64,000 nucleotides of DNA from Candidatus Heimdallarchaeum aukensis (GTDB lineage: Archaea; Asgardarchaeota; Heimdallarchaeia; Heimdallarchaeales; Heimdallarchaeaceae), in contig CP084166.1 in NCBI GenBank assembly GCA_021513695.1, positions 1,760,001 through 1,824,000 on the forward strand. Reading direction: 5' to 3'. The notes beneath the pieces were generated by a model. It was not told where the DNA came from, did no database searches, and saw only the letters and a list, made by a program, of their open reading frames with translations. Shown one piece after another: positions 1-64,000 of the stretch. Position 1 is the first letter of the stretch; every line of letters begins with the position of its first letter. Made by a program: the position numbers and the translations under genes.

Positions 1-345
1 AAGGAGTTAATTGAAAAATCTGCATGTAGGTCTGAGAACTATAAGCAAGGTACAATAATAAAAGATGAAATCTATGAGGATAATATTAACCTAGACGATG
101 AAATTTTTGATTATCCACCGTTAAAGAAATCTTCATTTGGTTTTTCAGACAAAGAACAGGAAGCATCTCCTCTTACTTATAAGCAAGGTAAGACATTCAC
201 TGAACCAAGAGAAATGATTGGAGTAGGAACTTTAACTTTTGGCCGTCCTTTATCATCAAATGGAACAACCTGCTCTAAATGTGGAGCAATTGTGAACGAA
301 GGTTGGCAATATTGTGGAAAATGTGGAAGTTATATAGAAAGATAA
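1..345 (+). CDS. 3' end of a gene truncated by the window edge; C-terminal double zinc ribbon (CSKCG...CGKCG)
   Basis: Frame 1 is open from position 1 to the TAA at 343-345. The C-terminus carries CxxC-x10-CxxC. The rest is uncharacterised. Confidence 0.4.
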   Translation, partial: KELIEKSACRSENYKQGTIIKDEIYEDNINLDDEIFDYPPLKKSSFGFSDKEQEASPLTYKQGKTFTEPREMIGVGTLTFGRPLSSNGTTCSKCGAIVNEGWQYCGKCGSYIER

Positions 346-357
346 GATCTATCTTAA

Positions 358-1653
358 TTATTCTGCATCCACACAACCTTCAGGAGTAATGGCGAAGATA
401 GCCTCTGATTCTGGTAAAACAGGAGAGTCATAGACTCGAATGATTCTCTTTTCCCCCTTGCTTTTTCTTAGATAAAACCTTGTTGTAGCCCAGTGACCCA
501 TAATGTTTCCTCCTATTGCTTGAGTTGGATCACCAAAAAAAGCTCCAGGATTTGATTGTACTTGATTCGTTATAACCACTGCAACATTATATGTGTCAGC
601 TATTCTTCCTAGAATTCCTAAGTGGTAGTTCATAGTTTGCTGTCTTTCTGCTAATGTTCCTCTTCCTGCATATTCTGCTCGAAAGTGTGCTGTTGCAGAG
701 TCAACAACCACAAGTCCATATTCATCTTTTTGGTTGAAAAACAGCTCTAACAGTCTTTCTGATAAAGTCATTTGATGGTCAGAATTATATGCCCTTGCAT
801 AACTAATATCCTTTAACACATCTTCGAAAGATTTTTTCCATCCTAATTCTCTTTGAAAACGTTCATGGATTGCTTTTATTCTACTTGGCGAGAAGGTTCC
901 TTCTGTATCAATAAACACCGCTTTCTTTCCAGCTCCTCCTAATTCAACTGGTAGTTGTACAGTAACGCAAAGTTGGTGACAAAGTTGAGATTTTCCTGAC
1001 CTAAATGGCCCAAAAAGTTCTATGGTTTCACCAAGTCTTACACCAGAAACCCCGAGTTCATCAATCGTAGTTAATGCATCAATGTTTTTTACACCATACG
1101 TAAAACTAAGAATAGATTTTTGCTTTTCTAAGACATCCAAAGCGTTAACAAACTCTATTCCTCCACGAAGTTCTTTTAACGCCTCTTTATATTTTTGTGC
1201 TGCAACAGCAGTTATACCATATTTTTCTTCTAATTCTCTAATTGGAGTTGTTTCTATTAAGTAGACATTAAGTCCTTTTTCTCTTAATGTTTCAGCAGTT
1301 TTTCCACCAATACCTGGTATGTCCTCTAAGTTTATTTCTTCTTTAAAATACTTATATTTAGGAACCATTTTCTTGATAGCTTCACGAATCTTTTTAGCTG
1401 TAGCTCTTTTTACACCCATAGATTGAAGTTCAAGAAGACTTGTTGTCATTATCTGATCGACATTTGTTATATTATTTTCTTCAAGAATCTTTGCTGTCTT
1501 ATCTCCAAGTCCAGGGATATCTTTTAGTGAAATACTTTCTATATCCACAAAAGATTCATCATTTTCTTTTTTTTCGTCAATAGATTCCTCATAGAACTCT
1601 TCAGCTTCCTTTACAAGATCTTCATTTTCATCTTTCTTACTCATATTTTGCAC
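358..1653 (-). CDS. radA: DNA repair and recombination protein RadA (Rad51/RecA family) with tandemly duplicated N-terminal HhH domain
   Basis: Walker A GPFRSGKSQ, the FIDTEGTF motif and a RecA-fold core are present. There are two consecutive DIPG[LI]G-containing HhH modules before the ATPase core. The protein is 431 aa, versus about 320-350 aa for typical RadA. Confidence 0.9.
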   Translation of the reverse strand: MQNMSKKDENEDLVKEAEEFYEESIDEKKENDESFVDIESISLKDIPGLGDKTAKILEENNITNVDQIMTTSLLELQSMGVKRATAKKIREAIKKMVPKYKYFKEEINLEDIPGIGGKTAETLREKGLNVYLIETTPIRELEEKYGITAVAAQKYKEALKELRGGIEFVNALDVLEKQKSILSFTYGVKNIDALTTIDELGVSGVRLGETIELFGPFRSGKSQLCHQLCVTVQLPVELGGAGKKAVFIDTEGTFSPSRIKAIHERFQRELGWKKSFEDVLKDISYARAYNSDHQMTLSERLLELFFNQKDEYGLVVVDSATAHFRAEYAGRGTLAERQQTMNYHLGILGRIADTYNVAVVITNQVQSNPGAFFGDPTQAIGGNIMGHWATTRFYLRKSKGEKRIIRVYDSPVLPESEAIFAITPEGCVDAE

Positions 1654-1728
1654 CGATAACTCAATAAATTACCTTAACTAACATAGATAGATTAAGCTAT
1701 ATAAAGTTAGTATTTTTTTAAAAATTTT

Positions 1729-2235
1729 TTAATAGTCTACTCCCTTTCTTGCAGAAATTCCTTGCTGAAAGGGGTGCGCAATTTCTTTAATTACTAAGTC
1801 CAGATCTACGTCCTTGAAATCCCTAGATGCTAACCTCCCAGTAATAATTATTTTTTCATTTATTTTCTCAATTAATGAATAAATATCTTCAATTTGTATA
1901 AGATTATAATATAACGCAAATCCTAACTCATCGAGAATTAACACATCACTTTCTGTATCTTTAATAGAATCTTTTACAATAGATAGTTGCTCTTTAATGA
2001 ATTCTCTAAACTCGTTTTCATTTTTCTGTGGAATAAAGAACGTTTCTTTTCCTATAGTGAACCAATTAACATTAAATTTCTCTGTAATATATTTACACTC
2101 CCCACACTCTTTTCCTGTTTTCAAGAATTGAATTACTGTTACCTTTTTATTATCTATCAGGGATTTAATTATTTTACCAACAGCATTTGTTGTCTTTCCT
2201 CTACCTGTTCCCCTGATAATTTCGATTTGCACCAT
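1729..2235 (-). CDS. CobA/CobO/BtuR-family P-loop protein (ATP:corrinoid adenosyltransferase-like), intact Walker A
   Basis: GTGRGKTT P-loop, a VIQFLKTG segment and ILDE...ITGR...IKEIAHP match the CobO family signature. Confidence 0.75.
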   Translation of the reverse strand: MVQIEIIRGTGRGKTTNAVGKIIKSLIDNKKVTVIQFLKTGKECGECKYITEKFNVNWFTIGKETFFIPQKNENEFREFIKEQLSIVKDSIKDTESDVLILDELGFALYYNLIQIEDIYSLIEKINEKIIITGRLASRDFKDVDLDLVIKEIAHPFQQGISARKGVDY

Positions 2236-2426
2236 AAAAAAAGAAATTAAATGAATATATATTAAGATTATCAGATGATTTATTTTTCACATATTGATAA
2301 AACAAGTATCCCCATTTCAAATAAAATGAAAATAAATTTGATTCTATTATTTATTAACCCAAAACTTTTTTACAGATTTTTAACAAACTTGTACCATAAA
2401 GTAGCTTCATTCAAAATAATATAAAA

Positions 2427-3437
2427 GTGGTTACCGTGTCAGAAATAGTACAACAAATAATTGATTCTGGTGCAATTTATCTAGTTAATCCAGCTTTAAT
2501 TCAAACAACAGTAGATGACTTTTTAGATAAATATGGACATTTATTAGATGTAATTGGTTTATATGCAAAGGGGAGTAATGGTTTCACTTTTTTCCCCAGT
2601 AATAATGCCCCAAAACATCCAAATTTAAGTATTTATTTCCATTCCTTCTGCACTATTGCAGATAATATGGGAATAAAAGTTGATGCCTTTAGTCATGTAC
2701 ATCGAGATAGTTTTTTGGTTCAAAATGCAGATTTCAGGGAACAAAGTAGTGATGGAGAGAAAATTGATTTGTTCGCATGTCCAAGTCATCCTTACATTAA
2801 TCAGTATAACTCTGCCATTGTTTCAGAAATCGTACAATATCCAGTTAATAAACTAGTTTTGGATAATATTTTATTTGCAAATTTAAAAGCATGTTTCTGC
2901 GATAGATGTAGAAGGTTATTTGCACAAAAATGGAATATTGAACGAGATTTCAGTTATGATTTCTTAAAATCAAGAGATTTTTATGATAATTGGGTTGAGT
3001 TTAGAACAACACTAATAGAAAATACACTAAGAGAGATTACAGATTCAATGAAACAGATCAAGAATGTTGATTTGGCATTTGTCATCAAGGCAGATAAAGA
3101 AACTAGCTATTTAACAGGAACAGAGGAGAATTTTGGACAGAATATAGCAAATATGCTTAAAATTACAAATAACATAATAACCCATGTTAATCCTTGGACA
3201 GAGATTCCCTCAGCTGGCAGTGAAGACTTCCAAAATCTTGTTAATGCCCTTTCACCACTTTTAGAACTATCAAAAACAGGAGTTGAACATTCATTGCTTT
3301 TCTGGGGTGTTAATGACAAAGAAAAATTAGATCTTGTTTTAAAGTTAAGCGAAGATTTGAACCCAAACAATATCTACATCCAAGATATAAAGCCAACAGA
3401 CTTCACAAAGTTAAGGCAAATTAATTTAGGTTTTTAA
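2427..3437 (+). CDS. hypothetical protein with CFCDRCRRLF cysteine motif; possibly TIM-barrel glycoside-hydrolase-like
   Basis: A 336-aa ORF with normal composition. Its stop is 1 nt before the next start. No confident family match was made by eye. Confidence 0.5.
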   Translation: MVTVSEIVQQIIDSGAIYLVNPALIQTTVDDFLDKYGHLLDVIGLYAKGSNGFTFFPSNNAPKHPNLSIYFHSFCTIADNMGIKVDAFSHVHRDSFLVQNADFREQSSDGEKIDLFACPSHPYINQYNSAIVSEIVQYPVNKLVLDNILFANLKACFCDRCRRLFAQKWNIERDFSYDFLKSRDFYDNWVEFRTTLIENTLREITDSMKQIKNVDLAFVIKADKETSYLTGTEENFGQNIANMLKITNNIITHVNPWTEIPSAGSEDFQNLVNALSPLLELSKTGVEHSLLFWGVNDKEKLDLVLKLSEDLNPNNIYIQDIKPTDFTKLRQINLGF

Positions 3438-3438
3438 A

Positions 3439-4881
3439 ATGAAGGGGATCGAAGACGCAGTCGAAGAAATAAAACAAATGTTCTGGGGAGTTTTAAAGGG
3501 AAGTTACAGCCCTGAGGAAGAAGAAGATGTAAAAGTAAGACTTATTACTGCTTTATCAAGTTTAACTGCATTTGCAAAATCTTTTTTGCCAGAAGAACAA
3601 CAGCAAGAATATGAAGAACAATTTTCTCAAGCACGTAACATTTTACAGCGGTTTGATTCAGCTGGCCCTTGGTTCAGAGAGCTTCCAGAGATGATTGATG
3701 CAGTGTACAATATTCTTACCTATGCAAATGTATTGCAGATAGAAGTACAGCGATATAAAGACATGAATAATGATGCGCTACAATACTATAACATAAAACT
3801 TGAAAAAATAGAAATGAAGTTAAATTCACTTGAAAATGAACTTAGAAAAATAAAAACTTATGTTAAAGAGAGGATTACCAAAGAAGATTTGGTTAAAGAA
3901 AGCGAAATAATTGAAATTGAAGAAAAAGAAGAAAAACTTCTTCAAACTCAAGAGATTTTAGGCGAAGAGACTAAACTTGAAACTGTTGAAAGAGCAGAAG
4001 ACTTAGAAGAAGCACTTGAATTAGTAAAAGAAGAACCAGAGCTGTTACAGGTTGATGAAGCCGTTGAGATGGAAGAACCAGAAACAGTAGATGAAACTGT
4101 AATGTCTAAATTAGAGGATATTACAACTGAAGATATTAGTAGCATACCTAAAGATATTTCTAAAGAAGACATAAATTTAATTGAAGGAATCGAACTAGCC
4201 TCAAAACTTGAAGAAGATCACATCCCTATAAAGGAGAGTTTAGAAACAGAAAGTGAAAGTCTGCAAAAACTTGCAAATTTACTTCAAGCTCTTGATCCAG
4301 GCGACGATCTAGTTCTTTCACCATTAACTCAAAAACTATTAGAGCTAAGTGGTGATGAAGGAAAAGCTGAGATAGCAGCAGAAAAAAAGCAAGAATTTCA
4401 AATTGATGTGCAAGAGCAAACTGGCACTGAAGTAGCGAAAGAAGCTGAAATGAAAGATGCTAGTGTTCCTTCGTCAGTTGATAGATTAAGTGACATTTTG
4501 GCTTCACCTGACAAAATACAAGATGCAGCAACATTCATTTCAGCAATCCGTGACACTATTGATCAAGTAGCAAAACAAACTGATGATGATTCAACATCTA
4601 CCCCCTTAACTAAAATAATTGAAGCAGAAACTGGTCAAACAGATGAAACACCTTTAAGCATTGCTGATATTGAGAATATTATTAGCCATTTAGAAAACAA
4701 AAGAGAAAACGCAATAGAACGGGTAAAGAAACTCGAAAAAATAATTGCTACAGAAAAAATGGATGAAGCAGAATGGCAAGATTTAATGATAAGTGCACAA
4801 CAACACCTCCTACGAATAGAAGATACTCTTGATGGTTACAAAAGGGTATTAAACAAATTAAGAATGCAATTAGAAAAATGA
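3439..4881 (+). CDS. hypothetical acidic coiled-coil protein (E/D-rich low complexity)
   Basis: A 480-aa ORF translationally coupled to both neighbours. The N-terminal ~110 aa are globular-like, followed by a long Glu/Asp/Leu/Lys-rich region. Confidence 0.5.
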   Translation: MKGIEDAVEEIKQMFWGVLKGSYSPEEEEDVKVRLITALSSLTAFAKSFLPEEQQQEYEEQFSQARNILQRFDSAGPWFRELPEMIDAVYNILTYANVLQIEVQRYKDMNNDALQYYNIKLEKIEMKLNSLENELRKIKTYVKERITKEDLVKESEIIEIEEKEEKLLQTQEILGEETKLETVERAEDLEEALELVKEEPELLQVDEAVEMEEPETVDETVMSKLEDITTEDISSIPKDISKEDINLIEGIELASKLEEDHIPIKESLETESESLQKLANLLQALDPGDDLVLSPLTQKLLELSGDEGKAEIAAEKKQEFQIDVQEQTGTEVAKEAEMKDASVPSSVDRLSDILASPDKIQDAATFISAIRDTIDQVAKQTDDDSTSTPLTKIIEAETGQTDETPLSIADIENIISHLENKRENAIERVKKLEKIIATEKMDEAEWQDLMISAQQHLLRIEDTLDGYKRVLNKLRMQLEK

Positions 4882-5303
4882 GAAAAATGGTCAATTTTGT
4901 TCATTTTTATTTTGGAGATGCTGATGAAACCTTTTATACAGGAATAGGAACCGCAATTAGAGCTTTAGGACATGGAAAAAAGGTTCAAGTTATTTTAACA
5001 GATAAAAAATTCTATTGGGTAGAAAAAATCTCTACAGAAACAGATGATTTTAGAATTTTTAAGCTGAAAACTAAGAACGACATTAATTTCTTGAAGGAAA
5101 TTATAAACTCCTCAGAACAAGAGTTAATATTGATTTCAGATATCGATCTTCTTATTCAAAATAATTGGATTACAGCAGAGCATTTGAAAGATATTGTGTT
5201 AAAACTAAAAGAAAAGAAGGAAGTAATTATTACAAGTATGTCTTTCTATAAATCGATAGCAAATATCGCAGACTATTGCTCTCATTTTTCAAAAGAGGGA
5301 TAA
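4878..5303 (+). CDS. CobO-like pseudo-enzyme paralog with degenerate P-loop
   Basis: It aligns to the CobO core: GTAIRALGHGKKVQVI and ILISDIDLL...EVIITSM. The Walker A GxGKGKTT is replaced by GDADETFY. Its ATG overlaps the upstream stop. Confidence 0.6.
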   Translation: MRKMVNFVHFYFGDADETFYTGIGTAIRALGHGKKVQVILTDKKFYWVEKISTETDDFRIFKLKTKNDINFLKEIINSSEQELILISDIDLLIQNNWITAEHLKDIVLKLKEKKEVIITSMSFYKSIANIADYCSHFSKEG

Positions 5304-5486
5304 TAAGCAAGTCTAATTTTACTTTTTACAACAAAATAATCTTTAACAAAAAAGCAATTTTTTGATTTTTCTCTTCTACGATTATTTTCGTATATAACAA
5401 GGAGCTTATTATCCACTTTATTCTTCCTATTTCGTGTTTTTTAGAATCTTAGATAGTTTTTTATATTTTCATCAAAAAGAATAGCC

Positions 5487-5921
5487 ATGCAATTCAAGAT
5501 CGATTCTTCTAAAGGACTGCATTTTGTAAAATTAGAACCTGGAGAAGACATTCTCCCTGAACTTAAGAGATATTGTCAACAACACAATATAAAATCTGGT
5601 TTTATTCAAGGAATAGGCGCAGTAAAAGAGGCGACTCTTGGTTATTTTGATCTAGAAACAAAACAATATCTAAGAAATAATATGAAAATCAATGCTGAAA
5701 TGTTAAGTTGCATAGGTAATATTTCCAAGAACAAAGAAACAAGTGAATATATTATTCATTGTCATATCATTTTAGGAGATAATGAATTTAGAGTCATTGG
5801 TGGACATCTCTTCGAAAACACAATAATATCAGTTACAGGAGAATTCATTATTACAGAATCAAAAGAAGAAATTTATCGTTCTCTTGATGAACAATTCAAT
5901 CTTTCACTTCTTGAACTATAA
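5487..5921 (+). CDS. PPC/DUF296-domain protein (PD1-like predicted DNA-binding domain)
   Basis: It has the PPC pattern: LHFVKLEPGEDI...GIGAV...IIHCHIILGDNEFRVIGGHLFE...VTGEFII. Confidence 0.55.
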   Translation: MQFKIDSSKGLHFVKLEPGEDILPELKRYCQQHNIKSGFIQGIGAVKEATLGYFDLETKQYLRNNMKINAEMLSCIGNISKNKETSEYIIHCHIILGDNEFRVIGGHLFENTIISVTGEFIITESKEEIYRSLDEQFNLSLLEL

Positions 5922-5964
5922 AAAAAGATAATAAAGTAATTTCAAAAATTTCTTTTTTTGAAAT

Positions 5965-6924
5965 TTAAAAATCTAAGTTGATTACTTCGTGCTTTTCTAT
6001 ACTTTTCATCGCAGAAACTGCAATATTTAGAGCTTTGATACCATCATCAGAGCTAACAGGAAGGGTTTCATTATTTAAACAAGCAGAGACGAATGCATTT
6101 AATTCTGCACTTAATGGCTCCTTCCAGGGGGTTTTACGTTTTTTAATAAATTCACCATCTTCAACAACAAATTCTTGGCTCATGAAATCTGCTTCAACAA
6201 TGCCATGTTCGCATGTCAACATTAATTTTCTGAACTTATGAGGAGTTAAATAATTACTTTCAATGAATCCTGTTACTCCATCTCCAAAATCTAGAAGTAT
6301 TTCTGCATAGTCATAATATCTGTGACGTAATTTTCCTCCACGAGCGTAAACAGCCACAGGATCTTTCCCAACCATATACCTAAAACCATCTATGTCATGG
6401 ATACTAACATCACGTACAACGTCAACATCCTTAAGTCTATCAGGCCAGTAAGGACCTAATCTTCGGGCACTAAGTAGAACAACATCACCTAGTTCTTTGT
6501 TTTCAATTAGTTTTCTTGATCTCTGTGTAACTGGATTAAAACGCTCAATAAAACCGACTCCTACTTTCCTCCCACTTTCTTTCTCTACTTCAATTACTTT
6601 CTTAGCTTCTTCAATAGTACTAGTCATTGGTTTTTCAATAAAAACATGTTTTCCAGCTTCAAGAGCTTTTATGGCTAATTCAGCATGTGTTGTTGTAGGA
6701 GACGCAATTGAGACCATTTCTATCTCTTCGTTTTTTAGCAAAGAATCTAAATCAGGAAATGTATTAACTTTATACTGTTTTGCTAATGCTTTTGCACGTT
6801 CTTCAGAAGCATCGTAAATACCCACCAAATTGGCTTTTTCGGATTCACTGTAAACTCGAACATGATTTTTTCCCCAACTCCCTGTTCCTATTACTGCAAC
6901 GCCTAATTTTTTCATAATAAACAC
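5965..6924 (-). CDS. Gfo/Idh/MocA-family NAD(P)-dependent oxidoreductase
   Basis: N-terminal Rossmann motif GVAVIGTGSWGKNH, the EKP motif and a C-terminal alpha/beta domain are present. Confidence 0.85.
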   Translation of the reverse strand: MFIMKKLGVAVIGTGSWGKNHVRVYSESEKANLVGIYDASEERAKALAKQYKVNTFPDLDSLLKNEEIEMVSIASPTTTHAELAIKALEAGKHVFIEKPMTSTIEEAKKVIEVEKESGRKVGVGFIERFNPVTQRSRKLIENKELGDVVLLSARRLGPYWPDRLKDVDVVRDVSIHDIDGFRYMVGKDPVAVYARGGKLRHRYYDYAEILLDFGDGVTGFIESNYLTPHKFRKLMLTCEHGIVEADFMSQEFVVEDGEFIKKRKTPWKEPLSAELNAFVSACLNNETLPVSSDDGIKALNIAVSAMKSIEKHEVINLDF

Positions 6925-7021
6925 TATTTACTTTTTTTGAGTTAAATAGAGTTAATTTGCTTATAAATATTTCTTTATGCATAAAATTAATACAAAAAAA
7001 GAATAGAAAGGTAATGTAAAA

Positions 7022-7798
7022 TTAATTATTTTGTAACAATACGAATATATTATCTTTACCTGATTTTCCTCCAAGGAGAGAAATATCGACAATCTTAAAA
7101 TCAGTTTTCCTTATTAACTTAACCAGTTCACGACGTGAAAAAAGGTGATAATAGCGTTTTGCAATAACTAAACCTTCAGAATTCTTCCAAGGTAAATAAT
7201 AATCACCAAAGCGCCAATTACTGTTAAACAATTTCTTAATCGGGAATAGGATTAAATCTAAAATCATCTTAAGTCGCGTATCTTTTTTCCATTTATACCA
7301 AACTGAAAGAATAAAAAAGCCGTTTTTTTGTAATATTTTTTTTATTTCAGTAAATGCACAGATAACATCCGTTTGGTTATTCAGATGATGTATTGCTGCA
7401 ATTGACAGAACTAAGTCATAAGATTCTTTTCTAAAAGGTAAGGAAGTCATTTCTAGATTAACTAGATGGTTAGCAGAGTTTAGTAATAGTACGGAATTTT
7501 TTAGCAACTTGAATGATAGGTCACACAATATAAATTGGCTTTTATATTCTTGAAATAAAAGAAGATTTCTCCCATTTCCACCACCAACATCACATATGAG
7601 ATGTTTTTTTGATAAATCAATTAAATTGGAGATCTTAAGCAAATATTCTTTGAAATCCTTCCATGGCTTGCGCTTTGTTCTTATATAGTATTCACTTATT
7701 GTTGAATAAGCTGACATTAAATTATTCAGGTTTGACTCATTATTTTGCATAGGGAGCACTGAAATTAGTAAATGTTTCTTATAAAAAAAAGGAATCAT
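7022..7798 (-). CDS. class I SAM-dependent methyltransferase
   Basis: Motif I is DVGGGNGRN. Motif post-II is LSIAAIHHL. Confidence 0.75.
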   Translation of the reverse strand: MIPFFYKKHLLISVLPMQNNESNLNNLMSAYSTISEYYIRTKRKPWKDFKEYLLKISNLIDLSKKHLICDVGGGNGRNLLLFQEYKSQFILCDLSFKLLKNSVLLLNSANHLVNLEMTSLPFRKESYDLVLSIAAIHHLNNQTDVICAFTEIKKILQKNGFFILSVWYKWKKDTRLKMILDLILFPIKKLFNSNWRFGDYYLPWKNSEGLVIAKRYYHLFSRRELVKLIRKTDFKIVDISLLGGKSGKDNIFVLLQNN

Positions 7799-7865
7799 AA
7801 GGTTTTTAATTTAATCATTCTCGTTAAAAATAACGATATAAAATAACGGAAAGAGGATTATTAAG

Positions 7866-8492
7866 ATGGGATTTTGGTCTGACTGGTTGGATGCTATCGC
7901 ACGATGGATTTCTAACAATAATTGGAATCAACTACCGCAATCTGTGCTATTTATCACACTCACTAGTATTTCTATTTCAGCGTTTTCTGCAATAATTACG
8001 AAACTGTTAGTGGATACAGAATCACTTAACGAAGACATGCAAAAAATAAACAAATGGAATCAAAAAAGAAAAATGGCAATGGAAAGAGCAGATAAAAAAT
8101 TATGGCTAAGTGTTAAACGAGAAGAAGATGCAATAAAGCGTTTACAACAGAGTATGATGATGAAAAGAATGAAGCCAATGTTAGTTACATTTATTCCATT
8201 TATGGTTATCTTTGCAATCTTAAGAAGAGCTTTTAATGGACATTATTATGCTTGGATACCATTCAATATGGGTAGTTTTCCATGGATAGGTAAGACACCA
8301 TGGAGCGAACAAGTAACTTATGATGGACATGTTTATTCAAAGATTAGCTTTACATTCTGGTATTTCCTATCAAGCTTCGCATTTGGTTCTCTAATATCAC
8401 GTATATTAGGAACAAACCCCCAAGGAGCAGTAAGCACAGATAGTAAGAAGAAATCAAAAACATCCAAAAAAACGGTTAAAAAAAATAAATAA
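7866..8492 (+). CDS. DUF106-like membrane protein (archaeal YidC/Oxa1/EMC3-like insertase candidate)
   Basis: The layout is TM1, a basic coiled-coil segment, then TM2 and TM3, with a Lys-rich C-terminus, typical of archaeal DUF106. Confidence 0.5.
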   Translation: MGFWSDWLDAIARWISNNNWNQLPQSVLFITLTSISISAFSAIITKLLVDTESLNEDMQKINKWNQKRKMAMERADKKLWLSVKREEDAIKRLQQSMMMKRMKPMLVTFIPFMVIFAILRRAFNGHYYAWIPFNMGSFPWIGKTPWSEQVTYDGHVYSKISFTFWYFLSSFAFGSLISRILGTNPQGAVSTDSKKKSKTSKKTVKKNK

Positions 8493-8633
8493 GCAAGGTT
8501 TCCTTGCTTTATTTATAACAAGCTAACTTTCCACTGACAAATTAAAAAATGTATTTTGTCATCAAAATATATATTTAAAAATAATCTTCTTTCCATGAAA
8601 GTATAGTATTCAGAAACAAAAAGAGGATTTTCA

Positions 8634-8891
8634 ATGAGACCTAATTTAAGAGTTAGTAAAAAGCGCATGGTTCGAACCCCAGGTGGTGTTCGCGTTAAGA
8701 GATTAAAGAAGAAAACAAGTAAAGCTCATTGTGGAGAGTGTGGTGCTATTCTAGGTGGCGTCGCTTTTGGTAATCAGAACGAAGTTAGAAAACTTCCTAG
8801 GTCCAGAAGATTGCCTTCAAGAGTTCATGCTGGTTATCTTTGTCCTGAGTGTTTAAAAAGGAAGATCAAAGCAAAAGTCAGAAGCGTATAG
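8634..8891 (+). CDS. rpl34e: 50S ribosomal protein L34e
   Basis: RVSKKRMVRTPGG...KAHCGECGAILGGV matches eL34. The ATG lies 5 nt after AGAGGATTTTC. Confidence 0.8.
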   Translation: MRPNLRVSKKRMVRTPGGVRVKRLKKKTSKAHCGECGAILGGVAFGNQNEVRKLPRSRRLPSRVHAGYLCPECLKRKIKAKVRSV

Positions 8892-8916
8892 CTGATTTAA
8901 TAATTAGGTGTAACCT

Positions 8917-9447
8917 TTGCCAATTATTGCTATCTCTGGACAACATGGTAGCGGTAAAACAACCGCAGCAAAAATGTTAGCAGAAAGTCTTAATTATAGG
9001 TACCTTTCTGCAGGTTCTATTTTTAGAGAAATGGCAGAAAAAAAGGGTTACACCTTAGAAGAATTTACTGCACTTGCAGAAAAAGATACTTCAATTGATG
9101 AATATATTGATAGAAAAACAGTAGAAATTGCAAAATCTGAAAAAGATTTGATTGTTGATGCGCAACTAGCCGGTTGGTTACTTAAGGATATTGCAGATCT
9201 TTCGATTTGTATTTCTGCAAGTTTTGATAAAAGAATAGAACGTATTGCAAAAAGAGAGAACAGAACAATTGAAGAAGTTTTTAAAGAAACAAAAACAAGA
9301 GAAAAATCAGAAAAAGAGCGATACGCTTCGTTATATTCTTTTGATTTAAGTGATTTAAGTATTTATGATTTAATAATTAATACTGACAGGTTAGAAGCAC
9401 AAACAGTCGTAAAGATAATATTGGCAGCAATAAAGGAAAGAGATTGA
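8917..9447 (+). CDS. cmk: cytidylate kinase, archaeal type
   Basis: IAISGQHGSGKTT and SAGSIFREMA, with end-to-end similarity to archaeal Cmk. The eL34-cmk-eL14 order is conserved. Confidence 0.9.
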   Translation: MPIIAISGQHGSGKTTAAKMLAESLNYRYLSAGSIFREMAEKKGYTLEEFTALAEKDTSIDEYIDRKTVEIAKSEKDLIVDAQLAGWLLKDIADLSICISASFDKRIERIAKRENRTIEEVFKETKTREKSEKERYASLYSFDLSDLSIYDLIINTDRLEAQTVVKIILAAIKERD

Positions 9448-9627
9448 AATATATTTCAGTTCAATTAATGTATAAAGTTTTTTCATACAATTCATTTCTA
9501 AATCAGATTCTCAAATTTCAGAATCTTTTAATATATACTCTTATTGTGGAACTTAACCAAACGATTATCCACTAATTATCAATTAATTAGTGTGGATTAG
9601 TTGGTGACAATTAATCGAGGTGCAAAA

Positions 9628-9903
9628 ATGACAGCAATTCAAATTGGAAGAATAGTTGTAAAAACAGCAGGCAGAGAAGCTGGTAAAAAAGCTATTATTG
9701 CAGATTTAATTGATCAGAATTATGTTTTAATTACTGGTCCTAAAGATTTAACAAAAGTACGAAGAAGAAAAGTAAACGTTGGACACATTGAATTAACTGA
9801 TAAAGTTGTTTCCATTAAACGCAGTGCTTCTGATGATGAAATAATAAAAGCAATAGATGAGGCCGGCCTTACTGATTTTATGAAAGAGGAAATTGTTCCT
9901 TAA
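9628..9903 (+). CDS. rpl14e: 50S ribosomal protein L14e
   Basis: MTAIQIGRIVVKTAGREAGKKAII contains a KOW-like region. The start is placed at the ATG at 9628, 6 nt after GAGGTG. The in-frame GTG at 9604 is less likely. Confidence 0.85.
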   Translation: MTAIQIGRIVVKTAGREAGKKAIIADLIDQNYVLITGPKDLTKVRRRKVNVGHIELTDKVVSIKRSASDDEIIKAIDEAGLTDFMKEEIVP

Positions 9904-9972
9904 CTCAATAAAAATGTATCACTACATTTTTATTACTTTATTCTTTTTATTTTTTCGCATACAGTGATTTAT

Positions 9973-10977
9973 ATGACACTAATTTTTGAACCACCAGAGA
10001 TAGAATTAGTAGACGAAACCATTCCTATTATAACTCTATCTTCTGAAACAACGGATTATCGCTATGGTAAATCACCATTAAATAGATCAATAGAGGAACT
10101 CCTCAACTATGGAATTATTAACCTAGATAAACCACCAAATCCAACAAGTCACGAAGTTGTGAGTTTTGTAAAGAAAATTTTAGAAATTCCTCGAGCTGGA
10201 CATTCTGGTACTCTTGATCCGGCAGTTACTGGTGTCTTACCTATTGCTCTAAATAAAGCAACAAGAATTCTGGACACTTTACTTCTAGCAGGAAAGGAAT
10301 ATGTTTCTATAATGCAAGTACATCAGGATATCTCCCATGATAAAATAAAGGAAGTTATGCTTGAATATGTTGGAGAAATCTTCCAGAGACCCCCAATTAG
10401 AGCAAGTGTAAAAAGAGTTTTAAGAAAACGTAAAATCTATGAATTAAAAATTCTGGAAATAGATGATCGCCAAGTATTATTCAAAATGTCATGTCAAGCA
10501 GGAACATACGTACGAAAATTCGCCCACGACATAGGTCAATCTTTAGGTTGTGGAGCTCATATGAAAGAACTAAGAAGAACAAGAACGGGACCATTTACAG
10601 AGGAAACTTTCTTGTCCACTTTACATGGCCTTTATGACGCCTTTATGTGGTATAAAGAAGAAAAAGATGAAATCCCACTGAGAAATATTATTTTGCCTAT
10701 GGAGTTTGCGGTAAAACATTTACCTAAAATTTATGTTAAAGACAATGCAGTAGACTCCATATGTCACGGAGCACCTGTTGCTTTACCTGCAATTTCCAAA
10801 TTCACTTCAAATTTTAAGGAAGGAGATACAGTAGCAATTCATTCGCTAAAAAATGAATTAGTAGCCTTAGGAGATGCACAAGTGGATGCAAGTAAACTAG
10901 AAAAGATGGATTCTGGCCTTATTGTTAAAACAAAAAGAGTTCTAATGCCAACAGGTACTTATCCTAAACAAAATTAA
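9973..10977 (+). CDS. cbf5: H/ACA RNP pseudouridine synthase Cbf5 (TruB family with PUA domain)
   Basis: GIINLDKP...HSGTLDP catalytic Asp motif and a C-terminal PUA domain. An alternative GTG start lies at 9964. Confidence 0.85.
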   Translation: MTLIFEPPEIELVDETIPIITLSSETTDYRYGKSPLNRSIEELLNYGIINLDKPPNPTSHEVVSFVKKILEIPRAGHSGTLDPAVTGVLPIALNKATRILDTLLLAGKEYVSIMQVHQDISHDKIKEVMLEYVGEIFQRPPIRASVKRVLRKRKIYELKILEIDDRQVLFKMSCQAGTYVRKFAHDIGQSLGCGAHMKELRRTRTGPFTEETFLSTLHGLYDAFMWYKEEKDEIPLRNIILPMEFAVKHLPKIYVKDNAVDSICHGAPVALPAISKFTSNFKEGDTVAIHSLKNELVALGDAQVDASKLEKMDSGLIVKTKRVLMPTGTYPKQN

Positions 10978-10986
10978 AAGACTGCA

Positions 10987-11601
10987 TTATTGACTGATTT
11001 TTGAAAGAATTATATTTTTAAATATTTTATATGAAACATCGAAGGTGTGAAAAGGCCATAATCTATCTTCTGTTATTATTATTCTTTCACTTAATGCAAT
11101 GGCATTTCCGATTCCTAAACCAATTTCTCTTTTATCTCGACTTATGAAATTATCCCAAACTGCTAAATCTTTATCTTCTTTTGTTTTTTCTCGATGTTTT
11201 CCAGAAACCTTAAACCTATCAGGATTTTTCACCCGTAGGAATCGTGTTTTTTGGCTTGCATGAAAACCTAAAACTGTTACATTTTCTCGTCCAAACCTTT
11301 TTTTTGTGTATTCAATTTCAGAAGGAGATTTTACTCCATTCAAAATCAAAACATTGGAATCACAATAAATGTTCTTTTCAGCATCTAAAATCGTTCTAGC
11401 AAAAGCCACTGGGTCTCTTGATAAAAGATCTTTTATTACCATCGTTGTATTTTTATGAGTAACTTCTAGTTTTCTTCTCTTAAGTTCGTGGTAAACAGCG
11501 TGACCTGTTTCAACCATTGGTATATTTTCCTCTTCACGAAGCTTATGTCCGTGTGATGACTTACCGCTTAGTTGAAATCCCACTAAAATAAATACCTTCA
11601 T
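10987..11601 (-). CDS. UPF0200-family P-loop nucleotide kinase (dephospho-CoA-kinase-like)
   Basis: Walker A GFQLSGKSS plus ILNGVKS...RFG and SRDKREIGLGIGNAIALSERIIIT resemble the M. jannaschii UPF0200 pattern ERDRRELSFGIGDVIAMADYMIVN. Confidence 0.55.
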   Translation of the reverse strand: MKVFILVGFQLSGKSSHGHKLREEENIPMVETGHAVYHELKRRKLEVTHKNTTMVIKDLLSRDPVAFARTILDAEKNIYCDSNVLILNGVKSPSEIEYTKKRFGRENVTVLGFHASQKTRFLRVKNPDRFKVSGKHREKTKEDKDLAVWDNFISRDKREIGLGIGNAIALSERIIITEDRLWPFHTFDVSYKIFKNIILSKISQ

Positions 11602-11748
11602 CTTTTACAATGTAGGGATTGAAGTTCAATCAAAAGTTTTTCGGAAATGAAGAAATGTTTTATAATTAGATAGTTCTTTTTAGTTAGAGCAATAATCATA
11701 ATGTTTAAATTATGAATTACAAGAGTAAAAATAGTCTCCGTTAAGTTT

Positions 11749-11859
11749 GCCAGGATACTCAAGCGGTAAGAGGTATGCCTGGAGAGTAATAATTCCAAGG
11801 TTTACCCATTAAGCATATGCCTTTATGGCTCCGGGGTTCAAATCCCCGTCCTGGCTCCA
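11749..11859 (+). tRNA. tRNA-Ser(GGA), class II with long variable arm and a 27-nt anticodon-loop intron (11785..11811); CCA encoded; discriminator U
   Basis: Folded by hand. Acceptor GCCAGGA pairs with TCCTGGC. D-arm is CTC/GAG, anticodon stem TATGC/GCATA, loop CUGGAG|A. The variable arm is GCC-TTTAT-GGC. T-arm is CGGGG-TTCAAAT-CCCCG. Confidence 0.6.
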
Positions 11860-11899
11860 TTTCTAAAAAACTTAAGTTGTAGATATTTCCTAGAAATAA

Positions 11900-12622
11900 C
11901 TATATAACAAACTTAAACGATTTCTGATAAGATCTAAGAATATCTATTGTTTCAATAGTTGTTGACTTTGCTACAATTTCTGGCAGTTGCCCTGTTATCC
12001 AATTTAATGTGTCTTCAAGATTTTTTCTCATTTCAGGATCAGTTTTTTTGAATATATCTACAAGGGTATCAAAATCTACTTTTTCAGAGGAAGAAAAGAC
12101 ATATATCCACTGTTTCAATGTTTCTACTCTTTGTGAAGGATAAATGAAACTCAAAGAATTATCACTTTTAGAATAACTAACTAGTCCTTTGATTTTTACT
12201 GGCATTAAAGAAATGAATTTTGAACCTAGCAGAGATCTAAAGAGTAAACTTAGTATCTGCTCTTTTGAGGGGATACGTAAGCGAGAAGAAACAAATTCAT
12301 AATTAATTAATGTTGTTCCGAAGTAAAAATACTGATTATTTTGATTAATACTCAAAGCACAGAAATCATCTAGTTTAGAATGTAAATCACCTAATTCTAC
12401 TTGAAACTTAACACTAACGAAATCAATATCATCAATTACAATCTTGTTCAAGAAATTATCTAGCTCTCCTTCAATAATCAAATCATCACATGAAGCAGAA
12501 AAACGACGGTCAAAAATCCTTCTTATTACCACTTTTTCTCCTTCGAGCGCATCGTATATTCTCTCTAAAGCAGAATTAGATAATTTTTTCTGATTCATAC
12601 GTATCATTATTGTTTTTACCAT
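11900..12622 (-). CDS. hypothetical protein, co-directional and 13 nt downstream of polB
   Basis: A 240-aa ORF with normal composition and no recognisable motifs. Confidence 0.45.
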   Translation of the reverse strand: MVKTIMIRMNQKKLSNSALERIYDALEGEKVVIRRIFDRRFSASCDDLIIEGELDNFLNKIVIDDIDFVSVKFQVELGDLHSKLDDFCALSINQNNQYFYFGTTLINYEFVSSRLRIPSKEQILSLLFRSLLGSKFISLMPVKIKGLVSYSKSDNSLSFIYPSQRVETLKQWIYVFSSSEKVDFDTLVDIFKKTDPEMRKNLEDTLNWITGQLPEIVAKSTTIETIDILRSYQKSFKFVI

Positions 12623-12635
12623 ACCATTTCACCGT

Positions 12636-15600
12636 TTAGCTAAAGAATGTGTCTAAACTTTTTATTCCCTCAACTTCTTTCCATGAGATCCCAAGTGTAT
12701 CCAATAGTTGTCCGAATGTTGATTGTACTAACTCTTTCATTTTTTTCACATCTACATCAGATTTAGTTGCAAGTTCAATAGGTTTGACGGAACACTCATC
12801 ACTTAAACTAATCTTATCATTTAGTAGACCGGAAGGTACTTTTATCTTAAAGGGTTTTGTTTTAACGAATGTTATAGTTGAGCCTACGGCTATATCACTA
12901 TTAGGATTTTTAATTAATAACTGTATTGCTGCTTGTAATGGTTGTGTCCAGCTCTCATAATCTTTTAATCTTTTGGAAAGAGTAACTGAAATAGCTAGGT
13001 CCTCAAGCTTAAACGATCTTTCATCGAGCCTTCTCATTGTTCGCTGGACAATACTGATTATTTTCTCTTTTGCAGTCTCCAATTCTTCAGGAGAATTAAC
13101 ATCAGAAAGAATTTTTAAAACTCTATCAAAAGCACGTTTGATTAGAGAAGGAGTGTTCTTTTTCTTGCCCATTAGGCCTTTTACAATTGGTGTTCCTTTT
13201 GTTGTTATTCCAAAGTAATTTTTCTTTCGATCTGAAAGGCAACAATATCTAAAAACGTAGTCAATCCCTAATTCAATTTGAAAATTATCTAAACTCCATT
13301 TCTTTAGTTCTTCAATATCACTTGATTTTGGTTGGTAGACAAATATGCTATCTGTATCACCATATAACACAGGAATTCCCAAATCTTTTTCACAGTGCTC
13401 TTTCGTTTTTGAAATTGCTTCTCTAGCCAAAGCAGTGGTCGATTCTGCCACTGGAGGACAATATAAAGCAAAGTTATCTGAACCTAAAACACCATATGAA
13501 TTGTGAACAACAATGCCAGTATCGCTTACAAACCAACCGTTTGATGTTTGAATGTCGTATACTGGTTCACTTGAAGAAGCGCGGATGTCTCTAATTCGAG
13601 TGGGAATTGTTCCATTATAGGATACAAAATCTTGCTTTTTACTATTGTATAGTTTACCAGACTGTTCAACAACTTGATAAATAGTTTGAATCACTTTACC
13701 ATTTTCAATCCGTTCGTCTCTACGAATATTTACAAATCTACCTGTTGCATTCGCAACCATAACAAGATCAGTAGCCAATTGTTTACTTACAGTTGTATAT
13801 TGAATATTATTACCTGTCATAGCTCTTTCATTATCTTTGAAGCATTCTTCTATGAAAATCTCGGCTCTGGATTTATTTAACAAATGAAGAGGAATTTTCC
13901 TATTGCTCATGTACTTTCCACAAAGCTGTTCTAGAATCCTAGACCAAATTTTAGAGTTTATTACAAATCCTTTTTCACTAGCATTAAAATTAAGATTCAT
14001 GCGAGATAAAACTTCATTAATCTTTTTCCATTTTTCTGGACTCTTATCTTGATTTTGAGAAATAAATATATGATTTTTCTGAATATTCCCTTCAGCGATA
14101 ACCCAAGCAATCAATCGAATGAGATCGTCATCAATTGATATTCTGGCATTATACCATAAACTTTCATCATCTCCAAGTGCAACTTTTATCTCTTCTGAAA
14201 GATTTTTTCTAATGGTTTCTCTTTCATACTCTTTTAGCTCAATCCATCTTGCTTTACATAATTTCAATTTTTTACTTTGACAGAATCGCTCTTTAATAGT
14301 ATGTATGCTTGGTTTGTCAACTGGTTGATTTATTTTGTTAGAAAAATTTTCAAAATCAGCTCTTGAGAATCCTATATACAACTCTTGATCATGAATTAAA
14401 TCTGGAATAAAGAGAGTTTCAGGAGGATTTTGAGTCAATGGAATATTTTGAACAACTAAAATTTTATCATTAATCTTCAATTCCCCAGCATATTTCTCAT
14501 CAACTTGAAAATTTGATAGTAGTACAGGAACTCTATGATTAGCTGTTAGTCTAATAGCTCTCCCATCCTCAAGTATAATTTTTATTAAGTCAGCAGGTGA
14601 CCTTTCCCAGTAACCTTCTATGTCCACAAATATAGGAGAACCAAAAGTTTCATCTTCTTCTCGAGAGATTGATAATATCTGATAATCTTGCCAACAGTCT
14701 GCGAGTTCTCCAATTGGGAGTTTAGTTACTATTTTTGTCTGCTTGTCCCTTACAATTACTTCTGCATCATAGGGCAAACAAGCATTTATGAGAACTTTCA
14801 ATGATGCTTGCATTACATTGCTTAGAACCCTTAGTGCTTTATCGACAGTCTGATCCTTTGCTTTTTCTTTAAACCAGTAGACCCTGATATCACGGATAAA
14901 GCCAATCAACATGGACATTATCCCAACTTTTTTTGTACATACCCAGTGATTTGTTTCTGGTATTTTATTTAGTTCCTTACATTCTTTATGCTTACACCTA
15001 ATAGTTTCATATGAAAGATTACGTGTCTTGATTATAGAGGGATAAAGACTGGCATAATCCAGGACATAAACATCCCACCATACTCCAGCTTTTGGTTGAA
15101 TAACAATGGCGCCTTGGTATTTCTTTCCTTTTATAATCGCCTCAGTAGATACCTCTCCTTTGGCTCGTAGTATGTCTTCTGGTAAAGGAATAAGATAGTT
15201 CCTTTTTCTGTGTTCATAATAGAACCAATTTTGTATCCAAATACTTACACTTGAACGGATAAAATCATCGATAGGCATCTTCGTCATTCTTGAAAGCATA
15301 AAGATAAGTTCCATCACTTGATTTTGACTAAAAGTAGTAAGTTCAAGAGTGATTACAGCGTCTTGGGCGTTATATTCTATAAGTTCCTCTAAACTTAGAT
15401 CCCAAATATCTTTTTCATGTTCAACCTTATGTTTGCCTAAGAGAGTTGAACCTAACTCATCTAAAGTTACCCTGTCATATTTTGCTCCAAAAGCATAAAT
15501 TCTCATCGATGCTTGCCTGAAAAAACGATAAAGATCAAGATGCAATCCATATTCAAGATAAGTATCATTCTGAGTTGAAGTTGTAGTTATAATTGGATTT

Positions 15601-16652
15601 TTCATGTCATTTATGCCCAAGTTTTTTGCACGTTTGTTTAAGTAAGGTAAGTCAAAATTATCTCCATTAAAAGTTATAATTATAGGATATTCATTTATTT
15701 TCTTAAAAACAGCTTCAATCAATTCTTTTTCATTTTCAAATTCAATAACTTTTATTTTCTCATCTTTTTTCTGAATAGACGTTTTTTCTTCATTTAAAAC
15801 ATATATTGACACATCACCACTTGTGTCGGCAAAGCCCACGGAGATAATTTTGTCATTAGCTACCTTGGGATCAGGAATCCTTCCTTTATCACTTTTTACT
15901 TCAATATCAAGAGAACAACGGGGAATATCAGGAATTGGTGAAAAAAATGTAGGAAAATAAGATAAAACCAATTCATGTATTTCACTAGGTTGACTAGAGA
16001 AAATTTTTGTTATTTCGTCCTTAATGGAAGGATCGATTTCTGGTTCTACTTGAATTATTTTTCCGTCCTTAATTTCATATAGCAATCCTGGAACAAGTAA
16101 ATTATCGTAGATATAATTGAGATGGTAACGGATATTAGCTTCATAGGAGGGCTTGATAAATTCTCTGAAGCTGTTTGATTTTCCTCCTATAGCTAGAGGA
16201 TTAGTACCATAAACTTTTGTAAGAGAAATAGAACTATCAGTTAACAAATTGTATTTTTCTACAGTTTCACAACCCACAAATTCCTTATTACCTTGTAGGA
16301 TACTTTCTACTTCACTAATAGTTTTTGTAGTCAACAAATAGGGTTTATGTTCTGTTTTGTCGTAAAAACGGTAAACTTTTCCATCTTCAGGATTATAAAA
16401 TTTCATGTATGCTTGCTCTTTTTCACCATCATAATTTACAGAAATAAGATAAGATGCAGGAAGATCAGAATGGACAACTAAAATATTAGAATTATCATCA
16501 AGGAAAGTGATGTTACTACTATCTGAATCGCTGGAAGACGATTCTTTAACTTCAACCCCTTTGATTTCTGAAACCTTTGTAGGAGAAGAGGATTTTTTAT
16601 TTCTCTCTATATTGGGGCGAGACAAAAATTTCTCTAAATTCATTTGACCCAT
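12636..16652 (-). CDS. polB: family B DNA polymerase with one intein in motif B
   Basis: Exo I DIE, Exo II NGDNFDLPYL and Exo III YNAQD are present. Motif A is DYASLYPSII. Motif B KVLINA|SYGVLG is interrupted by a 427-aa insert running from Cys to Asn. Motif C YGDTDS is intact. Confidence 0.9.
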   Translation of the reverse strand: MGQMNLEKFLSRPNIERNKKSSSPTKVSEIKGVEVKESSSSDSDSSNITFLDDNSNILVVHSDLPASYLISVNYDGEKEQAYMKFYNPEDGKVYRFYDKTEHKPYLLTTKTISEVESILQGNKEFVGCETVEKYNLLTDSSISLTKVYGTNPLAIGGKSNSFREFIKPSYEANIRYHLNYIYDNLLVPGLLYEIKDGKIIQVEPEIDPSIKDEITKIFSSQPSEIHELVLSYFPTFFSPIPDIPRCSLDIEVKSDKGRIPDPKVANDKIISVGFADTSGDVSIYVLNEEKTSIQKKDEKIKVIEFENEKELIEAVFKKINEYPIIITFNGDNFDLPYLNKRAKNLGINDMKNPIITTTSTQNDTYLEYGLHLDLYRFFRQASMRIYAFGAKYDRVTLDELGSTLLGKHKVEHEKDIWDLSLEELIEYNAQDAVITLELTTFSQNQVMELIFMLSRMTKMPIDDFIRSSVSIWIQNWFYYEHRKRNYLIPLPEDILRAKGEVSTEAIIKGKKYQGAIVIQPKAGVWWDVYVLDYASLYPSIIKTRNLSYETIRCKHKECKELNKIPETNHWVCTKKVGIMSMLIGFIRDIRVYWFKEKAKDQTVDKALRVLSNVMQASLKVLINACLPYDAEVIVRDKQTKIVTKLPIGELADCWQDYQILSISREEDETFGSPIFVDIEGYWERSPADLIKIILEDGRAIRLTANHRVPVLLSNFQVDEKYAGELKINDKILVVQNIPLTQNPPETLFIPDLIHDQELYIGFSRADFENFSNKINQPVDKPSIHTIKERFCQSKKLKLCKARWIELKEYERETIRKNLSEEIKVALGDDESLWYNARISIDDDLIRLIAWVIAEGNIQKNHIFISQNQDKSPEKWKKINEVLSRMNLNFNASEKGFVINSKIWSRILEQLCGKYMSNRKIPLHLLNKSRAEIFIEECFKDNERAMTGNNIQYTTVSKQLATDLVMVANATGRFVNIRRDERIENGKVIQTIYQVVEQSGKLYNSKKQDFVSYNGTIPTRIRDIRASSSEPVYDIQTSNGWFVSDTGIVVHNSYGVLGSDNFALYCPPVAESTTALAREAISKTKEHCEKDLGIPVLYGDTDSIFVYQPKSSDIEELKKWSLDNFQIELGIDYVFRYCCLSDRKKNYFGITTKGTPIVKGLMGKKKNTPSLIKRAFDRVLKILSDVNSPEELETAKEKIISIVQRTMRRLDERSFKLEDLAISVTLSKRLKDYESWTQPLQAAIQLLIKNPNSDIAVGSTITFVKTKPFKIKVPSGLLNDKISLSDECSVKPIELATKSDVDVKKMKELVQSTFGQLLDTLGISWKEVEGIKSLDTFFS
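13500..14780 (-). mobile_element. intein (427 aa, LAGLIDADG homing-endonuclease type) inserted in PolB motif B (pol-b-like site)
   Basis: The insert begins with Cys (codon 14778-14780) after extein ...KVLINA. It ends ...VVHN (Asn codon 13500-13502) followed by Ser +1. A LIRLIAWVIAEGNI dodecapeptide-like block lies inside. Confidence 0.85.
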
Positions 16653-16773
16653 AGTATCAAAACTAAATTCAATTTACAATATATTAAAGTTAGTGTGTTT
16701 AAGAGGAATCTAATTAAGAAAAAAATAAATTTTAAACAAATAAAAGCAAATTAAAAATAAAAAAGGGTAAATA

Positions 16774-18216
16774 TTATTTCTTGATACCCAAGAAACCAGC
16801 TAATGCTGGAACTGTTTCTGCTACTTGTTCACTGGCAAAAATCTCATAATATTGTTTCAAGATTCCGACAGTAAGCAAAATTCCAGTACCCGTTCCTAAT
16901 GCGCCTAGAAAGTCAGCAAAGGCCGCTAATACACCTATAAAGAAACCTCCTAACCAAGCTGCAGTAGGAATATATCTATCCAGGTATTTTTCGACAATAC
17001 GAGGGTTACGACGAAAACCAGGAATTTGCATATCAGCATCAAGTAATTGCTTGGCAACATTACGAGAACTCATACCTGCAGTATCAATCCAAATCCTAGA
17101 AAAGACACCACAGAGGATAACCATCAAAATAAAGTATGTAACAGCTTGCCAAGGTTGTTCAACTATTTGTTCCGGACCATATGGAGCAGTAGTAAAGGAA
17201 GCTAAACCATTGATTGGCCGGCTTTGTTGTGTATCTCCGATGGTATCCCATTCACCAAAAAAGGTGACCAAGAATCCACGAATTCCTGGATCGTTTGCAT
17301 CCCATTTATTATCCAGGAGATTGCTGATAAAGTAGATATTTGCAAATAGGGCACTAACTAAAATAACTGGGATGTTGGATGTATAGAGGAATTTGATAGG
17401 ATAACGAGCAGGCATTTTGTATTGACTATGTTGAACAGGAATCTCTATTCGAATACCATCAACATACATAACCATAGCAAAGACAACAATTGTAGCTACC
17501 AATCCAATAATGTCAGGAGTACGTCCAGTACGATTGATAGATTGCATAACGGTATTTTCTTCACGAATAATGCTCTGGAAAAAGGCGATAACAGCTCCAC
17601 GAGCTAAACCATACTGATCAGGGGTGAGATTGAACATACCATCAACAATGTTAAAACTAACACTAGTGGCAATAAAGAGAGAAATACCACTACCTAAACC
17701 ATAACCCTTCTGGATGACTTCATCCATCATCATGATAACAAAACCAGCAGCAACAAGCTGAACTAAAAAGAGAGTCTGTTGAGCGAAACCTAAATCTTCA
17801 CCATAAGCGCCACCAAGAATATAAGCAAGAGCTTCAAAAAGAAGCATAAGAATAGACATAATCTTTTGAGCACCAGTGTACAAAGCACGCTCTTCAGGGT
17901 TACTAAAATCAACCTTGATAATTTGGGAACCCACGAGGAGTTGCATGATTAAGCCGGCAGTTACGATTGGACCGATCCCTAACTCTGCTAATGTTCCTCT
18001 TTGCGAGGCTAATATTGCTCTCATTGCATAAAATGGGTCTGTTCCTTGTGTTTCTTTAAATCCTACAAGGGGTATATTTAGCATTGCCAGATACAGTATC
18101 AATATTCCGAATGTCCAGAATAATTTTGCTTTGAATGACAGTTTTCTTTCTGGTTTTTTCACTTCAAAAGTAAATCTTTGAAAAGGTTTGAATATTGCTA
18201 AGAATTTACTTGCCAC
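16774..18216 (-). CDS. secY: preprotein translocase subunit SecY
   Basis: A ten-TM protein with GTLAELGIGPIVTAGLIMQLL and the rest of the SecY signature regions. Confidence 0.9.
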   Translation of the reverse strand: MASKFLAIFKPFQRFTFEVKKPERKLSFKAKLFWTFGILILYLAMLNIPLVGFKETQGTDPFYAMRAILASQRGTLAELGIGPIVTAGLIMQLLVGSQIIKVDFSNPEERALYTGAQKIMSILMLLFEALAYILGGAYGEDLGFAQQTLFLVQLVAAGFVIMMMDEVIQKGYGLGSGISLFIATSVSFNIVDGMFNLTPDQYGLARGAVIAFFQSIIREENTVMQSINRTGRTPDIIGLVATIVVFAMVMYVDGIRIEIPVQHSQYKMPARYPIKFLYTSNIPVILVSALFANIYFISNLLDNKWDANDPGIRGFLVTFFGEWDTIGDTQQSRPINGLASFTTAPYGPEQIVEQPWQAVTYFILMVILCGVFSRIWIDTAGMSSRNVAKQLLDADMQIPGFRRNPRIVEKYLDRYIPTAAWLGGFFIGVLAAFADFLGALGTGTGILLTVGILKQYYEIFASEQVAETVPALAGFLGIKK

Positions 18217-18334
18217 TTTTTACTCCTCTTTCTTTTTTCTTTTCTCTGTCTTTTTCAGAAAAATCGTACCTTTAAAAGCCTTTTCTCTTTGTCTTTTTCT
18301 AACAAAATAAGTTAAATAAAAAGTAAAAAAGAGT

Positions 18335-18787
18335 TTATTCTGGAAGAACTACTTTTCCCCCAGCTTCTTCTATTTTCTTGATTGCACGTTCTGAAGCCTT
18401 CTTCACCTTTATCTCTACAGGAGAAGATATTGCTCCTTGAGCGAGAAGCTTAGTGTAACCTAGCGCTCCGAGATCGATAACAATATTTTTCCCTTTTTTC
18501 TCAGCTTGTCCTTTAGCTATTAAATTAGGGATCATAGCATCAATCTGGGAGATATTGATAACTTTATCTTTCTTGACCACTGCAGGGGGACGAGTAAAAC
18601 CATGTTTTCCTATAGGCTTTCGTCGACCTAGAATTACTAGCATCTTGTGTCGAGTTTTGGGTCCACATTTTCCTACACCTCCGCGAATACCGCTATTTTT
18701 GTGTCCTTTTTGTTTTCCCCATCCATGATGCTGAGAACCTCTAAGTCTTCTTACTCTTTTCTTGAATCTTACTACCATTTTTCTCAC
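18335..18787 (-). CDS. rpl15: 50S ribosomal protein L15 (uL15)
   Basis: RLRGSQHHGWGKQKGHKNSGIRGG. Confidence 0.85.
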   Translation of the reverse strand: MRKMVVRFKKRVRRLRGSQHHGWGKQKGHKNSGIRGGVGKCGPKTRHKMLVILGRRKPIGKHGFTRPPAVVKKDKVINISQIDAMIPNLIAKGQAEKKGKNIVIDLGALGYTKLLAQGAISSPVEIKVKKASERAIKKIEEAGGKVVLPE

Positions 18788-19269
18788 GCCATCCTCACAA
18801 TTAATTCATTTATTGCTTCGCCTCTGTAGCCTAGATCTCCGCCTTCATTGTATCCTCTTTTCACACTCTTGAAACCTTTTCTTGGTGGATGTAACCTGAA
18901 GAATTTCTTCAGCCCTGGAACATCGCTCAATTTTGCTTTTCCTTCGTATACTGCTTTTGCAAAATCTTTTATGCTTTTATACTCTGAATTTTCTTTTATG
19001 TATTCATCAGTAAGTCTTTGCTTTCCTCTTAGTTCTCCTCTTTTTTCTAGTAAATAGGTTAGGGTTTCAAGATTTATTTCTCCATATGTGATAGTATCTT
19101 TTGCTCTTTTTAGCATACCCATATATGATGGTGTATTAGGTATTATAGTCATATAGTTTTTTCTTCTAATGTTAAGCATATCTAGTGTTTCTTTTATTTT
19201 ATAATAAAATCCTACAGTTCCTCTTATTCTTATTACTGCTAGCATTGTCTTTTTTTCATCTTTGCTCAT
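18784..19269 (-). CDS. rpl30: 50S ribosomal protein L30 (uL30)
   Basis: MLAVIRIRGTVG... and its position in the operon. Confidence 0.8.
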   Translation of the reverse strand: MSKDEKKTMLAVIRIRGTVGFYYKIKETLDMLNIRRKNYMTIIPNTPSYMGMLKRAKDTITYGEINLETLTYLLEKRGELRGKQRLTDEYIKENSEYKSIKDFAKAVYEGKAKLSDVPGLKKFFRLHPPRKGFKSVKRGYNEGGDLGYRGEAINELIVRMA

Positions 19270-19279
19270 TTTTTCTCAC

Positions 19280-19927
19280 CTATTGTTTTGTCCAATCGTA
19301 TGGTGCTACTACTGAGTAAGTGTTTTTTAGTGCTTCAAAAGTTGCTTTTGCGAAATTGTTTGTAGTTCTTGTTTCTCCGAATGTTTTACTCCACACATCA
19401 TCTATTCCTGCTAATCTTAGAACCGTTTTTGCTACATCTCCCACCACTAGTCCTAGTCCTCTTGGTGCTGGAATTAGTACTACTTTTGTTGAACCGCATT
19501 TTCCTTCTACTTTATATGGTACTGTGTGATTTCCTCCACAAGAGCATTCCCAGCTTCCACAAGATCTTCTTACTGGTCTAATGTTCAATTTTGCATTTGT
19601 TATGGCTTTCTTTATTGCAGGACCGATTTCTTTAAGTTTTGCTTCTCCTACACCTACATATCCGTTCTTATTTCCTACCACTACAGTAGCTCTAAATCTT
19701 CTTTTTCTTCCTGCATCTGATTGCCTTTGTACTAATTTAATATCAATAACTTCGTCCTCAAGGTCAGGTAATAAAATATCAATTATTTCTGCTTCTTGTA
19801 TTTTCAAGTTTTGCGCAAATATTTCGTCGATGCTTGTTATTTGTCCCTCTTTTACCATTCTTCCTAATCTAGTCAGTGGTTCCCATTCTTCATAATCTAA
19901 AAAATCATTACTACTCATTTTACTCAC
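19280..19927 (-). CDS. rps5: 30S ribosomal protein S5 (uS5)
   Basis: [16 protein letters not shown]...[21 protein letters not shown]. Confidence 0.9.
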
Positions 19928-20576
19928 TTTCCTCTATTTTTGTTTTTGTTTCTTCGAAGTAAGTCTGTATTTCCTCTGGCTTTTTATTCACTTGAAGATA
20001 TTTACCAAAGTATCGCTTATACTTCTCTTTATCCTCTTTTGCCAAGAGTCTTCCGTAATTTGCTATATGCTCTCCTCTAATTCGCTCTTCATCAGGGATC
20101 ATTTTTTCTCCATAAGGTATATCTACTCCAGCATCGACTATTCCTTTCAACGCTGCAAATAACCTTGTTTTAGGTAATGCTTCCAAGGTTCCAATATCTA
20201 GTATCGCTTCATCTATATCCGCTTTTAGCGCTCTTTTGCCTGCTAAAAATCCAGTTAAATAGGCTGCAGGCATATTAGATGTTGCTATGTCCCAACCATA
20301 TTGTGCTAAATCTTTTGATAACACTTGGGTGATGGTTTGGTCACCACCTTGTTTGGAACGGATAAATTGAATACGTAGAGCTTTATTAGAGGGGCGTATT
20401 GCAACACGAATTTTTCCTGATTTTAACAATCTTGTTCGCTGCCCATAGTCTGTTTTTTGCTCTCTTCTTCGCCTGAAAGGCATTCTATAGAGAGGACCAT
20501 GTTTCTTTTGTGGTGGAGGACTTTTTCTCTTCCTATATCTCTTTCTTCGTTTCATTGCTTTTTTTGACATTGACAT
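19920..20576 (-). CDS. rpl18: 50S ribosomal protein L18 (uL18)
   Basis: [41 protein letters not shown]. The ORF includes a 31-aa basic N-terminal extension. The true start may be the internal Met. Confidence 0.8.
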
Positions 20577-20590
20577 TTTTCAGTCACCTC

Positions 20591-21061
20591 TTATTTTAAG
20601 TCAGGAAGGCGTTTCTTAGCCAACCCATGTTCCTCGATGTAGGTTCTAAGATATCGTACACTCCTAAATAAGCCACCTTTAGCTTGTAAATAGAGTTTCC
20701 TGTAAACAGATTTTTCTATATATCCTTCATCTCTCAGCTTAGCAAGGTATTTTCGTTGAGCTCGAATGTGATTAATCCAACGGGTTTTCCTTGGAAGTCT
20801 TGAGTATTTTGGACCCTCTCTGCTTCCAGGACCTTTTCTTTGACCTTTTCTCTTTTTAGCGGCATTAGCTCGAGCTCTTCCTCGACTTACACCTTTTATT
20901 TTTCGCTTCTTTATATCTCCGGTGTCTATGTGCCCTCTAATATCTTCTCTTGTAATAGCTAGTGAGAGATCTTGTAGGCTGTCAGGATCAATTTTAACTC
21001 TATTTTTACCAACCTTTAATATTTTGGCAGCAATTCTTCTTTGTGATTTTACATCAGTCAT
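20591..21061 (-). CDS. rpl19e: 50S ribosomal protein L19e
   Basis: MTDVKSQRRIAAKILKVGKNRVKIDPD. Confidence 0.85.
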   Translation of the reverse strand: MTDVKSQRRIAAKILKVGKNRVKIDPDSLQDLSLAITREDIRGHIDTGDIKKRKIKGVSRGRARANAAKKRKGQRKGPGSREGPKYSRLPRKTRWINHIRAQRKYLAKLRDEGYIEKSVYRKLYLQAKGGLFRSVRYLRTYIEEHGLAKKRLPDLK

Positions 21062-21091
21062 TCTTTTTCACGCCCATATTCGCACTATGTA

Positions 21092-21631
21092 TCATTCTGA
21101 AGATTCTTGCTCTGAATCTTCATCTTCTAGAGCTTCCTCAGGTTCTTCTTCAAAATCTTCTTCAAATTCGAATTCGTCTTCACCTAGTAACTCGTATTCT
21201 TCTACTTCTTCACCAAATTCAGCTACTTCAACGGCTTTAACTGGTAAATTAAGTACCTTTATGTGAAGATCTTCAGCTCGTTCAATTATTTGTTGTCTTT
21301 TTCTTAAACCGACTGTTCGTTGAATCATAACGGCATCTGTTTCTGGATCAAGTCCTTCTAATTGTGAAACATTGCTTACGTGTTTCACTGAATAACCTGA
21401 AGGATGCATACCACGAACTGCTTTAGGCCCTCTATAGCCAACGCCAGCCATTTTTGGATAACCTTTTATCTTTTTACGCATTTTGTTGTCGATACCCTTT
21501 GGACGACGCCAATTGCTCTTAAGACGTTTGTATCTCCAAGATTCTGGCCGAACGAAATTGGGCCTTCTTGCATTTATTTTTTGCTTTATACGCAATAACC
21601 GTAATCGTTCTTTATTTTCTGTCATCGTCAA
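21092..21631 (-). CDS. rpl32e: 50S ribosomal protein L32e with acidic C-terminal tail
   Basis: RPNFVRPESWRYKRLKSNWRRPKGIDNKMRKK, then a C-terminal stretch of about 40 aa rich in E/D/F. Confidence 0.85.
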   Translation of the reverse strand: MTMTENKERLRLLRIKQKINARRPNFVRPESWRYKRLKSNWRRPKGIDNKMRKKIKGYPKMAGVGYRGPKAVRGMHPSGYSVKHVSNVSQLEGLDPETDAVMIQRTVGLRKRQQIIERAEDLHIKVLNLPVKAVEVAEFGEEVEEYELLGEDEFEFEEDFEEEPEEALEDEDSEQESSE

Positions 21632-21861
21632 TCAACTATTAACGTCAATAACGTGGTGTAAGTAAAATCTCCACTGTCCTTTTTTAATCATTATCATTGT
21701 TGTTTTTTTGAAACAAAAAAGAGATAATTTCATTTTGGGGGTTATAAGTATAATAGAATGCATTAATTACGGAAACTGAAAAAATAACAAAAAGCTTGAC
21801 TAAAATGAGATAACAAAAAATAAGTTAATGGATAAAAGAAAACAAAAAAATAGATGAGGAA

Positions 21862-22419
21862 TTACTCTTTCTCGTAAACCCAGACTCCATCCATGAAAAC
21901 TTCAGGATCCTTCTTTCTCTTTCCTCTTAATCTACATATTTCTTGCATATTTGCTACTGTTTGTCCTACTGCTTCTTTATCTATTCCTGTTGTGATAACG
22001 TCTTCTTTGTCAACTGTAACTTTAGTATCATCGCCTACTATTTTTGCTTTTAGTAATTTTCTACCACCATAAAGGTTCTTTATTATTACTTCTCTCTTCT
22101 TATTATCTGGTTCTACAGTAATAGGAAAGTGGGAAAATACTATTTTAGATTTGTATGTATAACCCTTCCTTGTTCCTTCGATCATATTGCTAAATAATCC
22201 AACGGCAGAAAGAATCTTTGCTTTCTTTCTTCTGTTTAAGTTGTATGCACTGAATTTCATTTTGGAGCCTTCTAGGCTAATATATGTTTCATCAAATCTA
22301 CTAAAATCTTTTGTCAATTTTCCTTTAGGACCTTCTACAGTAATAATTTTTCCATCTAGGGTTACTTTTACGTCTTCGGGTATTTCTATTTCTCTTTCTA
22401 TAACTACAGTTTTTGTCAT
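21862..22419 (-). CDS. rpl6: 50S ribosomal protein L6 (uL6)
   Basis: VKVTLDGKIITVEGPKGKLTKDF and the duplicated L6 fold pattern. Confidence 0.85.
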   Translation of the reverse strand: MTKTVVIEREIEIPEDVKVTLDGKIITVEGPKGKLTKDFSRFDETYISLEGSKMKFSAYNLNRRKKAKILSAVGLFSNMIEGTRKGYTYKSKIVFSHFPITVEPDNKKREVIIKNLYGGRKLLKAKIVGDDTKVTVDKEDVITTGIDKEAVGQTVANMQEICRLRGKRKKDPEVFMDGVWVYEKE

Positions 22420-22429
22420 TTTACGTCAC

Positions 22430-22831
22430 CTAGTAGATATATGCTAATAATCTCCCGCCTATTCCTTTTTCTTTTGCATCGTCATGACTCATAACTCCTT
22501 CAGGGGTTGTAACAACAAGCACTCCAAAATTTTTAGCGGGTAAATATTTTTGCTCCCATTCTTCAAATTCATCTTTTGCTACAGGATAACGAGGTTTTAT
22601 TACTCCACACTTATTAATTCGTCCCATTAACTGAACTTCAAATATTCCTCCTCGATGGTCATTGATATATTCTAATTCACCCAGATAACCAGCTCTTTGT
22701 GCAGTTCTAAGAACATTTGCCACTAGTTTACTCGCGGGTTTAATAGATACTTTTTTCTTTCCTGTTCTTTCAGCATTCAATATAGAATTTAGAGCATCTG
22801 CTAAAGGATCAACTTGTACCATTTTATCCAC
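22430..22831 (-). CDS. rps8: 30S ribosomal protein S8 (uS8)
   Basis: [21 protein letters not shown]. The start is GTG at 22829-22831, or the ATG 9 nt downstream. Confidence 0.85.
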
Positions 22832-22991
22832 CTCTACTCCCGGTTTTCTTAAAACCTATTTTATCATATATTTCTCTAATACATCGTCTGCAAATCATTA
22901 GGTCAGCTCTTCTAATTACTCCTTGATGTGTACCACAACGTTGGCATTGGCGGGATCCTTTTCCATATTTTATTTCTCTTCTTTCTTGCAT
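22824..22991 (-). CDS. rps14: 30S ribosomal protein S14 type Z (uS14, zinc-binding); not in the supplied ORF track
   Basis: Translated by hand: [55 protein letters not shown]. It has CxxC...CxxC and overlaps the S8 start. Confidence 0.8.
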
Positions 22992-22996
22992 TTTTA

Positions 22997-23569
22997 TCAC
23001 TTCACAATTTTAATGTTAAACTCTTTAGAAGCGAATTCCATTGCTTCCTCTTTTGTAATCAGATGTTTCTTTGGTATTTTCTTTCTTTGATTTCGTCTGT
23101 ACTTCAGTCTATATCCTGGCCTTTCTAGTTTAACAACAACATTAAACCCTATTGTTCCTAACATTGGATCAAAAGGTGCATCTCGGATATCTACATGTTC
23201 AGTTATACCAAAACTGAAGTTACCTTGCTGATCAAACGCTTTCTGCTTTATAATATAGTCTTTTGCATACAAACATCTGTCTAGCATTTCTTTTGCTTCT
23301 TCTCCCCGCAGAGTAACAATGGCTGCGATAGGCTCTCCTTTTCTTATTCCAAAGTCTCTGATACTTTTCTTTGCTGGTCGTTCGGAGGGAACTCGTCCTG
23401 TAATTTGAGATAGTATGGTTTTAGCTCTCTCGAATCTTGGACCAGATTCACCTACTGCAGCGTTCAATATTACTTCTTTCAAGTATGGTTTTCTCATGGG
23501 ATGTTTTTCCCATTCTTTTGAGTATTTTTCTTCGATTTCAACTTCTTCTAAAGGTTCTCCAAAAAGCAT
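22997..23569 (-). CDS. rpl5: 50S ribosomal protein L5 (uL5)
   Basis: NPMRKPYLKEVILNAAVGESGPRFERA. Confidence 0.9.
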   Translation of the reverse strand: MLFGEPLEEVEIEEKYSKEWEKHPMRKPYLKEVILNAAVGESGPRFERAKTILSQITGRVPSERPAKKSIRDFGIRKGEPIAAIVTLRGEEAKEMLDRCLYAKDYIIKQKAFDQQGNFSFGITEHVDIRDAPFDPMLGTIGFNVVVKLERPGYRLKYRRNQRKKIPKKHLITKEEAMEFASKEFNIKIVK

Positions 23570-24327
23570 TAGTTATCCACCTCCGGTAAACCAACATCTT
23601 GATCTGGAGTTTCTTTTCCAATAACGAAAATGTAACGATACAAAGTTTCAATAGTAGTTCCTGATGTTGTACGAATAGTAGCAGTTTTTGTTTTTGATGT
23701 TCCGTGAGTACTAATATTTTCTATTACTCCATGTTGACCCATACCACGACCACTAATTATTAATCCATAATTACCGACTTCTAAATCGAATTTGTCAATT
23801 ATTTTTTGTTCAGGTATAGATATTTTTACTGTTGCATGAGTTGAATATTCTGCAGCGATCTTATAGTCATCTTCTGAAAGGATAATATTTCTTCCATCAT
23901 GAAGATTTAATTGTGTTTTTCCTCCTTTTAATGTGGTCTTGTTAACAATTTGACAGAATTTTACCTTTGCCTTTTCTTCATCTATAGGTACAAGACGTAA
24001 ACCAATTTTTGGTATGTATAGCATCCTATAATGTTCATTTATTTTAGGTAAACTAAAAACATCCATAAAACCGACAGGATATTTTCGGTCAAGTTTTACA
24101 CGTCCATCAACGAGAACGTTACGTTCATAAATTATTTTTTTAACTTCACTGATGTTTCGAGCATATTTTAAGAGATCTCTTAAAATTATAGCTGTAGGAA
24201 TACAATCATCTGCAGCATGTGGTCCTGGAGATGGTCTAACTGAAAAGGTGTATTCTTTTTTGTGTATGGGGTAATGCTCAGAAACAACTAATCTTTTCAA
24301 GTGTTTTTTTCCGCCTGATTTTGTCAT
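23569..24327 (-). CDS. rps4e: 30S ribosomal protein S4e
   Basis: KKHLKRLVVSEHYPIHKKEYTFSVRPSPGPH. Confidence 0.9.
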   Translation of the reverse strand: MTKSGGKKHLKRLVVSEHYPIHKKEYTFSVRPSPGPHAADDCIPTAIILRDLLKYARNISEVKKIIYERNVLVDGRVKLDRKYPVGFMDVFSLPKINEHYRMLYIPKIGLRLVPIDEEKAKVKFCQIVNKTTLKGGKTQLNLHDGRNIILSEDDYKIAAEYSTHATVKISIPEQKIIDKFDLEVGNYGLIISGRGMGQHGVIENISTHGTSKTKTATIRTTSGTTIETLYRYIFVIGKETPDQDVGLPEVDN

Positions 24328-24839
24328 TATTCATTCTCCTCCTCTGTAGAATCTTCTTCAAAATCTTCTTCGAAATCTTCTTCGAAATCATAATCTTCGT
24401 CTAAGGTTTCTTCTACTTCTGTTTCTTCATCAAATATGCTTTCTTCTAAGTCTTCATCTGTTAGATCTTTCACAGAACGTCGTTTCAATAATTCTTTTCT
24501 CTTCTTATCCTTCAAATTCAGACTTGTAATAATGATATTTGAGGGTTTTACTGGAAAAGATTTTATTGTTCCGTCAGCTTTCTCTTTACTATGACCTTCA
24601 ATGTGAATTGCATATTTTTGAGGAAGACATCTGATAACTTTTCCTTTTATCTCATCTTCTTCTCTAATAGCTTTAACTACAACAACTTTATCTCCGCGAA
24701 CAACAGGAATTCTTTTTACTCCATATTTTTCTTGTAATTCTTTGGAGAGTCTTGCAGTCATGCCTTTTTTACGTTGGTGCAAAGGACGATTGAAATATCG
24801 TTTTCTTTGTTTCCCAGGTTTAATTGTCTTTGTTTTCAT
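24327..24839 (-). CDS. rpl24: 50S ribosomal protein L24 (uL24) with acidic C-terminal tail
   Basis: KOW motif RGDKVVVVKAIREEDEIKGKVI, then a C-terminal stretch of about 45 aa rich in D/E/F. Confidence 0.85.
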   Translation of the reverse strand: MKTKTIKPGKQRKRYFNRPLHQRKKGMTARLSKELQEKYGVKRIPVVRGDKVVVVKAIREEDEIKGKVIRCLPQKYAIHIEGHSKEKADGTIKSFPVKPSNIIITSLNLKDKKRKELLKRRSVKDLTDEDLEESIFDEETEVEETLDEDYDFEEDFEEDFEEDSTEEENE

Positions 24840-24849
24840 TGTAAATCAC

Positions 24850-25281
24850 CTACACAATTATTGATGCTCGATGAGCAATCCTTGGCCAGTGTTCTGCAGC
24901 TTCTTTAGCAATAGGTCCACGAATTTCGGTTCCTAAGGGGTCTCCTACTTCATTTGTCAAGACTATTCCATTTTCTTCAAATTGTATCCATGTACCATCT
25001 GGTCTTCTGAAAGGAGCTCTTTGTCTAACTACAACAGCATGATAAATTTGTTTCCTTCTTTTAGGAGAACCTTTTTTCACACTAACAATACACATAGTTC
25101 CTACTGTTGCCCAAGGAATACGATTTAATCTTCCTCTATATCCTTTGACAGCAATAATCTCCACTTCTCTAGCTCCTGAATTATCAGCACACTTCACTCT
25201 ACTACCAACAATAAGTGATGGCTTTCTTCTTTTTAATGGACGTCCAACTGTCTTACGTTTCGCCATAATCACACACCTCAA
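24850..25281 (-). CDS. rpl14: 50S ribosomal protein L14 (uL14)
   Basis: GSRVKCADNSGAREVEIIAVKGYRGR. Confidence 0.9.
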   Translation of the reverse strand: MRCVIMAKRKTVGRPLKRRKPSLIVGSRVKCADNSGAREVEIIAVKGYRGRLNRIPWATVGTMCIVSVKKGSPKRRKQIYHAVVVRQRAPFRRPDGTWIQFEENGIVLTNEVGDPLGTEIRGPIAKEAAEHWPRIAHRASIIV

Positions 25282-25616
25282 GCGGATTTAAGTTTTTCAA
25301 TTACAACAAAAGAAACAGTCTTAGAGAGAGGACGACATTCTGCTGCGCGTACTAAATCTCCTTCTTTTACATTAAGGCAAGGAGGATTATGTGCACTTAT
25401 TTTTCCATGCTCTCTCTGGTATCTCTTATATTTCTTAACGTATCGTAAGAAATCTCTTCGAATAACGACAGTTCTTCGCATTTTGTCAGATACAACACGT
25501 CCAACAAATATTCTTCCCCTCACTGGCAATTTCCCATGAAATGGACATCTAGGGTCATCACAAGTTGTTGTGGGGGGTTCTACATCAATTCCAATATTCC
25601 GTACTTTACTACTCAT
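25278..25616 (-). CDS. rps17: 30S ribosomal protein S17 (uS17)
   Basis: GRIFVGRVVSDKMRRTVVIRRDFLRYVKKYKRYQ. Confidence 0.85.
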   Translation of the reverse strand: MSSKVRNIGIDVEPPTTTCDDPRCPFHGKLPVRGRIFVGRVVSDKMRRTVVIRRDFLRYVKKYKRYQREHGKISAHNPPCLNVKEGDLVRAAECRPLSKTVSFVVIEKLKSA

Positions 25617-25802
25617 ATGATCAACTCCAATAAGCGTCTTATACCCATGGTAAGTTCTACCAATTTTGGCTCTAGATAACTAGAGTAAGACGTCTTATTT
25701 TACGTATATTTAACAATTAATTATACTAATTACAGCCAAAATTTTTCCTTTTTAATTGTTTTTATTGTTAAGATTTTTCAAACTAAAAAAATAATCTTCT
25801 CC

Positions 25803-26108
25803 CTACCAAGAATGAATTTTTTTCTTCATTCTATCTTCTGGTTTTCCTAAAAGATTCTCTCCATTAACTTTAACTGTTAACCCAGGTTCAATAGTAATTT
25901 TAAAAACGAACCCTTTTTTTGGAATAGAACGAATCTTGTCTTGAAAGCGAATTTTTATCATATGAGCTGTTTCGTCAATAACTACTCCACTAAGATTTGT
26001 AAGTGATTCCATAGGGCTTTTAACAATTTCAATGTGATATCCATAGAGACCAACAGCAAGTTTTGCCCATATATACAACTTTTTTTTAAAAATCAAGTTC
26101 ATCTCCAT
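25803..26108 (-). CDS. rnp1: RNase P protein component 1 (Rpp29/Pop4)
   Basis: GVVIDETAHMIKI...IPKKGFVFKI...VKVNGENLLGKPEDRMKKK matches archaeal Rpp29. It sits in the canonical position between L29 and S17. Confidence 0.8.
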   Translation of the reverse strand: MEMNLIFKKKLYIWAKLAVGLYGYHIEIVKSPMESLTNLSGVVIDETAHMIKIRFQDKIRSIPKKGFVFKITIEPGLTVKVNGENLLGKPEDRMKKKIHSW

Positions 26109-26209
26109 TTAATTAGTACTTACACAAACAATTCCAGATTCTACTTATAAATATTCAACCAAAGTAAATTAAAAAATGTATTTTATAAAAGGGAGAGAGA
26201 AAATAAAAA

Positions 26210-26413
26210 TTAAAGTTCTCCTTCTTCAGTTAATATAGTTAAAATACGAGCAATTGTTCTTTTATATTCTCGGATTTGTCCTGGATTCTCAATACTTCCT
26301 CCAGATGCTAACTCCGATTTTACTTTGAAGAGTTTTTGTTTATACTCTTCTAACTTTTTTAATTTTTGCTCTCTTGTTAATTTTCTTATTTCTGCGGGTT
26401 TAAGTTCAGCCAT
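26210..26413 (-). CDS. rpl29: 50S ribosomal protein L29 (uL29)
   Basis: MAELKPAEIRKLTREQKLKKLEEYKQKLFKVKSELASGG. Confidence 0.8.
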   Translation of the reverse strand: MAELKPAEIRKLTREQKLKKLEEYKQKLFKVKSELASGGSIENPGQIREYKRTIARILTILTEEGEL

Positions 26414-26426
26414 ATTTTACACCTTT

Positions 26427-27410
26427 TTATTCATTATTTATTTTCTCGACATATTTTAGAATTGTTTTTCTAGTATCCCCTTCAACAAACTTGTGTATTT
26501 CTTCAGGAGTCATTTTTTCCATTAATACTTTTGCTTCCTTGACAGTATAGTCTTTTGATTTTTTGATGTCTTCAACTTCTACTTCCTCTTTCTTGATTTC
26601 ACCTTCAGTTTCGCTGATTTCGTCAAGTTCAGCCATTTCATCAATTTCACTGACTCCGGTTTCGTCAAGTTCAGCCATTTCATCTAACTCTTCAATTTCT
26701 TCTAATTCTTCAGAATATTCCTCGATTTCTGTCTCACCAGCAACTTCTTCTTCACCTATGGATACTTCTTTAGTATCTCTTGCAGTTGGTTCAGCAATTA
26801 TCTCAATATCATCGGGTAATATTGCATCTGGGCGCATAATTCTGACTTTCACACCGATTTTTCCTCTTCGGATAATAGCTGTAGCTTTTCCTTCATCAAC
26901 GAATTCAGTTGCTGGAGCACCACATTTAGCTACAAAACCCGCTCGAAAAGTTTCTACTCTAGCTCTTTGACTCGTAATTTTTCCGCTTATTATTACTTCA
27001 ACGCCCTTTGCTCCAGCACTTAATATTCTACGCATGATTCCGTGAGCAGAACGTCGAAAATGTCTCCCTCTCTCCAAAGAAGAGGCCAATCTATAAGCCA
27101 TGACTCTTGCGTCGAGATCAGGGTTTTCTACTTGTGATACTTCAATCTGAGGGTTATCTAACTTAAATTGTTCTCTTAATGTATTGGTGATTGATCTAAT
27201 GGTTTTTCCTCGACCACCAATTGCAAGTCCAACACGACCTGCTCTCAAAATGACCCTATCTCCCAAGGGAGTACGTCTAATTTCACACCCTCCATACTCT
27301 GCAGTCTTAAGCTTTTTAGCTAAATATTCATCAATAGCGTTTCTTTTAATTTTTCTTGCGATAAAATCCTTTGTTGCTGGCATAACTTCACCTATAATCT
27401 TAATCCTCAA
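26427..27410 (-). CDS. rps3: 30S ribosomal protein S3 (uS3) with ~110-aa acidic C-terminal extension
   Basis: A KH domain and the S3 C-domain (RAGRVGLAIGGRGKTIR...) are followed by an E/D-rich low-complexity tail and a short terminal module. Confidence 0.9.
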   Translation of the reverse strand: MRIKIIGEVMPATKDFIARKIKRNAIDEYLAKKLKTAEYGGCEIRRTPLGDRVILRAGRVGLAIGGRGKTIRSITNTLREQFKLDNPQIEVSQVENPDLDARVMAYRLASSLERGRHFRRSAHGIMRRILSAGAKGVEVIISGKITSQRARVETFRAGFVAKCGAPATEFVDEGKATAIIRRGKIGVKVRIMRPDAILPDDIEIIAEPTARDTKEVSIGEEEVAGETEIEEYSEELEEIEELDEMAELDETGVSEIDEMAELDEISETEGEIKKEEVEVEDIKKSKDYTVKEAKVLMEKMTPEEIHKFVEGDTRKTILKYVEKINNE

Positions 27411-27861
27411 TTTCTGCTACAAGTTCTATATGAACATATTGTCGAACTTTTGGAGTTGACCTTCCGTGAGCCCTATAAAAGTAACGAACTTCTTTAGAAC
27501 CTTTCAAAGAAACAGCATGGATTATCTTAGCTTTATCAACTTGAAGCTGATTTGCCTCGACGTTGTTTTCCAAATTTTCAACAACCTTTAAGATTTCTTT
27601 GGCAGCTTTAACGGGGTAACGTCCTGCAGCCCATCCTTGTAAATCACTTTTATGTCCAACGTTTCGCTTATATCGTCTGTATGGAACACTTCGCTTCTTA
27701 GCGATGACATCCTCAAGATATTCTTTACACTGATCAATCTTCATACCTTTAATTGCTCTAAGAATCTCTCTAGCAGCTTTTGGTGATATGTCAATATCCC
27801 TAGCTGAAGCTTTTGCGCTACGATCAGGGTCAGTTATTATACTGTATTTATATGAAGGCAA
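27400..27861 (-). CDS. rpl22: 50S ribosomal protein L22 (uL22), first gene of the operon, TTG start
   Basis: SAKASARDIDISPKAAREILRAIKGMKIDQ. The start codon is TTG (reverse complement of caa at 27859-27861), 8 nt after AGGAG. Confidence 0.85.
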   Translation of the reverse strand: MPSYKYSIITDPDRSAKASARDIDISPKAAREILRAIKGMKIDQCKEYLEDVIAKKRSVPYRRYKRNVGHKSDLQGWAAGRYPVKAAKEILKVVENLENNVEANQLQVDKAKIIHAVSLKGSKEVRYFYRAHGRSTPKVRQYVHIELVAEIED

Positions 27862-27891
27862 CTTAATATCTCCTTTCTTATTATCTCTCTA

Positions 27892-27962
27892 AAGTGTGTG
27901 GTGAGTATCCAATTTTTAAGGTTTGTTTTTACTCACTTTAATTCAAAGTGACAACCACACAC
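27892..27962 (-). promoter_or_regulatory. nested inverted-repeat element (predicted three-way-junction RNA or operator) in the leader of the uL22-led ribosomal protein operon
   Basis: A 10-bp outer stem AGTGTGTGGT/ACCACACACT encloses two hairpins: GAGTA...TACTC and CACTTT-AATTC-AAAGTG. It lies 30-100 nt upstream of the L22 start and downstream of the valS terminator T-runs. Confidence 0.45.
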
Positions 27963-28094
27963 TGAACATTTTCAACTTTTAAAAAATGTTTAAAACAATT
28001 TGGTTTGTCGAGAAAAAAAAATCATGAAAAATTGATAAAAAATGAAAGTTTTAACATAAATTTTTGAATAAAAGGTGAAAAGAAAGAAGAATTA

Positions 28095-30557
28095 CTAAAA
28101 TTCGAGATAAATGAATTGATTCTTATCTTCATCAAGAACAATCTTCTTGGAATTTTGGCCAAATGAAGAAGAATCGTTGATTAAAGTCTCAATTGAGTGC
28201 ATAGCTTTTAAATCAGCTGAAAAATCGTTTAATTCTTGAGGAATAAAAGCACGTTTAATGGGAGTCTTAAGAGACAATCCCAGATCCTTCTTTTGTTTCC
28301 AAATAGTAGAATTTAATTTCAATATCAACTCAGTACTTTCAGTAAACCTTGATTCACGAATTACATCATCTGGTTGAGGCATAGATTCTGTATGAACGGT
28401 TTTCTCATACAATTCTCTATAAATGAAGTCAGTAACAAAAGGTATTATCGGAGCAAAAGCTTTCAGTAAAATGTCTAAGACTTTATGAAGAGTATAATGA
28501 GCAGACTTCTGTTCCAGTTCTGTGAATTCATTATTTCGATTATAGGCCCGACCTTTTACAATTTCCAAGTAATTAGAAGCAAAAAGCTCCCAAGTAAATT
28601 TTCGTAAAGCTCGAGCAGGTTTGTGAAAATCAAATATTTCATAACCTTGTAAAGCATCCTCAATTGCCAAGCGCAATTCAGACAAAATCCATACATCTGT
28701 AGGAGTAAGAGAATTTTCATCCATATCCTCAGCAGATGGAAAACCGCTAACAAATTTAGCAATGTTGTAAAACTTATTGATAAACTTAGCAATACCTTGT
28801 AATTTCTGCTCACTAAAACGGATATCACTACCATGACTGGCTTCAGAAGCACCAAATAGGCGTAAAGCATCACCGCCGTATTTAGCAATCATCTTCTCAG
28901 GTTTAACAATGTTACCTTTAGATTTACTCATTTTCTCTCCTTTATTATCAACAACATGCCCAGATATCCAAGTCTCTTTGAAAGCAGGTTTGTTGTACAA
29001 CTGTAATGCACGAAGCATTGTATAATGAAGCCAAGTCCTAACTATGTCTTTACCTTGAGGACGCATATCACAGATATAAGGGCGAGAATTAAGTTTTTCA
29101 AATAATTCAAGATCTTTTTTATTATAAGGATACATTTGAATATAAATTTCAGAAATAGATGAATCCATCCAAGTATCAAAAGTCCGTGTATCACCGATAA
29201 AACCTTTAGATTCTCCACAGTGCTCACATTTATCAAAAGGAGGATCATCTTTCCAAGGTTGATAATAAGGACCAGGTTCAGGTAAACAAGGCTTTCCACA
29301 AGATTTACAATACCAAATAGGAATCTCGGTACCATAATATCTTCTTCTACTGATTGGCCAGTCAATAGAAACCCTATCTAACCAATCTAACCATATCTGC
29401 TTCATAAATTCAGGATAAAAAGTTAATTTGTCAGCATAAGAGCGTAAAGTGTCAATGTAGTCAGTTTGTTTAAGATAATATTCAGGCATAGCCAAAAATT
29501 CGACAGGATTATCGCAGCGAGAACAAATAGGAAAGTTATGAGGAACATCAGTTTCAGATTTAATGAAACCAAGCTCTCGAAGTTTATCAGCAATTTGTTT
29601 ACGAGCTTCTTTTACTTTCAAACCTTGAAATTCAGGAACATTTTCGTTAATTTTACCATCAGTATCAATGACAGTCCTAGGCTCTAGTTGAAATTCACGA
29701 AAAATCTGCACATCGCCAATATCACCATAAGCACAAACCATCAAAATACCAGTACCGAAATCCATTTTAGCATAATGATGAGAGCGAATAGGAACTTCAA
29801 CGTTGAAGTAAGGAGCAATAGCTGTTTTGCCCTCCAAATGCTTGTAACGCTCATCTTTAGGATTAAAAATGACTACACCAATAGCAGGAATTAATTCAGG
29901 ACGAGAAGTTGCGATAATTAATTCTTCACCAGTCTCTTTAACCTTAAAAGCAATATCATATAAAATATGAGTACCTGGTTTATAATCAATCTCATTATCA
30001 GCTATAGTAGTTTTACAACGAGTACAGTAGTTATTGGGACGATCATCTTCATAAACCAAACCTTCACGGAAAAGCTTGATAAAAGTGCTTTGAGTAAGAG
30101 CACGGTATTGAGGGTGATCAGTCTTGTAAATTTCATCCCACTCAAAAGAATAGTTACTAAAGCCGAGAAATTTACAAACATTTAAGATTTCATCGCCAAC
30201 ACGATCTAAGATAATACGACATTTATCAAGAAATTCCTCTCGAGGAATATCATGCATAGATATTTTAAACTCTTTTTCAGTTTGTACCTCAACAGGAAGA
30301 CCATTGCGATCTAAACACATAGGAAAAAGAACTTCATGACCAGTCATGCGTTTATAGCGAGCGATCATATCAATACCGCTATAATGAATAGCTCCACCCA
30401 TATGCCAAGGGGCGTTCGCATAAGGGGGAGGGGTGTCGACACTATAAATAGGCTTGCCAGAGTTCTTATTGAAGGCATAAGTTTTCTCTTTTTGCCATAA
30501 TTCAAAGATTAACTGCTCATCTTTTAATGGGTCATATCGTTTCTTTAATCGATTCAA
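28095..30557 (-). CDS. valS: class I aminoacyl-tRNA synthetase, most likely valyl-tRNA synthetase; HIGH motif reads HMGG
   Basis: PPPYANAPWHMGG is the HIGH region. KMSKSKGN is the KMSKS motif. The editing-domain blocks ATSRPE and GTGILMVCAYGD are present. At 820 aa it fits a compact archaeal ValRS. Confidence 0.6.
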   Translation of the reverse strand: MNRLKKRYDPLKDEQLIFELWQKEKTYAFNKNSGKPIYSVDTPPPYANAPWHMGGAIHYSGIDMIARYKRMTGHEVLFPMCLDRNGLPVEVQTEKEFKISMHDIPREEFLDKCRIILDRVGDEILNVCKFLGFSNYSFEWDEIYKTDHPQYRALTQSTFIKLFREGLVYEDDRPNNYCTRCKTTIADNEIDYKPGTHILYDIAFKVKETGEELIIATSRPELIPAIGVVIFNPKDERYKHLEGKTAIAPYFNVEVPIRSHHYAKMDFGTGILMVCAYGDIGDVQIFREFQLEPRTVIDTDGKINENVPEFQGLKVKEARKQIADKLRELGFIKSETDVPHNFPICSRCDNPVEFLAMPEYYLKQTDYIDTLRSYADKLTFYPEFMKQIWLDWLDRVSIDWPISRRRYYGTEIPIWYCKSCGKPCLPEPGPYYQPWKDDPPFDKCEHCGESKGFIGDTRTFDTWMDSSISEIYIQMYPYNKKDLELFEKLNSRPYICDMRPQGKDIVRTWLHYTMLRALQLYNKPAFKETWISGHVVDNKGEKMSKSKGNIVKPEKMIAKYGGDALRLFGASEASHGSDIRFSEQKLQGIAKFINKFYNIAKFVSGFPSAEDMDENSLTPTDVWILSELRLAIEDALQGYEIFDFHKPARALRKFTWELFASNYLEIVKGRAYNRNNEFTELEQKSAHYTLHKVLDILLKAFAPIIPFVTDFIYRELYEKTVHTESMPQPDDVIRESRFTESTELILKLNSTIWKQKKDLGLSLKTPIKRAFIPQELNDFSADLKAMHSIETLINDSSSFGQNSKKIVLDEDKNQFIYLEF

Positions 30558-30690
30558 TAATTGTCACCCTTTAACCTTTTGTAAAAGTGTTCTTTTTTAA
30601 ATTGAATGGTTAACAACATGTTCTAGAAAAAATTGGATAATGTAAACTAGAACAAACTTAATTTATTCTTTAAGAAAATATAAACGTAGA

Positions 30691-32541
30691 ATGAAAAAAG
30701 AAGAGAGATTAGAAATAGATATTTTTGAAAATTCAGAGAATGGAATAGGAATTGCAGACAAAGAAAATAAGTTCATATACGTAAACAAAGCAGTTTGTAA
30801 TCTTTTTTCATATACTAAAGAAGAGTTTCTGGAAGGAAAAATAAAAGTAAGCGATCTATTTCCAAAAATATATCTAAAAAACCCAGCAGAGAAAGAGTTT
30901 GTCCCATTAACAGAATATGAGATGCTAACTAAAAATGGAGAATTTATTAATATAGCGGTAAGTATTTCAAAAATAGCTAATTCAGAACTAAAGTTACTTA
31001 TATTTCAAGATATGAGCATAATAAATGAAGCAAAAAGATTAGGTCTTTTAGAAATAATAAATTATGCAAAAAAGAATATTGGTATAATACATTATGCATT
31101 TGAGAAAACAGGCCCAGAGTTAATAGCAGGGGTAGATACAGAAAACTACTCTGAAGAGGTCATTAGAGCGCTGCAATCAATGGGATTGTATTATATGACA
31201 GCAATACAGAACAAGAAAGGATTATTTGGACCATTACCCTTACCAGTAAAAGAAGAAGATTACTTAGCAATAGTCTATAGCTATGAAATAGAAGCAAAAG
31301 AAGAAGAAATAGATAAAAGATTAAAGCAAAGAAAGCCATGTTTAATTACAATAGTTTTCCCAAGAGTTATAGAATCGCTATTATCAAACAGGAGATATAT
31401 AAGAGAAACAATATCAGAAGTAATAACAGCAAATCACCATAGCACAATGGATATACAAAGTATAAAAAATACCTTAAGTAAAATAAAAACAAATCTTTTT
31501 AAAAATATAGAAAAACAAAAAGAAGAAAATACATTTGAAAGAAAGGTAGTACAAATAAATCAATTCATAACCAGTTTTTCAGATGTAAAGATTAATGAGC
31601 AATTATATTCAAGAATATTGAAAATGGCTAAAAAAATATGCGATTTTAAAAGAATATCAATATTATTAATGGATTATCAAGTAAATGGGCTAAGGGTGGT
31701 AGAAGCAAGTGGATATGAAGAGAATATTATAGATATGATAATAGATATAGACGCAAAGTCAATCGTAGCTAGAGCAGCTAGAACAAGGCAAACACAAAAC
31801 ATTCAGAACGTTCAGAAAGACAAGGACTATATAATGGTTGATCCAAGCGTGTTATCAGAATTAGCAGTACCAGTAATATCACCAGTTAATGATAAAACAG
31901 TAGGAGTAATAAACATTGAAAGCGAAATGGAAAAAGCTTTCAACCAAGAAGACGTGATATTGTTCGAGATGTTGGCAGAAAAAATAGCACTAGTATTGGC
32001 AATAGAAGAAACAGAAACAAAATATCTATCGCTACTGAATGTGCTAAGCTTTATAGTAGAAACTGAAGAATTAAATTATAAAGAGTTAATTGGGAGGATA
32101 GGAGAATTTCTAAAGAAAGCTCTTGGAATAAAGTGTGCAGCCCTTTTTATGACAGAGAAAGAAAACAAAAAAATTCTAAGAATGGAAGCAATAACAGGAT
32201 ATGAAAAAATACCAGAAAAACTAAAAGAAGTAAGCCTAGAAGACGAAAAAGCAGTAGTAGCAAAGTGCGCTAGAGAAAAAAAGGCATTAAACATAGGAAA
32301 CGTGAAAGAAATAGATTATTACTTAGGCATAAACGAGAAAATAAAAAGTGAGATAGCAATACCAATAATACACAAAGGAGAACTGCTAGGAGTACTAAAC
32401 GCAAAAAGTGAAAGAGAAAATGCATTTTCAAAAACAGAGGAAAAATTGTTCCTTATTATAGGAGAATTAATAAGTTTTGCAAAATTAATAACGGACTTAA
32501 GAGAAAAAAATAAAAAGAATAGAAATGAAGAAAAAGTTTAA
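30691..32541 (+). CDS. PAS + tandem GAF domain sensor protein without recognisable output domain
   Basis: An N-terminal PAS fold (GIGIADKENKFIYVNKAVCNLFSYTKEEF) is followed by two GAF-like regions and a Lys-rich C-terminus. Confidence 0.55.
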   Translation: MKKEERLEIDIFENSENGIGIADKENKFIYVNKAVCNLFSYTKEEFLEGKIKVSDLFPKIYLKNPAEKEFVPLTEYEMLTKNGEFINIAVSISKIANSELKLLIFQDMSIINEAKRLGLLEIINYAKKNIGIIHYAFEKTGPELIAGVDTENYSEEVIRALQSMGLYYMTAIQNKKGLFGPLPLPVKEEDYLAIVYSYEIEAKEEEIDKRLKQRKPCLITIVFPRVIESLLSNRRYIRETISEVITANHHSTMDIQSIKNTLSKIKTNLFKNIEKQKEENTFERKVVQINQFITSFSDVKINEQLYSRILKMAKKICDFKRISILLMDYQVNGLRVVEASGYEENIIDMIIDIDAKSIVARAARTRQTQNIQNVQKDKDYIMVDPSVLSELAVPVISPVNDKTVGVINIESEMEKAFNQEDVILFEMLAEKIALVLAIEETETKYLSLLNVLSFIVETEELNYKELIGRIGEFLKKALGIKCAALFMTEKENKKILRMEAITGYEKIPEKLKEVSLEDEKAVVAKCAREKKALNIGNVKEIDYYLGINEKIKSEIAIPIIHKGELLGVLNAKSERENAFSKTEEKLFLIIGELISFAKLITDLREKNKKNRNEEKV

Positions 32542-32626
32542 AAAGAAAGCAAATAAGGAAAAAGTGGATAGGCCGAGAAAAACAAAAAAACAAATTTGTT
32601 AGTTAGAAGGCCTGAAAACATAGTTG

Positions 32627-32740
32627 GGAGCTATAGCTCAGCGGTCAGAGCGCACGGCTGATAAAGCAAAAAACCAGAAATGGTTTAAAATGCATTTAGA
32701 AACCGTGAGGTCCCCAGTTCGATCCTGGGTAGCTCCACCA
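32627..32740 (+). tRNA. tRNA-Ile(GAT) with 38-nt anticodon-loop intron (32664..32701); CCA encoded
   Basis: Folded by hand. Acceptor GGAGCTA pairs with TAGCTCC. D-arm is GCTC/GAGC, anticodon stem CACGG/CCGTG, loop CUGAUA|A. T-arm is CCCAG-TTCGATC-CTGGG. Confidence 0.65.
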
Positions 32741-32882
32741 TTTTTAAAAAATTCGTTAGTTTTATGGGAGCGAAACTGCATTTTTCTATTTTTCATTTGT
32801 TTAAATAGTCAAAACTTTTCGATTTATATAATTACTAGTAATTAGTTAACTTCTTTAACTGACGGTAATAATGTGATTGTAA

Positions 32883-35330
32883 ATGAGTACTGATAAGTTT
32901 ATTAATCATCCTCTTCTTAAGCCTAACAAAGTTGAGCGTAGACTTTACCAGGAGACTATTTTTGCTTCTTGTTCCCGTGAGAATTCTTTAGTTATTCTTC
33001 CTACTGGTTTAGGTAAAACTATTATTTTTATTTTGCTTGTTGTTCATCGTCTTCAATTATTTCCTGATGGTAAAGTTATTCTTTGTGCTCCTACTAAACC
33101 TCTTTTGGACCAACATGAGCGTACTCTTAAGGATCTTCTAAATATTCCAGAGGATTCTATTATTCAATTATCTGGTCAGATTGACCCTGACAAACGTTCT
33201 TCTCTTTGGGATTCAGGTAAAATTTTTGTTTGTACTCCTCAAACTCTTCAAAATGATATTGTTCAAAAGCGTGTTTCTTTATCTGAAGTTGTTTTTCTTG
33301 GTATTGATGAGGCTCATAAAGCTGTTGGCGATCACAGTTATGTTTTTGTTGTTGACCAGTACATGAAACTTTCTCGTAATCCCTTAGTCTTGGGTATTAC
33401 TGCTAGTCCTGGAGCTGACCTCGACAAGATTCAACAGATTAAGGATAATCTTAAAGTTTCCAATATTGAGATTCGTGATGATTCTTCTCGTGATGTTAAG
33501 CCTTATATTCATTCTATTGACGAAGTTTGGGAAAGAGTTCAATTACCTTCTGAGTTTGCTTTTATTTTGAAAACTTTAAATGGTATGTTTAAATCTATTT
33601 TAATTGAGTTAAAAGAACTTGGTATTATTAGTTCTTCTAATCCTTCTGATTATCCTCGCCGAAAATTGTTAGGATTAAAGGAGATCATCAATCAGAAGTA
33701 TAGCAATCAGGTTGACAGTTCTTCTCGCTCTGAATACTTTAAGGCTATGGGGCTAGCAGGTAATTCTATCCGTTTATCTCATGCTATAGAATTAATTGAG
33801 ACTCAAGGCGTTCCTTCTTTATCTAAGTATTTTGAGTCTCAGATTAATGATCTTCGTATGGGGAAAGGTAGTCAAACTCTTCGTAACTTAATTTTTTCTG
33901 ATGAGATTCAACGAGTCTTAAAAGCTTTACATAAGCTTGAAGAAGATAATATTATTCATCCTAAGATTTCAAAGTTAAAAGAATTAGTTGAAACTGAAGT
34001 TCGTTTCAATCCTGATAATAGAATTCTTGTTTTTGCTCATTATCGTGTTACAGCTAAGGTTATTGCCAAAGAATTGGAGAAGATTGATGGAGTTAGAGTT
34101 CATTGGTTTGTTGGTCAATCTTCTGTCCGAGACAAAGGTCTTTCTCAGAAGGAACAGATCGAGATTATGCAAGCTTTTCGTCGTGGAGATTATAATGTTC
34201 TTGTTTCCACCAGTGTTGCCGAGGAAGGTCTTGACATTGGTGAATGTGAGCTCGTTATCTTTTATGACTCTGTACCTAGTGCCATTAGATTGATTCAAAG
34301 AAAGGGTCGAACAGGCAGAAGGAAAAAAGGTAAAGTTATTTTGCTTATTGCTGAAGGAACAAGAGATGAGGGCTATTTTTGGGCTTCCAAGCGTCAGCTT
34401 AAAAAGATGAAGGGTATTGTTAATGAATTACAGAATAACAAACAATCTGATAAACAAAGAGATTTAACTGAATTCTTTGCTGATTCAGTTAGCGATACTG
34501 AACCTACTGTTTCTTCAGAGTCAAAAATCCATAAGGATTTGAATAAAGAAGTTGAAAGCACCAAACCTAAATCTGTAGTAGATGTTCCTAAAGGTGACCA
34601 GGTTTCAATCATCGTTGATTCTAGGGAAAAGAATTCAACTATTGTTAAGCATTTAATTAATAAAGGTGTCAGTATTTCCTTTTCTAAACTTGATTTTGGT
34701 GATTATGTTTGTTCTGACCACGTAATAATTGAGAGGAAGGAAAAATCCGATTTTATTAATTCTATTATGGACAAGAGATTATTCAGTCAAGTTAAACAGC
34801 TTGTTGAAGTTTGTTCTAATCCCATTATTATTCTTGAAGGCGATTTTAGCATTTTCAAGACTTCTCTTCATCCTCATGCTACTGCAGGAGCAATAGCTTC
34901 AATTGCTACTGATTTCAAGATTCCTATTATTTATACTAATAACCAAGAAGAGACTGCAGAGATTCTTTATGCTATTGCTAAGAGAGAACAAATAGAAAGG
35001 AAAAGGTCAATTTCTATCAACATGAAGAAAGGTATTGGCTTGAAACATCAATTAGAACAAACTTTAACCACCTTTCCTAACGTCGACTATAGGATAGCCA
35101 AAAGAATCTTAAAGAAGTTTGGAAGTTTGAAACAAGTTGTTAATGCTAAAAGAGAAGAATTTATTGAGGTTCAAGGTATTGGAGAAAAGATTGCTGACGA
35201 GTTAATTGAATATATTTATAGCGATTATAATGAAATAGAAACGGGAGAGGGTATTGGAGAAACTATTGAAAACATTGAGTGGCTGAAAAAAGAACTTGAG
35301 AAGAAAAAAAAGAGTAAAGGTGCCAAATAG
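32883..35330 (+). CDS. hef: Hef-type helicase-nuclease (DEAH helicase + ERCC4/XPF nuclease + HhH2)
   Basis: Helicase motif I LPTGLGKT and motif II GIDEAHKAV are present, with the HRDC-like helicase C-domain. The C-terminal ERCC4 domain has GDY and ERK (VCSDHVIIERKEKSDF) and tandem HhH. Confidence 0.8.
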   Translation: MSTDKFINHPLLKPNKVERRLYQETIFASCSRENSLVILPTGLGKTIIFILLVVHRLQLFPDGKVILCAPTKPLLDQHERTLKDLLNIPEDSIIQLSGQIDPDKRSSLWDSGKIFVCTPQTLQNDIVQKRVSLSEVVFLGIDEAHKAVGDHSYVFVVDQYMKLSRNPLVLGITASPGADLDKIQQIKDNLKVSNIEIRDDSSRDVKPYIHSIDEVWERVQLPSEFAFILKTLNGMFKSILIELKELGIISSSNPSDYPRRKLLGLKEIINQKYSNQVDSSSRSEYFKAMGLAGNSIRLSHAIELIETQGVPSLSKYFESQINDLRMGKGSQTLRNLIFSDEIQRVLKALHKLEEDNIIHPKISKLKELVETEVRFNPDNRILVFAHYRVTAKVIAKELEKIDGVRVHWFVGQSSVRDKGLSQKEQIEIMQAFRRGDYNVLVSTSVAEEGLDIGECELVIFYDSVPSAIRLIQRKGRTGRRKKGKVILLIAEGTRDEGYFWASKRQLKKMKGIVNELQNNKQSDKQRDLTEFFADSVSDTEPTVSSESKIHKDLNKEVESTKPKSVVDVPKGDQVSIIVDSREKNSTIVKHLINKGVSISFSKLDFGDYVCSDHVIIERKEKSDFINSIMDKRLFSQVKQLVEVCSNPIIILEGDFSIFKTSLHPHATAGAIASIATDFKIPIIYTNNQEETAEILYAIAKREQIERKRSISINMKKGIGLKHQLEQTLTTFPNVDYRIAKRILKKFGSLKQVVNAKREEFIEVQGIGEKIADELIEYIYSDYNEIETGEGIGETIENIEWLKKELEKKKKSKGAK

Positions 35331-35354
35331 TTTATTTTAGCCTTCAACTCTATA

Positions 35355-36038
35355 TTATTCTACAATTGTCCCTACTTGCTCATTATTTAGTACTTTGAGG
35401 ATATTTTCAGGGTTTCTTCCGTTCACGAATGCTATTTTTTTCTTTGAACGTTTTAATATTTCACACCCTACTTTGTCAAAAAGGGCATAGTTTCCTGGTT
35501 CTTCTTCTTGTTTTATAATTATTGAATAGAATTCATCCATTGTGAGCTTATCAAATGCTTTCGCGTCTGAATATTTATCTGGATCTTTGTCATATACTTT
35601 TTCCACATCACTTAAATTTATTACAATATCTGCTTCCCACAGTTCTGCTAATAGAGCTGATACAGCATTTGTTGATTGTCCAGGTTGTAAACCCCCCGAA
35701 ACAACTATTTTATTTGTCGACAATGCCTTTAATGCTTCATCAAATGATCTTGGGACTGCCCCATATGCATGATTTTTTAGCGCAGATATAAATAGCAGTG
35801 CATGCATTCGCGAAGCTTCTACTCCCAGTAAATCTTGATAGGTGAAATTTCCTCCTATTTTTCTGCTTACTTTAATTATCTTTCTTGCTAGTTTACCTCC
35901 TCCAACAACGATCAATATTTGATAACCCTTATCTATTAACTTGTTAATAACTTCAAGATAATTCTCTATTAGTTCAGTGTTCAATTCACCATCTTGATTA
36001 TAAAGTAAAGACCCACCTATTTTCAAAACTACTTTCAT
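35355..36038 (-). CDS. pyrH: uridylate kinase, archaeal type (amino-acid kinase fold)
   Basis: KIGGSLL...VVGGGKLARKII. At 227 aa it is closer to archaeal UMP kinase than to isopentenyl phosphate kinase. Confidence 0.6.
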   Translation of the reverse strand: MKVVLKIGGSLLYNQDGELNTELIENYLEVINKLIDKGYQILIVVGGGKLARKIIKVSRKIGGNFTYQDLLGVEASRMHALLFISALKNHAYGAVPRSFDEALKALSTNKIVVSGGLQPGQSTNAVSALLAELWEADIVINLSDVEKVYDKDPDKYSDAKAFDKLTMDEFYSIIIKQEEEPGNYALFDKVGCEILKRSKKKIAFVNGRNPENILKVLNNEQVGTIVE

Positions 36039-36156
36039 TTTTTCTTCAATTTAGCTAATATGGCTCTCTAAATAAGTTTTTGCCAATGAAACTATAAAGA
36101 ATAACAAAAAGTAAATCTTATATTAAGTTATCATTCAATCGCTTGAGGAAAGAAAT

Positions 36157-37470
36157 ATGGATTTTAAAAATCGTACACAAATAGCAAATATTTTTACTAG
36201 TGATCCAGAGACTGTTACTATTGCAGGTTGGGTTCAACAGGTAAGGAATTTAGGGGGATTAAAATTTATTCAATTACAAGATCGCTCTGGTCTTGTTCAG
36301 ATAGTTCTCCCAAAAAAGAAAGTTTCACCTGAAATTTTCACTATAGACTATCAAGAAGGCGATATTCTTTTAGTTCAAGGTAAAGTTGTCACCAACAATT
36401 CTGCTCCTAAAGGGAAAGAAATCCTTCCCTCAACCATTGACATTGTAAATAAGCGACAGCAAGAGTATCCTATTGCTATTGACGACAAAATTAACACCAA
36501 TATTGATAAAAGATTAGATTATAGGTATTTAGACTTAAGAAATAGAAGTGTAGCTCAAATATTTGAAATTGAGAGTGCTGTAGCTTATGCATTCCAAGAA
36601 TTCTTTCATAAAAACAATTTCCTACAGTTTTTCTCAAGTAAAATTGTAGGTTCTGCAACAGAAAGTGGAGCTAATGTATTTGAGATAGGATATTTTGGAA
36701 GAAAAGCTTACTTAGCTCAATCACCCCAATTTTATAAACAGATGATGCTTGTTTCTGGCTTTGAGAAAGTTTTCGAAATCGGTCCCGTTTTCCGTGCAGA
36801 AAAACATCATACCTCCCGTCATTTGTGTGAATATACTTCAATTGACTTTGAAATTGCATATATTTCTGATCAAAAAGATGTAATGAAAGTTTTACAAGAA
36901 GCCATTATGTATACTTTAGATAAAGTTAGAAAAGAAAAAGCTGATTCTTTAGAAGAATTAGGCGTTATTATAGAAAAACAACCAAAACAGTGGCCAATAC
37001 TTTCTCACCAAGAAATTCATGAGATATTAGAAAATGAAGGAAAGGAATTGGGAGAATACGAAGATTTGGATGCCGAAGCAGAAAAGATTCTCGGAGAATA
37101 TGTAAAAGAAAAATATAACTCAGATTTTGTTTTTGCCGATGAATATCCCTGGGAAGTTAGGCCCTTTTACACAATGAAAAAAGAAGATAATGATAATCTA
37201 ACAAAATCATTTGACCTACTCTATAAAGGACAAGAACTAACTACTGGAGGACAAAGAGAGCATAGAGCAGATATTTTAGAAAAACAAGCAGAAGAAAAAG
37301 GATTCAAGAAAGAAGAGGTTGCAAGCTATATACAATTCTTCAGAAATGGAACACCACCTCATGGAGGATCTGGAACAGGAATTGAGCGCTTTGTTCAAAA
37401 ATTACTTAATTTACCAAATATCCGAGAAGCAAGATTACTTCCAAGAGATCCAACAAGGGTTCACCCTTAA
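36157..37470 (+). CDS. aspS: aspartyl-tRNA synthetase, archaeal/eukaryotic type
   Basis: An N-terminal OB fold, class II motif 2 FRAEKHHTSRHLCEYTSIDFE, and motif 3 GGSGTGIERFV...RLLPRDPTRV. Confidence 0.85.
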   Translation: MDFKNRTQIANIFTSDPETVTIAGWVQQVRNLGGLKFIQLQDRSGLVQIVLPKKKVSPEIFTIDYQEGDILLVQGKVVTNNSAPKGKEILPSTIDIVNKRQQEYPIAIDDKINTNIDKRLDYRYLDLRNRSVAQIFEIESAVAYAFQEFFHKNNFLQFFSSKIVGSATESGANVFEIGYFGRKAYLAQSPQFYKQMMLVSGFEKVFEIGPVFRAEKHHTSRHLCEYTSIDFEIAYISDQKDVMKVLQEAIMYTLDKVRKEKADSLEELGVIIEKQPKQWPILSHQEIHEILENEGKELGEYEDLDAEAEKILGEYVKEKYNSDFVFADEYPWEVRPFYTMKKEDNDNLTKSFDLLYKGQELTTGGQREHRADILEKQAEEKGFKKEEVASYIQFFRNGTPPHGGSGTGIERFVQKLLNLPNIREARLLPRDPTRVHP

Positions 37471-37493
37471 TTTTCTTGTATTTTAAAAAAAAA

Positions 37494-38879
37494 TTATTGG
37501 AAACTTTCTATTGTTTCCTTTATAGTTTTTTTACCTTCTTTCAACAGTTTTTCGGCTTCATCCATTGTATTCGCTTCAACAAAGATTCTAAAGATAGGTT
37601 CTGTTCCAGAAGGGCGGATCAACATCCATCCATTATCATAAATTGCCTTTAGTCCATCAATGGTGATTAATTCTGTGTAACCTTTAACCCTCGAACTAAT
37701 AGCATCTAACACGTTACTTTTTAGATTATTGGGACATTCTACTTTATCCTTTAATTGAGCATATTGCGGGAGTTCATTCATTAATTCACTTAGTGTAGAA
37801 GATGAAATTGATAAGATATTTGCCATTAGAGCGCCAGCCATTGCTCCATCCCTTACTGGAACATGAGGAGAATAAAAAAGCCCACCATTTTCTTCTCCAC
37901 CTAGGATTGCATTAAGCTTTTGCATCGTTCTTGAAACGTAAATACACCCAACTTTTGTCCACTCAACTTTCCCTCCTATTTCTTCCGCAATATCTGTTAC
38001 CACGGAAGATGAACTAACAGGAGTCACAAAAAGTTTGTTTTGTTCATTTTGTAAAATCATTTTCTCAAAAATGGCTATAGATCTATCTCCCCAATAAACA
38101 ACACCTCGTTCATCACCAAATATTGCTCGATCAGCATCTCCATCATGAGCAATAGAGAAATCAGCATTAACACTTTTTGCTGTTTTTGCCATCTCAGTAA
38201 GTAATTGCGGTGAAGGTTCAGAACCTCTCCCGGGAAAATGTCCATCAAGAGTAGTATTTATGGAAAAAACTTTCATTCCTAATTCTTTAAATAAATAAGG
38301 AGTTACTAAACTTCCTACACCATTTCCACCATCAACAACAACTTTCATCTTTTTCTTTGATATCTTATCAACATCAACAAAACTAATTATTTGATCAATA
38401 TATTCATCTATCATATTAATTTCAGTAACCTCACCCAACTTTGTCCAGTCGCTAGAATAAAAATCACCCTCCTCTAGTTTTTTTTCTACTTTTATTTGAT
38501 CTTCGACACTTAATTCAACACCATCATTAGAAATAACTTTTAATCCATTAAACTGGGGAGGATTGTGACTCGCTGTAATCATTATACCAAGTTTAGATCT
38601 TAATTTTCTTACAGCAAATTGTGTTAAAGGAGTTGGAACTAATCCCAAATCTATTACATCAACTCCACTAGACAATAATGTAGAAATAACCGCATATTTG
38701 ATGAAAGGGCTACTAGTTCTTGCATCAGAACCTACAACTACAACTCCTTTATTTTCAATAAAAGATGAAATTGCAGATGTGAGTTTATTTACGAAAGAAT
38801 TTGTTATGAGTTCACCTACTATCCCTCGAACTCCATTAGTACCAAAATATTTACGCTCCGTCATTTCTAATTTTAACAC
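37494..38879 (-). CDS. glmM: phosphoglucosamine/phosphohexose mutase (alpha-D-phosphohexomutase family)
   Basis: Active-site TASHNPPQFNG, metal-binding DGDADR and sugar-binding GGEENGG are present. Confidence 0.75.
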   Translation of the reverse strand: MLKLEMTERKYFGTNGVRGIVGELITNSFVNKLTSAISSFIENKGVVVVGSDARTSSPFIKYAVISTLLSSGVDVIDLGLVPTPLTQFAVRKLRSKLGIMITASHNPPQFNGLKVISNDGVELSVEDQIKVEKKLEEGDFYSSDWTKLGEVTEINMIDEYIDQIISFVDVDKISKKKMKVVVDGGNGVGSLVTPYLFKELGMKVFSINTTLDGHFPGRGSEPSPQLLTEMAKTAKSVNADFSIAHDGDADRAIFGDERGVVYWGDRSIAIFEKMILQNEQNKLFVTPVSSSSVVTDIAEEIGGKVEWTKVGCIYVSRTMQKLNAILGGEENGGLFYSPHVPVRDGAMAGALMANILSISSSTLSELMNELPQYAQLKDKVECPNNLKSNVLDAISSRVKGYTELITIDGLKAIYDNGWMLIRPSGTEPIFRIFVEANTMDEAEKLLKEGKKTIKETIESFQ

Positions 38880-39229
38880 TAATTGCCTTTTATGTGTTTT
38901 TCTATAATTAAATCAATTTGAAGCTTCAAGAACAATATTTTTTTAATTTAGTAAATGCGTTTAACGATGCAATCCGATAATAGTTTTTTAACAGTTCTCA
39001 ACTCTTAATTCCCTCTAACTAGAAATAAACTATATACATTTACCATAAAACTGGGTTATTACAACGTATTTAACAATATTACACCTTTTTTACGAGTTTT
39101 CATAAGTTTTCAGTATAATTCCCTCAATTTCTCCTATTTCCAATTTCTTTATTTTTTTTCGTTTTAATAAAAGAATACTTGAAAATTTTAACAGAAAGAG
39201 ATATTATTTAACACAAACATATCTAAATC

Positions 39230-39922
39230 ATGCAAAATTTGCTTAAAGACACAACATCTTCAGCTAAAACGCCATTAATGTGTGCAAAAGACTTATCCTT
39301 TGGCTATAAGAAAAATAACCCTGTCATAAAACAGCTCTCCCTTAAGGTCCACAAAGGAGAAATCATAGGAATCAGCGGAGAAAATGGTTCTGGAAAATCT
39401 ACTCTCCTTAAATTACTTGTTGGTCTTTTAAAACCTCAAAAGGGAGAAATCACTCTCCATGGAAAACTTGGATATTCACCACAAGATATTCTCTTATTTG
39501 ATAATTTGACAGTAATGGAAAATTTTATGGTATTCGGAAAAGGTTTAAACCTAAATGAGCAAGAAATTCGTGAGCAAGCAAAAGACATTATGGAACGTTT
39601 AAAATTCACCCAATATGAGAACACTCTCGTGAAAAATTTGAGTGGAGGGACTGCACAAAAAACAAATTTTGGTATAGCTTTACTCGGGAATCCTGATATG
39701 CTTATTCTTGATGAACCATACCAAGGAATGGATTATTCATCGTTCACTGCGTTTTGGGAGATACAATTCGATATGCGAAAACAAGGAAAAGCAATCATTA
39801 TTGTTAGTCACTTAATAGAAGATAAAGAAAAGTTTACACATTCACTTCATCTTATTAACGGAAAGTTACAAGCATGTACAAAAGAAGATTGCCCCGTGTG
39901 CTGTGAGGGGACATCATGCTAA
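39230..39922 (+). CDS. ABC transporter ATP-binding protein with Cys-rich C-terminal tail
   Basis: Walker A GENGSGKST, signature LSGGTAQK, Walker B ILDEP. The C-terminus is CTKEDCPVCCEGTSC. Confidence 0.85.
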   Translation: MQNLLKDTTSSAKTPLMCAKDLSFGYKKNNPVIKQLSLKVHKGEIIGISGENGSGKSTLLKLLVGLLKPQKGEITLHGKLGYSPQDILLFDNLTVMENFMVFGKGLNLNEQEIREQAKDIMERLKFTQYENTLVKNLSGGTAQKTNFGIALLGNPDMLILDEPYQGMDYSSFTAFWEIQFDMRKQGKAIIIVSHLIEDKEKFTHSLHLINGKLQACTKEDCPVCCEGTSC

Positions 39923-40671
39923 AACGTGGGTTCTTTCTAACGGGTTTTACTCTAAAATCCTTACTTCGAAATAAAACCATTGTATTCAGTTCATTAATTC
40001 TTCCTATTCTAACTTTACTGTCAACTTGGTGGGTTACAGTAGATGAGCTAATGTCATTTGAATTGCAAAATAATGAACAACTCTACCAAAGCATGAAAGA
40101 TGTACATATTCTCACAGGAGCGCTCACTGCGGTCGCAATCACATCGGGAATTATTAGTTACATTTTAACTGTGGAAAATAACATGATTTCTCCACGTCTA
40201 AAAATCACAGGATACACACAACTAGAAATCAGTCTTAGTCTTTTAGTTTCAATTTTTACCATTCTCTCTCTTGCAAATATCAGCACCTTTCTCTTATCGC
40301 TTCTCCTCTTCTGGCCAAAAAATCCAGCCGGAGTCCTCGTTGCCATATTGTTTACAACCATCATTTACACCGTTTTTGGTTTCTTTATCGGTTTTTATTT
40401 CACAAAAATTATGGAAGGAACACTTATTGTCCTCATTTTTTCATTCATTGACTTAATGATGATAAGTAATCCTATGGGTGGAGAGATATACTTGAAACCA
40501 TGGACAAAATTCTTTCCAGGGTTCTGGCCAACGCAAATTGTTCTTCACGCAGGGTTTTTGGATGACCCATTCTATTACTGGGGACCAATACTATGGACAC
40601 TGGCTATTTCTCTCGTGCTTCTGATCATCCCACAACTAAAATCGCTGTTATATAACAAAGGAGGCCATTAA
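39916..40671 (+). CDS. ABC-2-type permease (paralog 1)
   Basis: A polytopic membrane protein overlapping the ATPase stop. It is similar in layout to the next ORF. Confidence 0.5.
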   Translation: MLKRGFFLTGFTLKSLLRNKTIVFSSLILPILTLLSTWWVTVDELMSFELQNNEQLYQSMKDVHILTGALTAVAITSGIISYILTVENNMISPRLKITGYTQLEISLSLLVSIFTILSLANISTFLLSLLLFWPKNPAGVLVAILFTTIIYTVFGFFIGFYFTKIMEGTLIVLIFSFIDLMMISNPMGGEIYLKPWTKFFPGFWPTQIVLHAGFLDDPFYYWGPILWTLAISLVLLIIPQLKSLLYNKGGH

Positions 40672-40672
40672 C

Positions 40673-41416
40673 ATGTCAAAAACTCTACTTTTATCTATTT
40701 ACAAGAATTTTTTACGAGAAAAAATTACAGTTCTAATCTTAGTTATTCTCCCTCTCATTTTGATTCTCACTGCAACAGCAACCGTTCCTGACCAGACTAC
40801 TATTGTCATTCTTGAAGGAAAAATTATTGACCCACAACCAAACGCAAAAGCACTTGCCGTCGTCGTGAACGCACTTACTGCAGTTGCAATGGTAACTTCG
40901 ATTACTGCATTCTTTGCAAATATACAGTTACGAAAAGTAAAACCAAGACTCGAGATAATGGGATACTCCTCTAGACAAATCTCTACAACATTCATTCTTT
41001 TTGCAACTGGAATCAGTATTCTTACATCAGTCGCTATCTATTCCTTAAGCCTAATTTGGTTTACCCCTTACAACAGTCTTGGATTTTTTTCAACCCTTAT
41101 CATTGGCTCACTTTTATTTTCTACAACAGGACTTGTTCTCTCAACCCTAATAAAATCTCGAGAACTTGGTTTATATCTCTTATTAACCATTGTTATACTT
41201 GATGTCGCTTTTCTGGAGCATCCCTTTTACTCAAGACAGTATGATAATTCAGCACTTATAGTTATGCCAGGACATTATGTGATACGAATGGTTTTTCGTG
41301 CAGCTTTTAAAACCGGAAAAATATGGATACAATATTTACCTCATGTTATACTCTATGAGCTTTTCCTTTTCCTCTTACTTATCCTCGTTACTAAATTAAC
41401 ATCTAAAAAAGGGTAA
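40673..41416 (+). CDS. ABC-2-type permease (paralog 2)
   Basis: A polytopic membrane protein 1 nt after the previous stop, giving tandem duplicated permeases. Confidence 0.5.
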   Translation: MSKTLLLSIYKNFLREKITVLILVILPLILILTATATVPDQTTIVILEGKIIDPQPNAKALAVVVNALTAVAMVTSITAFFANIQLRKVKPRLEIMGYSSRQISTTFILFATGISILTSVAIYSLSLIWFTPYNSLGFFSTLIIGSLLFSTTGLVLSTLIKSRELGLYLLLTIVILDVAFLEHPFYSRQYDNSALIVMPGHYVIRMVFRAAFKTGKIWIQYLPHVILYELFLFLLLILVTKLTSKKG

Positions 41417-41780
41417 AATACAAAAAAATATCCAGTTTATTATCACAACAACTCTGCACAAAGAAAAGCCTAAATTTAACAAATTGGTCATCGGAATTCT
41501 ATAAAGTAATCTCGATTGAAAAGTTCTTCATTTTACTCACAAGACGCAACATTTATCACGACAATGATCAAACTGTCAACAAATTTGGACTATGGTCTTA
41601 AGCAAAAAAGAAGACTAACACCAAAATTTAAAAAGTTAATTTAAACTAAAAATCTATTTGAAAAACAATTAATGAAAGTGAAGTTTCAAGTAGCAAACAT
41701 ATTACGATTAAGTTATATCTAATAACTAAAAATATCTAGTGAGAAGGAGCGCCATATAACGAAATAAATAGTAAATTTGG

Positions 41781-41857
41781 GGCTGGATGGCCTAGTTTGG
41801 TAAGGCTCCAAGTTCGGGACTTGGTGATCGAGTGTTCAAATCACTCTCCAGCCACCA
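41781..41857 (+). tRNA. tRNA-Pro(CGG), no intron; CCA encoded
   Basis: Acceptor GGCTGGA pairs with TCCAGCC. D-arm is GCCT/AGGC, anticodon stem CCAAG/CTTGG, loop TTCGGGA. T-arm is GAGTG-TTCAAAT-CACTC. Confidence 0.8.
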
Positions 41858-42048
41858 CATCAAATTTGATTAAAAAATTAAAGTATAAATTGTATTCTTT
41901 ACTATTATTGTTGCTAAAAGCAGAAATCAGAATGTTGAAAATATGTTTACATAAGGAAGATTAAAGAATGATGAGTTACATTATTATTAGAGAATAAAAA
42001 AACGGTCGACTTAGCAAAACTAAGAAAATGTTTAGGGGATTCTATTAA

Positions 42049-42636
42049 ATGAGTGAAAGTAGTGATGACTTTGAGCAAGAGAAACAAGCGTCTAATATTA
42101 ACATTACTGAACGTCAACGTCAAACTTTAATTGAGGTTGTTGAAGACATTTGTGGAGACGAGGTAAAACAAGTTACGCTTGTTTTACTTAATAGTGATGA
42201 AGAAATCACTGATGAAGAGATCTCTGAGAAATTAGATATGCGTTTAAATCTTGTTCGTAAATCATTATACAAACTATACGACCTCCAATTAGCGAGTTTT
42301 AGACGTATTAGAGATAAAAATACTGGCTGGTTCGTTTATTTTTGGACACTTCATCCTGAAAGAATTGACATTTTTGTTCAAAAGAAGCAGCAAGAGGTTC
42401 TTGAAAAACTTCAATCACGCTTAGAATATGAAGAATCTAATATGTTCTTTAAGTGCAGCACTGCAGAGTGTCCTCGCTTCACATTTCAAGAAGCTATGGA
42501 TGCAAATTTCATTTGTCCAAAATGTGGAGGAAGATTGGAAGCTTTTGATAATGAACAAATTAAAAAAGTATTAAAGAATAAGATTGACGAACTAAAGAAA
42601 ATCCAAAAGAAGACTGAAAAAATAGTTGGTGCATAA
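42049..42636 (+). CDS. tfe: transcription factor E (TFIIE-alpha homolog)
   Basis: An N-terminal winged helix and a C-terminal zinc ribbon CSTAECPRF...CPKCGGRL. Confidence 0.7.
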   Translation: MSESSDDFEQEKQASNINITERQRQTLIEVVEDICGDEVKQVTLVLLNSDEEITDEEISEKLDMRLNLVRKSLYKLYDLQLASFRRIRDKNTGWFVYFWTLHPERIDIFVQKKQQEVLEKLQSRLEYEESNMFFKCSTAECPRFTFQEAMDANFICPKCGGRLEAFDNEQIKKVLKNKIDELKKIQKKTEKIVGA

Positions 42637-42664
42637 GTTTATTTTTCGTCTATATTTTCATTAA

Positions 42665-43318
42665 CTATTGTTTTTTTGCTTCAAGGATATCTTTGACTCT
42701 TTTTAATCGAGAGAATGTTTCTCTTTCTTGTTCCTCTAAAGAACTTGCAATAAATATAGCAATTGCTTTTAGTTTAGGGATTAATATATAATTAAGAGCA
42801 TTTACCCTTCTTTTTGTTTTATTAATTTCAGAAGCTATTTTTTCTAGTAAAGTCATTTTTTCTGCAATAACCATTAATGTTTTCAAAGATTTTCGAAAAT
42901 ATGTTATTGCGAGATCAAGCTGTGCACTTGAATTTGCTAACCCATAGAAAACTTTCTCTTCTTCTGCTTCTTTAACTTCAGTAACAATAAACCTTGGTGC
43001 TTTTACACCCATTATGCTTGTTGTTAGAGTTTGAAGTTGTAGAATTTCAGGTGCATATTGTGCAAAATCTCTAATTTTGTCTGGTCCGATCATCATTTCA
43101 GCTTTGGCTAAAGCTTTATATGCTTGAAGGAGCTCCTCTTCAATTTGCTTTTTTGCTGCTCTAACTTCATCCTTAATTGCATAAAGTTCTAAGACTAAGG
43201 CATCCATTTTCTCTTTTAATAGATCATGACCTTTTTGTGCAAGTTTAATTTTTGCTCTGATATTTAACAGTTCCATACGTGTTGTCTTCACGGTACCAAA
43301 TTCAATATTGGCGCTCAT
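42665..43318 (-). CDS. atpD: A/V-type ATP synthase subunit D
   Basis: TRMELLNIRAKIKLAQKGHDLLKEKMDAL is the typical central-stalk D pattern. Confidence 0.75.
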   Translation of the reverse strand: MSANIEFGTVKTTRMELLNIRAKIKLAQKGHDLLKEKMDALVLELYAIKDEVRAAKKQIEEELLQAYKALAKAEMMIGPDKIRDFAQYAPEILQLQTLTTSIMGVKAPRFIVTEVKEAEEEKVFYGLANSSAQLDLAITYFRKSLKTLMVIAEKMTLLEKIASEINKTKRRVNALNYILIPKLKAIAIFIASSLEEQERETFSRLKRVKDILEAKKQ

Positions 43319-43595
43319 CTTGAACGTATAAATTTATATTCATTAAAACTTTGTGTTAAATCTCAGTATATATTCTTTTGAAAAATTGTTAAAATGTAAC
43401 GTAATTTAATTTCCTATTAGTACATAAATTAACAGAAACTAATTAAATTACTTTTTTTATAGTTTGGCTATTTTTAGATTAATTTACAAAAAAATAAGTG
43501 TTGTTATTATATTTGACAAAAAATTATTTTCAACAAAAACGAAAGGTATTTTATTTATCCTTTTTTTATAGAGGATAAGGAAAAAATTTGAGGAT

Positions 43596-44204
43596 ATGAC
43601 AATGCTAGAAATATTTGACCGCGAAAAAAACGAAGAGACAATGGTTTTCCCAGGAACAAGGCTTGGTGTAATTGAAGAGTTTTATGCTGGACCTGGAACC
43701 TACACTGATGATGGTTACATCTATGCAGCTATACCTGGAAAAGTTGTAATTGATAAATTAAATTATGAAGTATCAATAATGCAATTAAAGAATAAGAAAC
43801 TAGTTCAACCCGTTGTTGGCTCCATTTGTTTAGGAACCGTTGTTAGTGTATCTAAGCAAATGATCAATATAGCAATTTATTATGTAAATAATGTTGAGGT
43901 TTACCCAACCTATTCTTGTTTATTACATGTTTCTCAGGCCTCAAAGGCCTATCTTGAGACAGCAGATGAAGCTGTTGCTTTAGGAGATGTTGTCAGAGTA
44001 AAGATAATCGATGCTAAGACAATTCCTCTTCAATGCACTATGGTCGATAGTCATCTAGGAGTGGTAATTAGTTATTGCTCTCGTTGCGGGAATAGATTGG
44101 AAAAAATAGGAAGAAACAAATTAAGATGCAATGAATGTGGAAATATTGAAAATAGAAAAACAGCTATTGATTACGGACACAGTGCTTTACAATTTAAATT
44201 ATAG
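43596..44204 (+). CDS. csl4: exosome complex RNA-binding protein Csl4
   Basis: An N-terminal domain and an S1 domain are followed by a C-terminal zinc ribbon CSRCGNRLEK...CNECGN. Confidence 0.75.
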   Translation: MTMLEIFDREKNEETMVFPGTRLGVIEEFYAGPGTYTDDGYIYAAIPGKVVIDKLNYEVSIMQLKNKKLVQPVVGSICLGTVVSVSKQMINIAIYYVNNVEVYPTYSCLLHVSQASKAYLETADEAVALGDVVRVKIIDAKTIPLQCTMVDSHLGVVISYCSRCGNRLEKIGRNKLRCNECGNIENRKTAIDYGHSALQFKL

Positions 44205-44218
44205 GTTTGTAGTCTGAG

Positions 44219-44950
44219 GTGATTTTATTGGCTAAAACTACAATGAAAGAACTCTCCATTAGTTTTACAGAGAAAGATAAGTTAACGCAATTCATAGACT
44301 TACTTTCTGATGCACCTACTGGAGTTGATCTTGTTCTTCAATACAAATTGGGGAGTATAAAAATCCGTTTATTTGGTGAAAAAGACGATGTTTCTGAATC
44401 TATTTCAAAAATAAAATCATTTAGTAAGATGTATCTTGAGTCAATAAGAAAGAATGATAAAGGTTTTTATGTTCATCATCTTCCTCTCATTCAACGCACT
44501 ACAAAGAAAATAATTGCTTTAGATACACTTTCAACTATTTTAAATTATGCAGGATTTGAGACTCAACTGGCTGAAAAAAAACTTATTTCAACAGCAAAGA
44601 TGGAAGATGTGCTTGATGTTCTGAACAAATCGTATGATATTTTACCCGAACTAGAAAAAATTAAGGGTAAACCATTAAGAAAGGTACTATTAACGGTTAG
44701 CTTTATTACTAATCAAAGTGTTGACTTTATTATCGACTATGGTCTAGAAAAAGGTTTCTTCAGAGAATATAAAAATAGAATTTTAGTTACACAAGATATC
44801 GAACGTTGTATCTCTGGGTTAATTCAGCATATCCCTCGTGATAAAACTGAAAAAAAACCTAGCATTCTTATTGAAACAAACGATAATGAGTGGACTACAA
44901 TAGGCGACCGTCTCGGAAATAGTTCTTTTGACGTCGATAATGATGATTAA
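44219..44950 (+). CDS. hypothetical protein between csl4 and rpoL
   Basis: A 243-aa ORF, co-directional, with short spacers to both neighbours. Confidence 0.45.
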   Translation: MILLAKTTMKELSISFTEKDKLTQFIDLLSDAPTGVDLVLQYKLGSIKIRLFGEKDDVSESISKIKSFSKMYLESIRKNDKGFYVHHLPLIQRTTKKIIALDTLSTILNYAGFETQLAEKKLISTAKMEDVLDVLNKSYDILPELEKIKGKPLRKVLLTVSFITNQSVDFIIDYGLEKGFFREYKNRILVTQDIERCISGLIQHIPRDKTEKKPSILIETNDNEWTTIGDRLGNSSFDVDNDD

Positions 44951-45028
44951 AATTCTTATCTTTCAAAGAAAAAATTGAGTTCAAAAACAAACAATTTAAA
45001 AAAAAAGTGTTAATATGCATTTGAGGTT

Positions 45029-45319
45029 GTGTTAATGGAAATAAAAATTCTAAAAAAAGAAGACGGATATGTTAAACTAAACATCAGAGGAACTGACCCC
45101 CATACTTTATTTAATTTACTCCGAGTTCAATTATTAAGTGATCCTGAAGTAGACTTTGCAGGTTATTGGAGAAACGAATCTTTTTATGAAAGTATCATCT
45201 TCCAAGTAAGATTAAAGGATGAATCAAAAGACCCAATTGAAGTGATCAAGCAAGCTTTAGACAATATACGAGAACAAACAGAGGAATTTATTAAGGTGAG
45301 TAAAGAAAAGCTTAGTTAG
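45029..45319 (+). CDS. rpoL: DNA-directed RNA polymerase subunit L (Rpo11/Rpb11 homolog)
   Basis: VKLNIRGTDPHTLFNLLRVQLLSDPEVDFAGY is the Rpb11/RpoL pattern. Confidence 0.7.
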   Translation: MLMEIKILKKEDGYVKLNIRGTDPHTLFNLLRVQLLSDPEVDFAGYWRNESFYESIIFQVRLKDESKDPIEVIKQALDNIREQTEEFIKVSKEKLS

Positions 45320-45325
45320 TTTTGG

Positions 45326-45742
45326 GTGTTCTTTTTGGACAATTCTTTTTTAGATAAACAAAATTTAAATGAGATTTTAAACAATAAACACTTGGCTAAA
45401 TTTGGCGATTCTGTTGTAAATTTTGTTTATTCTTATGCACTGTTTAAAGCTTATAATATTCTAACAGGCATTAAAGTATCAGATTATTGTCTTTCAGAAG
45501 CATGTAAAACTTCACCTCTTAGAAATTATGTAGGTACTAGAAAAAAGAAGGGAGAACTAGGCGACGCTGTTGAGGCATTTATTGGCTATATCGTCATTCA
45601 AAATGAATCAAAACTTTTAGAAATTGTTTCGAACCTAGTCCACTTTCTTAAAATGTCAAAAATGGCTCTTAAGCAACCAGAAGACGAGATATGTGTAAAA
45701 GTTTTTTCTTTCTTATTAAACAAACTTTTCAATGAATTGTAA
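45326..45742 (+). CDS. Mini-RNase-III-like protein (single RNase III catalytic domain, no dsRBD)
   Basis: The RNase III signature-like KFGDSVVNFVYSYALF and the second acidic block GELGDAVEAFIGYI lie in a 138-aa protein. Confidence 0.5.
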   Translation: MFFLDNSFLDKQNLNEILNNKHLAKFGDSVVNFVYSYALFKAYNILTGIKVSDYCLSEACKTSPLRNYVGTRKKKGELGDAVEAFIGYIVIQNESKLLEIVSNLVHFLKMSKMALKQPEDEICVKVFSFLLNKLFNEL

Positions 45743-45777
45743 TTGGCTTTCTAAAGAAAGAAAGCTGAACAATTTTC

Positions 45778-46362
45778 TCATTCAAGGATATAATCTTTAA
45801 ATGTTTGACCAATTAGATCTGCTATTCTTAGAGATTCTGGTAAAAAACTAGTGAAAGTTGCCTTTTCAATAATCTCTCTAACTTCGTTAATTTCATCGAT
45901 ACCTACATACTGAACAACTGCCTCAAATTCTCTACCAATTTGATTTTTAAACTTTATACTTTTCATTGGAGGATTTGAAAAGAGCGTATTGTAACGTTTT
46001 TCTCCATCTTCCAAATGCATAATTGCTCTTCGAATTTTTTCTTCATCAGGTTTTTTACTTAAAATCGTAATAACAGGAATATCTAATTGTTCATACAAAG
46101 CATTCATATCTATTACATTAAAAGCAGCTATGGTTGAACTAGCTAAAAATATTGTTTTTAACTGTGTGACAAATTTACTTTTTTGTATCATCTTGATTAT
46201 TTTCTCCGTTGCATCTAGACCATCAACTTCTATTTCGCTCCTTAAAATTCCCTCTACAATATCATAGCCACGAGTTATCACTCCGAAAATAAAAGTTTTT
46301 TTGGATCTATTACGATCAAATGCAGCGTCATCAATACCTATTGTACGAATCTTGGTTTTCAC
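45778..46362 (-). CDS. DUF99/UPF0215-family protein (endonuclease V-like RNase H fold)
   Basis: IGIDDAAF...FGVITRG...VDGLDATEKI is the typical archaeal DUF99 pattern. Confidence 0.45.
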   Translation of the reverse strand: MKTKIRTIGIDDAAFDRNRSKKTFIFGVITRGYDIVEGILRSEIEVDGLDATEKIIKMIQKSKFVTQLKTIFLASSTIAAFNVIDMNALYEQLDIPVITILSKKPDEEKIRRAIMHLEDGEKRYNTLFSNPPMKSIKFKNQIGREFEAVVQYVGIDEINEVREIIEKATFTSFLPESLRIADLIGQTFKDYILE

Positions 46363-46412
46363 TTTTTAATTTTTAAAAAAAATGTATAAATATTTATTGT
46401 AAAAAAGGAAAA

Positions 46413-46955
46413 TTAAGTAAATTTTTTTCTGAGAATTGGGACAACGAACAAAGCGAGTAATGAAGTGCCCAAGCATACTGGTGTTTTTTCAGCTGTTGGC
46501 TCATTAACGTCTATTTTAATATAATATGAGTCCGTTGTTGGTTGAACTATATTGTCTAACCCCAAAAAGTCGAGAGAATTGGGAAGGAGAATATTTGTTC
46601 CATTTTCGTAATAAACTATGAAATGATATCCAATTGTTGAACCTGCTTCTTGTGTTACGTAATAGTTTCCAGAAAAAATATCACCATTTTGCTCCATTAG
46701 AACTGGATTCGTATCACAAATAAAATCAGGACTAAGTTGACAGAAAAAGAGCCTTATATAGGATATATCTTCTGAACTATAAGCTTCTATTGTAATAGTA
46801 ACATTTGTTTCTGGAGTAACAAATGAAGGAGTTTCGTTTATTGATTTTATATTGTAATTTTGTCCATAGACATACATTCTAGTTTCTAATGCAATAAAAA
46901 AGAAAAGAATTATGGTAATCATACCAACTAGTTTAACTGATAAGAGTTTTTTCAT
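46413..46955 (-). CDS. secreted protein with N-terminal signal/TM and C-terminal KTPV-TM-RKK anchor
   Basis: An N-terminal hydrophobic segment, an extracellular body containing Cys, and the C-terminus ...EKTPVCLGTSLLALFVVPILRKKFT. Confidence 0.45.
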   Translation of the reverse strand: MKKLLSVKLVGMITIILFFFIALETRMYVYGQNYNIKSINETPSFVTPETNVTITIEAYSSEDISYIRLFFCQLSPDFICDTNPVLMEQNGDIFSGNYYVTQEAGSTIGYHFIVYYENGTNILLPNSLDFLGLDNIVQPTTDSYYIKIDVNEPTAEKTPVCLGTSLLALFVVPILRKKFT

Positions 46956-46956
46956 T

Positions 46957-48285
46957 TCAGCTTAAAAGAAAAAATTCCAATAATAAATATATCCCCACTA
47001 ATATTATTATAACACTAGCTACTTTCTTGATGAGCTCTGTTGCATTTCTTATCTTTTTGAGTAGTGCATCTCGAGAAAGGCTAATAAGGAGCGTAGCAAA
47101 AGCCATGAGAAAAATAATTGTTAATGAAAAAGCTATGTATCCAAAAATTATTTTTGTCACAGATAAAGAAGATATTTGAAGAGCAAACGCAAAGAAAATA
47201 GGTGCGTTACAACCAAGTGATGCTAGTCCATATCCAATGCCATAAAGAAAGGTCTGATTTATTTTTGTTATAGTTTCTCTTTTCTTTCTTTTTTCTCTAT
47301 TTTCATTTATTTTCCTTTGTTTTTTGTTTATCCATTGTTGAATAGAGTTAAATTGTAAAGAAAAGTTTGTAAACATTGAAATTCCAAGTACGATTAAGAG
47401 CCCTCCGATTATAGGAACCAAGTAAGGAACATATTTTTTTATGCTTCCTCCAATAAGTGTGATTAGAACACCCAATATTCCGTAACTAATTAGTATTCCT
47501 ACTCCCCCAACACTACCAATCAATAAGTAAACTGGAGAATTTCCTTTGTGCTCTTCTTTTTCTGTAGCACTTGTTAAAGTGTTACTATCTTGTTCTTCAA
47601 TTGACTGATCGTTTTGTTCTTTTTTCCGTTTTTGATCTTGTCCTATAATATGAGCTAAGTAACTAGGAAGAAGGGGAAAAGCACAAGGAGAGAAAAATGA
47701 AGCTATTCCTGTTAATACAGCAAAACCTATAGTAAATTCACTTCTTGTAGTTATTTCTGTTCCACTTAACTCCCCATTTATTGTTTGTTGCAATACATCT
47801 CGTAATGTATCTTCAGCTATAACTCCTGTATCATGAAATGTGATTATACCTTCTTTACTAATAATAACAAAAGTAGGTAGAGAGATTACACTATAATCGT
47901 CAACCATATTCTCTGAAGCAAAAGCAACATACCAAGAAATATTATATTCTTGTTTATAATTTTCTAATCCTTCCTTTGTAGTAAATGAATCAATTTCAAG
48001 TGTTATTATTGTTATATTTTCATTTATCGATGAATCAGTCCATAAATTGTTTAACACAGGATTCATTTCCTTACATACTGTACAAGTAACACTCATGAAG
48101 TCAAGAAGAAAAACCTTATCACTTTGAGATTCAAAAGAAATAATCTCCCCTTCTAGAGTTTCTACTTGAAAAGATGCAGCTTTTTTGCTTCCAGAACCAG
48201 AATAACGTGTAAAAAAGTAAACTCCAAGCAAAGTACTTAATATTATAAATGTGACTGCTAAAATAATTGCATCTCGTTTTTTCAT
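46957..48285 (-). CDS. thioredoxin-like domain fused to CcdA/DsbD-type thiol-disulfide transporter
   Basis: Signal anchor, then a redoxin domain (LLDFMSVTCTVCKEM), then a six-TM CcdA-like region with FFSPCAFPLLPSYLAH. Confidence 0.65.
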   Translation of the reverse strand: MKKRDAIILAVTFIILSTLLGVYFFTRYSGSGSKKAASFQVETLEGEIISFESQSDKVFLLDFMSVTCTVCKEMNPVLNNLWTDSSINENITIITLEIDSFTTKEGLENYKQEYNISWYVAFASENMVDDYSVISLPTFVIISKEGIITFHDTGVIAEDTLRDVLQQTINGELSGTEITTRSEFTIGFAVLTGIASFFSPCAFPLLPSYLAHIIGQDQKRKKEQNDQSIEEQDSNTLTSATEKEEHKGNSPVYLLIGSVGGVGILISYGILGVLITLIGGSIKKYVPYLVPIIGGLLIVLGISMFTNFSLQFNSIQQWINKKQRKINENREKRKKRETITKINQTFLYGIGYGLASLGCNAPIFFAFALQISSLSVTKIIFGYIAFSLTIIFLMAFATLLISLSRDALLKKIRNATELIKKVASVIIILVGIYLLLEFFLLS

Positions 48286-48402
48286 ACGGGGGGGAAAATT
48301 GAGACAGTTATAAAATTTTTGAGAAACCTTCCCAAGTAAAAAGAAATCAAATAGTTAGTATGTAAAAAGGATTTAAATTAAGGTTGCTTAAAAAATAGAA
48401 GA

Positions 48403-48741
48403 TCACTCAATATCTATGCCTAGTGCCATTCTTATTAACTCTTGTACTCGATCTTCTTCTGACTCGTATTTAGCTTTTTTTCCTGGTACTTCAACTATTA
48501 CCGGATAAGTTTGTTGCCTAATTTTAGCAATTACATTACTATTTGCTTTAGCTACATCCTCTGTTACTATTAGTATTGCAAGGTCTGGTTGTTCAGCTAG
48601 TTTTCTCAAAATTCGTCCAGCATTTTCAGGTTCCATAGTATATGTTTCTGCTATTCCTGCAAGCTTAAAACCGAGTGAAGTTTCCTCGTCACCAACAGAA
48701 ACAATTTTTTTTCTTTCTACGTTACTACTCATCAAAATCAC
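48403..48741 (-). CDS. atpF: A/V-type ATP synthase subunit F
   Basis: KIVSVGDEETSLGFKLAGI...AILIVTEDVA is the subunit F pattern. Confidence 0.65.
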   Translation of the reverse strand: MILMSSNVERKKIVSVGDEETSLGFKLAGIAETYTMEPENAGRILRKLAEQPDLAILIVTEDVAKANSNVIAKIRQQTYPVIVEVPGKKAKYESEEDRVQELIRMALGIDIE

Positions 48742-48745
48742 TTAT

Positions 48746-49063
48746 TTAATCAAATATTTGCTTTACAATGAGTTCAATAGCTTCTTTCTCAACTTTCTTT
48801 GCTTTTTCTTTTAATTTCATCTGCTTCTTCTCAAATTGATTTAGTAATTCATTGTAGTTTTTTTCAGCTTTGGCTTTAACTTCTTCAGTGATCTTTGATG
48901 CTTCTTCTTTAGCTTTTATTTCTGCCTCACGAATTTTTAAAATTGCTTTTTTCTCTGCTTCATTGATTGCTGACTTTTTTTCTTGTTCTGCTTGCTTCAA
49001 TTTTTGTTGATAGTTTCTTTCAGCTTCCTTTATTTTACGTAATAATTCAATTGACATGATCAT
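48746..49063 (-). CDS. atpH: A-type ATP synthase subunit H-like coiled-coil protein
   Basis: A 105-aa all-helical K/E-rich protein with LLRKIKEAE at the N-terminus, 4 nt upstream of atpF. Confidence 0.4.
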   Translation of the reverse strand: MIMSIELLRKIKEAERNYQQKLKQAEQEKKSAINEAEKKAILKIREAEIKAKEEASKITEEVKAKAEKNYNELLNQFEKKQMKLKEKAKKVEKEAIELIVKQIFD

Positions 49064-49253
49064 CGTCCGAATTTTTCTTATTCTTAAAATCTTAAAAATT
49101 ATCTACTTAAAATATTTTGTTGTAGCTAACAGACAATAAATTGTCGACAACTACTACTCAAAAAGAAGACTTAAAAATCACTGAAAGAAAACAATTCGTC
49201 AAGAAAAATGGAAGAAATTCTTTAGACGATGATAGTAAGTAGAAGGTGAAAGT

Positions 49254-49559
49254 ATGCGTAAATCACACGGATATAGGCATGGGACACGAAAATTATTTAG
49301 TAAAAAAACAAGAGATAAAGGGATTCGACCTCCAGATTACATATTAACTCCCTATGAGGAAGGAGATATAGTAGATATTATTATTGATCCAAGTTCTCAT
49401 AAAGGAATGCCTCATAGGAGATATCATGGAAAAACAGGAGTTATAAAAAAGAAACAAGGCGAATCTTTTATTGTAGAAATAAAACAAGGGAAAGCTATAA
49501 AAAACATAATAGCAAGAAGAGAACATATTCGAAAGTCACGCTCTCAGATTAAAGTATAA
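49254..49559 (+). CDS. rpl21e: 50S ribosomal protein L21e
   Basis: SHGYRHGTRKLFSKK...GDIVDIIIDPSSHKGMPHRRYHGKTGVI. Confidence 0.85.
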   Translation: MRKSHGYRHGTRKLFSKKTRDKGIRPPDYILTPYEEGDIVDIIIDPSSHKGMPHRRYHGKTGVIKKKQGESFIVEIKQGKAIKNIIARREHIRKSRSQIKV

Positions 49560-49570
49560 AAGGGATTAGA

Positions 49571-49921
49571 ATGCCAAAGAATGTTTTAAGTAAAAGGCCG
49601 TTAACTATCACTGAAGCAATGGAGATACTTCAAAAAAGAAGCGAAGAAGACGAACTGTCTTACTGGCAACGGGTAGCTTACGAACATGCAATGCAGCATG
49701 CAAGAGTAGATTCTGGAGATTCACGTAAAATCGTTGAAACCCTCATGAATGAATTTGAAATTACAGAATTATCGGCTTTTTCTATAGCAAATGTACTCCC
49801 AACAAGACCTGAAGAATTAAAAGATTTGTTACAAAAAGAACCTAAAATTTTAACTGATTCAGAAATAAAAGCTATCTTTGATTTTCTTCGACCTTTTGTT
49901 CAAAAATACCTTGGAGAATAG
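49571..49921 (+). CDS. rpoF: RNA polymerase subunit Rpo4/F (Rpb4 homolog)
   Basis: It sits in the conserved rpl21e-rpoF-DUF655-ksgA position. It has a helical HRDC-like pattern. Confidence 0.55.
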   Translation: MPKNVLSKRPLTITEAMEILQKRSEEDELSYWQRVAYEHAMQHARVDSGDSRKIVETLMNEFEITELSAFSIANVLPTRPEELKDLLQKEPKILTDSEIKAIFDFLRPFVQKYLGE

Positions 49922-50003
49922 ATACAAGAATCGGAATTTAAATCTAAATTTAAAAGCCTTTTTTTAATAATATATGCAAAACTTTTTTTTATAGTATTAC
50001 TTA

Positions 50004-50726
50004 TTGAAGGTGAGACATATGCAATATAATCCAGAACCAAATAAAGAAAAAAGTCAAAACCAAAAAGATAACCCTTTAGATTTTGAATTCGGAAAAATAA
50101 AACATGTTCGTCCACCAAAAAAATCTGAAAGTAAGATATTAGTATTGGATTATCTACCAGAAGGAAAAGGTTTTAGTCAAGCTCCAAGAAAAGAACCAAT
50201 TATTCTTGGCATTGGAACAAAGTGGTTCTCTTTGCTTGAAGTCTCACTTCGTAAGAGAGGAAACTATGCAAAATTCACAGAATTAAAATTGCCTAGACCA
50301 GATGAGGAGAACGGAGATACTCCAATAAAACGAATTTTAAGACAAATATCGATAGATGAACTAACCAATACTGCTTATGAAGCTCTAGATGAAGCTATTT
50401 GTCTAATAATCGGAAAAAATGAAAAAAGGTTTGTTACCTTTTTTAACAAAGCTCAACCCATTACTAATAAATTACATGCTTTAAAATTGATACCAGGTAT
50501 TGGAAAGCAGCTTATGTGGGAAATATTGGAGGAAAGAAAAAAACTCCCATTTGTTTCGTTTAAAGACATTGAAGATAGAGTAAAAGTAACAGATATTTCA
50601 AAAATGATACAAAAAAGGATAAGACAAGAATTAGAAGGAGACGAAAAGCATCTACTTTTTACAGCAAAACTAGAACTTGACAAAAAAAGTGACTATAGGA
50701 AGAGATTTCGAGGACAAAAATATTAA
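50004..50726 (+). CDS. DUF655-family protein (OB fold + HhH; RNA-binding candidate)
   Basis: LVLDYLPEGKG...LKLIPGIGKQLMWEILEERK carries the HhH motif. It sits in the conserved neighbourhood upstream of ksgA. Confidence 0.55.
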   Translation: MKVRHMQYNPEPNKEKSQNQKDNPLDFEFGKIKHVRPPKKSESKILVLDYLPEGKGFSQAPRKEPIILGIGTKWFSLLEVSLRKRGNYAKFTELKLPRPDEENGDTPIKRILRQISIDELTNTAYEALDEAICLIIGKNEKRFVTFFNKAQPITNKLHALKLIPGIGKQLMWEILEERKKLPFVSFKDIEDRVKVTDISKMIQKRIRQELEGDEKHLLFTAKLELDKKSDYRKRFRGQKY

Positions 50727-50782
50727 GATTTTTTTAATTCTCCTTACAAAACTTTTATTTTATAAAAATTTAAGAAATTATT

Positions 50783-51661
50783 ATGACCGTTTCTCAATCT
50801 TGGTGTTGGAGATCATCAAAAGAATTACGACATCATGTGTTTAACAGTTTAAAATATTTAGGTGTTAGCCCAACCAAACTACGTAGCCAAAATTTCTTGA
50901 TTGACTCAAGCGTTATCAAATATCAAATTGAGAAGGCAGAAATTAACAAAGAAGATATTGTATTAGAGATAGGTGGAGGATTAGCTTCTTTAACTAAGTG
51001 TTTAGCAGAGAAAGCTAAAAAAGTTTATTGTATTGAGTTAGATAGAGTTTTTTCCAAATTTCTTCAAGATTTTTTTTCTACATACAACAATGTTGAGATT
51101 ATTAGTGGAGACGCACTAAAAATTGAGTGGCCTTCTTTTTCTAAAAGTGTTTCAAATCTTCCATACCAAATATCGTCCCCTATAACTTTCAAGCTTTTAG
51201 AGCATTCTTTTCAAGTTGCAGTTTTAATGTATCAAAAAGAATTTGCTGACAGATTATTTGCTGAACCAGGAAGTAAAAATTATTCTCGGCTTTCAGTAAT
51301 GATTAAACTAAAAGGAAAAGTAAATTATTTGAAAACAATAAATGAACACTCATTTTATCCCCAACCAAAAGTGAAAAGTGCTTTAGTTGCGATTAAACCA
51401 ATAAATACAGAACTCAATCTAGACATCATTAAATTTGGAGAGTTTATCACTAGTTTATTCACTATGAAAGGAAAAACTGTGAGAAGTGCCCTCAAAATTA
51501 GTTTCAAAAACATTTTATCTAATTTATCAGACAAAGAAAAGGAAAAATTAGAAAAGTTACCATTTATACATAGAAGGATATTTACCCTCACCCAAAATGA
51601 GTTGATTGAACTATACAATGAGATTCTTGAAGCAGGATGGTATTCAAGTGAAAGACATTAA
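50783..51661 (+). CDS. ksgA: 16S rRNA (adenine1518/1519-N6)-dimethyltransferase KsgA/Dim1
   Basis: QNFLIDSSVI, the SAM motif VLEIGGGLASLT and the NLPYQISS motif. Confidence 0.85.
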   Translation: MTVSQSWCWRSSKELRHHVFNSLKYLGVSPTKLRSQNFLIDSSVIKYQIEKAEINKEDIVLEIGGGLASLTKCLAEKAKKVYCIELDRVFSKFLQDFFSTYNNVEIISGDALKIEWPSFSKSVSNLPYQISSPITFKLLEHSFQVAVLMYQKEFADRLFAEPGSKNYSRLSVMIKLKGKVNYLKTINEHSFYPQPKVKSALVAIKPINTELNLDIIKFGEFITSLFTMKGKTVRSALKISFKNILSNLSDKEKEKLEKLPFIHRRIFTLTQNELIELYNEILEAGWYSSERH

Positions 51662-52274
51662 TCAATATTATCTAGATAAGTATAACATTTCTTTAAGAAT
51701 AAATAATGACATTTACGAACCAGCTGAAGATACTTTTCTTATGATAGATAATGTTATCATTCCAAGGAATGTCAAAATAATACTAGAGATTGGGTGTGGA
51801 AGCGGAATAATTAGTCTTGCCCTAAGTAAAAAATTCCCAAATAAACGTTTTATTTTATCAGATATCTCATTTATATCAACACAATATACAAATTATAATA
51901 TAAAATTAAACAGACTACAAAGCAATATTGATGTAATATGCTCAGATTCAATTGATGCCCTGATTAATTTTTCTCCAGATTTAATTCTTTGGAATCCTCC
52001 TTATTTACCTGAAGAAGAACATTCTTTTTTTACGCAAACTGAAAAAATGATGCTTTTTGGTGGAAAAAAAGGATATGAAGCAGTTTATAAATTGATAAAT
52101 AAATTAAACAAAAGGAAGATGAATACTACATTTTACACGATTTTTTCATCATTGGCTTGGGATCCCGAAGAAGAAATAAGGAATGAAAATTTAAGTATTC
52201 AATTTGAAATTATTAAAGAACAAAAATTACCTTTTGAAAAATTGTATTTAGTTAAAATTCTTATCGGTGACTAG
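51606..52274 (+). CDS. HemK/Mtq2-type protein N5-glutamine methyltransferase
   Basis: YEPAEDTFLM, ILEIGCGSGIISL and NPPYLP are present. The 5' end overlaps ksgA by 56 nt, so the true start may be a downstream Met. Confidence 0.7.
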   Translation: MNYTMRFLKQDGIQVKDINQYYLDKYNISLRINNDIYEPAEDTFLMIDNVIIPRNVKIILEIGCGSGIISLALSKKFPNKRFILSDISFISTQYTNYNIKLNRLQSNIDVICSDSIDALINFSPDLILWNPPYLPEEEHSFFTQTEKMMLFGGKKGYEAVYKLINKLNKRKMNTTFYTIFSSLAWDPEEEIRNENLSIQFEIIKEQKLPFEKLYLVKILIGD

Positions 52275-53016
52275 TTTGACTGCATCAGAAAAAACACTAT
52301 TCGACTACTCTGTAATATTAGTACAACCAAAAATTGAAGGAAATATTGGTGCAATTGCTAGACTCTGTAACAACTATAATGCAAAGAACCTTATATTAAT
52401 TGATCCCCAAGTAGACCATCTCTCATCTGAATCAAGAGCAAGAGCTATGCATTCATCAAAATACTTGGAAAATGCTAAAATTTACTCTACTCTATCTGAT
52501 ATCAGAGAAAAATATACAACACTCATAGCAACAACTGCAAAAGCAGGCGAACAGTATAAAATTTCAAGACAACCGATACTACCATGGGATTTTGCAGAGC
52601 TAGAAATACCTCCAGACACAAAGGTTGGATTAGTTTTTGGTAGAGAAGATATTGGATTACTAAATGAAGAAATAGATATGTGTGATATTCTAGTCAATGT
52701 ACCTTTACCTGGAGAACATAAAGTACTAAATTTATCACATGCTGTAGCAATTTTGTTACACGAATTGTGGAAAGCATCAACAAATATTGAAAAAATAAAG
52801 AAGCAAGAACGAATGTCGTCATATAGTGAGAGGAAGGTCCTTTTTGATGAAATAGAAAAGATTTTAGCAAAGATAGAATATTTCGAACACAAAAAACCAA
52901 TAGTGTATAAATTAATTCAAAAGATAATTAATAGAAGCTTTCCAAATCATCAAGAAATTCATGGTCTAATAGGTTTTTTCAAGGCAATAAGAAGAAAATT
53001 AGAGAAAAAATGTTAG
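52267..53016 (+). CDS. SpoU/TrmJ-like SPOUT RNA 2'-O-methyltransferase
   Basis: VILVQPKIEGNIGAIARLC, with GLVFGREDIGL and NLSHAVAILLHE SPOUT motifs. Confidence 0.65.
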   Translation: MTSLTASEKTLFDYSVILVQPKIEGNIGAIARLCNNYNAKNLILIDPQVDHLSSESRARAMHSSKYLENAKIYSTLSDIREKYTTLIATTAKAGEQYKISRQPILPWDFAELEIPPDTKVGLVFGREDIGLLNEEIDMCDILVNVPLPGEHKVLNLSHAVAILLHELWKASTNIEKIKKQERMSSYSERKVLFDEIEKILAKIEYFEHKKPIVYKLIQKIINRSFPNHQEIHGLIGFFKAIRRKLEKKC

Positions 53017-53636
53017 TGAAAAGAATGAAACAAAAGGATTTAGAGATTTTTCTATCAAGGTTAAAAACATTTCAGGAGCCAAAAGTTTTCTTAGAACAAT
53101 ACCAAATTCCTCCGAGACTAGCTGCTATGATTGTTTATAGAGCATACTTATTAGGAGAAATTAAAGATAAAAGTGTTTTAGACCTTTGCTGTGGTACGGG
53201 TTCTTTTTCTATCGCTGCAAAATTACTTGGTGCGAGAGAAGTTTTTGGAGTGGACATAGACTGGTCTGCCTTAAAAATTGCTAAAGAAAATTCATTAAAA
53301 TTCAATATTAATGTTGAATGGATACTAGGTGATGTATTAAAAACAAATTTTAAGGTAGAAACGGTTTTTATGAATAGTCCCTTTGGCATCCAAGGTAAAG
53401 TAAGAGACAAATTCTTTCTTGAAACAGCACTAACAAACGCAGAAACTGTATATTCAATACACCTTTATAATGAAAAAAATATTGAATTTTTAAAAAAAGT
53501 AGTTGAAAAGCACAATAAAAAAGTATCAGAGGTATTCAAAGCAGAATTTGAGATACCTAAAATGTTTAGGTTTCATAAAAAAAGATATCATATCATCAAT
53601 GTAGCAATTATAAAAGCAGAAAGCGATAAAAATTAA
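53010..53636 (+). CDS. METTL5-like N6-adenine RNA methyltransferase (archaeal putative methylase)
   Basis: SAM motif LDLCCGTGSFSI and catalytic NSPFG, an NPPF variant. Confidence 0.6.
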   Translation: MLVKRMKQKDLEIFLSRLKTFQEPKVFLEQYQIPPRLAAMIVYRAYLLGEIKDKSVLDLCCGTGSFSIAAKLLGAREVFGVDIDWSALKIAKENSLKFNINVEWILGDVLKTNFKVETVFMNSPFGIQGKVRDKFFLETALTNAETVYSIHLYNEKNIEFLKKVVEKHNKKVSEVFKAEFEIPKMFRFHKKRYHIINVAIIKAESDKN

Positions 53637-53637
53637 G

Positions 53638-53817
53638 TTAACTTGAATCGACTAACTGTTTTTTTATTAATTCTCTACGATATTTACTATATTTTTGCTC
53701 TTTTTCGATAGAAAATCGAGCTGGATGAGGGGTGTAAGTTTTCCCCCCACAATAGGGACATACATCATGCTTAAGGGTATATTCACCACAATTTGTGCAT
53801 TTATAAAGAGTTTTCAT
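53638..53817 (-). CDS. nop10: H/ACA RNP protein Nop10
   Basis: [36 protein letters not shown]. The start is placed at the internal Met of the track ORF. Confidence 0.75.
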
Positions 53818-53818
53818 T

Positions 53819-54625
53819 TTAATCACTAGAAACATCGGAGATAGTAAAACTAGCTTCATGACCCTCTAAAAACTGTTCAATTCGTTCAACCACCCTAGTT
53901 AATAACTCTTCACCAACTTTAACATCTCTAGCTTTTATTACAAGGCGATAATGAGGAGCTCCAACAGTAAAAATGTCTAAACTTAATTCAGATTTTTCTA
54001 CATCTTTAAAATCTTCTCTGGCTTTTAATGCACTAAGTAAAGCACCCTTTATAACTTCAATACCATTACTTTCCCAACATAAAAGTTCAATATCCTTTTG
54101 AATTGTTTTAATTGGAATTATTAGGTTTTTGTGAGCTATTTCTGTTAATATCTTTGCCCAATCCTCTGATACACCAGCATCAGTAAAAGCTTGCTCATTT
54201 TTGAAGAGTGCTTCTTCAAAAGCTTGGTAAAAAGTTTCATAGTAATCAGAGCAGGGATCTTCAACTTCATTTCTTGCAGTTTCAAAATCTACCTTTTTCT
54301 TCTTGGAGGCAATTTCTAGAAAAGCGAGAGCGGTCTTATAATGTTTCCAGTCTTCAATTTTAGAGCGACGAAGGCTGTCAGAAACACGTTTTAAACTAAC
54401 GTCAATTTGTGTTCCAGTTACACGTTGAACACGACCTACAACCTTTTTTCCTTCCCTAACCACATTACGAATATTTCTAACCCAGGTTGAAGACAATTCA
54501 CTTATATGACAATAAGCAATAAGATCTTCATATTCATCAAGTTTTATATAACAACCGTGACTCTCAATTTTTGTTATTGTACCTAAGACTAGATCTCCGG
54601 GTTCAGGTAAATTTCTTCTACTCAT
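53819..54625 (-). CDS. eif2a: translation initiation factor 2 alpha subunit (aIF2-alpha)
   Basis: S1 domain [26 protein letters not shown], followed by helical and C-terminal domains. The start is trimmed to [11 protein letters not shown]. The track ORF extends to 54685. Confidence 0.8.
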
Positions 54626-54927
54626 TATAAACCAATGTGAATTCAAATTAGGCATATAAAAACTTAAGGTTTGGATTCCTATCAACTTGATTTTTTTACA
54701 AATTTTTGTACGCCAATCTTGTTCTTGGAAAAGTTAAAGAAGAAGTACTAACCACTCACAGAGCCAGAAGAGATGGTTGAGCTCTCATTGGCCACAGAAA
54801 TTAAAAAAAGGTTTTTTTCCAAAAGCAATATTAGCAAGGTTATTTTTCCAAAAATTTACAAAATATAGTAATAATATCCTTCTATAAAAAAGGGAAAAAA
54901 AACCACTGTAAATAAAATAGAACGAGA

Positions 54928-56331
54928 ATGAAAGAATTAGGGTTCAACCATTCATTTCTGGAAAATATTAATAAAGGCGTGAAAATTTCGGAGAATATGA
55001 AACAAAAATATAATATATTAATTTTAGTAATCATTTTTTTCTCTTGTTTCACCGTGAAGAACGTTTATTCTTCATCTAACCCTAGTGATCATACTGGGGA
55101 CACTATCTGGAAAATTGAAGTTGGTACTCAAGCACCAGATTTTTCTATTACAGATGTAGATTCTAAAATCACCTACAAATTAAGTGATTTCACTGGAAAG
55201 CCAGTTATGTTGGACTTTTTCGCAACGTGGTGTACTTATTGTGTTCAAGCACTTCCACACTTAGTTGATATTTATGAAATTTTTGGCGACGATATTCAGA
55301 TAATTTCTATAGACGTTGACGAAGACGAAACCGATTCACAAATTTCTTCTTTCCGCAAAGCCCACGATATGGACTGGATTGTTGGTTCTGACAAAGAGAA
55401 CATTGGTGACGCTTACGGAGTGAGTGGTATTCCCCATTTTGTCATTATTGATCAAGATCAAATTGTTTCCTATCAACTAATTGGTTTTGCAGAAGAATAT
55501 GGACCCATCATCAAAGATGAGATTTACAAGTTGCTTCCAGACACTGTTGCGCCTACAATTACTGATTTTCAATACACTATAGTTGGAGATAATTTATCTA
55601 TTTACTCTCCAGAAGTACGCGTTTTTGCCAACATTACTGAAGATCGAGAGGTCTATAGCACTAAACTGATTTTGTCTGGTGATTCTGATACTGAAGTTTC
55701 TTATTCGCTTAATCCTAAACGCGATGGTGATTTCTTTATTATTAACGAAACTGTTTCTGTTGATGTTGCCTTTTTATATCCACAAGACGAAATTGGTGCA
55801 AAGTTGATCGTAAGTGATTTTAAAGGAAATGAGGATATCAGTAGTGTTCTCACTATTCCTATCACTCATTATGACGATACAAGCATTCCTGAAATAGTCA
55901 AAATAGATGTCGAAGTTTCAGAAGTTTCAGACAAATTCCAAATTGATGTAGGTGTAGTTATTCAAGAAGATCTATTCCTCGTTTCAGCTAATGCTACTTT
56001 ACTTAAAAACTATGAACGTTGGTATCCTAAACCCTTAATGCAAGTTAATTCGACTTCCTGGAAAACCTCATTTACTTTATCAAAAACTATGGCCCACCTA
56101 TGCGAGCTTAATCTGACAATCGAATTGATGGATGTTGCTAGTAACATTGTACATGAGACATTACCAGTTCCTACTGATTTAGACCCATCTGGTTGTGAAG
56201 TCGATGAACCAACAGAGCCAACAGAGGGAACAGATACGACAGAACCAACAAAAACACCTATTTCTATGTTTATAGTTTTTATTACTCTCTTCTCCTTAGC
56301 TTCAATATATTATATCTTCAATAAGAAGTAA
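54928..56331 (+). CDS. secreted TlpA-like thioredoxin-fold protein with C-terminal KTPI-TM-KK anchor
   Basis: N-terminal signal anchor and a redoxin domain (KPVMLDFFATWCTYCVQALP). It ends in a TEPTEGTDTTEPTKTP linker plus ISMFIVFITLFSLASIYYIFNKK. Confidence 0.55.
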   Translation: MKELGFNHSFLENINKGVKISENMKQKYNILILVIIFFSCFTVKNVYSSSNPSDHTGDTIWKIEVGTQAPDFSITDVDSKITYKLSDFTGKPVMLDFFATWCTYCVQALPHLVDIYEIFGDDIQIISIDVDEDETDSQISSFRKAHDMDWIVGSDKENIGDAYGVSGIPHFVIIDQDQIVSYQLIGFAEEYGPIIKDEIYKLLPDTVAPTITDFQYTIVGDNLSIYSPEVRVFANITEDREVYSTKLILSGDSDTEVSYSLNPKRDGDFFIINETVSVDVAFLYPQDEIGAKLIVSDFKGNEDISSVLTIPITHYDDTSIPEIVKIDVEVSEVSDKFQIDVGVVIQEDLFLVSANATLLKNYERWYPKPLMQVNSTSWKTSFTLSKTMAHLCELNLTIELMDVASNIVHETLPVPTDLDPSGCEVDEPTEPTEGTDTTEPTKTPISMFIVFITLFSLASIYYIFNKK

Positions 56332-56456
56332 TTTTTTCTTTCTTTTTTCTCCATATATCTTTTTAGTCTTTTTTATTGTTCTCTCTCATTTATTCCATAA
56401 AAATTATCGAAAATGAAAACATTCTTTAGTTCATACATTTTGATTATCATGATTAA

Positions 56457-57798
56457 AATGCTTGGCACTTTAGGCAGTAAGCTTCACAAAGCTATTTCTA
56501 ATTTCATTAGCGGAGGAGTTGCAGACAAAGAAGCGATAAAACAGTTAAAAAATGAAATGTTACGTGCTTTACTCGAAAGTGATGTTGATTTTGAAATAGC
56601 TAATAAAGTAGTCAGTGAAGTTGAAAAAAAATCTTTAGAAAAAGAGCTTCCAGATGGTTTATCTAGAAAAAAAAGTGTTATTAGTATTATTCATGACGAG
56701 CTAGTAGCTATTCTGGGGAAAAAACATTACCCCATCACAATAAACCATGATAAACCAACCATTATTATGTTAATAGGTATTCAAGGTAGTGGAAAAACTA
56801 CTACTACAGCTAAGATTGCAAAGTATATTAAGAAACGAGGAAAAAAGGTTGCCGTAGTAACTGCAGACAACTGGAGACCTGGAGCATATGAACAACTTCA
56901 ACAACTTTGTTCTCAGATTGATGTTCCTGTATATGGTGATCCTGAAAATAAGCGTACTGTAAAAATTGCTCAAACAGGTATCAAGAAGTTTTTAAATGAG
57001 AAATATAATTATATTATTCTAGATACAGCAGGGCGACATAAAGAGGAGAAAGACTTACTAAATGAGATGAACGATCTCTACTCAAAGATCAAACCAGATG
57101 AAGTCATCTTAGTAATTGATGGTAATTTAGGCCAAACTGCTTACAAACAAGCAAAAGCTTTTGCTGAAAAAACTCCAGTTGGCTCTATAATAGTTACAAA
57201 ACTCGATGGAAGTGCAAAAGGAGGAGGAGCTCTTTCTGCTGCCGCAGCAGCTAAAGTCCCAATTAAATTCATCGGTAATGGCGAAACTATTGATGATCTC
57301 GAAGAATTTAACCCCACATCATTTGTCGGAAGATTATTGGGTCTTGGGGATATTGAAGGTCTTTTAAAAGAGGTAAAAGAATTAGAAGGTTTGCCTTCAA
57401 AAGAACAAGCTTTAGATATGTTAAGTGGAAAAATAACATTTCGTCAGATGATGGAATTGCTAGGACAATTTTCTAAGATGGGTTCAATGAAGAGGATGTT
57501 ATCAATGATACCTGGTTTAGGAATGACACTTACCGATGACATGCTTGATATTAGTAAGGAAAATATGAAAAAATTTGAAGTTATAATGAATTCAATGACT
57601 GACAAAGAGCTGGACAATAAGGTGAAACTTAACCAATCTAGAATCAATCGTATAGCAAGAGGAAGTGGAAGGTCTCATGCAGAAGTAAAAGAGTTAATCA
57701 ATCAACATAAAATGGTTTCACAGATGATGAAGAAAATGAAAAAGAGTAGAAGAGGAGGATTACAAATACCCGGTTTTCCTCCAGGAATGTTTGGTTAG
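56457..57798 (+). CDS. srp54: signal recognition particle protein SRP54
   Basis: N domain, G domain (GIQGSGKTTT, DTAGRH, TKLDG) and a Met-rich M domain. The start is set at MLGTLG. The track ORF begins at 56413. Confidence 0.9.
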
Positions 57799-57819
57799 AA
57801 TAACAACAGGGATTCTCAT

Positions 57820-58404
57820 ATGTCAAAAAACCATTTTGTAATTTTTGCTCCACCTACCCCTTTGTTCACAAAGAATGATATCTATATCCCCTTTTCCCGT
57901 CTTAGTTATATTCATGGAACATATATTAAAGCAATAGCAGATTGCTTTTTTCTATCGAATAAATTTCGATTTAACAATATTTTGCATTATTATACACTTT
58001 TTAAAAATAATACTTATCTTATCTCTTTTAATGGAAAGAAATTAAGATATTTAGGTCCAAGTTATTTTTCAGCTAGCAATCTACTTCTTCGAGCTTTAAC
58101 CCACATAGTTAATCCTCGTTCCAATAAGGGAAAATTAACTCCAGGACTAACAGTAGAAAAAATAGAAGAAGAAACATTAAACCATTTTCAAAAAAGATAC
58201 AAGGGCAAAGACATATTTCTCATTAGTAACAGAACACAAGCTCAAAAAAGTGACATAGACAACCAATTAACACATGAAGCAGTATTCTTATTTGGATATC
58301 AAAAAAAGGAGAAAAATTGGAAAGAAATTTTCTTAGGAAACATCGAAATTGATGAACAAATGATATTACTTAATTACTACCTCGATTTGTGTAAATTATG
58401 TTAG
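57820..58404 (+). CDS. hypothetical protein upstream of pus10; speculative TrmY-like SPOUT methyltransferase
   Basis: A 194-aa ORF whose stop overlaps the pus10 start. The assignment rests on neighbourhood only; the sequence match is weak. Confidence 0.35.
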   Translation: MSKNHFVIFAPPTPLFTKNDIYIPFSRLSYIHGTYIKAIADCFFLSNKFRFNNILHYYTLFKNNTYLISFNGKKLRYLGPSYFSASNLLLRALTHIVNPRSNKGKLTPGLTVEKIEEETLNHFQKRYKGKDIFLISNRTQAQKSDIDNQLTHEAVFLFGYQKKEKNWKEIFLGNIEIDEQMILLNYYLDLCKLC

Positions 58405-59717
58405 ACGTACTAGACAAATCAAAAAAGATACTGGAAGAATACGCACTATGTGATCGTTGTCTGGGTAGACAGTTTTCAAATTTAGCTACTGGAACAACTA
58501 ATAAAGAGCGTGGAGCATCTATAAAACTAGTTTTAGCAATGAATAGTACTCTCGAAAAAGAGCAAATAAATATAGAATTACTGCAAAATCTATCAAAAAC
58601 TGGAGCAATATTCGCAAAAAAGACACTAAAAAAAATAGGTTGCATCCCAAAAGAAACTCAAAAATGCTATTTGTGTGAAGGAAAACTAGATGAACTAGAA
58701 GATTTAGTACAGAAAATTGTTAAAGCAATCAACGAATATGAGTTTGAAAGTTTTCTAATTGGAAATGTTCTGGATAATAGTTTATACATTAAAGAAAATA
58801 AGATAAAAGACAAATTCGGTTTACATGGAACCGAATACTTAAAACAAGAATTTAATAGAGAGATAGGAAAAAAAATTAACGAAATTACGAAAAAGAAAAC
58901 AGATTTTAATACTCCAGAGATAATTATTGAATGTAATCCTTTTTCATCAAAGATCTTAGAAATAAAAATTCGTTCAGTTTACATTTACGGTAGATACAAT
59001 AAATACGTTCGAACTATTCCACAAACTCATTGGGATTGTAGAAATTGCAAGGGGAAAGGATGTGAGAAGTGTAATTTTACTGGAAAGAATTATGCAGAAT
59101 CAGTAGAGGAACTAATGGCAAAACCAGTTTTAGAACTTACAAAAGGAGAAAAGGCTGTATTACATGGCTCAGGAAGAGAGGATATAGATGTGAGAATGTT
59201 AGGTTCAGGAAGACCTTTTGTACTGGAAGTAAAAAAACCAAAAATAAGGAATATAGATCTAAAAAAATTAGAAGAACAAATAAACAAAGAAGCAAATAAT
59301 AAGATTAAAGTTAATAATCTGCGCATTTCCTCAAAAAAGGAAGTTATCAAACTTAAAACGAAGTCACAACAATCAACCAAGATATATAAAGCAATAGTAG
59401 AGTTCGAGAATCTAGTTTCAGATGAAACAATAAAAAAAATTGAAGAGAATTTAAAAGATAAAACCTTAAACCAAAAAACACCAACAAGAGTAAAACATAG
59501 AAGAGCAGATATAATAAGAAAGAAAAGGGTATATGAAGTAAGATGCAAAAGAATAGATGAAAAACATGTAGAAGCGATAATAACATGTGAGGGAGGAACA
59601 TATGTGAAGGAATTAATATCAGGAGATGAGGGAAGAACAGAACCTAGTTTTACAGAAATAGCAGAAAATAAAGCAGAATGCGTAGAACTAGATGTACTAG
59701 AAATAAAAGAACAATAA
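58398..59717 (+). CDS. pus10: tRNA pseudouridine(54/55) synthase Pus10
   Basis: N-terminal ALCDRCLGRQF is a zinc-binding THUMP-associated region. A second CRNCKGKGCEKCNFTG cluster is present. The size of 439 aa fits. Confidence 0.7.
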   Translation: MLDVLDKSKKILEEYALCDRCLGRQFSNLATGTTNKERGASIKLVLAMNSTLEKEQINIELLQNLSKTGAIFAKKTLKKIGCIPKETQKCYLCEGKLDELEDLVQKIVKAINEYEFESFLIGNVLDNSLYIKENKIKDKFGLHGTEYLKQEFNREIGKKINEITKKKTDFNTPEIIIECNPFSSKILEIKIRSVYIYGRYNKYVRTIPQTHWDCRNCKGKGCEKCNFTGKNYAESVEELMAKPVLELTKGEKAVLHGSGREDIDVRMLGSGRPFVLEVKKPKIRNIDLKKLEEQINKEANNKIKVNNLRISSKKEVIKLKTKSQQSTKIYKAIVEFENLVSDETIKKIEENLKDKTLNQKTPTRVKHRRADIIRKKRVYEVRCKRIDEKHVEAIITCEGGTYVKELISGDEGRTEPSFTEIAENKAECVELDVLEIKEQ

Positions 59718-59874
59718 GAGAAAAAAAGTAAAACAAGGTTAAATACTAAATATTAGAGATAAATAGGAGTATAATCTAGAACTCAAGCAACAAGGAAAGT
59801 TAATAAAATCAAAAAGCAAAAAGTTTTAATAAAGAAGAAGAAGAAAAAAAATAGAAACAAAAACACCCAAAAAA

Positions 59875-59997
59875 GAGGGGATTGTCGAGCGGTCAAAGAC
59901 GACAGGCTTAAGATCACAGATTGCTTCTTTGAAAAAGGGCTAGAGAAGGAACCTGTTCCTTAGTGGTTCGGGAGTTCGAATCTCCCTCCCCTCACCA
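59875..59997 (+). tRNA. tRNA-Leu(TAA), class II, with 38-nt anticodon-loop intron (59913..59950); CCA encoded
   Basis: Acceptor GAGGGGA pairs with TCCCCTC. D-arm is GTC/GAC with an 11-nt loop. Anticodon stem is ACAGG/CCTGT, loop CUUAAG|A. There is a long variable arm. T-arm is GGGAG-TTCGAAT-CTCCC. Discriminator is A. Confidence 0.6.
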
Positions 59998-60169
59998 CTG
60001 TTTTTATGAGAATTTTAATAAGCAAAAGCTACTTTGTAAATCGAAAGGGGGAAAAGAGAGAAGAGAAAATAGGTTAAACTGCTCTTCTCAGAATAAATAT
60101 AAGAATTCAATATTTAAGCATAACATTTTCAGAATTCAGTTTTCATACAAGCAATAGAAAAAAATAGGA

Positions 60170-60448
60170 TTAATCATCACTTATTTCAAGAAGGGTGATG
60201 ATTTGTAATAGAATTGTTCTTGCATGCATTGGACAATTGGGATCTAAACTTATTTCTTCCAATATTTCTATAGCATTATTTGCTTTAACTGCAAGACTCA
60301 ATTCAGGGTCAGGATCTCTTATAATTTCTAGTGAATTTGATGCTGCGCGTCTAATATTTCTTGGGACGGTAGTATCTTCAGAAACTCGTTCAAGAAGCGC
60401 AATAGCTTCATTAATTTGCTCAACAGACTCATTATCCATTTTAAACAC
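60170..60448 (-). CDS. UPF0147-family small archaeal protein
   Basis: A 92-aa helical protein with VPRNIRRAA, as in archaeal UPF0147. Confidence 0.4.
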   Translation of the reverse strand: MFKMDNESVEQINEAIALLERVSEDTTVPRNIRRAASNSLEIIRDPDPELSLAVKANNAIEILEEISLDPNCPMHARTILLQIITLLEISDD

Positions 60449-60779
60449 CTCATAAATTTAAATGAAAGAACACACTACACTTACCATCAGAGTTACTAGG
60501 TTTTTAACTTTTTCGAGAGAAGATTTTTAAATGAAAAAAGAGAAACCAACAAATTTTAGTTAAAAGGGTAGTAAAAGCGATATTCAGGAAACAAATAATA
60601 AAAAAATATATTAAAAAAGTCCCATATCAGTGAAATAAAAAAGTTTTAAGTTCAAAATTCAAAGTATATGTCTTAGTTTCCAATTTCATTAGTTATATAA
60701 AAATCCCAAAACCAAAAATATAAAAAAGAGAGAGAAAAGAAAGTTTTGATAACATTCAAACTATAATTCAAACAAAAAT

Positions 60780-60855
60780 GGGCCAGTGGTCTAGTGGCTA
60801 TGACATCTCCCTTACGCGGAGAGGGTCGCAGGTTCGATTCCTGCCTGGCCCACCA
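60780..60855 (+). tRNA. tRNA-Val(TAC), no intron; CCA encoded
   Basis: Acceptor GGGCCAG pairs with CTGGCCC. Anticodon stem is TCTCC/GGAGA, loop CTTACGC. T-arm is GCAGG-TTCGATT-CCTGC. Confidence 0.85.
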
Positions 60856-60935
60856 CATCTAAATAAATAAAATCTTTCTTTTTAATTAAATATTCATTCA
60901 GTAAAAATATTTTTTTAAAAGAATGAAGAATTTTT

Positions 60936-61721
60936 TCACTTTCCTTTTTCCCATAGATATTCAAAATTATTAGTGAACAACTCTATTATTCCTGGATTTG
61001 ATGAGAAGTGTGGTCTATAGATATATTTCTCTCCTGTTCTTGGTGACACCCATATTACGAATACAACTTGATCTTCATCTACTAATGTTCCTCTTACTAG
61101 TACGCTTTCTTTTTCTATGAACTTTACTTTTGCACCTATTTTTCTTAATTGTTCTGCTATCATTTTTGCTTTCTCATCAGTTACTGTCATAATAACTCTT
61201 ACTTTTACTCCTTTTGACGTTGCAAGTTCTAATTCTTCTTTTATCTTATCGAACCAGTAAAATACATTTGTAAATATCCGTATATCCTTTTTTGCGTTTT
61301 TTATTATTTCAATTGTTTTTAATTCCATTTCTTCTAACGATGAATATCCTTCTAGCAATTCTTCTGGATTAATTTTTATTTGTCCCAAAAAAGAGGTTAT
61401 TTCATATACCCTTTTCTTTAAATTTTCCCACTCTAAGTTTATTTCTTGTTCTTTTTTTTCTAGAAATCTTGTGAAACCTTCCATTGGTGGTAGTGCTCTA
61501 AATCTCTTTGGTCTTCCTGAGATTATTTTTACTAGCCCTAATTTGGATAGGTTTTCAATTGTATCATAAATTCTTGGTGTGGGGATGTTGGTTTTTTGAT
61601 GTATTTGTTCGGCTGTTAATTCAGTTTCTGAATTTTCCATTAAAGCCATGTACGTTTTTATCTCATATTCAGTTAACCCCACTGATTTTAGTTGTTGCTT
61701 CAGTTTATCTTGGTTATCCAT
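60936..61721 (-). CDS. TrmB-family transcriptional regulator
   Basis: An N-terminal winged HTH (LTEYEIKTYMALME...) and a C-terminal TrmB-type effector domain. Confidence 0.6.
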   Translation of the reverse strand: MDNQDKLKQQLKSVGLTEYEIKTYMALMENSETELTAEQIHQKTNIPTPRIYDTIENLSKLGLVKIISGRPKRFRALPPMEGFTRFLEKKEQEINLEWENLKKRVYEITSFLGQIKINPEELLEGYSSLEEMELKTIEIIKNAKKDIRIFTNVFYWFDKIKEELELATSKGVKVRVIMTVTDEKAKMIAEQLRKIGAKVKFIEKESVLVRGTLVDEDQVVFVIWVSPRTGEKYIYRPHFSSNPGIIELFTNNFEYLWEKGK

Positions 61722-61811
61722 AATTCAAAGATTATTTTTTTCTTAAAAAACTTATCTTAAAATTCTATTTTTTGTATTTCATCATAAAAATTTTTGCTAT
61801 GTATCTTATTT

Positions 61812-62591
61812 TTATTTGCTTGTAGAGAGTAGTTGTTTTAATCTTTTTGGCGATTGAACAGCTATTTTCGCTTCTTTCAGTAAATAACCTATTTCAGGAA
61901 TTATACCCTCTGCTCTTGTATTTTTTTTACATATCAACCTATGTTCTAGGAAGCCTATTCTTTCTATTACTTCAATATCTTGACTATGGTTCGTTTTTTT
62001 TAGTGAGTCTTTAATCATTTTAGTTGTTGCTCCTGTAATTATCAATGCTTCATTTTCTTCTTTAAACGGTTTTAGCAACCATTCTAATGATTCTTTTGTT
62101 AATTTCACTCTTAATTTTCTTCCAATTACTTGTTTTTCTGTCACTTCAAACATTAGAGGTAGATTTTCTATAAAGCCGAAACTGTGAATTATTTTTTTTA
62201 GCGGGATCTTTCTATTTTCTACCAATTGTTTTCTTACCTCATACAAAGGATAAAGTGCATCTATTTTTTTTTCGCCCATATATGCACCTATATCTACAAA
62301 CAGCCCAAAATTTACGCTGTCTGTTTTTCTTATTCTCCCAAAGTAGCTTTTATTTTCTATTATTTCAGATATATTATATTCTGCACCGTATTGGTTGTGA
62401 ATAAAATTTGCTACAATTTCTTCATCTTCTCCATCAATATGTATCTCAGCTAGATTTTCTGTTGAAAAAACAATTTTTCTTATTCGAATATCTAACTCTC
62501 TAAACTCATTTTTTAGTATAAATTCTATTGATTTCTTTAGGTTCTCTTCTGGTACATTATACAGTTTAATAAGTGTGCGTATTTTTTTCAT
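61812..62591 (-). CDS. hypothetical protein translationally coupled to aTrm56
   Basis: A 259-aa ORF whose stop overlaps the downstream start (ATGA). Confidence 0.4.
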   Translation of the reverse strand: MKKIRTLIKLYNVPEENLKKSIEFILKNEFRELDIRIRKIVFSTENLAEIHIDGEDEEIVANFIHNQYGAEYNISEIIENKSYFGRIRKTDSVNFGLFVDIGAYMGEKKIDALYPLYEVRKQLVENRKIPLKKIIHSFGFIENLPLMFEVTEKQVIGRKLRVKLTKESLEWLLKPFKEENEALIITGATTKMIKDSLKKTNHSQDIEVIERIGFLEHRLICKKNTRAEGIIPEIGYLLKEAKIAVQSPKRLKQLLSTSK

Positions 62592-63127
62592 TCTTTTCTC
62601 CTTTTGTCAATTACTTTTTTTCCTTTTTTACAAGGTTCAATTTCAACTCTTGCATTAGAATAACGTTTTTTTCTCCCCTTTCCTCCTGTTATTTTATCCA
62701 AGCATATTGCTAAAGCTGCTACCTCTGAATGCGGTTGATGTCCTATAGCTATATTGAAGTCTGCTAAATGATAAAACTCTATTTCCACTTTTGCTCCTCC
62801 AACAATAACTAGGACATCCTTTTCCACTTTTCTCAAATCATCTATTACATCATCTATTTCTATTCCAAACATAGTTAAGTGAACAACAACTCCTCCTTCT
62901 CTTTTCCATTCTTTAATATACTGTCTTTCATTTTGTGTATACTCAACATTGAAATTTCCCCCCCAACTTTCAACTATTTGAGCAACAGTTTGTTCTATTC
63001 TATTGTCATATTCTCCACTATACACTATTTTTGAAGCTCCAAATGCTCTTGCCACTAGAGCTAGATGACTTGACATACGTTTATCTCGCGTTATTCTGTG
63101 ATGTAATCTTAAAACGACTATCTCCAT
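62588..63127 (-). CDS. trm56: tRNA (cytidine56-2'-O)-methyltransferase aTrm56 (SPOUT)
   Basis: VVLRLHHRITRDKRMSSHLALVARAFGA matches the archaeal Trm56 N-terminal signature. Confidence 0.8.
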   Translation of the reverse strand: MEIVVLRLHHRITRDKRMSSHLALVARAFGASKIVYSGEYDNRIEQTVAQIVESWGGNFNVEYTQNERQYIKEWKREGGVVVHLTMFGIEIDDVIDDLRKVEKDVLVIVGGAKVEIEFYHLADFNIAIGHQPHSEVAALAICLDKITGGKGRKKRYSNARVEIEPCKKGKKVIDKRRKE

Positions 63128-63387
63128 TGTTTTTTTCTGCTTTTTAACTTACTTAAACTTGATGTTTGAAGTTTGAGAATTAGAAAATGTCGTACTTATT
63201 GTTTAATAATATAATGATTTGATTGAAAAACAATATAAATCTTTATAATTTCAATCACGAGTTTATGTTTTTATGAACCTTTATTAAAAGGCTTAAAATT
63301 GAAAATATTTCTTAATAATCCAATGTTTAATCACAAGTTTATATCAATATAAAGTCTTTTATATTAGAATTATGAATTGAATAATAG

Positions 63388-64000
<613 letters not shown>

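Follow-up and report, generated by a model that had tools for sequence, protein, structure and literature searches.

The region described here raises the question of whether two genes of the CobA/CobO/BtuR type, one intact and one degenerate, which bracket two further genes in the archaeon Ca. Heimdallarchaeum aukensis, form an enzyme/pseudo-enzyme pair flanking its partners, as was proposed in a preliminary description of this DNA. The window, i.e., the whole stretch that was analysed, is 64,000 nucleotides long, and its relevant parts are as follows.

358..1653, minus strand: radA (context), with a Rad51 domain scoring 274 bits
1729..2235, minus strand: CobA168, 168 aa, a cobA-like gene for an intact but divergent CobA/CobO/BtuR-type P-loop protein
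2236..2426: AT-rich intergenic stretch separating the divergently oriented cobA and operon (read from the sequence)
2427..3437, plus strand: TIM336, 336 aa, operon gene 1, a (beta/alpha)8 barrel of glycoside-hydrolase-like type that carries a Cys motif
3439..4881, plus strand: Acid480, 480 aa, a putative all-helical acidic scaffold
4878..5303, plus strand: pCobO141, 141 aa, a predicted CobA-fold pseudoenzyme
5487..5921, plus strand: PCC144, 144 aa, a PCC/DUF296-domain protein (PF03479)
12636..16652, minus strand: intein-containing PolB1-type DNA polymerase (context; from the tblastn synteny map)

An ORF check showed that the four genes from CobA168 to pCobO141 are real genes of this species and lie exactly where they were first placed. 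The explanation that we favour, and in which we have reasonable though far from full confidence, is that two unrelated things lie here side by side, viz. a cobA gene and an operon for a scaffolded complex, in which pCobO141 would have a structural role not connected with B12.

CobA168 matched PF02572 over its full length (130 bits, E 1.3e-37) and the structures of Salmonella enterica CobA (PDB 1G5R, 4HUT) with an E value of 3e-13. The full-length domain, the P-loop, DE and TGR and also the C-terminal H-P...G..A..G-DY tail are common to both proteins, these elements taking the form of GTGRGKTT, ILDE, ITGR and an ARKGVDY tail in CobA168, and 14 of its orthologs retain GxG[KR]GKT[TS], QF(L/M)K, DE, TGR and HP..G..AR.G. 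With all of its motifs kept, the protein is, as had been claimed, an intact CobA/CobO-type P-loop protein. It differs from Salmonella CobA in lacking the N-terminal ~25 residues, in usually having CGEC at the place of NGER and in having F-[FY] at the place of F91-x-W93, and its scores fall short of the equivalog cutoffs of NCBIfam (101 vs 167.75 and 115 vs 185). Judging from its sequence, CobA168 is probably a real ATP:corrinoid adenosyltransferase, whose function would most likely be ordinary coenzyme-B12 adenosylation.

The shorter protein, pCobO141, likewise passed the PF02572 gathering score (39.0 vs 25.7 bits), and its reported alignment to the CobO family was reproduced in this profile search. 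For the profile of its 24-member family, CobA was the top match among PDB entries (E 0.0016), and by hhalign this profile matched Salmonella CobA with a probability of 93% over 130 columns, the CobA168 family with a probability of 78%, and the neighbouring CobA168 with a probability of only 44% over 56 columns. As pCobO141 is nearer to Salmonella CobA than to its neighbour, it is not evidently a local duplicate. Both proteins also matched weakly NCBIfam NF005648 (PRK07414), a short CobA-like "P-loop NTPase family protein" which is not named cobA and has not been equated with the enzyme by the curators. The scores of pCobO141 (E 1.2e-3, 18.5 bits) and CobA168 (E 4e-9, 36 bits) are far under its cutoff of 248 bits, and what these profile comparisons show for the three is a common superfamily. 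We know of no functional data for NF005648.

In the alignment of the pCobO141 family, neither the Walker A Lys-Thr/Ser nor the Walker B Asp-Glu was present in any member (0/24 for each), in agreement with the earlier claim that the canonical ATP site is missing. The alpha/beta core and the AD-x-VS motif are common to pCobO141 and Salmonella CobA, and the helix after the P-loop reads GTAIRALGHGKKV in the former vs GTAARAVGHGKNV in the latter, but pCobO141 lacks the Walker A, the DE pair, the QF.KG... segment and the entire C-terminal tail of the enzyme; the deletions of an internal segment of ~25 residues and of the tail are seen in the alignment. pCobO141 is thus a genuine CobA-family protein which has lost the canonical ATP site and which, with these elements gone, cannot work like CobA; it may have a non-canonical nucleotide site. 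Because every element for the binding of ATP-Mg and corrinoid has been lost while the alpha/beta core is retained under purifying selection, pCobO141 is most likely a structural/adaptor (possibly dimerising) module docking on the scaffold, and not an enzyme.

The possibility that pCobO141 is a decaying and functionless remnant of a duplicated cobA draws on the loss of all catalytic motifs and on its being the fastest-evolving gene of the unit, with identities of 28–36% vs 49–63% for the barrel. However, its ORF is intact in 26 loci (137–145 aa) spanning ~30% identity, its position is constant and tightly coupled to the scaffold gene, and 11 residues (H9, Y11, G13, F19, G24, R28, G31, D90, E115, T119, and Y133) are invariant in the family and a further eight nearly so, the conserved residues H9, Y11, W47, D90, and E115 being new relative to CobA. 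This conservation effectively refutes decay, to which we attach next to no credence.

The gene order in related genomes bears upon whether the two CobA-like proteins act together. The tight junctions noted earlier are present, with TAA-a-ATG (3435-3441) between TIM336 and Acid480 and an ATGA overlap (4878-4881) of the Acid480 stop with the pCobO141 start. Across 25 loci, the gaps range from -4 to +8 nt for TIM to scaffold and from -4 to +26 nt for scaffold to pCobO. A GTG at 2436 (MSEIV...), which matches the MSDI... starts of relatives, is an alternative and possibly the true start of TIM336. Wherever a Heimdallarchaeaceae locus was sufficiently long to reveal it, the three-gene operon was conserved, but the flanking cobA gene is not part of it: two members of the genus Heimdallarchaeum, Ca. 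H. aukensis and Ca. H. endolithica, are the only ones with an intact cobA directly beside the operon. In ~20 other Heimdallarchaeaceae species, cobA adjoins radA (e.g., loci L004/L005, L006, L029, L031) and is separated from the operon by PolB, the PCC gene and at least two further genes, so that the proposed pair flanking its partners dissolves outside this genus. CobA168 would thus be no part of the conserved operon and would belong with radA in a conserved neighbourhood, having been juxtaposed to the operon by a rearrangement specific to Heimdallarchaeum.

Pseudoenzymes often pair with active paralogs, and a model that makes CobA168 and pCobO141 the two subunits of an enzyme/pseudo-enzyme heterodimer, with the barrel and acidic proteins as clients or partners in a B12-handling or chaperone-like module, has to be weighed. 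As CobA is a homodimer, the dead paralog could regulate or retarget the adenosyltransferase activity. Both proteins are members of PF02572, their genes are divergently adjacent in the two Heimdallarchaeum genomes, and in all Heimdallarchaeaceae loci that reach far enough an intact cobA is found within ~8–10 kb of the operon; synteny alone leaves room for a functional link, since in this family it extends over all of the radA...PolB...operon region. Nevertheless, cobA and the operon are separate transcription units, the constant partner of cobA is radA, the translational coupling of pCobO is with the scaffold gene and not with cobA, and pCobO resembles Salmonella CobA more closely than its neighbour. 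Additionally, no corrinoid-pathway genes were found among 20 further large ORFs of the window and no cobalamin riboswitch in positions 1-12000, confirming the reported lack of a B12 context. There were also no hits to defence or phage families. The barrel and scaffold genes, often accompanied by a PCC gene, also exist in other Heimdallarchaeia lineages, where flanks of up to ~7 kb on either side contained no CobA-like gene. We therefore regard the heterodimer as quite unlikely, and the operon and the neighbouring cobA as probably having no functional link.

These other lineages also give the order in which the unit was assembled. The pseudo-CobO gene was present in 26/26 extended Heimdallarchaeaceae loci, was absent from L038-L045, and is confined to this family, whereas the barrel+scaffold pair occurs without it in Kariarchaeaceae (L038), the L040/L042/L048 clade and L047, where barrel homology was supported by a probability of 100% or an E value of 4e-76. 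The pair is older than the pseudo-CobO, which is for this reason a late, Heimdallarchaeaceae-specific recruit. In the explanation that we favour, the operon (2427-5303, plus strand) and the PCC gene most likely encode an assembly of several proteins that is cytoplasmic and particular to Heimdallarchaeia, with TIM336 as a ligand-binding, or possibly catalytic, subunit, the long acidic and helical/disordered Acid480 as the scaffold, the PCC-domain protein as a further partner, and the CobA-fold protein as an extra subunit recruited in Heimdallarchaeaceae alone.

The AF2 model of TIM336 (pLDDT 89, pTM 0.89) had glycoside hydrolases for all of its best structural matches, including PgaB by Foldseek (E 1.7e-11). 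We detected 36 orthologs, and four other loci of Heimdallarchaeia type encode homologs that are ~30% identical. The CFCDRCRR sequence is the C-x-C-x2-C portion of a Cys motif (C118 + C156-x-C158-x2-C161) of this glycoside-hydrolase-like TIM barrel, and it aligns with a counterpart in the GH151 fucosidase 6TVK. The four Cys residues (Cys4) are probably a Zn site. Residues K48, D94, E134, D223, H253, and W257 are invariant, and given these polar residues TIM336 may be a real enzyme. A distant bacterial relative in Jiangella adjoins an ABC ATPase and a BPD_transp_2 permease, which we take to be the architecture of sugar (CUT2-type) transporters. The structural matches, sub-threshold GHL10 Pfam hits, the alignment with 6TVK, the invariant polar residues and the Jiangella context speak for TIM336 being an active intracellular glycosidase or glycan-processing enzyme (GHL10/GH153/GH42-like) of a carbohydrate-turnover complex, in which the scaffold and pCobO141 would be regulatory. 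However, compared with the GHL10/GH153/GH151/GH42 TIM-barrel glycosidases (Cwp19 5OQ2, PgaB-C 6AU1/4F9D, fucosidase 6TVK, and beta-galactosidases 4UCF/1KWK), TIM336 is only 8–14% identical, is small (336 aa, the barrel alone) and cytoplasmic, is always accompanied by a scaffold gene, and lacks the conserved catalytic carboxylate pair. At the assumed strand-4 acid/base site no carboxylate is family-wide, D146 being K in L038 and residue 147 being D, N or other, and the strand assigned as beta7 ends F-W-G/N-V without a Glu. The GHL10 Pfam matches were never over the gathering score, nor was any other Pfam threshold passed. Characterised GHL10/GH153 enzymes are, as far as is known, extracytoplasmic, but TIM336 has no signal peptide, and no sugar-metabolism genes were adjacent in any archaeal locus examined. 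A role as a glycosidase is, in our view, unlikely.

Acid480 is acidic, as described earlier (pI 4.35, D+E 24%), and it is not a low-complexity artefact, for its tandem repeats number only two, both trivial, and it has 73 strong orthologs with ~100 invariant residues. The AF2 model and alignments delineate an N-terminal helical domain (~1-150) with the motif FDSAGPWFRELPEM, disordered acidic linkers (152-235, 306-340) in which short helical motifs are conserved, and a helical hairpin at the C-terminus (408-479). It had no match in Pfam, PDB or fold searches. By an exhaustive profile search, the family has distant members among the Kariarchaeaceae and other Heimdallarchaeota as well as in Helarchaeota and Lokiarchaeota. 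The Heimdallarchaeaceae scaffolds contain the extra conserved motifs LIEGIELASQYE, SPLTEKL, and LTKIIEAETG, which are absent in the pCobO-less lineages.

In Lokiarchaeota and Helarchaeota, the scaffold gene is usually directly downstream of a PolB1-type DNA polymerase, and the family might accordingly be an Asgard-specific replisome accessory, i.e., a partner of the PolB1-type replicative polymerase whose acidic disordered region has the role that the acidic PBP1 tail plays in Crenarchaea (competition with DNA, or recycling), with the barrel, PCC protein, and pCobO141 as lineage-specific add-ons to the polymerase complex. A scaffold homolog is directly 3' of the polymerase on the same strand in the Loki-type loci L041, L043, L044, and L045 and in Helarchaeota L046; in L047 the polymerase is 3.8 kb upstream, and in ~20 Heimdallarchaeaceae species other than those of Heimdallarchaeum PolB, rather than cobA, is the divergent neighbour of the operon. 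The PolBs linked to scaffold genes are 44–46% identical to one another and Dpo1-like (best PDB match 1s5j, E 1e-205), with an intein annotated in the L001 ortholog, and radA and Hef are also near the operon, which is weak evidence. A precedent is provided by the acidic PBP1 subunit of the Saccharolobus PolB1 holoenzyme, a small protein with a 19-residue tail containing 12 Glu (PMC5418573). Like it, the scaffold would be non-catalytic, would have a disordered segment of acidic character and would be tied to a PolB1-type polymerase, but Acid480 has 480 aa and helical domains, and the tie is physical for PBP1 (PMC5418573) and for the scaffold family a matter of gene order, which is not universal. 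This model draws on genomic context only. Kariarchaeaceae L038, the L040/L042/L048 clade, and Helarchaeota L039 lack the PolB link, as does the H. aukensis window, in which PolB is 7 kb distant. Further, acidity is not family-wide, the linkers of the Helarchaeota and L043 members being Pro-rich and neutral or basic, and it is not obvious what a sugar-hydrolase-like barrel would do at a replisome. The replisome model, although it deserves some weight, thus also seems to us on the unlikely side, and we retain the cytoplasmic scaffolded assembly as the preferred explanation.

The PCC gene (5487-5921) is part of the conserved unit. PCC144 matched PF03479 with 112.6 bits, and it is a typical stand-alone PCC/DUF296 protein related to the structures 2H6L (E 6e-19), 2DT4, and 3HTN. 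These structures have no assigned function, whereas PCC144 is linked to TIM barrel and scaffold genes, a linkage of which no mention was found in the literature searched. Its gene always adjoins the operon on the same strand, though the side changes: it is downstream in H. aukensis, whereas other Heimdallarchaeaceae have it upstream of TIM336, and in a sister lineage it follows the scaffold gene. The preliminary description had overlooked the membership of this gene, as well as the greater age of the barrel and scaffold pair and the position of CFCDRCRR within the Cys motif of the barrel.

The four ORFs that a preliminary description of this DNA had proposed, an intact cobA-like gene and a three-gene operon on the opposite strand, were all recovered at their coordinates in the ORF map of the window, and they are listed below together with the neighbouring genes that enter into the discussion.

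358-1653, minus strand: radA, 431 aa
1729-2235, minus strand: cobA-like gene (CobA168), 168 aa
2427-3437, plus strand: barrel gene (TIM336), first gene of the operon
3439-4881, plus strand: acidic scaffold gene (Acid480)
4878-5303, plus strand: CobO-like gene (pCobO141), 141 aa
5487-5921, plus strand: PCC/DUF296 gene (PCC144), 144 aa
10987-11601, minus strand: gene without clear family, 204 aa
11749-11856, plus strand: tRNA match, 108 nt
11900-12622, minus strand: gene without clear family, 240 aa
12636-16652, minus strand: family-B DNA polymerase (PolB), 1338 aa

The translational coupling claimed for the operon is also present, with TAA-a-ATG at 3435-3441 joining TIM336 to Acid480 and an ATGA overlap at 4878-4881 joining Acid480 to pCobO141. 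The listed start of TIM336 is the GTG at 2427 (MVTVSEIV...); a second GTG at 2436 gives MSEIV..., and as the relatives begin with MSDI or MTDI, the barrel gene may actually begin at this second GTG. The neighbouring genes have archaeal housekeeping functions (RadA, L34e, Cmk, L14e, Cbf5, SecY, SRP54, and others). A defence-system or phage origin was rejected, as no PADLOC model of known anti-phage defence systems matched at E<=0.1 and the PHROGs models of phage proteins gave noise only. The reported absence of a B12 context was borne out by the 20 large ORFs checked, none of which is a corrinoid gene, and no cobalamin riboswitch or other RNA was found near cobA within window positions 1-12000.

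The description of CobA168 as an intact P-loop protein of the CobA/CobO family is well supported by its full-length match to PF02572, in which residues 4-168 cover positions 5-172 of 172 with 130.1 bits (gathering score 25.7), and by matches to Salmonella CobA structures (E 3e-13). The signature motifs GTGRGKTT (P-loop), ILDE (Walker B), ITGR and the C-terminal HPFQQGISARKGVDY are all present, and across 14 orthologs the P-loop, QF(L/M)K, DE, TGR and the HP..G..AR.G(D/E)(Y/F) tail are invariant or nearly so. Because this protein scores under both NCBIfam equivalog cutoffs for cobA (101.2 vs 167.75 for TIGR00708 and 115.1 vs 185 for NF004637) and has kept its signatures, it is, judged by its sequence, a divergent but intact member of the CobA family. 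In Salmonella CobA, F91 and W93 are reported to be the aromatic pair that displaces the lower ligand (the 4HUT work); in the HMMER alignment T65-F66-F67 of CobA168 lie opposite Salmonella F91-T92-W93, with the register off by one, and the 14 orthologs all keep F66 and have either F or Y at residue 67. Residues 44-47 read C-G-E-C in most CobA orthologs from Heimdallarchaeaceae vs N-G-E-R in Salmonella CobA, two orthologs (L027, L031) having SGER and GGER at these positions.

The assignment of the 141-aa protein to the CobO family withstood the profile comparison, PF02572 matching pCobO141 in two stretches with 39.0 bits against the gathering score of 25.7. A profile built from 24 sequences of its family had CobA as its best PDB match (E 0.0016), and the HMMs of this family and of the Heimdall CobA orthologs detect each other reciprocally. 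By these comparisons CobA168 and pCobO141 are family-level paralogs. In hhalign the pCobO141 profile reached a probability of 78% with the CobA168 family profile. An origin of pCobO141 by recent local duplication of cobA was down-weighted, since its profile fits Salmonella CobA (probability 93%, 130 columns) better than the neighbouring CobA168 (44%, 56 columns).

The loss of the Walker A motif from pCobO141, which the preliminary description had noticed, extends to the entire family: none of the 24 members has the Lys-Thr/Ser, and all 24 carry Y-[FY]-G-[DNVS]-x-x-x-[AT]-F in place of GxGKGKT[TS]. The Walker B Asp-Glu is likewise absent from the family, ILDE being opposite ISDI here and IAN[FIV]D in relatives. 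The protein also lacks the ~25-residue segment corresponding to QFLKTGKECGEC...NWF of CobA168 (the QF.KG...aromatic segment) and the entire C-terminal H-P..G..A..G-DY tail, ending straight after an ADY(V/C)S motif. Due to the presence of the family's own invariant residues (H9, Y11, G13, F19, G24, R28, G31, D90, E115, T119, and Y133) and of intact ORFs of 137-145 aa in 26 loci, with the catalytic motifs gone, pCobO141 is predicted to be a conserved pseudoenzyme and not a decaying gene. Literature searches on the family, in a library with almost nothing on PF02572, returned no earlier description of a CobA-fold pseudoenzyme, and no pseudoenzyme is known to us that descends from the fold of the corrinoid adenosyltransferase CobA; pCobO141 would be new in this respect. 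As it passes the PF02572 threshold, annotation by domain matches could wrongly name it an adenosyltransferase, and it should not be counted towards B12 capability in metabolic reconstructions.

The gene order in related genomes bears directly upon the proposal that the two CobO-like genes form an enzyme/pseudo-enzyme pair flanking their partners. In a scan of one genome per species, in which the barrel gene was found in about 30 Heimdallarchaeota species, the order barrel, scaffold and pCobO on one strand, with PCC/DUF296 adjoining on the same strand, was observed in every locus extending far enough. The intergenic gaps in 25 loci ranged from -4 to +8 nt between barrel and scaffold and from -4 to +26 nt between scaffold and pCobO. 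The PCC protein itself is readily recognised (PCC144 vs PF03479, 112.6 bits, gathering score 25; PDB 2H6L, E 6e-19). In genera other than Heimdallarchaeum the order is radA(-), cobA(-) ... u240(-), PolB(-), PCC(+), barrel(+), scaffold(+), pCobO(+), u240 being a 240-aa gene. Two species alone, the Asgard archaeon Ca. H. aukensis, from which this window comes, and Ca. H. endolithica (L006), have radA(-) and cobA(-) followed directly by barrel, scaffold, pCobO and PCC(+). Thus, the operon is conserved as a unit, and its bracketing by two CobO-like genes is a rearrangement specific to the genus Heimdallarchaeum. The constant neighbour of the intact cobA is radA, and the lasting unit is that of PCC, barrel, scaffold, and pCobO.

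In view of the limited distribution of the bracketing and the constant association of cobA with radA, the proposed pairing of CobA168 with pCobO141 was not borne out; cobA and the operon do stay within ~10 kb of each other, in a region whose synteny holds across the family, which allows such a pairing, but nothing specific supports it. The best-supported reading is instead that the products of the operon form an uncharacterised, scaffolded assembly in the cytoplasm, in which pCobO141, a CobA fold that has lost every ligand-binding element, would serve as a lineage-specific structural subunit, the intact cobA being separate. The latter is best regarded as an ordinary, though divergent, predicted corrinoid adenosyltransferase gene, whose adjacency to the operon here is probably accidental. 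All of the module proteins are named "hypothetical protein" in the databases, and the module was not described in any paper found by our literature search; the Heimdallarchaeum genome paper and the Asgard replication paper contain nothing on this locus, and the matches for DUF296 were mostly plant AHL papers and word-start matches to DUF2961.

The putative scaffold, Acid480, has 73 strong orthologs and ~100 invariant positions. A low-complexity or repeat artefact was rejected on the basis of this strong conservation and the presence of only two trivial tandem repeats. In its AlphaFold2 model, an N-terminal helical domain continues into a long helix (to ~156); the model also shows acidic stretches that are disordered (152-235 and 306-340), conserved helices of short length and, at the C-terminus, a helical hairpin (408-479). 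The pI is 4.35 and the net charge of the middle region -49. No match was found in Pfam or among PDB sequences, and a Foldseek search against the PDB gave generic helical bundles only, with E above 0.3. Distant members of the family share the N-terminal domain with the motif WDP(Y)GPWF(R/K)E (FDSAGPWFRE in the window), a long disordered middle and a C-terminal coiled coil. The hyperacidity is limited to the Heimdallarchaeia, whereas the linkers of the Helarchaeota and L043 proteins are proline-rich and neutral or basic. Scaffolds from the Heimdallarchaeaceae possess extra conserved motifs that are absent from lineages without pCobO, which would fit a newly added docking partner. Within the disordered region a short amphipathic motif is aligned family-wide (columns ~405-420 of scaffold alignment A8; Acid480 ~272-285), with the forms QKLANLLQA in the window, DRLFNILSG, DTLFGIFSP or EQLFSLLSS in Loki/Hel proteins and LxKMKSLLS in the L040 clade; it resembles docking motifs of the LD or PIP kind.

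For TIM336, 36 orthologs (49-95% identity) were detected, all from the Heimdallarchaeaceae. Its AlphaFold2 model is a confident (beta/alpha)8 barrel (pLDDT 89, pTM 0.89) whose fold is close to GHL10 and clan-A-like glycoside hydrolases; the GHL10 profile (PF02638) scored 16.4 bits with TIM336 and 26.2 bits with ortholog P0035, under the gathering score of 27.9. The CFCDRCRR sequence noticed earlier is the C-x-C-x2-C portion of a four-Cys motif (C118, C156, C158, and C161) that is invariant in 36/36 orthologs and is also present in the distant homologs of L038 and L040. One Cys follows strand 3 and the C-x-C-x2-C follows strand 4, as in the GH42-type pattern, and the latter aligns with the same motif of 6TVK; we take the four-Cys motif to correspond to the structural Zn site of GH42 enzymes. 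The homolog at L042:4860-5864 lacks two of these Cys (the equivalents of C118 and C156), and therefore the putative metal site is not universally kept. D146, taken as the strand-4 acid/base site by its placement from secondary structure and not from model coordinates, is D/E in the Heimdallarchaeaceae but is replaced by K in L038, either D or N occupies position 147, and the strand assigned as beta7, again from secondary structure, ends in FW[GN]V without a Glu. Because the assumed strand-4 site is not conserved family-wide and no Glu ends the assigned beta7, the catalytic competence of TIM336 is doubtful. Other invariant polar residues include K48, D94, E134, D223, H253, and W257, and no signal peptide was evident by eye at the N-terminus. 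Two bacterial proteins, from Jiangella aurantiaca (L036:7722-8933) and an Armatimonadetes species (L037:2304-4169), have an identical CFCDRCRR and weak barrel similarity, a hint that the barrel may be part of a larger family as yet uncharacterised; neither belongs to a Pfam family and their neighbours are uninformative or only weakly sugar-related, the Jiangella gene having genes for an ABC ATPase and for a BPD_transp_2 permease in its vicinity.

The distribution of the scaffold family provides insights into the history of the module. When 1.84 billion representatives were searched exhaustively with the profile of this family, 20 matches were obtained, the distant ones coming from Kariarchaeaceae, other Heimdallarchaeota, Helarchaeota, and Lokiarchaeota, and a narrower metagenome scan with scaffold alignment A9 gave two loci only. 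The gene contents of several distant loci were as follows.

L038 (Kariarchaeaceae): barrel and scaffold
L040, L042 and L048 (one clade): barrel, scaffold and PCC
L047: PolB ... barrel and scaffold
L039 (Helarchaeota): scaffold alone

The 334-345-aa proteins upstream of distant scaffolds are true homologs of TIM336 (a probability of 100% in hhalign, or HMM E-values from 4e-76 to 1e-81) at ~30% identity, and no CobA-like ORF was found in L038-L045 within flanks of up to ~7 kb on each side. From this distribution we infer that the scaffold appeared first (Asgard-wide), followed by the barrel and PCC (Heimdallarchaeia) and lastly by pCobO (Heimdallarchaeaceae only), which would define in the Heimdallarchaeia a conserved, wholly "hypothetical" four-gene module with a clear order of assembly.

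In four Loki-type loci and one from the Helarchaeota, the scaffold gene is directly downstream of a family-B DNA polymerase on the same strand.

L041:3038-7362, Loki-type: PolB and scaffold
L043:3172-7320, Loki-type: PolB and scaffold
L044:1175-3422, Loki-type: PolB and scaffold
L045:1112-4562, Loki-type: PolB and scaffold
L046:2052-7224, Helarchaeota: PolB and scaffold

In L047, PolB is 3.8 kb upstream, and most Heimdallarchaeaceae have it next to the operon in divergent orientation. The linked polymerases are 44-46% identical to the intein-containing PolB of the window and are of the PolB1/Dpo1 type (S. solfataricus Dpo1, 1S5J, E 1e-205 vs ~1e-44 for Thermococcales PolB). This linkage points to a possible functional link to replication. 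Heimdallarchaeia is the class usually placed nearest to eukaryotes. The most interesting reading allowed by the data, and one that is directly testable, is that of a replisome accessory, which we nonetheless consider improbable: adjacency of the scaffold and PolB genes was observed in 5/8 sampled lineages, but the linkage is missing in three, and the hyperacidity is restricted to the Heimdallarchaeia. There is only a small chance that the scaffold family is an unrecognised Asgard-specific PolB1 accessory factor, enlarged in the Heimdallarchaeia to a multi-subunit assembly by recruiting two likely pseudoenzymes (the glycosidase-like barrel and the dead CobA fold) and a PCC protein; if true, it would be an example of stepwise gain of polymerase-associated complexity before eukaryogenesis. 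The recurrent linkage in Loki-, Hel-, and Heimdall-type genomes provides a concrete and testable lead, namely that the archaeal group ancestral to eukaryotes may possess a new factor associated with the replisome. In Saccharolobus, PolB1 is a heterotrimer in which the acidic tail of the PBP1 subunit modulates DNA binding and strand displacement (PMC5418573); the comparison of PBP1 with Acid480, whose tie to PolB here is one of gene adjacency, is an analogy only.

Some other features of this region were also observed. RadA has an acidic N-terminal extension and two helix-hairpin-helix regions before its Rad51 core. In tblastn comparisons with intein-free orthologs, PolB of the window aligns in two blocks, ~1-625 and ~1047-1337, and must accordingly carry an inserted stretch of ~420 aa; its L001 ortholog is annotated Intein_splicing. 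Nearly every Heimdallarchaeaceae locus has the 240-aa gene directly downstream of PolB, with 44-60% identity, and in relatives it is followed by a ~228-aa gene; the 204-aa gene of the window has a weak match to AAA_17. Between these two conserved genes downstream of PolB is the Rfam tRNA match (44.5 bits), which covers all 71 model positions and is probably an intron-containing tRNA.

What the first reader, a model, noticed from the sequence alone, without database searches (positions are those of the whole stretch)
45326..45742. Mini-RNase-III-like gene in an archaeal genome
The 138-aa protein contains KFGDSVVNFVYSYALF and GELGDAVEAFIGYI. These match the two signature acidic blocks of the RNase III catalytic domain (ERLEFLGDAVL / LGDAVEALIGAIYLD), with no dsRNA-binding domain. 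This is the architecture of bacterial Mini-III, which matures 23S rRNA. RNase III-family proteins are uncommon in archaea. It sits directly after rpoL and the exosome subunit csl4, so the context is RNA processing.
Basis: partly seen in the sequence, partly recalled or inferred. Interest (0 to 1): 0.5.

Follow-up and report, generated by a model that had tools for sequence, protein, structure and literature searches.

The report
Archaeal RNase III-like gene after rpoL
This is a real, strongly conserved small gene of an already catalogued archaeal RNase III-like family (Pfam PF11469, crystal structure 1ZTD), not a bacterial Mini-III, and it sits directly behind the RNA polymerase gene rpoL in nearly every archaeal lineage checked, though nobody has tested what it does.

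Summary

Three canonical acidic residues align (D28, D80, E83 = E. coli D45, D114, E117). D28 is invariant and E83 nearly so (153/155). E41, E38 and the dimer "ball" F42 are replaced by Ala, Lys and Lys. Active Mini-III also has Ala at the E41 position.

The family is small (208 clusters at E<=0.001 in 1.84 billion proteins). Every cluster that carries a name is archaeal: all major Asgard classes, Methanosuratincola, MSBL1 and Thermococcales. The order csl4-(DUF2067)-rpoL-this gene holds in all 29 Heimdall-type genomes and in 6 other archaeal loci, but not in Pyrococcus.

The true start is probably TTG 45335 behind a Shine-Dalgarno-like motif, which suggests translational coupling to rpoL. dN/dS is 0.085.

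Bacterial transfer is not supported. The most likely role is a Mg-dependent structured-RNA endonuclease in housekeeping RNA processing, but this is untested. It is a known family and this protein is already annotated, so interest is moderate to low.

The parts
45335..45742 (+). RNase III-like (PF11469) coding sequence. The probable start is TTG 45335 (135 aa). The longest ORF starts at GTG 45326 (138 aa), and residue numbers in this report use the 138-aa ORF.
   Evidence: ORF. PF11469 49.1 bits. 1ZTD homology. Start-codon comparison. dN/dS 0.085.
45323..45328 (+). Shine-Dalgarno-like TGGGTG between the rpoL stop (45317-45319) and the TTG start. It suggests translational coupling to rpoL.
   Evidence: Junction comparison of 33 loci shows GGTG/GGAGG/AGGTGG at this place.
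45392..45430 (+). Block 1, LAKFGDSVVNFVY, the degenerate RNase III signature motif. G27, D28 (codon 45407-45409) and N32 are invariant. A24 occupies the E. coli E41 position, K21 the E38 position and K25 the F42 position.
   Evidence: Conservation in 155 family members. Register against Drosha and Aquifex. Register against E. coli.
45551..45586 (+). Block 2, GELGDAVEAFIG. D80 (45563-45565) is D in 123 and N in 28 of 155 members. E83 (45572-45574) is E in 153 of 155. They correspond to E. coli D114 and E117.
45743..45768 (+). Terminator-like hairpin (10 pairs) followed by a T-run, immediately after the stop codon. It lies between this gene and the convergent EndoDU gene.
   Evidence: sequence.
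45029..45319 (+). rpoL (RNA polymerase subunit L/Rpb11), the conserved upstream partner.
   Evidence: PF13656 54 bits and NCBIfam RpoL models. Adjacency in 29 of 29 genome loci plus 6 other archaeal loci.
44219..44950 (+). DUF2067 gene, inserted between csl4 and rpoL in the Heimdall-type loci only.
   Evidence: PF09840 87.7 bits. Synteny. Absent between csl4 and rpoL.
43596..44204 (+). csl4 (exosome cap subunit), first gene of the co-directional cluster.
   Evidence: NF034126 167.9 bits against a cutoff of 90.

Best explanation
The gene encodes a single-domain, roughly 135-aa member of the archaeal RNase III-like family PF11469. I think it most likely acts as a small divalent-metal-dependent endonuclease on double-stranded or highly structured RNA. 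The invariant D28 and N32 and the near-invariant E83, with D80 helping, would hold the metal ions, as D45, E117 and D114 do in E. coli RNase III. Because there is no dsRBD, substrate choice would come from the catalytic domain itself or from a partner, as in Mini-III.

It is made from the last cistron of the csl4-DUF2067-rpoL transcription unit. It uses a weak TTG start placed 15 nt after the rpoL stop behind a Shine-Dalgarno-like motif. This should give low expression that is coupled to rpoL, followed by a terminator-like hairpin.

The probable job is housekeeping RNA processing, with stable-RNA (pre-rRNA) maturation or clearance of sense/antisense duplexes as the leading candidates.

Shown here: family membership, fold, residue alignment, purifying selection, and operon position across archaea. 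Inferred only: nuclease activity, dimerisation, and the substrate.
For: - Family membership: PF11469 above cutoff.
- Residue register: profile alignments put D28, D80 and E83 in register with the catalytic D, D and E of Drosha RIIIDa, Aquifex and E. coli RNase III.
- Conservation: G27, D28 and N32 are invariant and E83 is 153/155 in 155 members of about 30% mean identity. This is the pattern of a kept active site, not of a decayed pseudo-enzyme.
- D80 variation: the D80->N variant seen in 28 members also occurs at the same position in Drosha RIIIDa. D114 is the most mutation-tolerant active-site residue in E. coli (PMC10037077).
- E41 position: active B. subtilis Mini-III also has Ala there (LALAYIGD, sequence verified). 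Mini-III also shows that a dsRBD is not needed for activity (PMC3867540).
- Selection: dN/dS is 0.085.
- Synteny: rpoL is followed by this gene in 29 of 29 genome loci and in 6 further archaeal loci.
- Expression signals: conserved SD-like motif plus TTG start and a terminator-like hairpin.
Against: - No biochemical or genetic data exist for any PF11469 member in the literature I could search.
- The E. coli E41 equivalent is Ala or Ser throughout the family. In E. coli no substitution of E41 is tolerated (PMC10037077).
- E38 is replaced by Lys or Arg.
- F42, the dimer-interface "ball", is replaced by Lys, Ser, Arg or Gln. F42G, D and R inactivate E. coli RNase III (Table 1 of PMC8708148). The canonical dimer and two-metal site may therefore not form as in RNase III.
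- Dimerisation could not be tested.
- In Pyrococcus the gene is not linked to rpoL, so the operon link is not universal.
Confidence: 0.55

Rival explanations
1. It is a catalytically inert RNase III-like fold that binds structured RNA or serves as an assembly or accessory factor, for example for RNA polymerase, the exosome or ribosome biogenesis. The RNase III-like mitoribosomal proteins mL44 and mL57 and the editosome KREPB proteins work this way.
For: - The E41, E38 and F42 equivalents are non-canonical (A/S, K/R and K/S/R/Q).
- E41 and F42 are intolerant positions in E. coli.
- There is no dsRBD.
- The tight translational coupling to rpoL would suit a stoichiometric partner.
Against: - D28 and N32 are invariant and E83 is 153/155 at the metal-binding positions across about 30%-identical sequences. 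This would be unexpected for a purely structural protein.
- Mini-III is active with Ala at the E41 position.
- The weak TTG start suggests sub-stoichiometric expression relative to RpoL.
Confidence: 0.25
2. It is a nuclease acting on RNA:DNA hybrids or on nascent transcripts at the transcription/replication interface (R-loop or primer processing, or transcript release), rather than on dsRNA.
For: Outside Heimdall the gene lies between rpoL and TFS, followed by PCNA, primase and GINS genes. Endonuclease dU lies next to it in the window and in L035.
Against: This cluster is a general archaeal information-processing superoperon, so adjacency to replication genes is weak evidence. No RNase III-family enzyme that I know of has RNA:DNA hybrids as its main substrate. 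Nothing in the sequence speaks for it.
Confidence: 0.1
3. It is an ortholog of bacterial Mini-III (MrnC), acquired by horizontal transfer, that matures 23S rRNA.
For: It has the same minimal architecture (RNase III domain only). It has Ala at the E41 position, as Mini-III does. Its size is similar (135 against 143 aa).
Against: - hhalign probability is 16% over 17 columns against Mini-III, compared with 56% over 75 columns against E. coli RNase III.
- There is no NCBIfam Mini-III hit.
- Mini-III lacks the D114 equivalent that this family keeps.
- The sampled named clusters are all archaeal, and the operon position is conserved across Asgard, Methanosuratincola-type and other archaea.
Confidence: 0.03

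Closest known systems
Pfam PF11469 (Ribonucleas_3_2); solved member PDB 1ZTD, P. furiosus 'hypothetical protein Pfu-631545-001'
   Different: Identity to 1ZTD is only 29%. The Pyrococcus gene is not next to rpoL; it lies between an Fe-ADH gene and a PF0610-like gene. The Heimdall and other Asgard genes are next to rpoL. No function is known for either protein. [quoted passage not shown]
Bacterial class 1 RNase III (rnc; E. coli, Aquifex aeolicus)
   Different: There is no dsRBD. E38, E41 and F42 are replaced. The segment carrying E65 is absent, appearing as an 8-residue gap. It is below the PF00636, PF14622 and TIGR02191 cutoffs.
Bacterial/plastid Mini-III (MrnC; PDB 4OUN, 6TNN)
   Same: It is a catalytic-domain-only RNase III relative of about 140 aa with Ala at the E41 position. 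It probably works like this family in that specificity must come from the nuclease domain or a partner.
Asgard rnc (RNase III + dsRBD) genes flanking HrAgo1-type Argonautes
   Same: It is an RNase III-superfamily protein encoded in Asgard archaea (bioRxiv 10.1101/2023.12.14.571608).
   Different: Those are canonical two-domain rnc genes in Argonaute/helicase clusters. This gene is single-domain and housekeeping-linked (csl4-rpoL operon). It has no defence-system match.

Membership tests
Pfam PF11469 Ribonucleas_3_2 (archaeal RNase III-like) | Score at or above the family's gathering cutoff over most of the model | tested here: met
   49.1 bits against a cutoff of 25, E=9.3e-13, residues 21-133 on model positions 1-112 of 119. 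All homologs found also carry PF11469.
Pfam PF11469 Ribonucleas_3_2 (archaeal RNase III-like) | Same fold as the solved member 1ZTD | tested here: met
Pfam PF11469 Ribonucleas_3_2 (archaeal RNase III-like) | Single-domain protein of about 120-170 aa found in archaea | tested here: met
   The best 150 of 208 clusters have a median length of 140 aa. Named members are all archaeal.
RNase III superfamily (catalytic RIIID) | RNase III-domain fold | tested here: met
RNase III superfamily (catalytic RIIID) | Full signature motif ERLEFLGD (E38, E41, F42, G44, D45 in E. coli) | tested here: not met
   Only G27 and D28 are kept. E38 is K/R, E41 is A/S and F42 is K/S/R/Q.
RNase III superfamily (catalytic RIIID) | Second acidic block D114...E117 | tested here: met
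   D80 is D in 123 and N in 28 of 155 members. E83 is E in 153 of 155. Both are in register with Drosha, Aquifex and E. coli.
RNase III superfamily (catalytic RIIID) | Homodimer forming a catalytic valley; Mg2+-dependent dsRNA cleavage leaving 2-nt 3' overhangs | not testable with these tools
No coordinates are accessible and no biochemistry has been published.
   PF00636 scores 20.5 against 27 (E=8.7e-4, second block only). PF14622 scores 16 against 35.
Bacterial Mini-III (MrnC) | RNase III domain without dsRBD | tested here: met
   It is 135-138 aa with one domain and no dsRBD hit.
Bacterial Mini-III (MrnC) | Sequence and structure closer to Mini-III than to other RNase III branches | tested here: not met
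Bacterial Mini-III (MrnC) | Matures 23S rRNA ends on the assembled 50S subunit, stimulated by L3 | not testable with these tools
   No experimental data. No rRNA gene lies in the window.
Bacterial class 1 RNase III (rnc, TIGR02191) | Equivalog score and a C-terminal dsRBD | tested here: not met
   It scores 21.6 bits against a cutoff of 166.25. The protein ends after the nuclease-type domain.

The most novel reading that the evidence does not exclude
Probability: 0.12. Interest if true: 0.7.

Novelty: new member of a known kind. Interest (0 to 1): 0.3.

Why it matters
Recent reviews state that archaea lack RNase III (PMC8708148, PMC11404451). Nicholson's review (PMC3867540) asks how archaea process dsRNA at all. 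Yet a conserved RNase III-fold protein with a preserved D/E metal site sits in the core csl4-rpoL operon of every Asgard class sampled. It also occurs in genetically tractable Thermococcales.

If it is an active nuclease, it would be a candidate for still-unassigned archaeal RNA processing steps. One example is the opening of circular pre-rRNAs, whose enzymes are uncharacterised (PMC8339473). Another is the H98 excision in Pyrococcus 23S rRNA, discussed in PMC7758197.

That said, the family is already in Pfam, has had a crystal structure since 2005, and is named 'ribonuclease III family protein' by NCBI. The finding is therefore an under-studied known family, not a discovery.

Tried and rejected
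- **Bacterial Mini-III membership or HGT:** rejected.
- **Defence-system role:** no PADLOC hit for this gene or its two neighbours, and the context is housekeeping.
- **Specific affinity to eukaryotic RNase III:** the better PDB profile E-value for Drosha (0.0024) is the sum of two weak domain hits (8.8 + 8.2 bits). It is not better per domain than Aquifex, so no conclusion can be drawn.
- **AFDB structure search for eukaryotic look-alikes:** the library was unavailable.
- **Viral-contig search with the family alignment:** the alignment had no stretch conserved enough.
- **Literature searches:** searches for PF11469, 1ZTD, 'archaeal RNase III' and Ribonucleas_3_2 found no functional study.
- **Sigma-70 promoter scan:** not informative for an archaeon. 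Only the hairpin result was used.
- **GTG 45326 as start codon:** rejected as the most likely start in favour of TTG 45335.

Full report
**1. The observation**

The window has an ORF at 45326..45742 (+) of 138 aa with both quoted peptides (DNA). The nearest database protein (99% identical, 135 aa) is K9W45_07940 of Candidatus Heimdallarchaeum aukensis, on a 3.08-Mb contig. The window is therefore Asgard (Heimdallarchaeia) DNA.

The gene is under strong purifying selection. dN/dS is 0.085 (dS 0.92) against the Ca. H. endolithica ortholog.

**2. Start codon and transcription unit**

rpoL ends at 45319. I compared 33 rpoL/downstream-gene junctions. After the rpoL stop comes a conserved GGTG/GGAGG/AGGTGG motif. 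Then, 5-8 nt later, comes TTGGAC, which reads ATGGAC in L014. Three orthologs have no other possible start.

In the window this corresponds to TGGGTG (45323-45328) and TTG 45335. That gives the 135-aa product that NCBI annotates. The GTG at 45326 only defines the longest ORF.

A 10-pair hairpin followed by a T-run sits right after the stop (45743-45768), facing the convergent Endo_dU gene. The gene is thus the last cistron of csl4 (43596-44204) - DUF2067 (44219-44950) - rpoL (45029-45319) - this gene. It has a weak start codon placed as if translationally coupled to rpoL.

**3. Family**

| Model | Score | Cutoff |
|---|---|---|
| PF11469 (Ribonucleas_3_2) | 49.1 bits, E=9.3e-13 | 25 |
| PF00636 (classical RNase III) | 20.5 bits | 27 |
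| PF14622 (classical RNase III) | 16 bits | 35 |
| TIGR02191 (rnc) | 21.6 bits | 166 |

- The only solved relative by sequence is 1ZTD, a structural-genomics 'hypothetical protein' of P. furiosus. It scores E=4.9e-6 with the single sequence and 6.7e-32 with a 75-sequence profile.
- The next structural hits are an unbroken series of RNase III domains: Pichia Dicer 8.5, E. coli RNase III 8.0, Drosha 7.8, Campylobacter and Thermotoga RNase III, Giardia Dicer, and others. Mini-III (4OUN, 2GSL) scores only 6.5. Foldseek agrees.
- hhalign of the family profile aligns 75 columns with E. coli RNase III (probability 56%). It aligns only the 17 columns of the second block with B. subtilis Mini-III (probability 16%).

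The protein therefore belongs to the RNase III superfamily, in its own archaeal family. It is not a Mini-III.

**4. Catalytic residues**

In register with E. coli, Aquifex and Drosha, the positions are as follows.

| This protein (138-aa numbering) | E. coli equivalent | State across 155 members |
|---|---|---|
| D28 | D45 | invariant |
| G27 | G44 | invariant |
| N32 | Aquifex N at +4 | invariant |
| E83 | E117 | 153 of 155 |
| D80 | D114 | D in 123, N in 28 |
| K21 | E38 | K or R |
| A24 | E41 | A in 126, S in 21 |
| K25 | F42 (dimer 'ball') | K, S, R or Q |
| none | E65 | loop carrying it is absent |

- Drosha RIIIDa also has N at the D114 position.
- D114 is the tolerant active-site position in E. 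coli, whereas E41, D45 and E117 tolerate no change (PMC10037077).
- F42G, D and R are inactive in E. coli (PMC8708148 Table 1).
- Against this, the active enzyme Mini-III has Ala at the E41 position (LALAYIGD; sequence verified against 4OUN and 6TNN). It also works without a dsRBD (PMC3867540).

In sum, the two residues most central to catalysis are strictly kept, which favours an active metal site. However, the site and the dimer interface are not canonical.

**5. Distribution**

An exhaustive HMMER search of 1.84 billion cluster representatives found only 208 clusters at E<=0.001. The best 150 are listed and are almost all 80-190 aa, with a median of 140.

Named members come from the following lineages:
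- Asgard: Heimdall-, Hod-, Hel-, Loki-, Thor-, Hermod-, Njord-, Atabeya-, Frey/Jord- and Sif/Borr-archaea.
- Other archaea: Methanosuratincola, MSBL1 and Thermococcales.

An earlier survey of complete genomes found the family only in Thermococcaceae and Thermofilaceae (bioRxiv 10.1101/705046). No bacterial name appeared in the sample. NCBI already labels many members 'ribonuclease III family protein'.

**6. Synteny**

- All 29 species-representative genomes with a close homolog keep DUF2067-rpoL-gene.
- Of these, 27 keep the full csl4-DUF2067-rpoL-gene cluster, convergent with EndoDU.
- In Atabeyarchaeia, Thorarchaeota, a Njord-like contig and three unassigned archaeal contigs, the order is (Dph2)-methyltransferase-csl4-rpoL-gene. 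It is usually followed by TFS, then PCNA, primase and GINS.
- In one of those loci, rpoL and the gene overlap by 4 nt (L035).
- P. furiosus is the exception. There the gene lies between an Fe-ADH gene and a PF0610-like gene.

Such a fixed position in a core information-processing operon argues for vertical inheritance and a housekeeping role. It argues against recent bacterial transfer or a defence function. There was also no PADLOC hit.

**7. Literature**

I found no functional study of this family.
- Reviews say RNase III is sporadic in or absent from archaea (PMC3867540; PMC8708148; PMC11404451).
- The enzymes that open circular pre-rRNAs are uncharacterised (PMC8339473).
- The Asgard rnc genes next to Argonautes are canonical RNase III+dsRBD proteins and are a different thing.

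**8. Verdict**

It is wrong on Mini-III kinship and on bacterial transfer.

My best explanation, at confidence 0.55, is a small metal-dependent endonuclease for structured or double-stranded RNA, expressed with rpoL. The main rival, at 0.25, is an inert RNA-binding or assembly factor.

The family and this very protein are already catalogued. This is a new, well-documented member of a known but uncharacterised family, and interest is moderate to low.

Noticed in passing
window 11749-11856, 32627-32737, 59875-59994: Rfam finds five tRNAs, but ARAGORN (bacterial mode) finds only two. The three it misses are 108-120 nt long, as expected for intron-containing archaeal tRNA genes.
   Followed up: no
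window 44219-44950 (+): A DUF2067 gene (PF09840, function unknown) sits between csl4 and rpoL in all Heimdall-type loci. It is absent from that position in the other Asgard and archaeal loci, where csl4 directly precedes rpoL.
   Followed up: partly
window 45778-46362 (-); L035 5633-6097 (+): An Endo_dU (PF01949) gene lies convergent to the RNase III-like gene in 27 Heimdall loci. In an unassigned archaeal contig it follows the gene on the same strand. This is a recurring neighbour of unclear significance.
   Followed up: partly
window 42665-43318 (-) and 48403-48741 (-): A-type ATP synthase genes for subunits D and F are separated by about 5 kb. That stretch holds the csl4-DUF2067-rpoL-RNase III-like cluster, EndoDU, a 180-aa ORF with no Pfam hit (46413-46955) and a thioredoxin-DsbD fusion (46957-48285). 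atpD is also adjacent to csl4 in most other Heimdall loci.
   Followed up: no
window 45317-45337 and the equivalent junctions in L001-L035: Nearly all Heimdall orthologs use a TTG start 10-16 nt after the rpoL stop, behind a Shine-Dalgarno-like GGTG/GGAGG. Only L014 (and possibly L010) has ATG there. A conserved weak start codon hints at deliberately low, rpoL-coupled expression.
   Followed up: yes
L024 (JBHLQZ010000076.1, labelled Thorarchaeota): This contig has the Heimdall-specific arrangement, including DUF2067, and Heimdall-level identities. A different Thorarchaeota contig (L031) lacks DUF2067. The bin label of L024 may be wrong.
   Followed up: no
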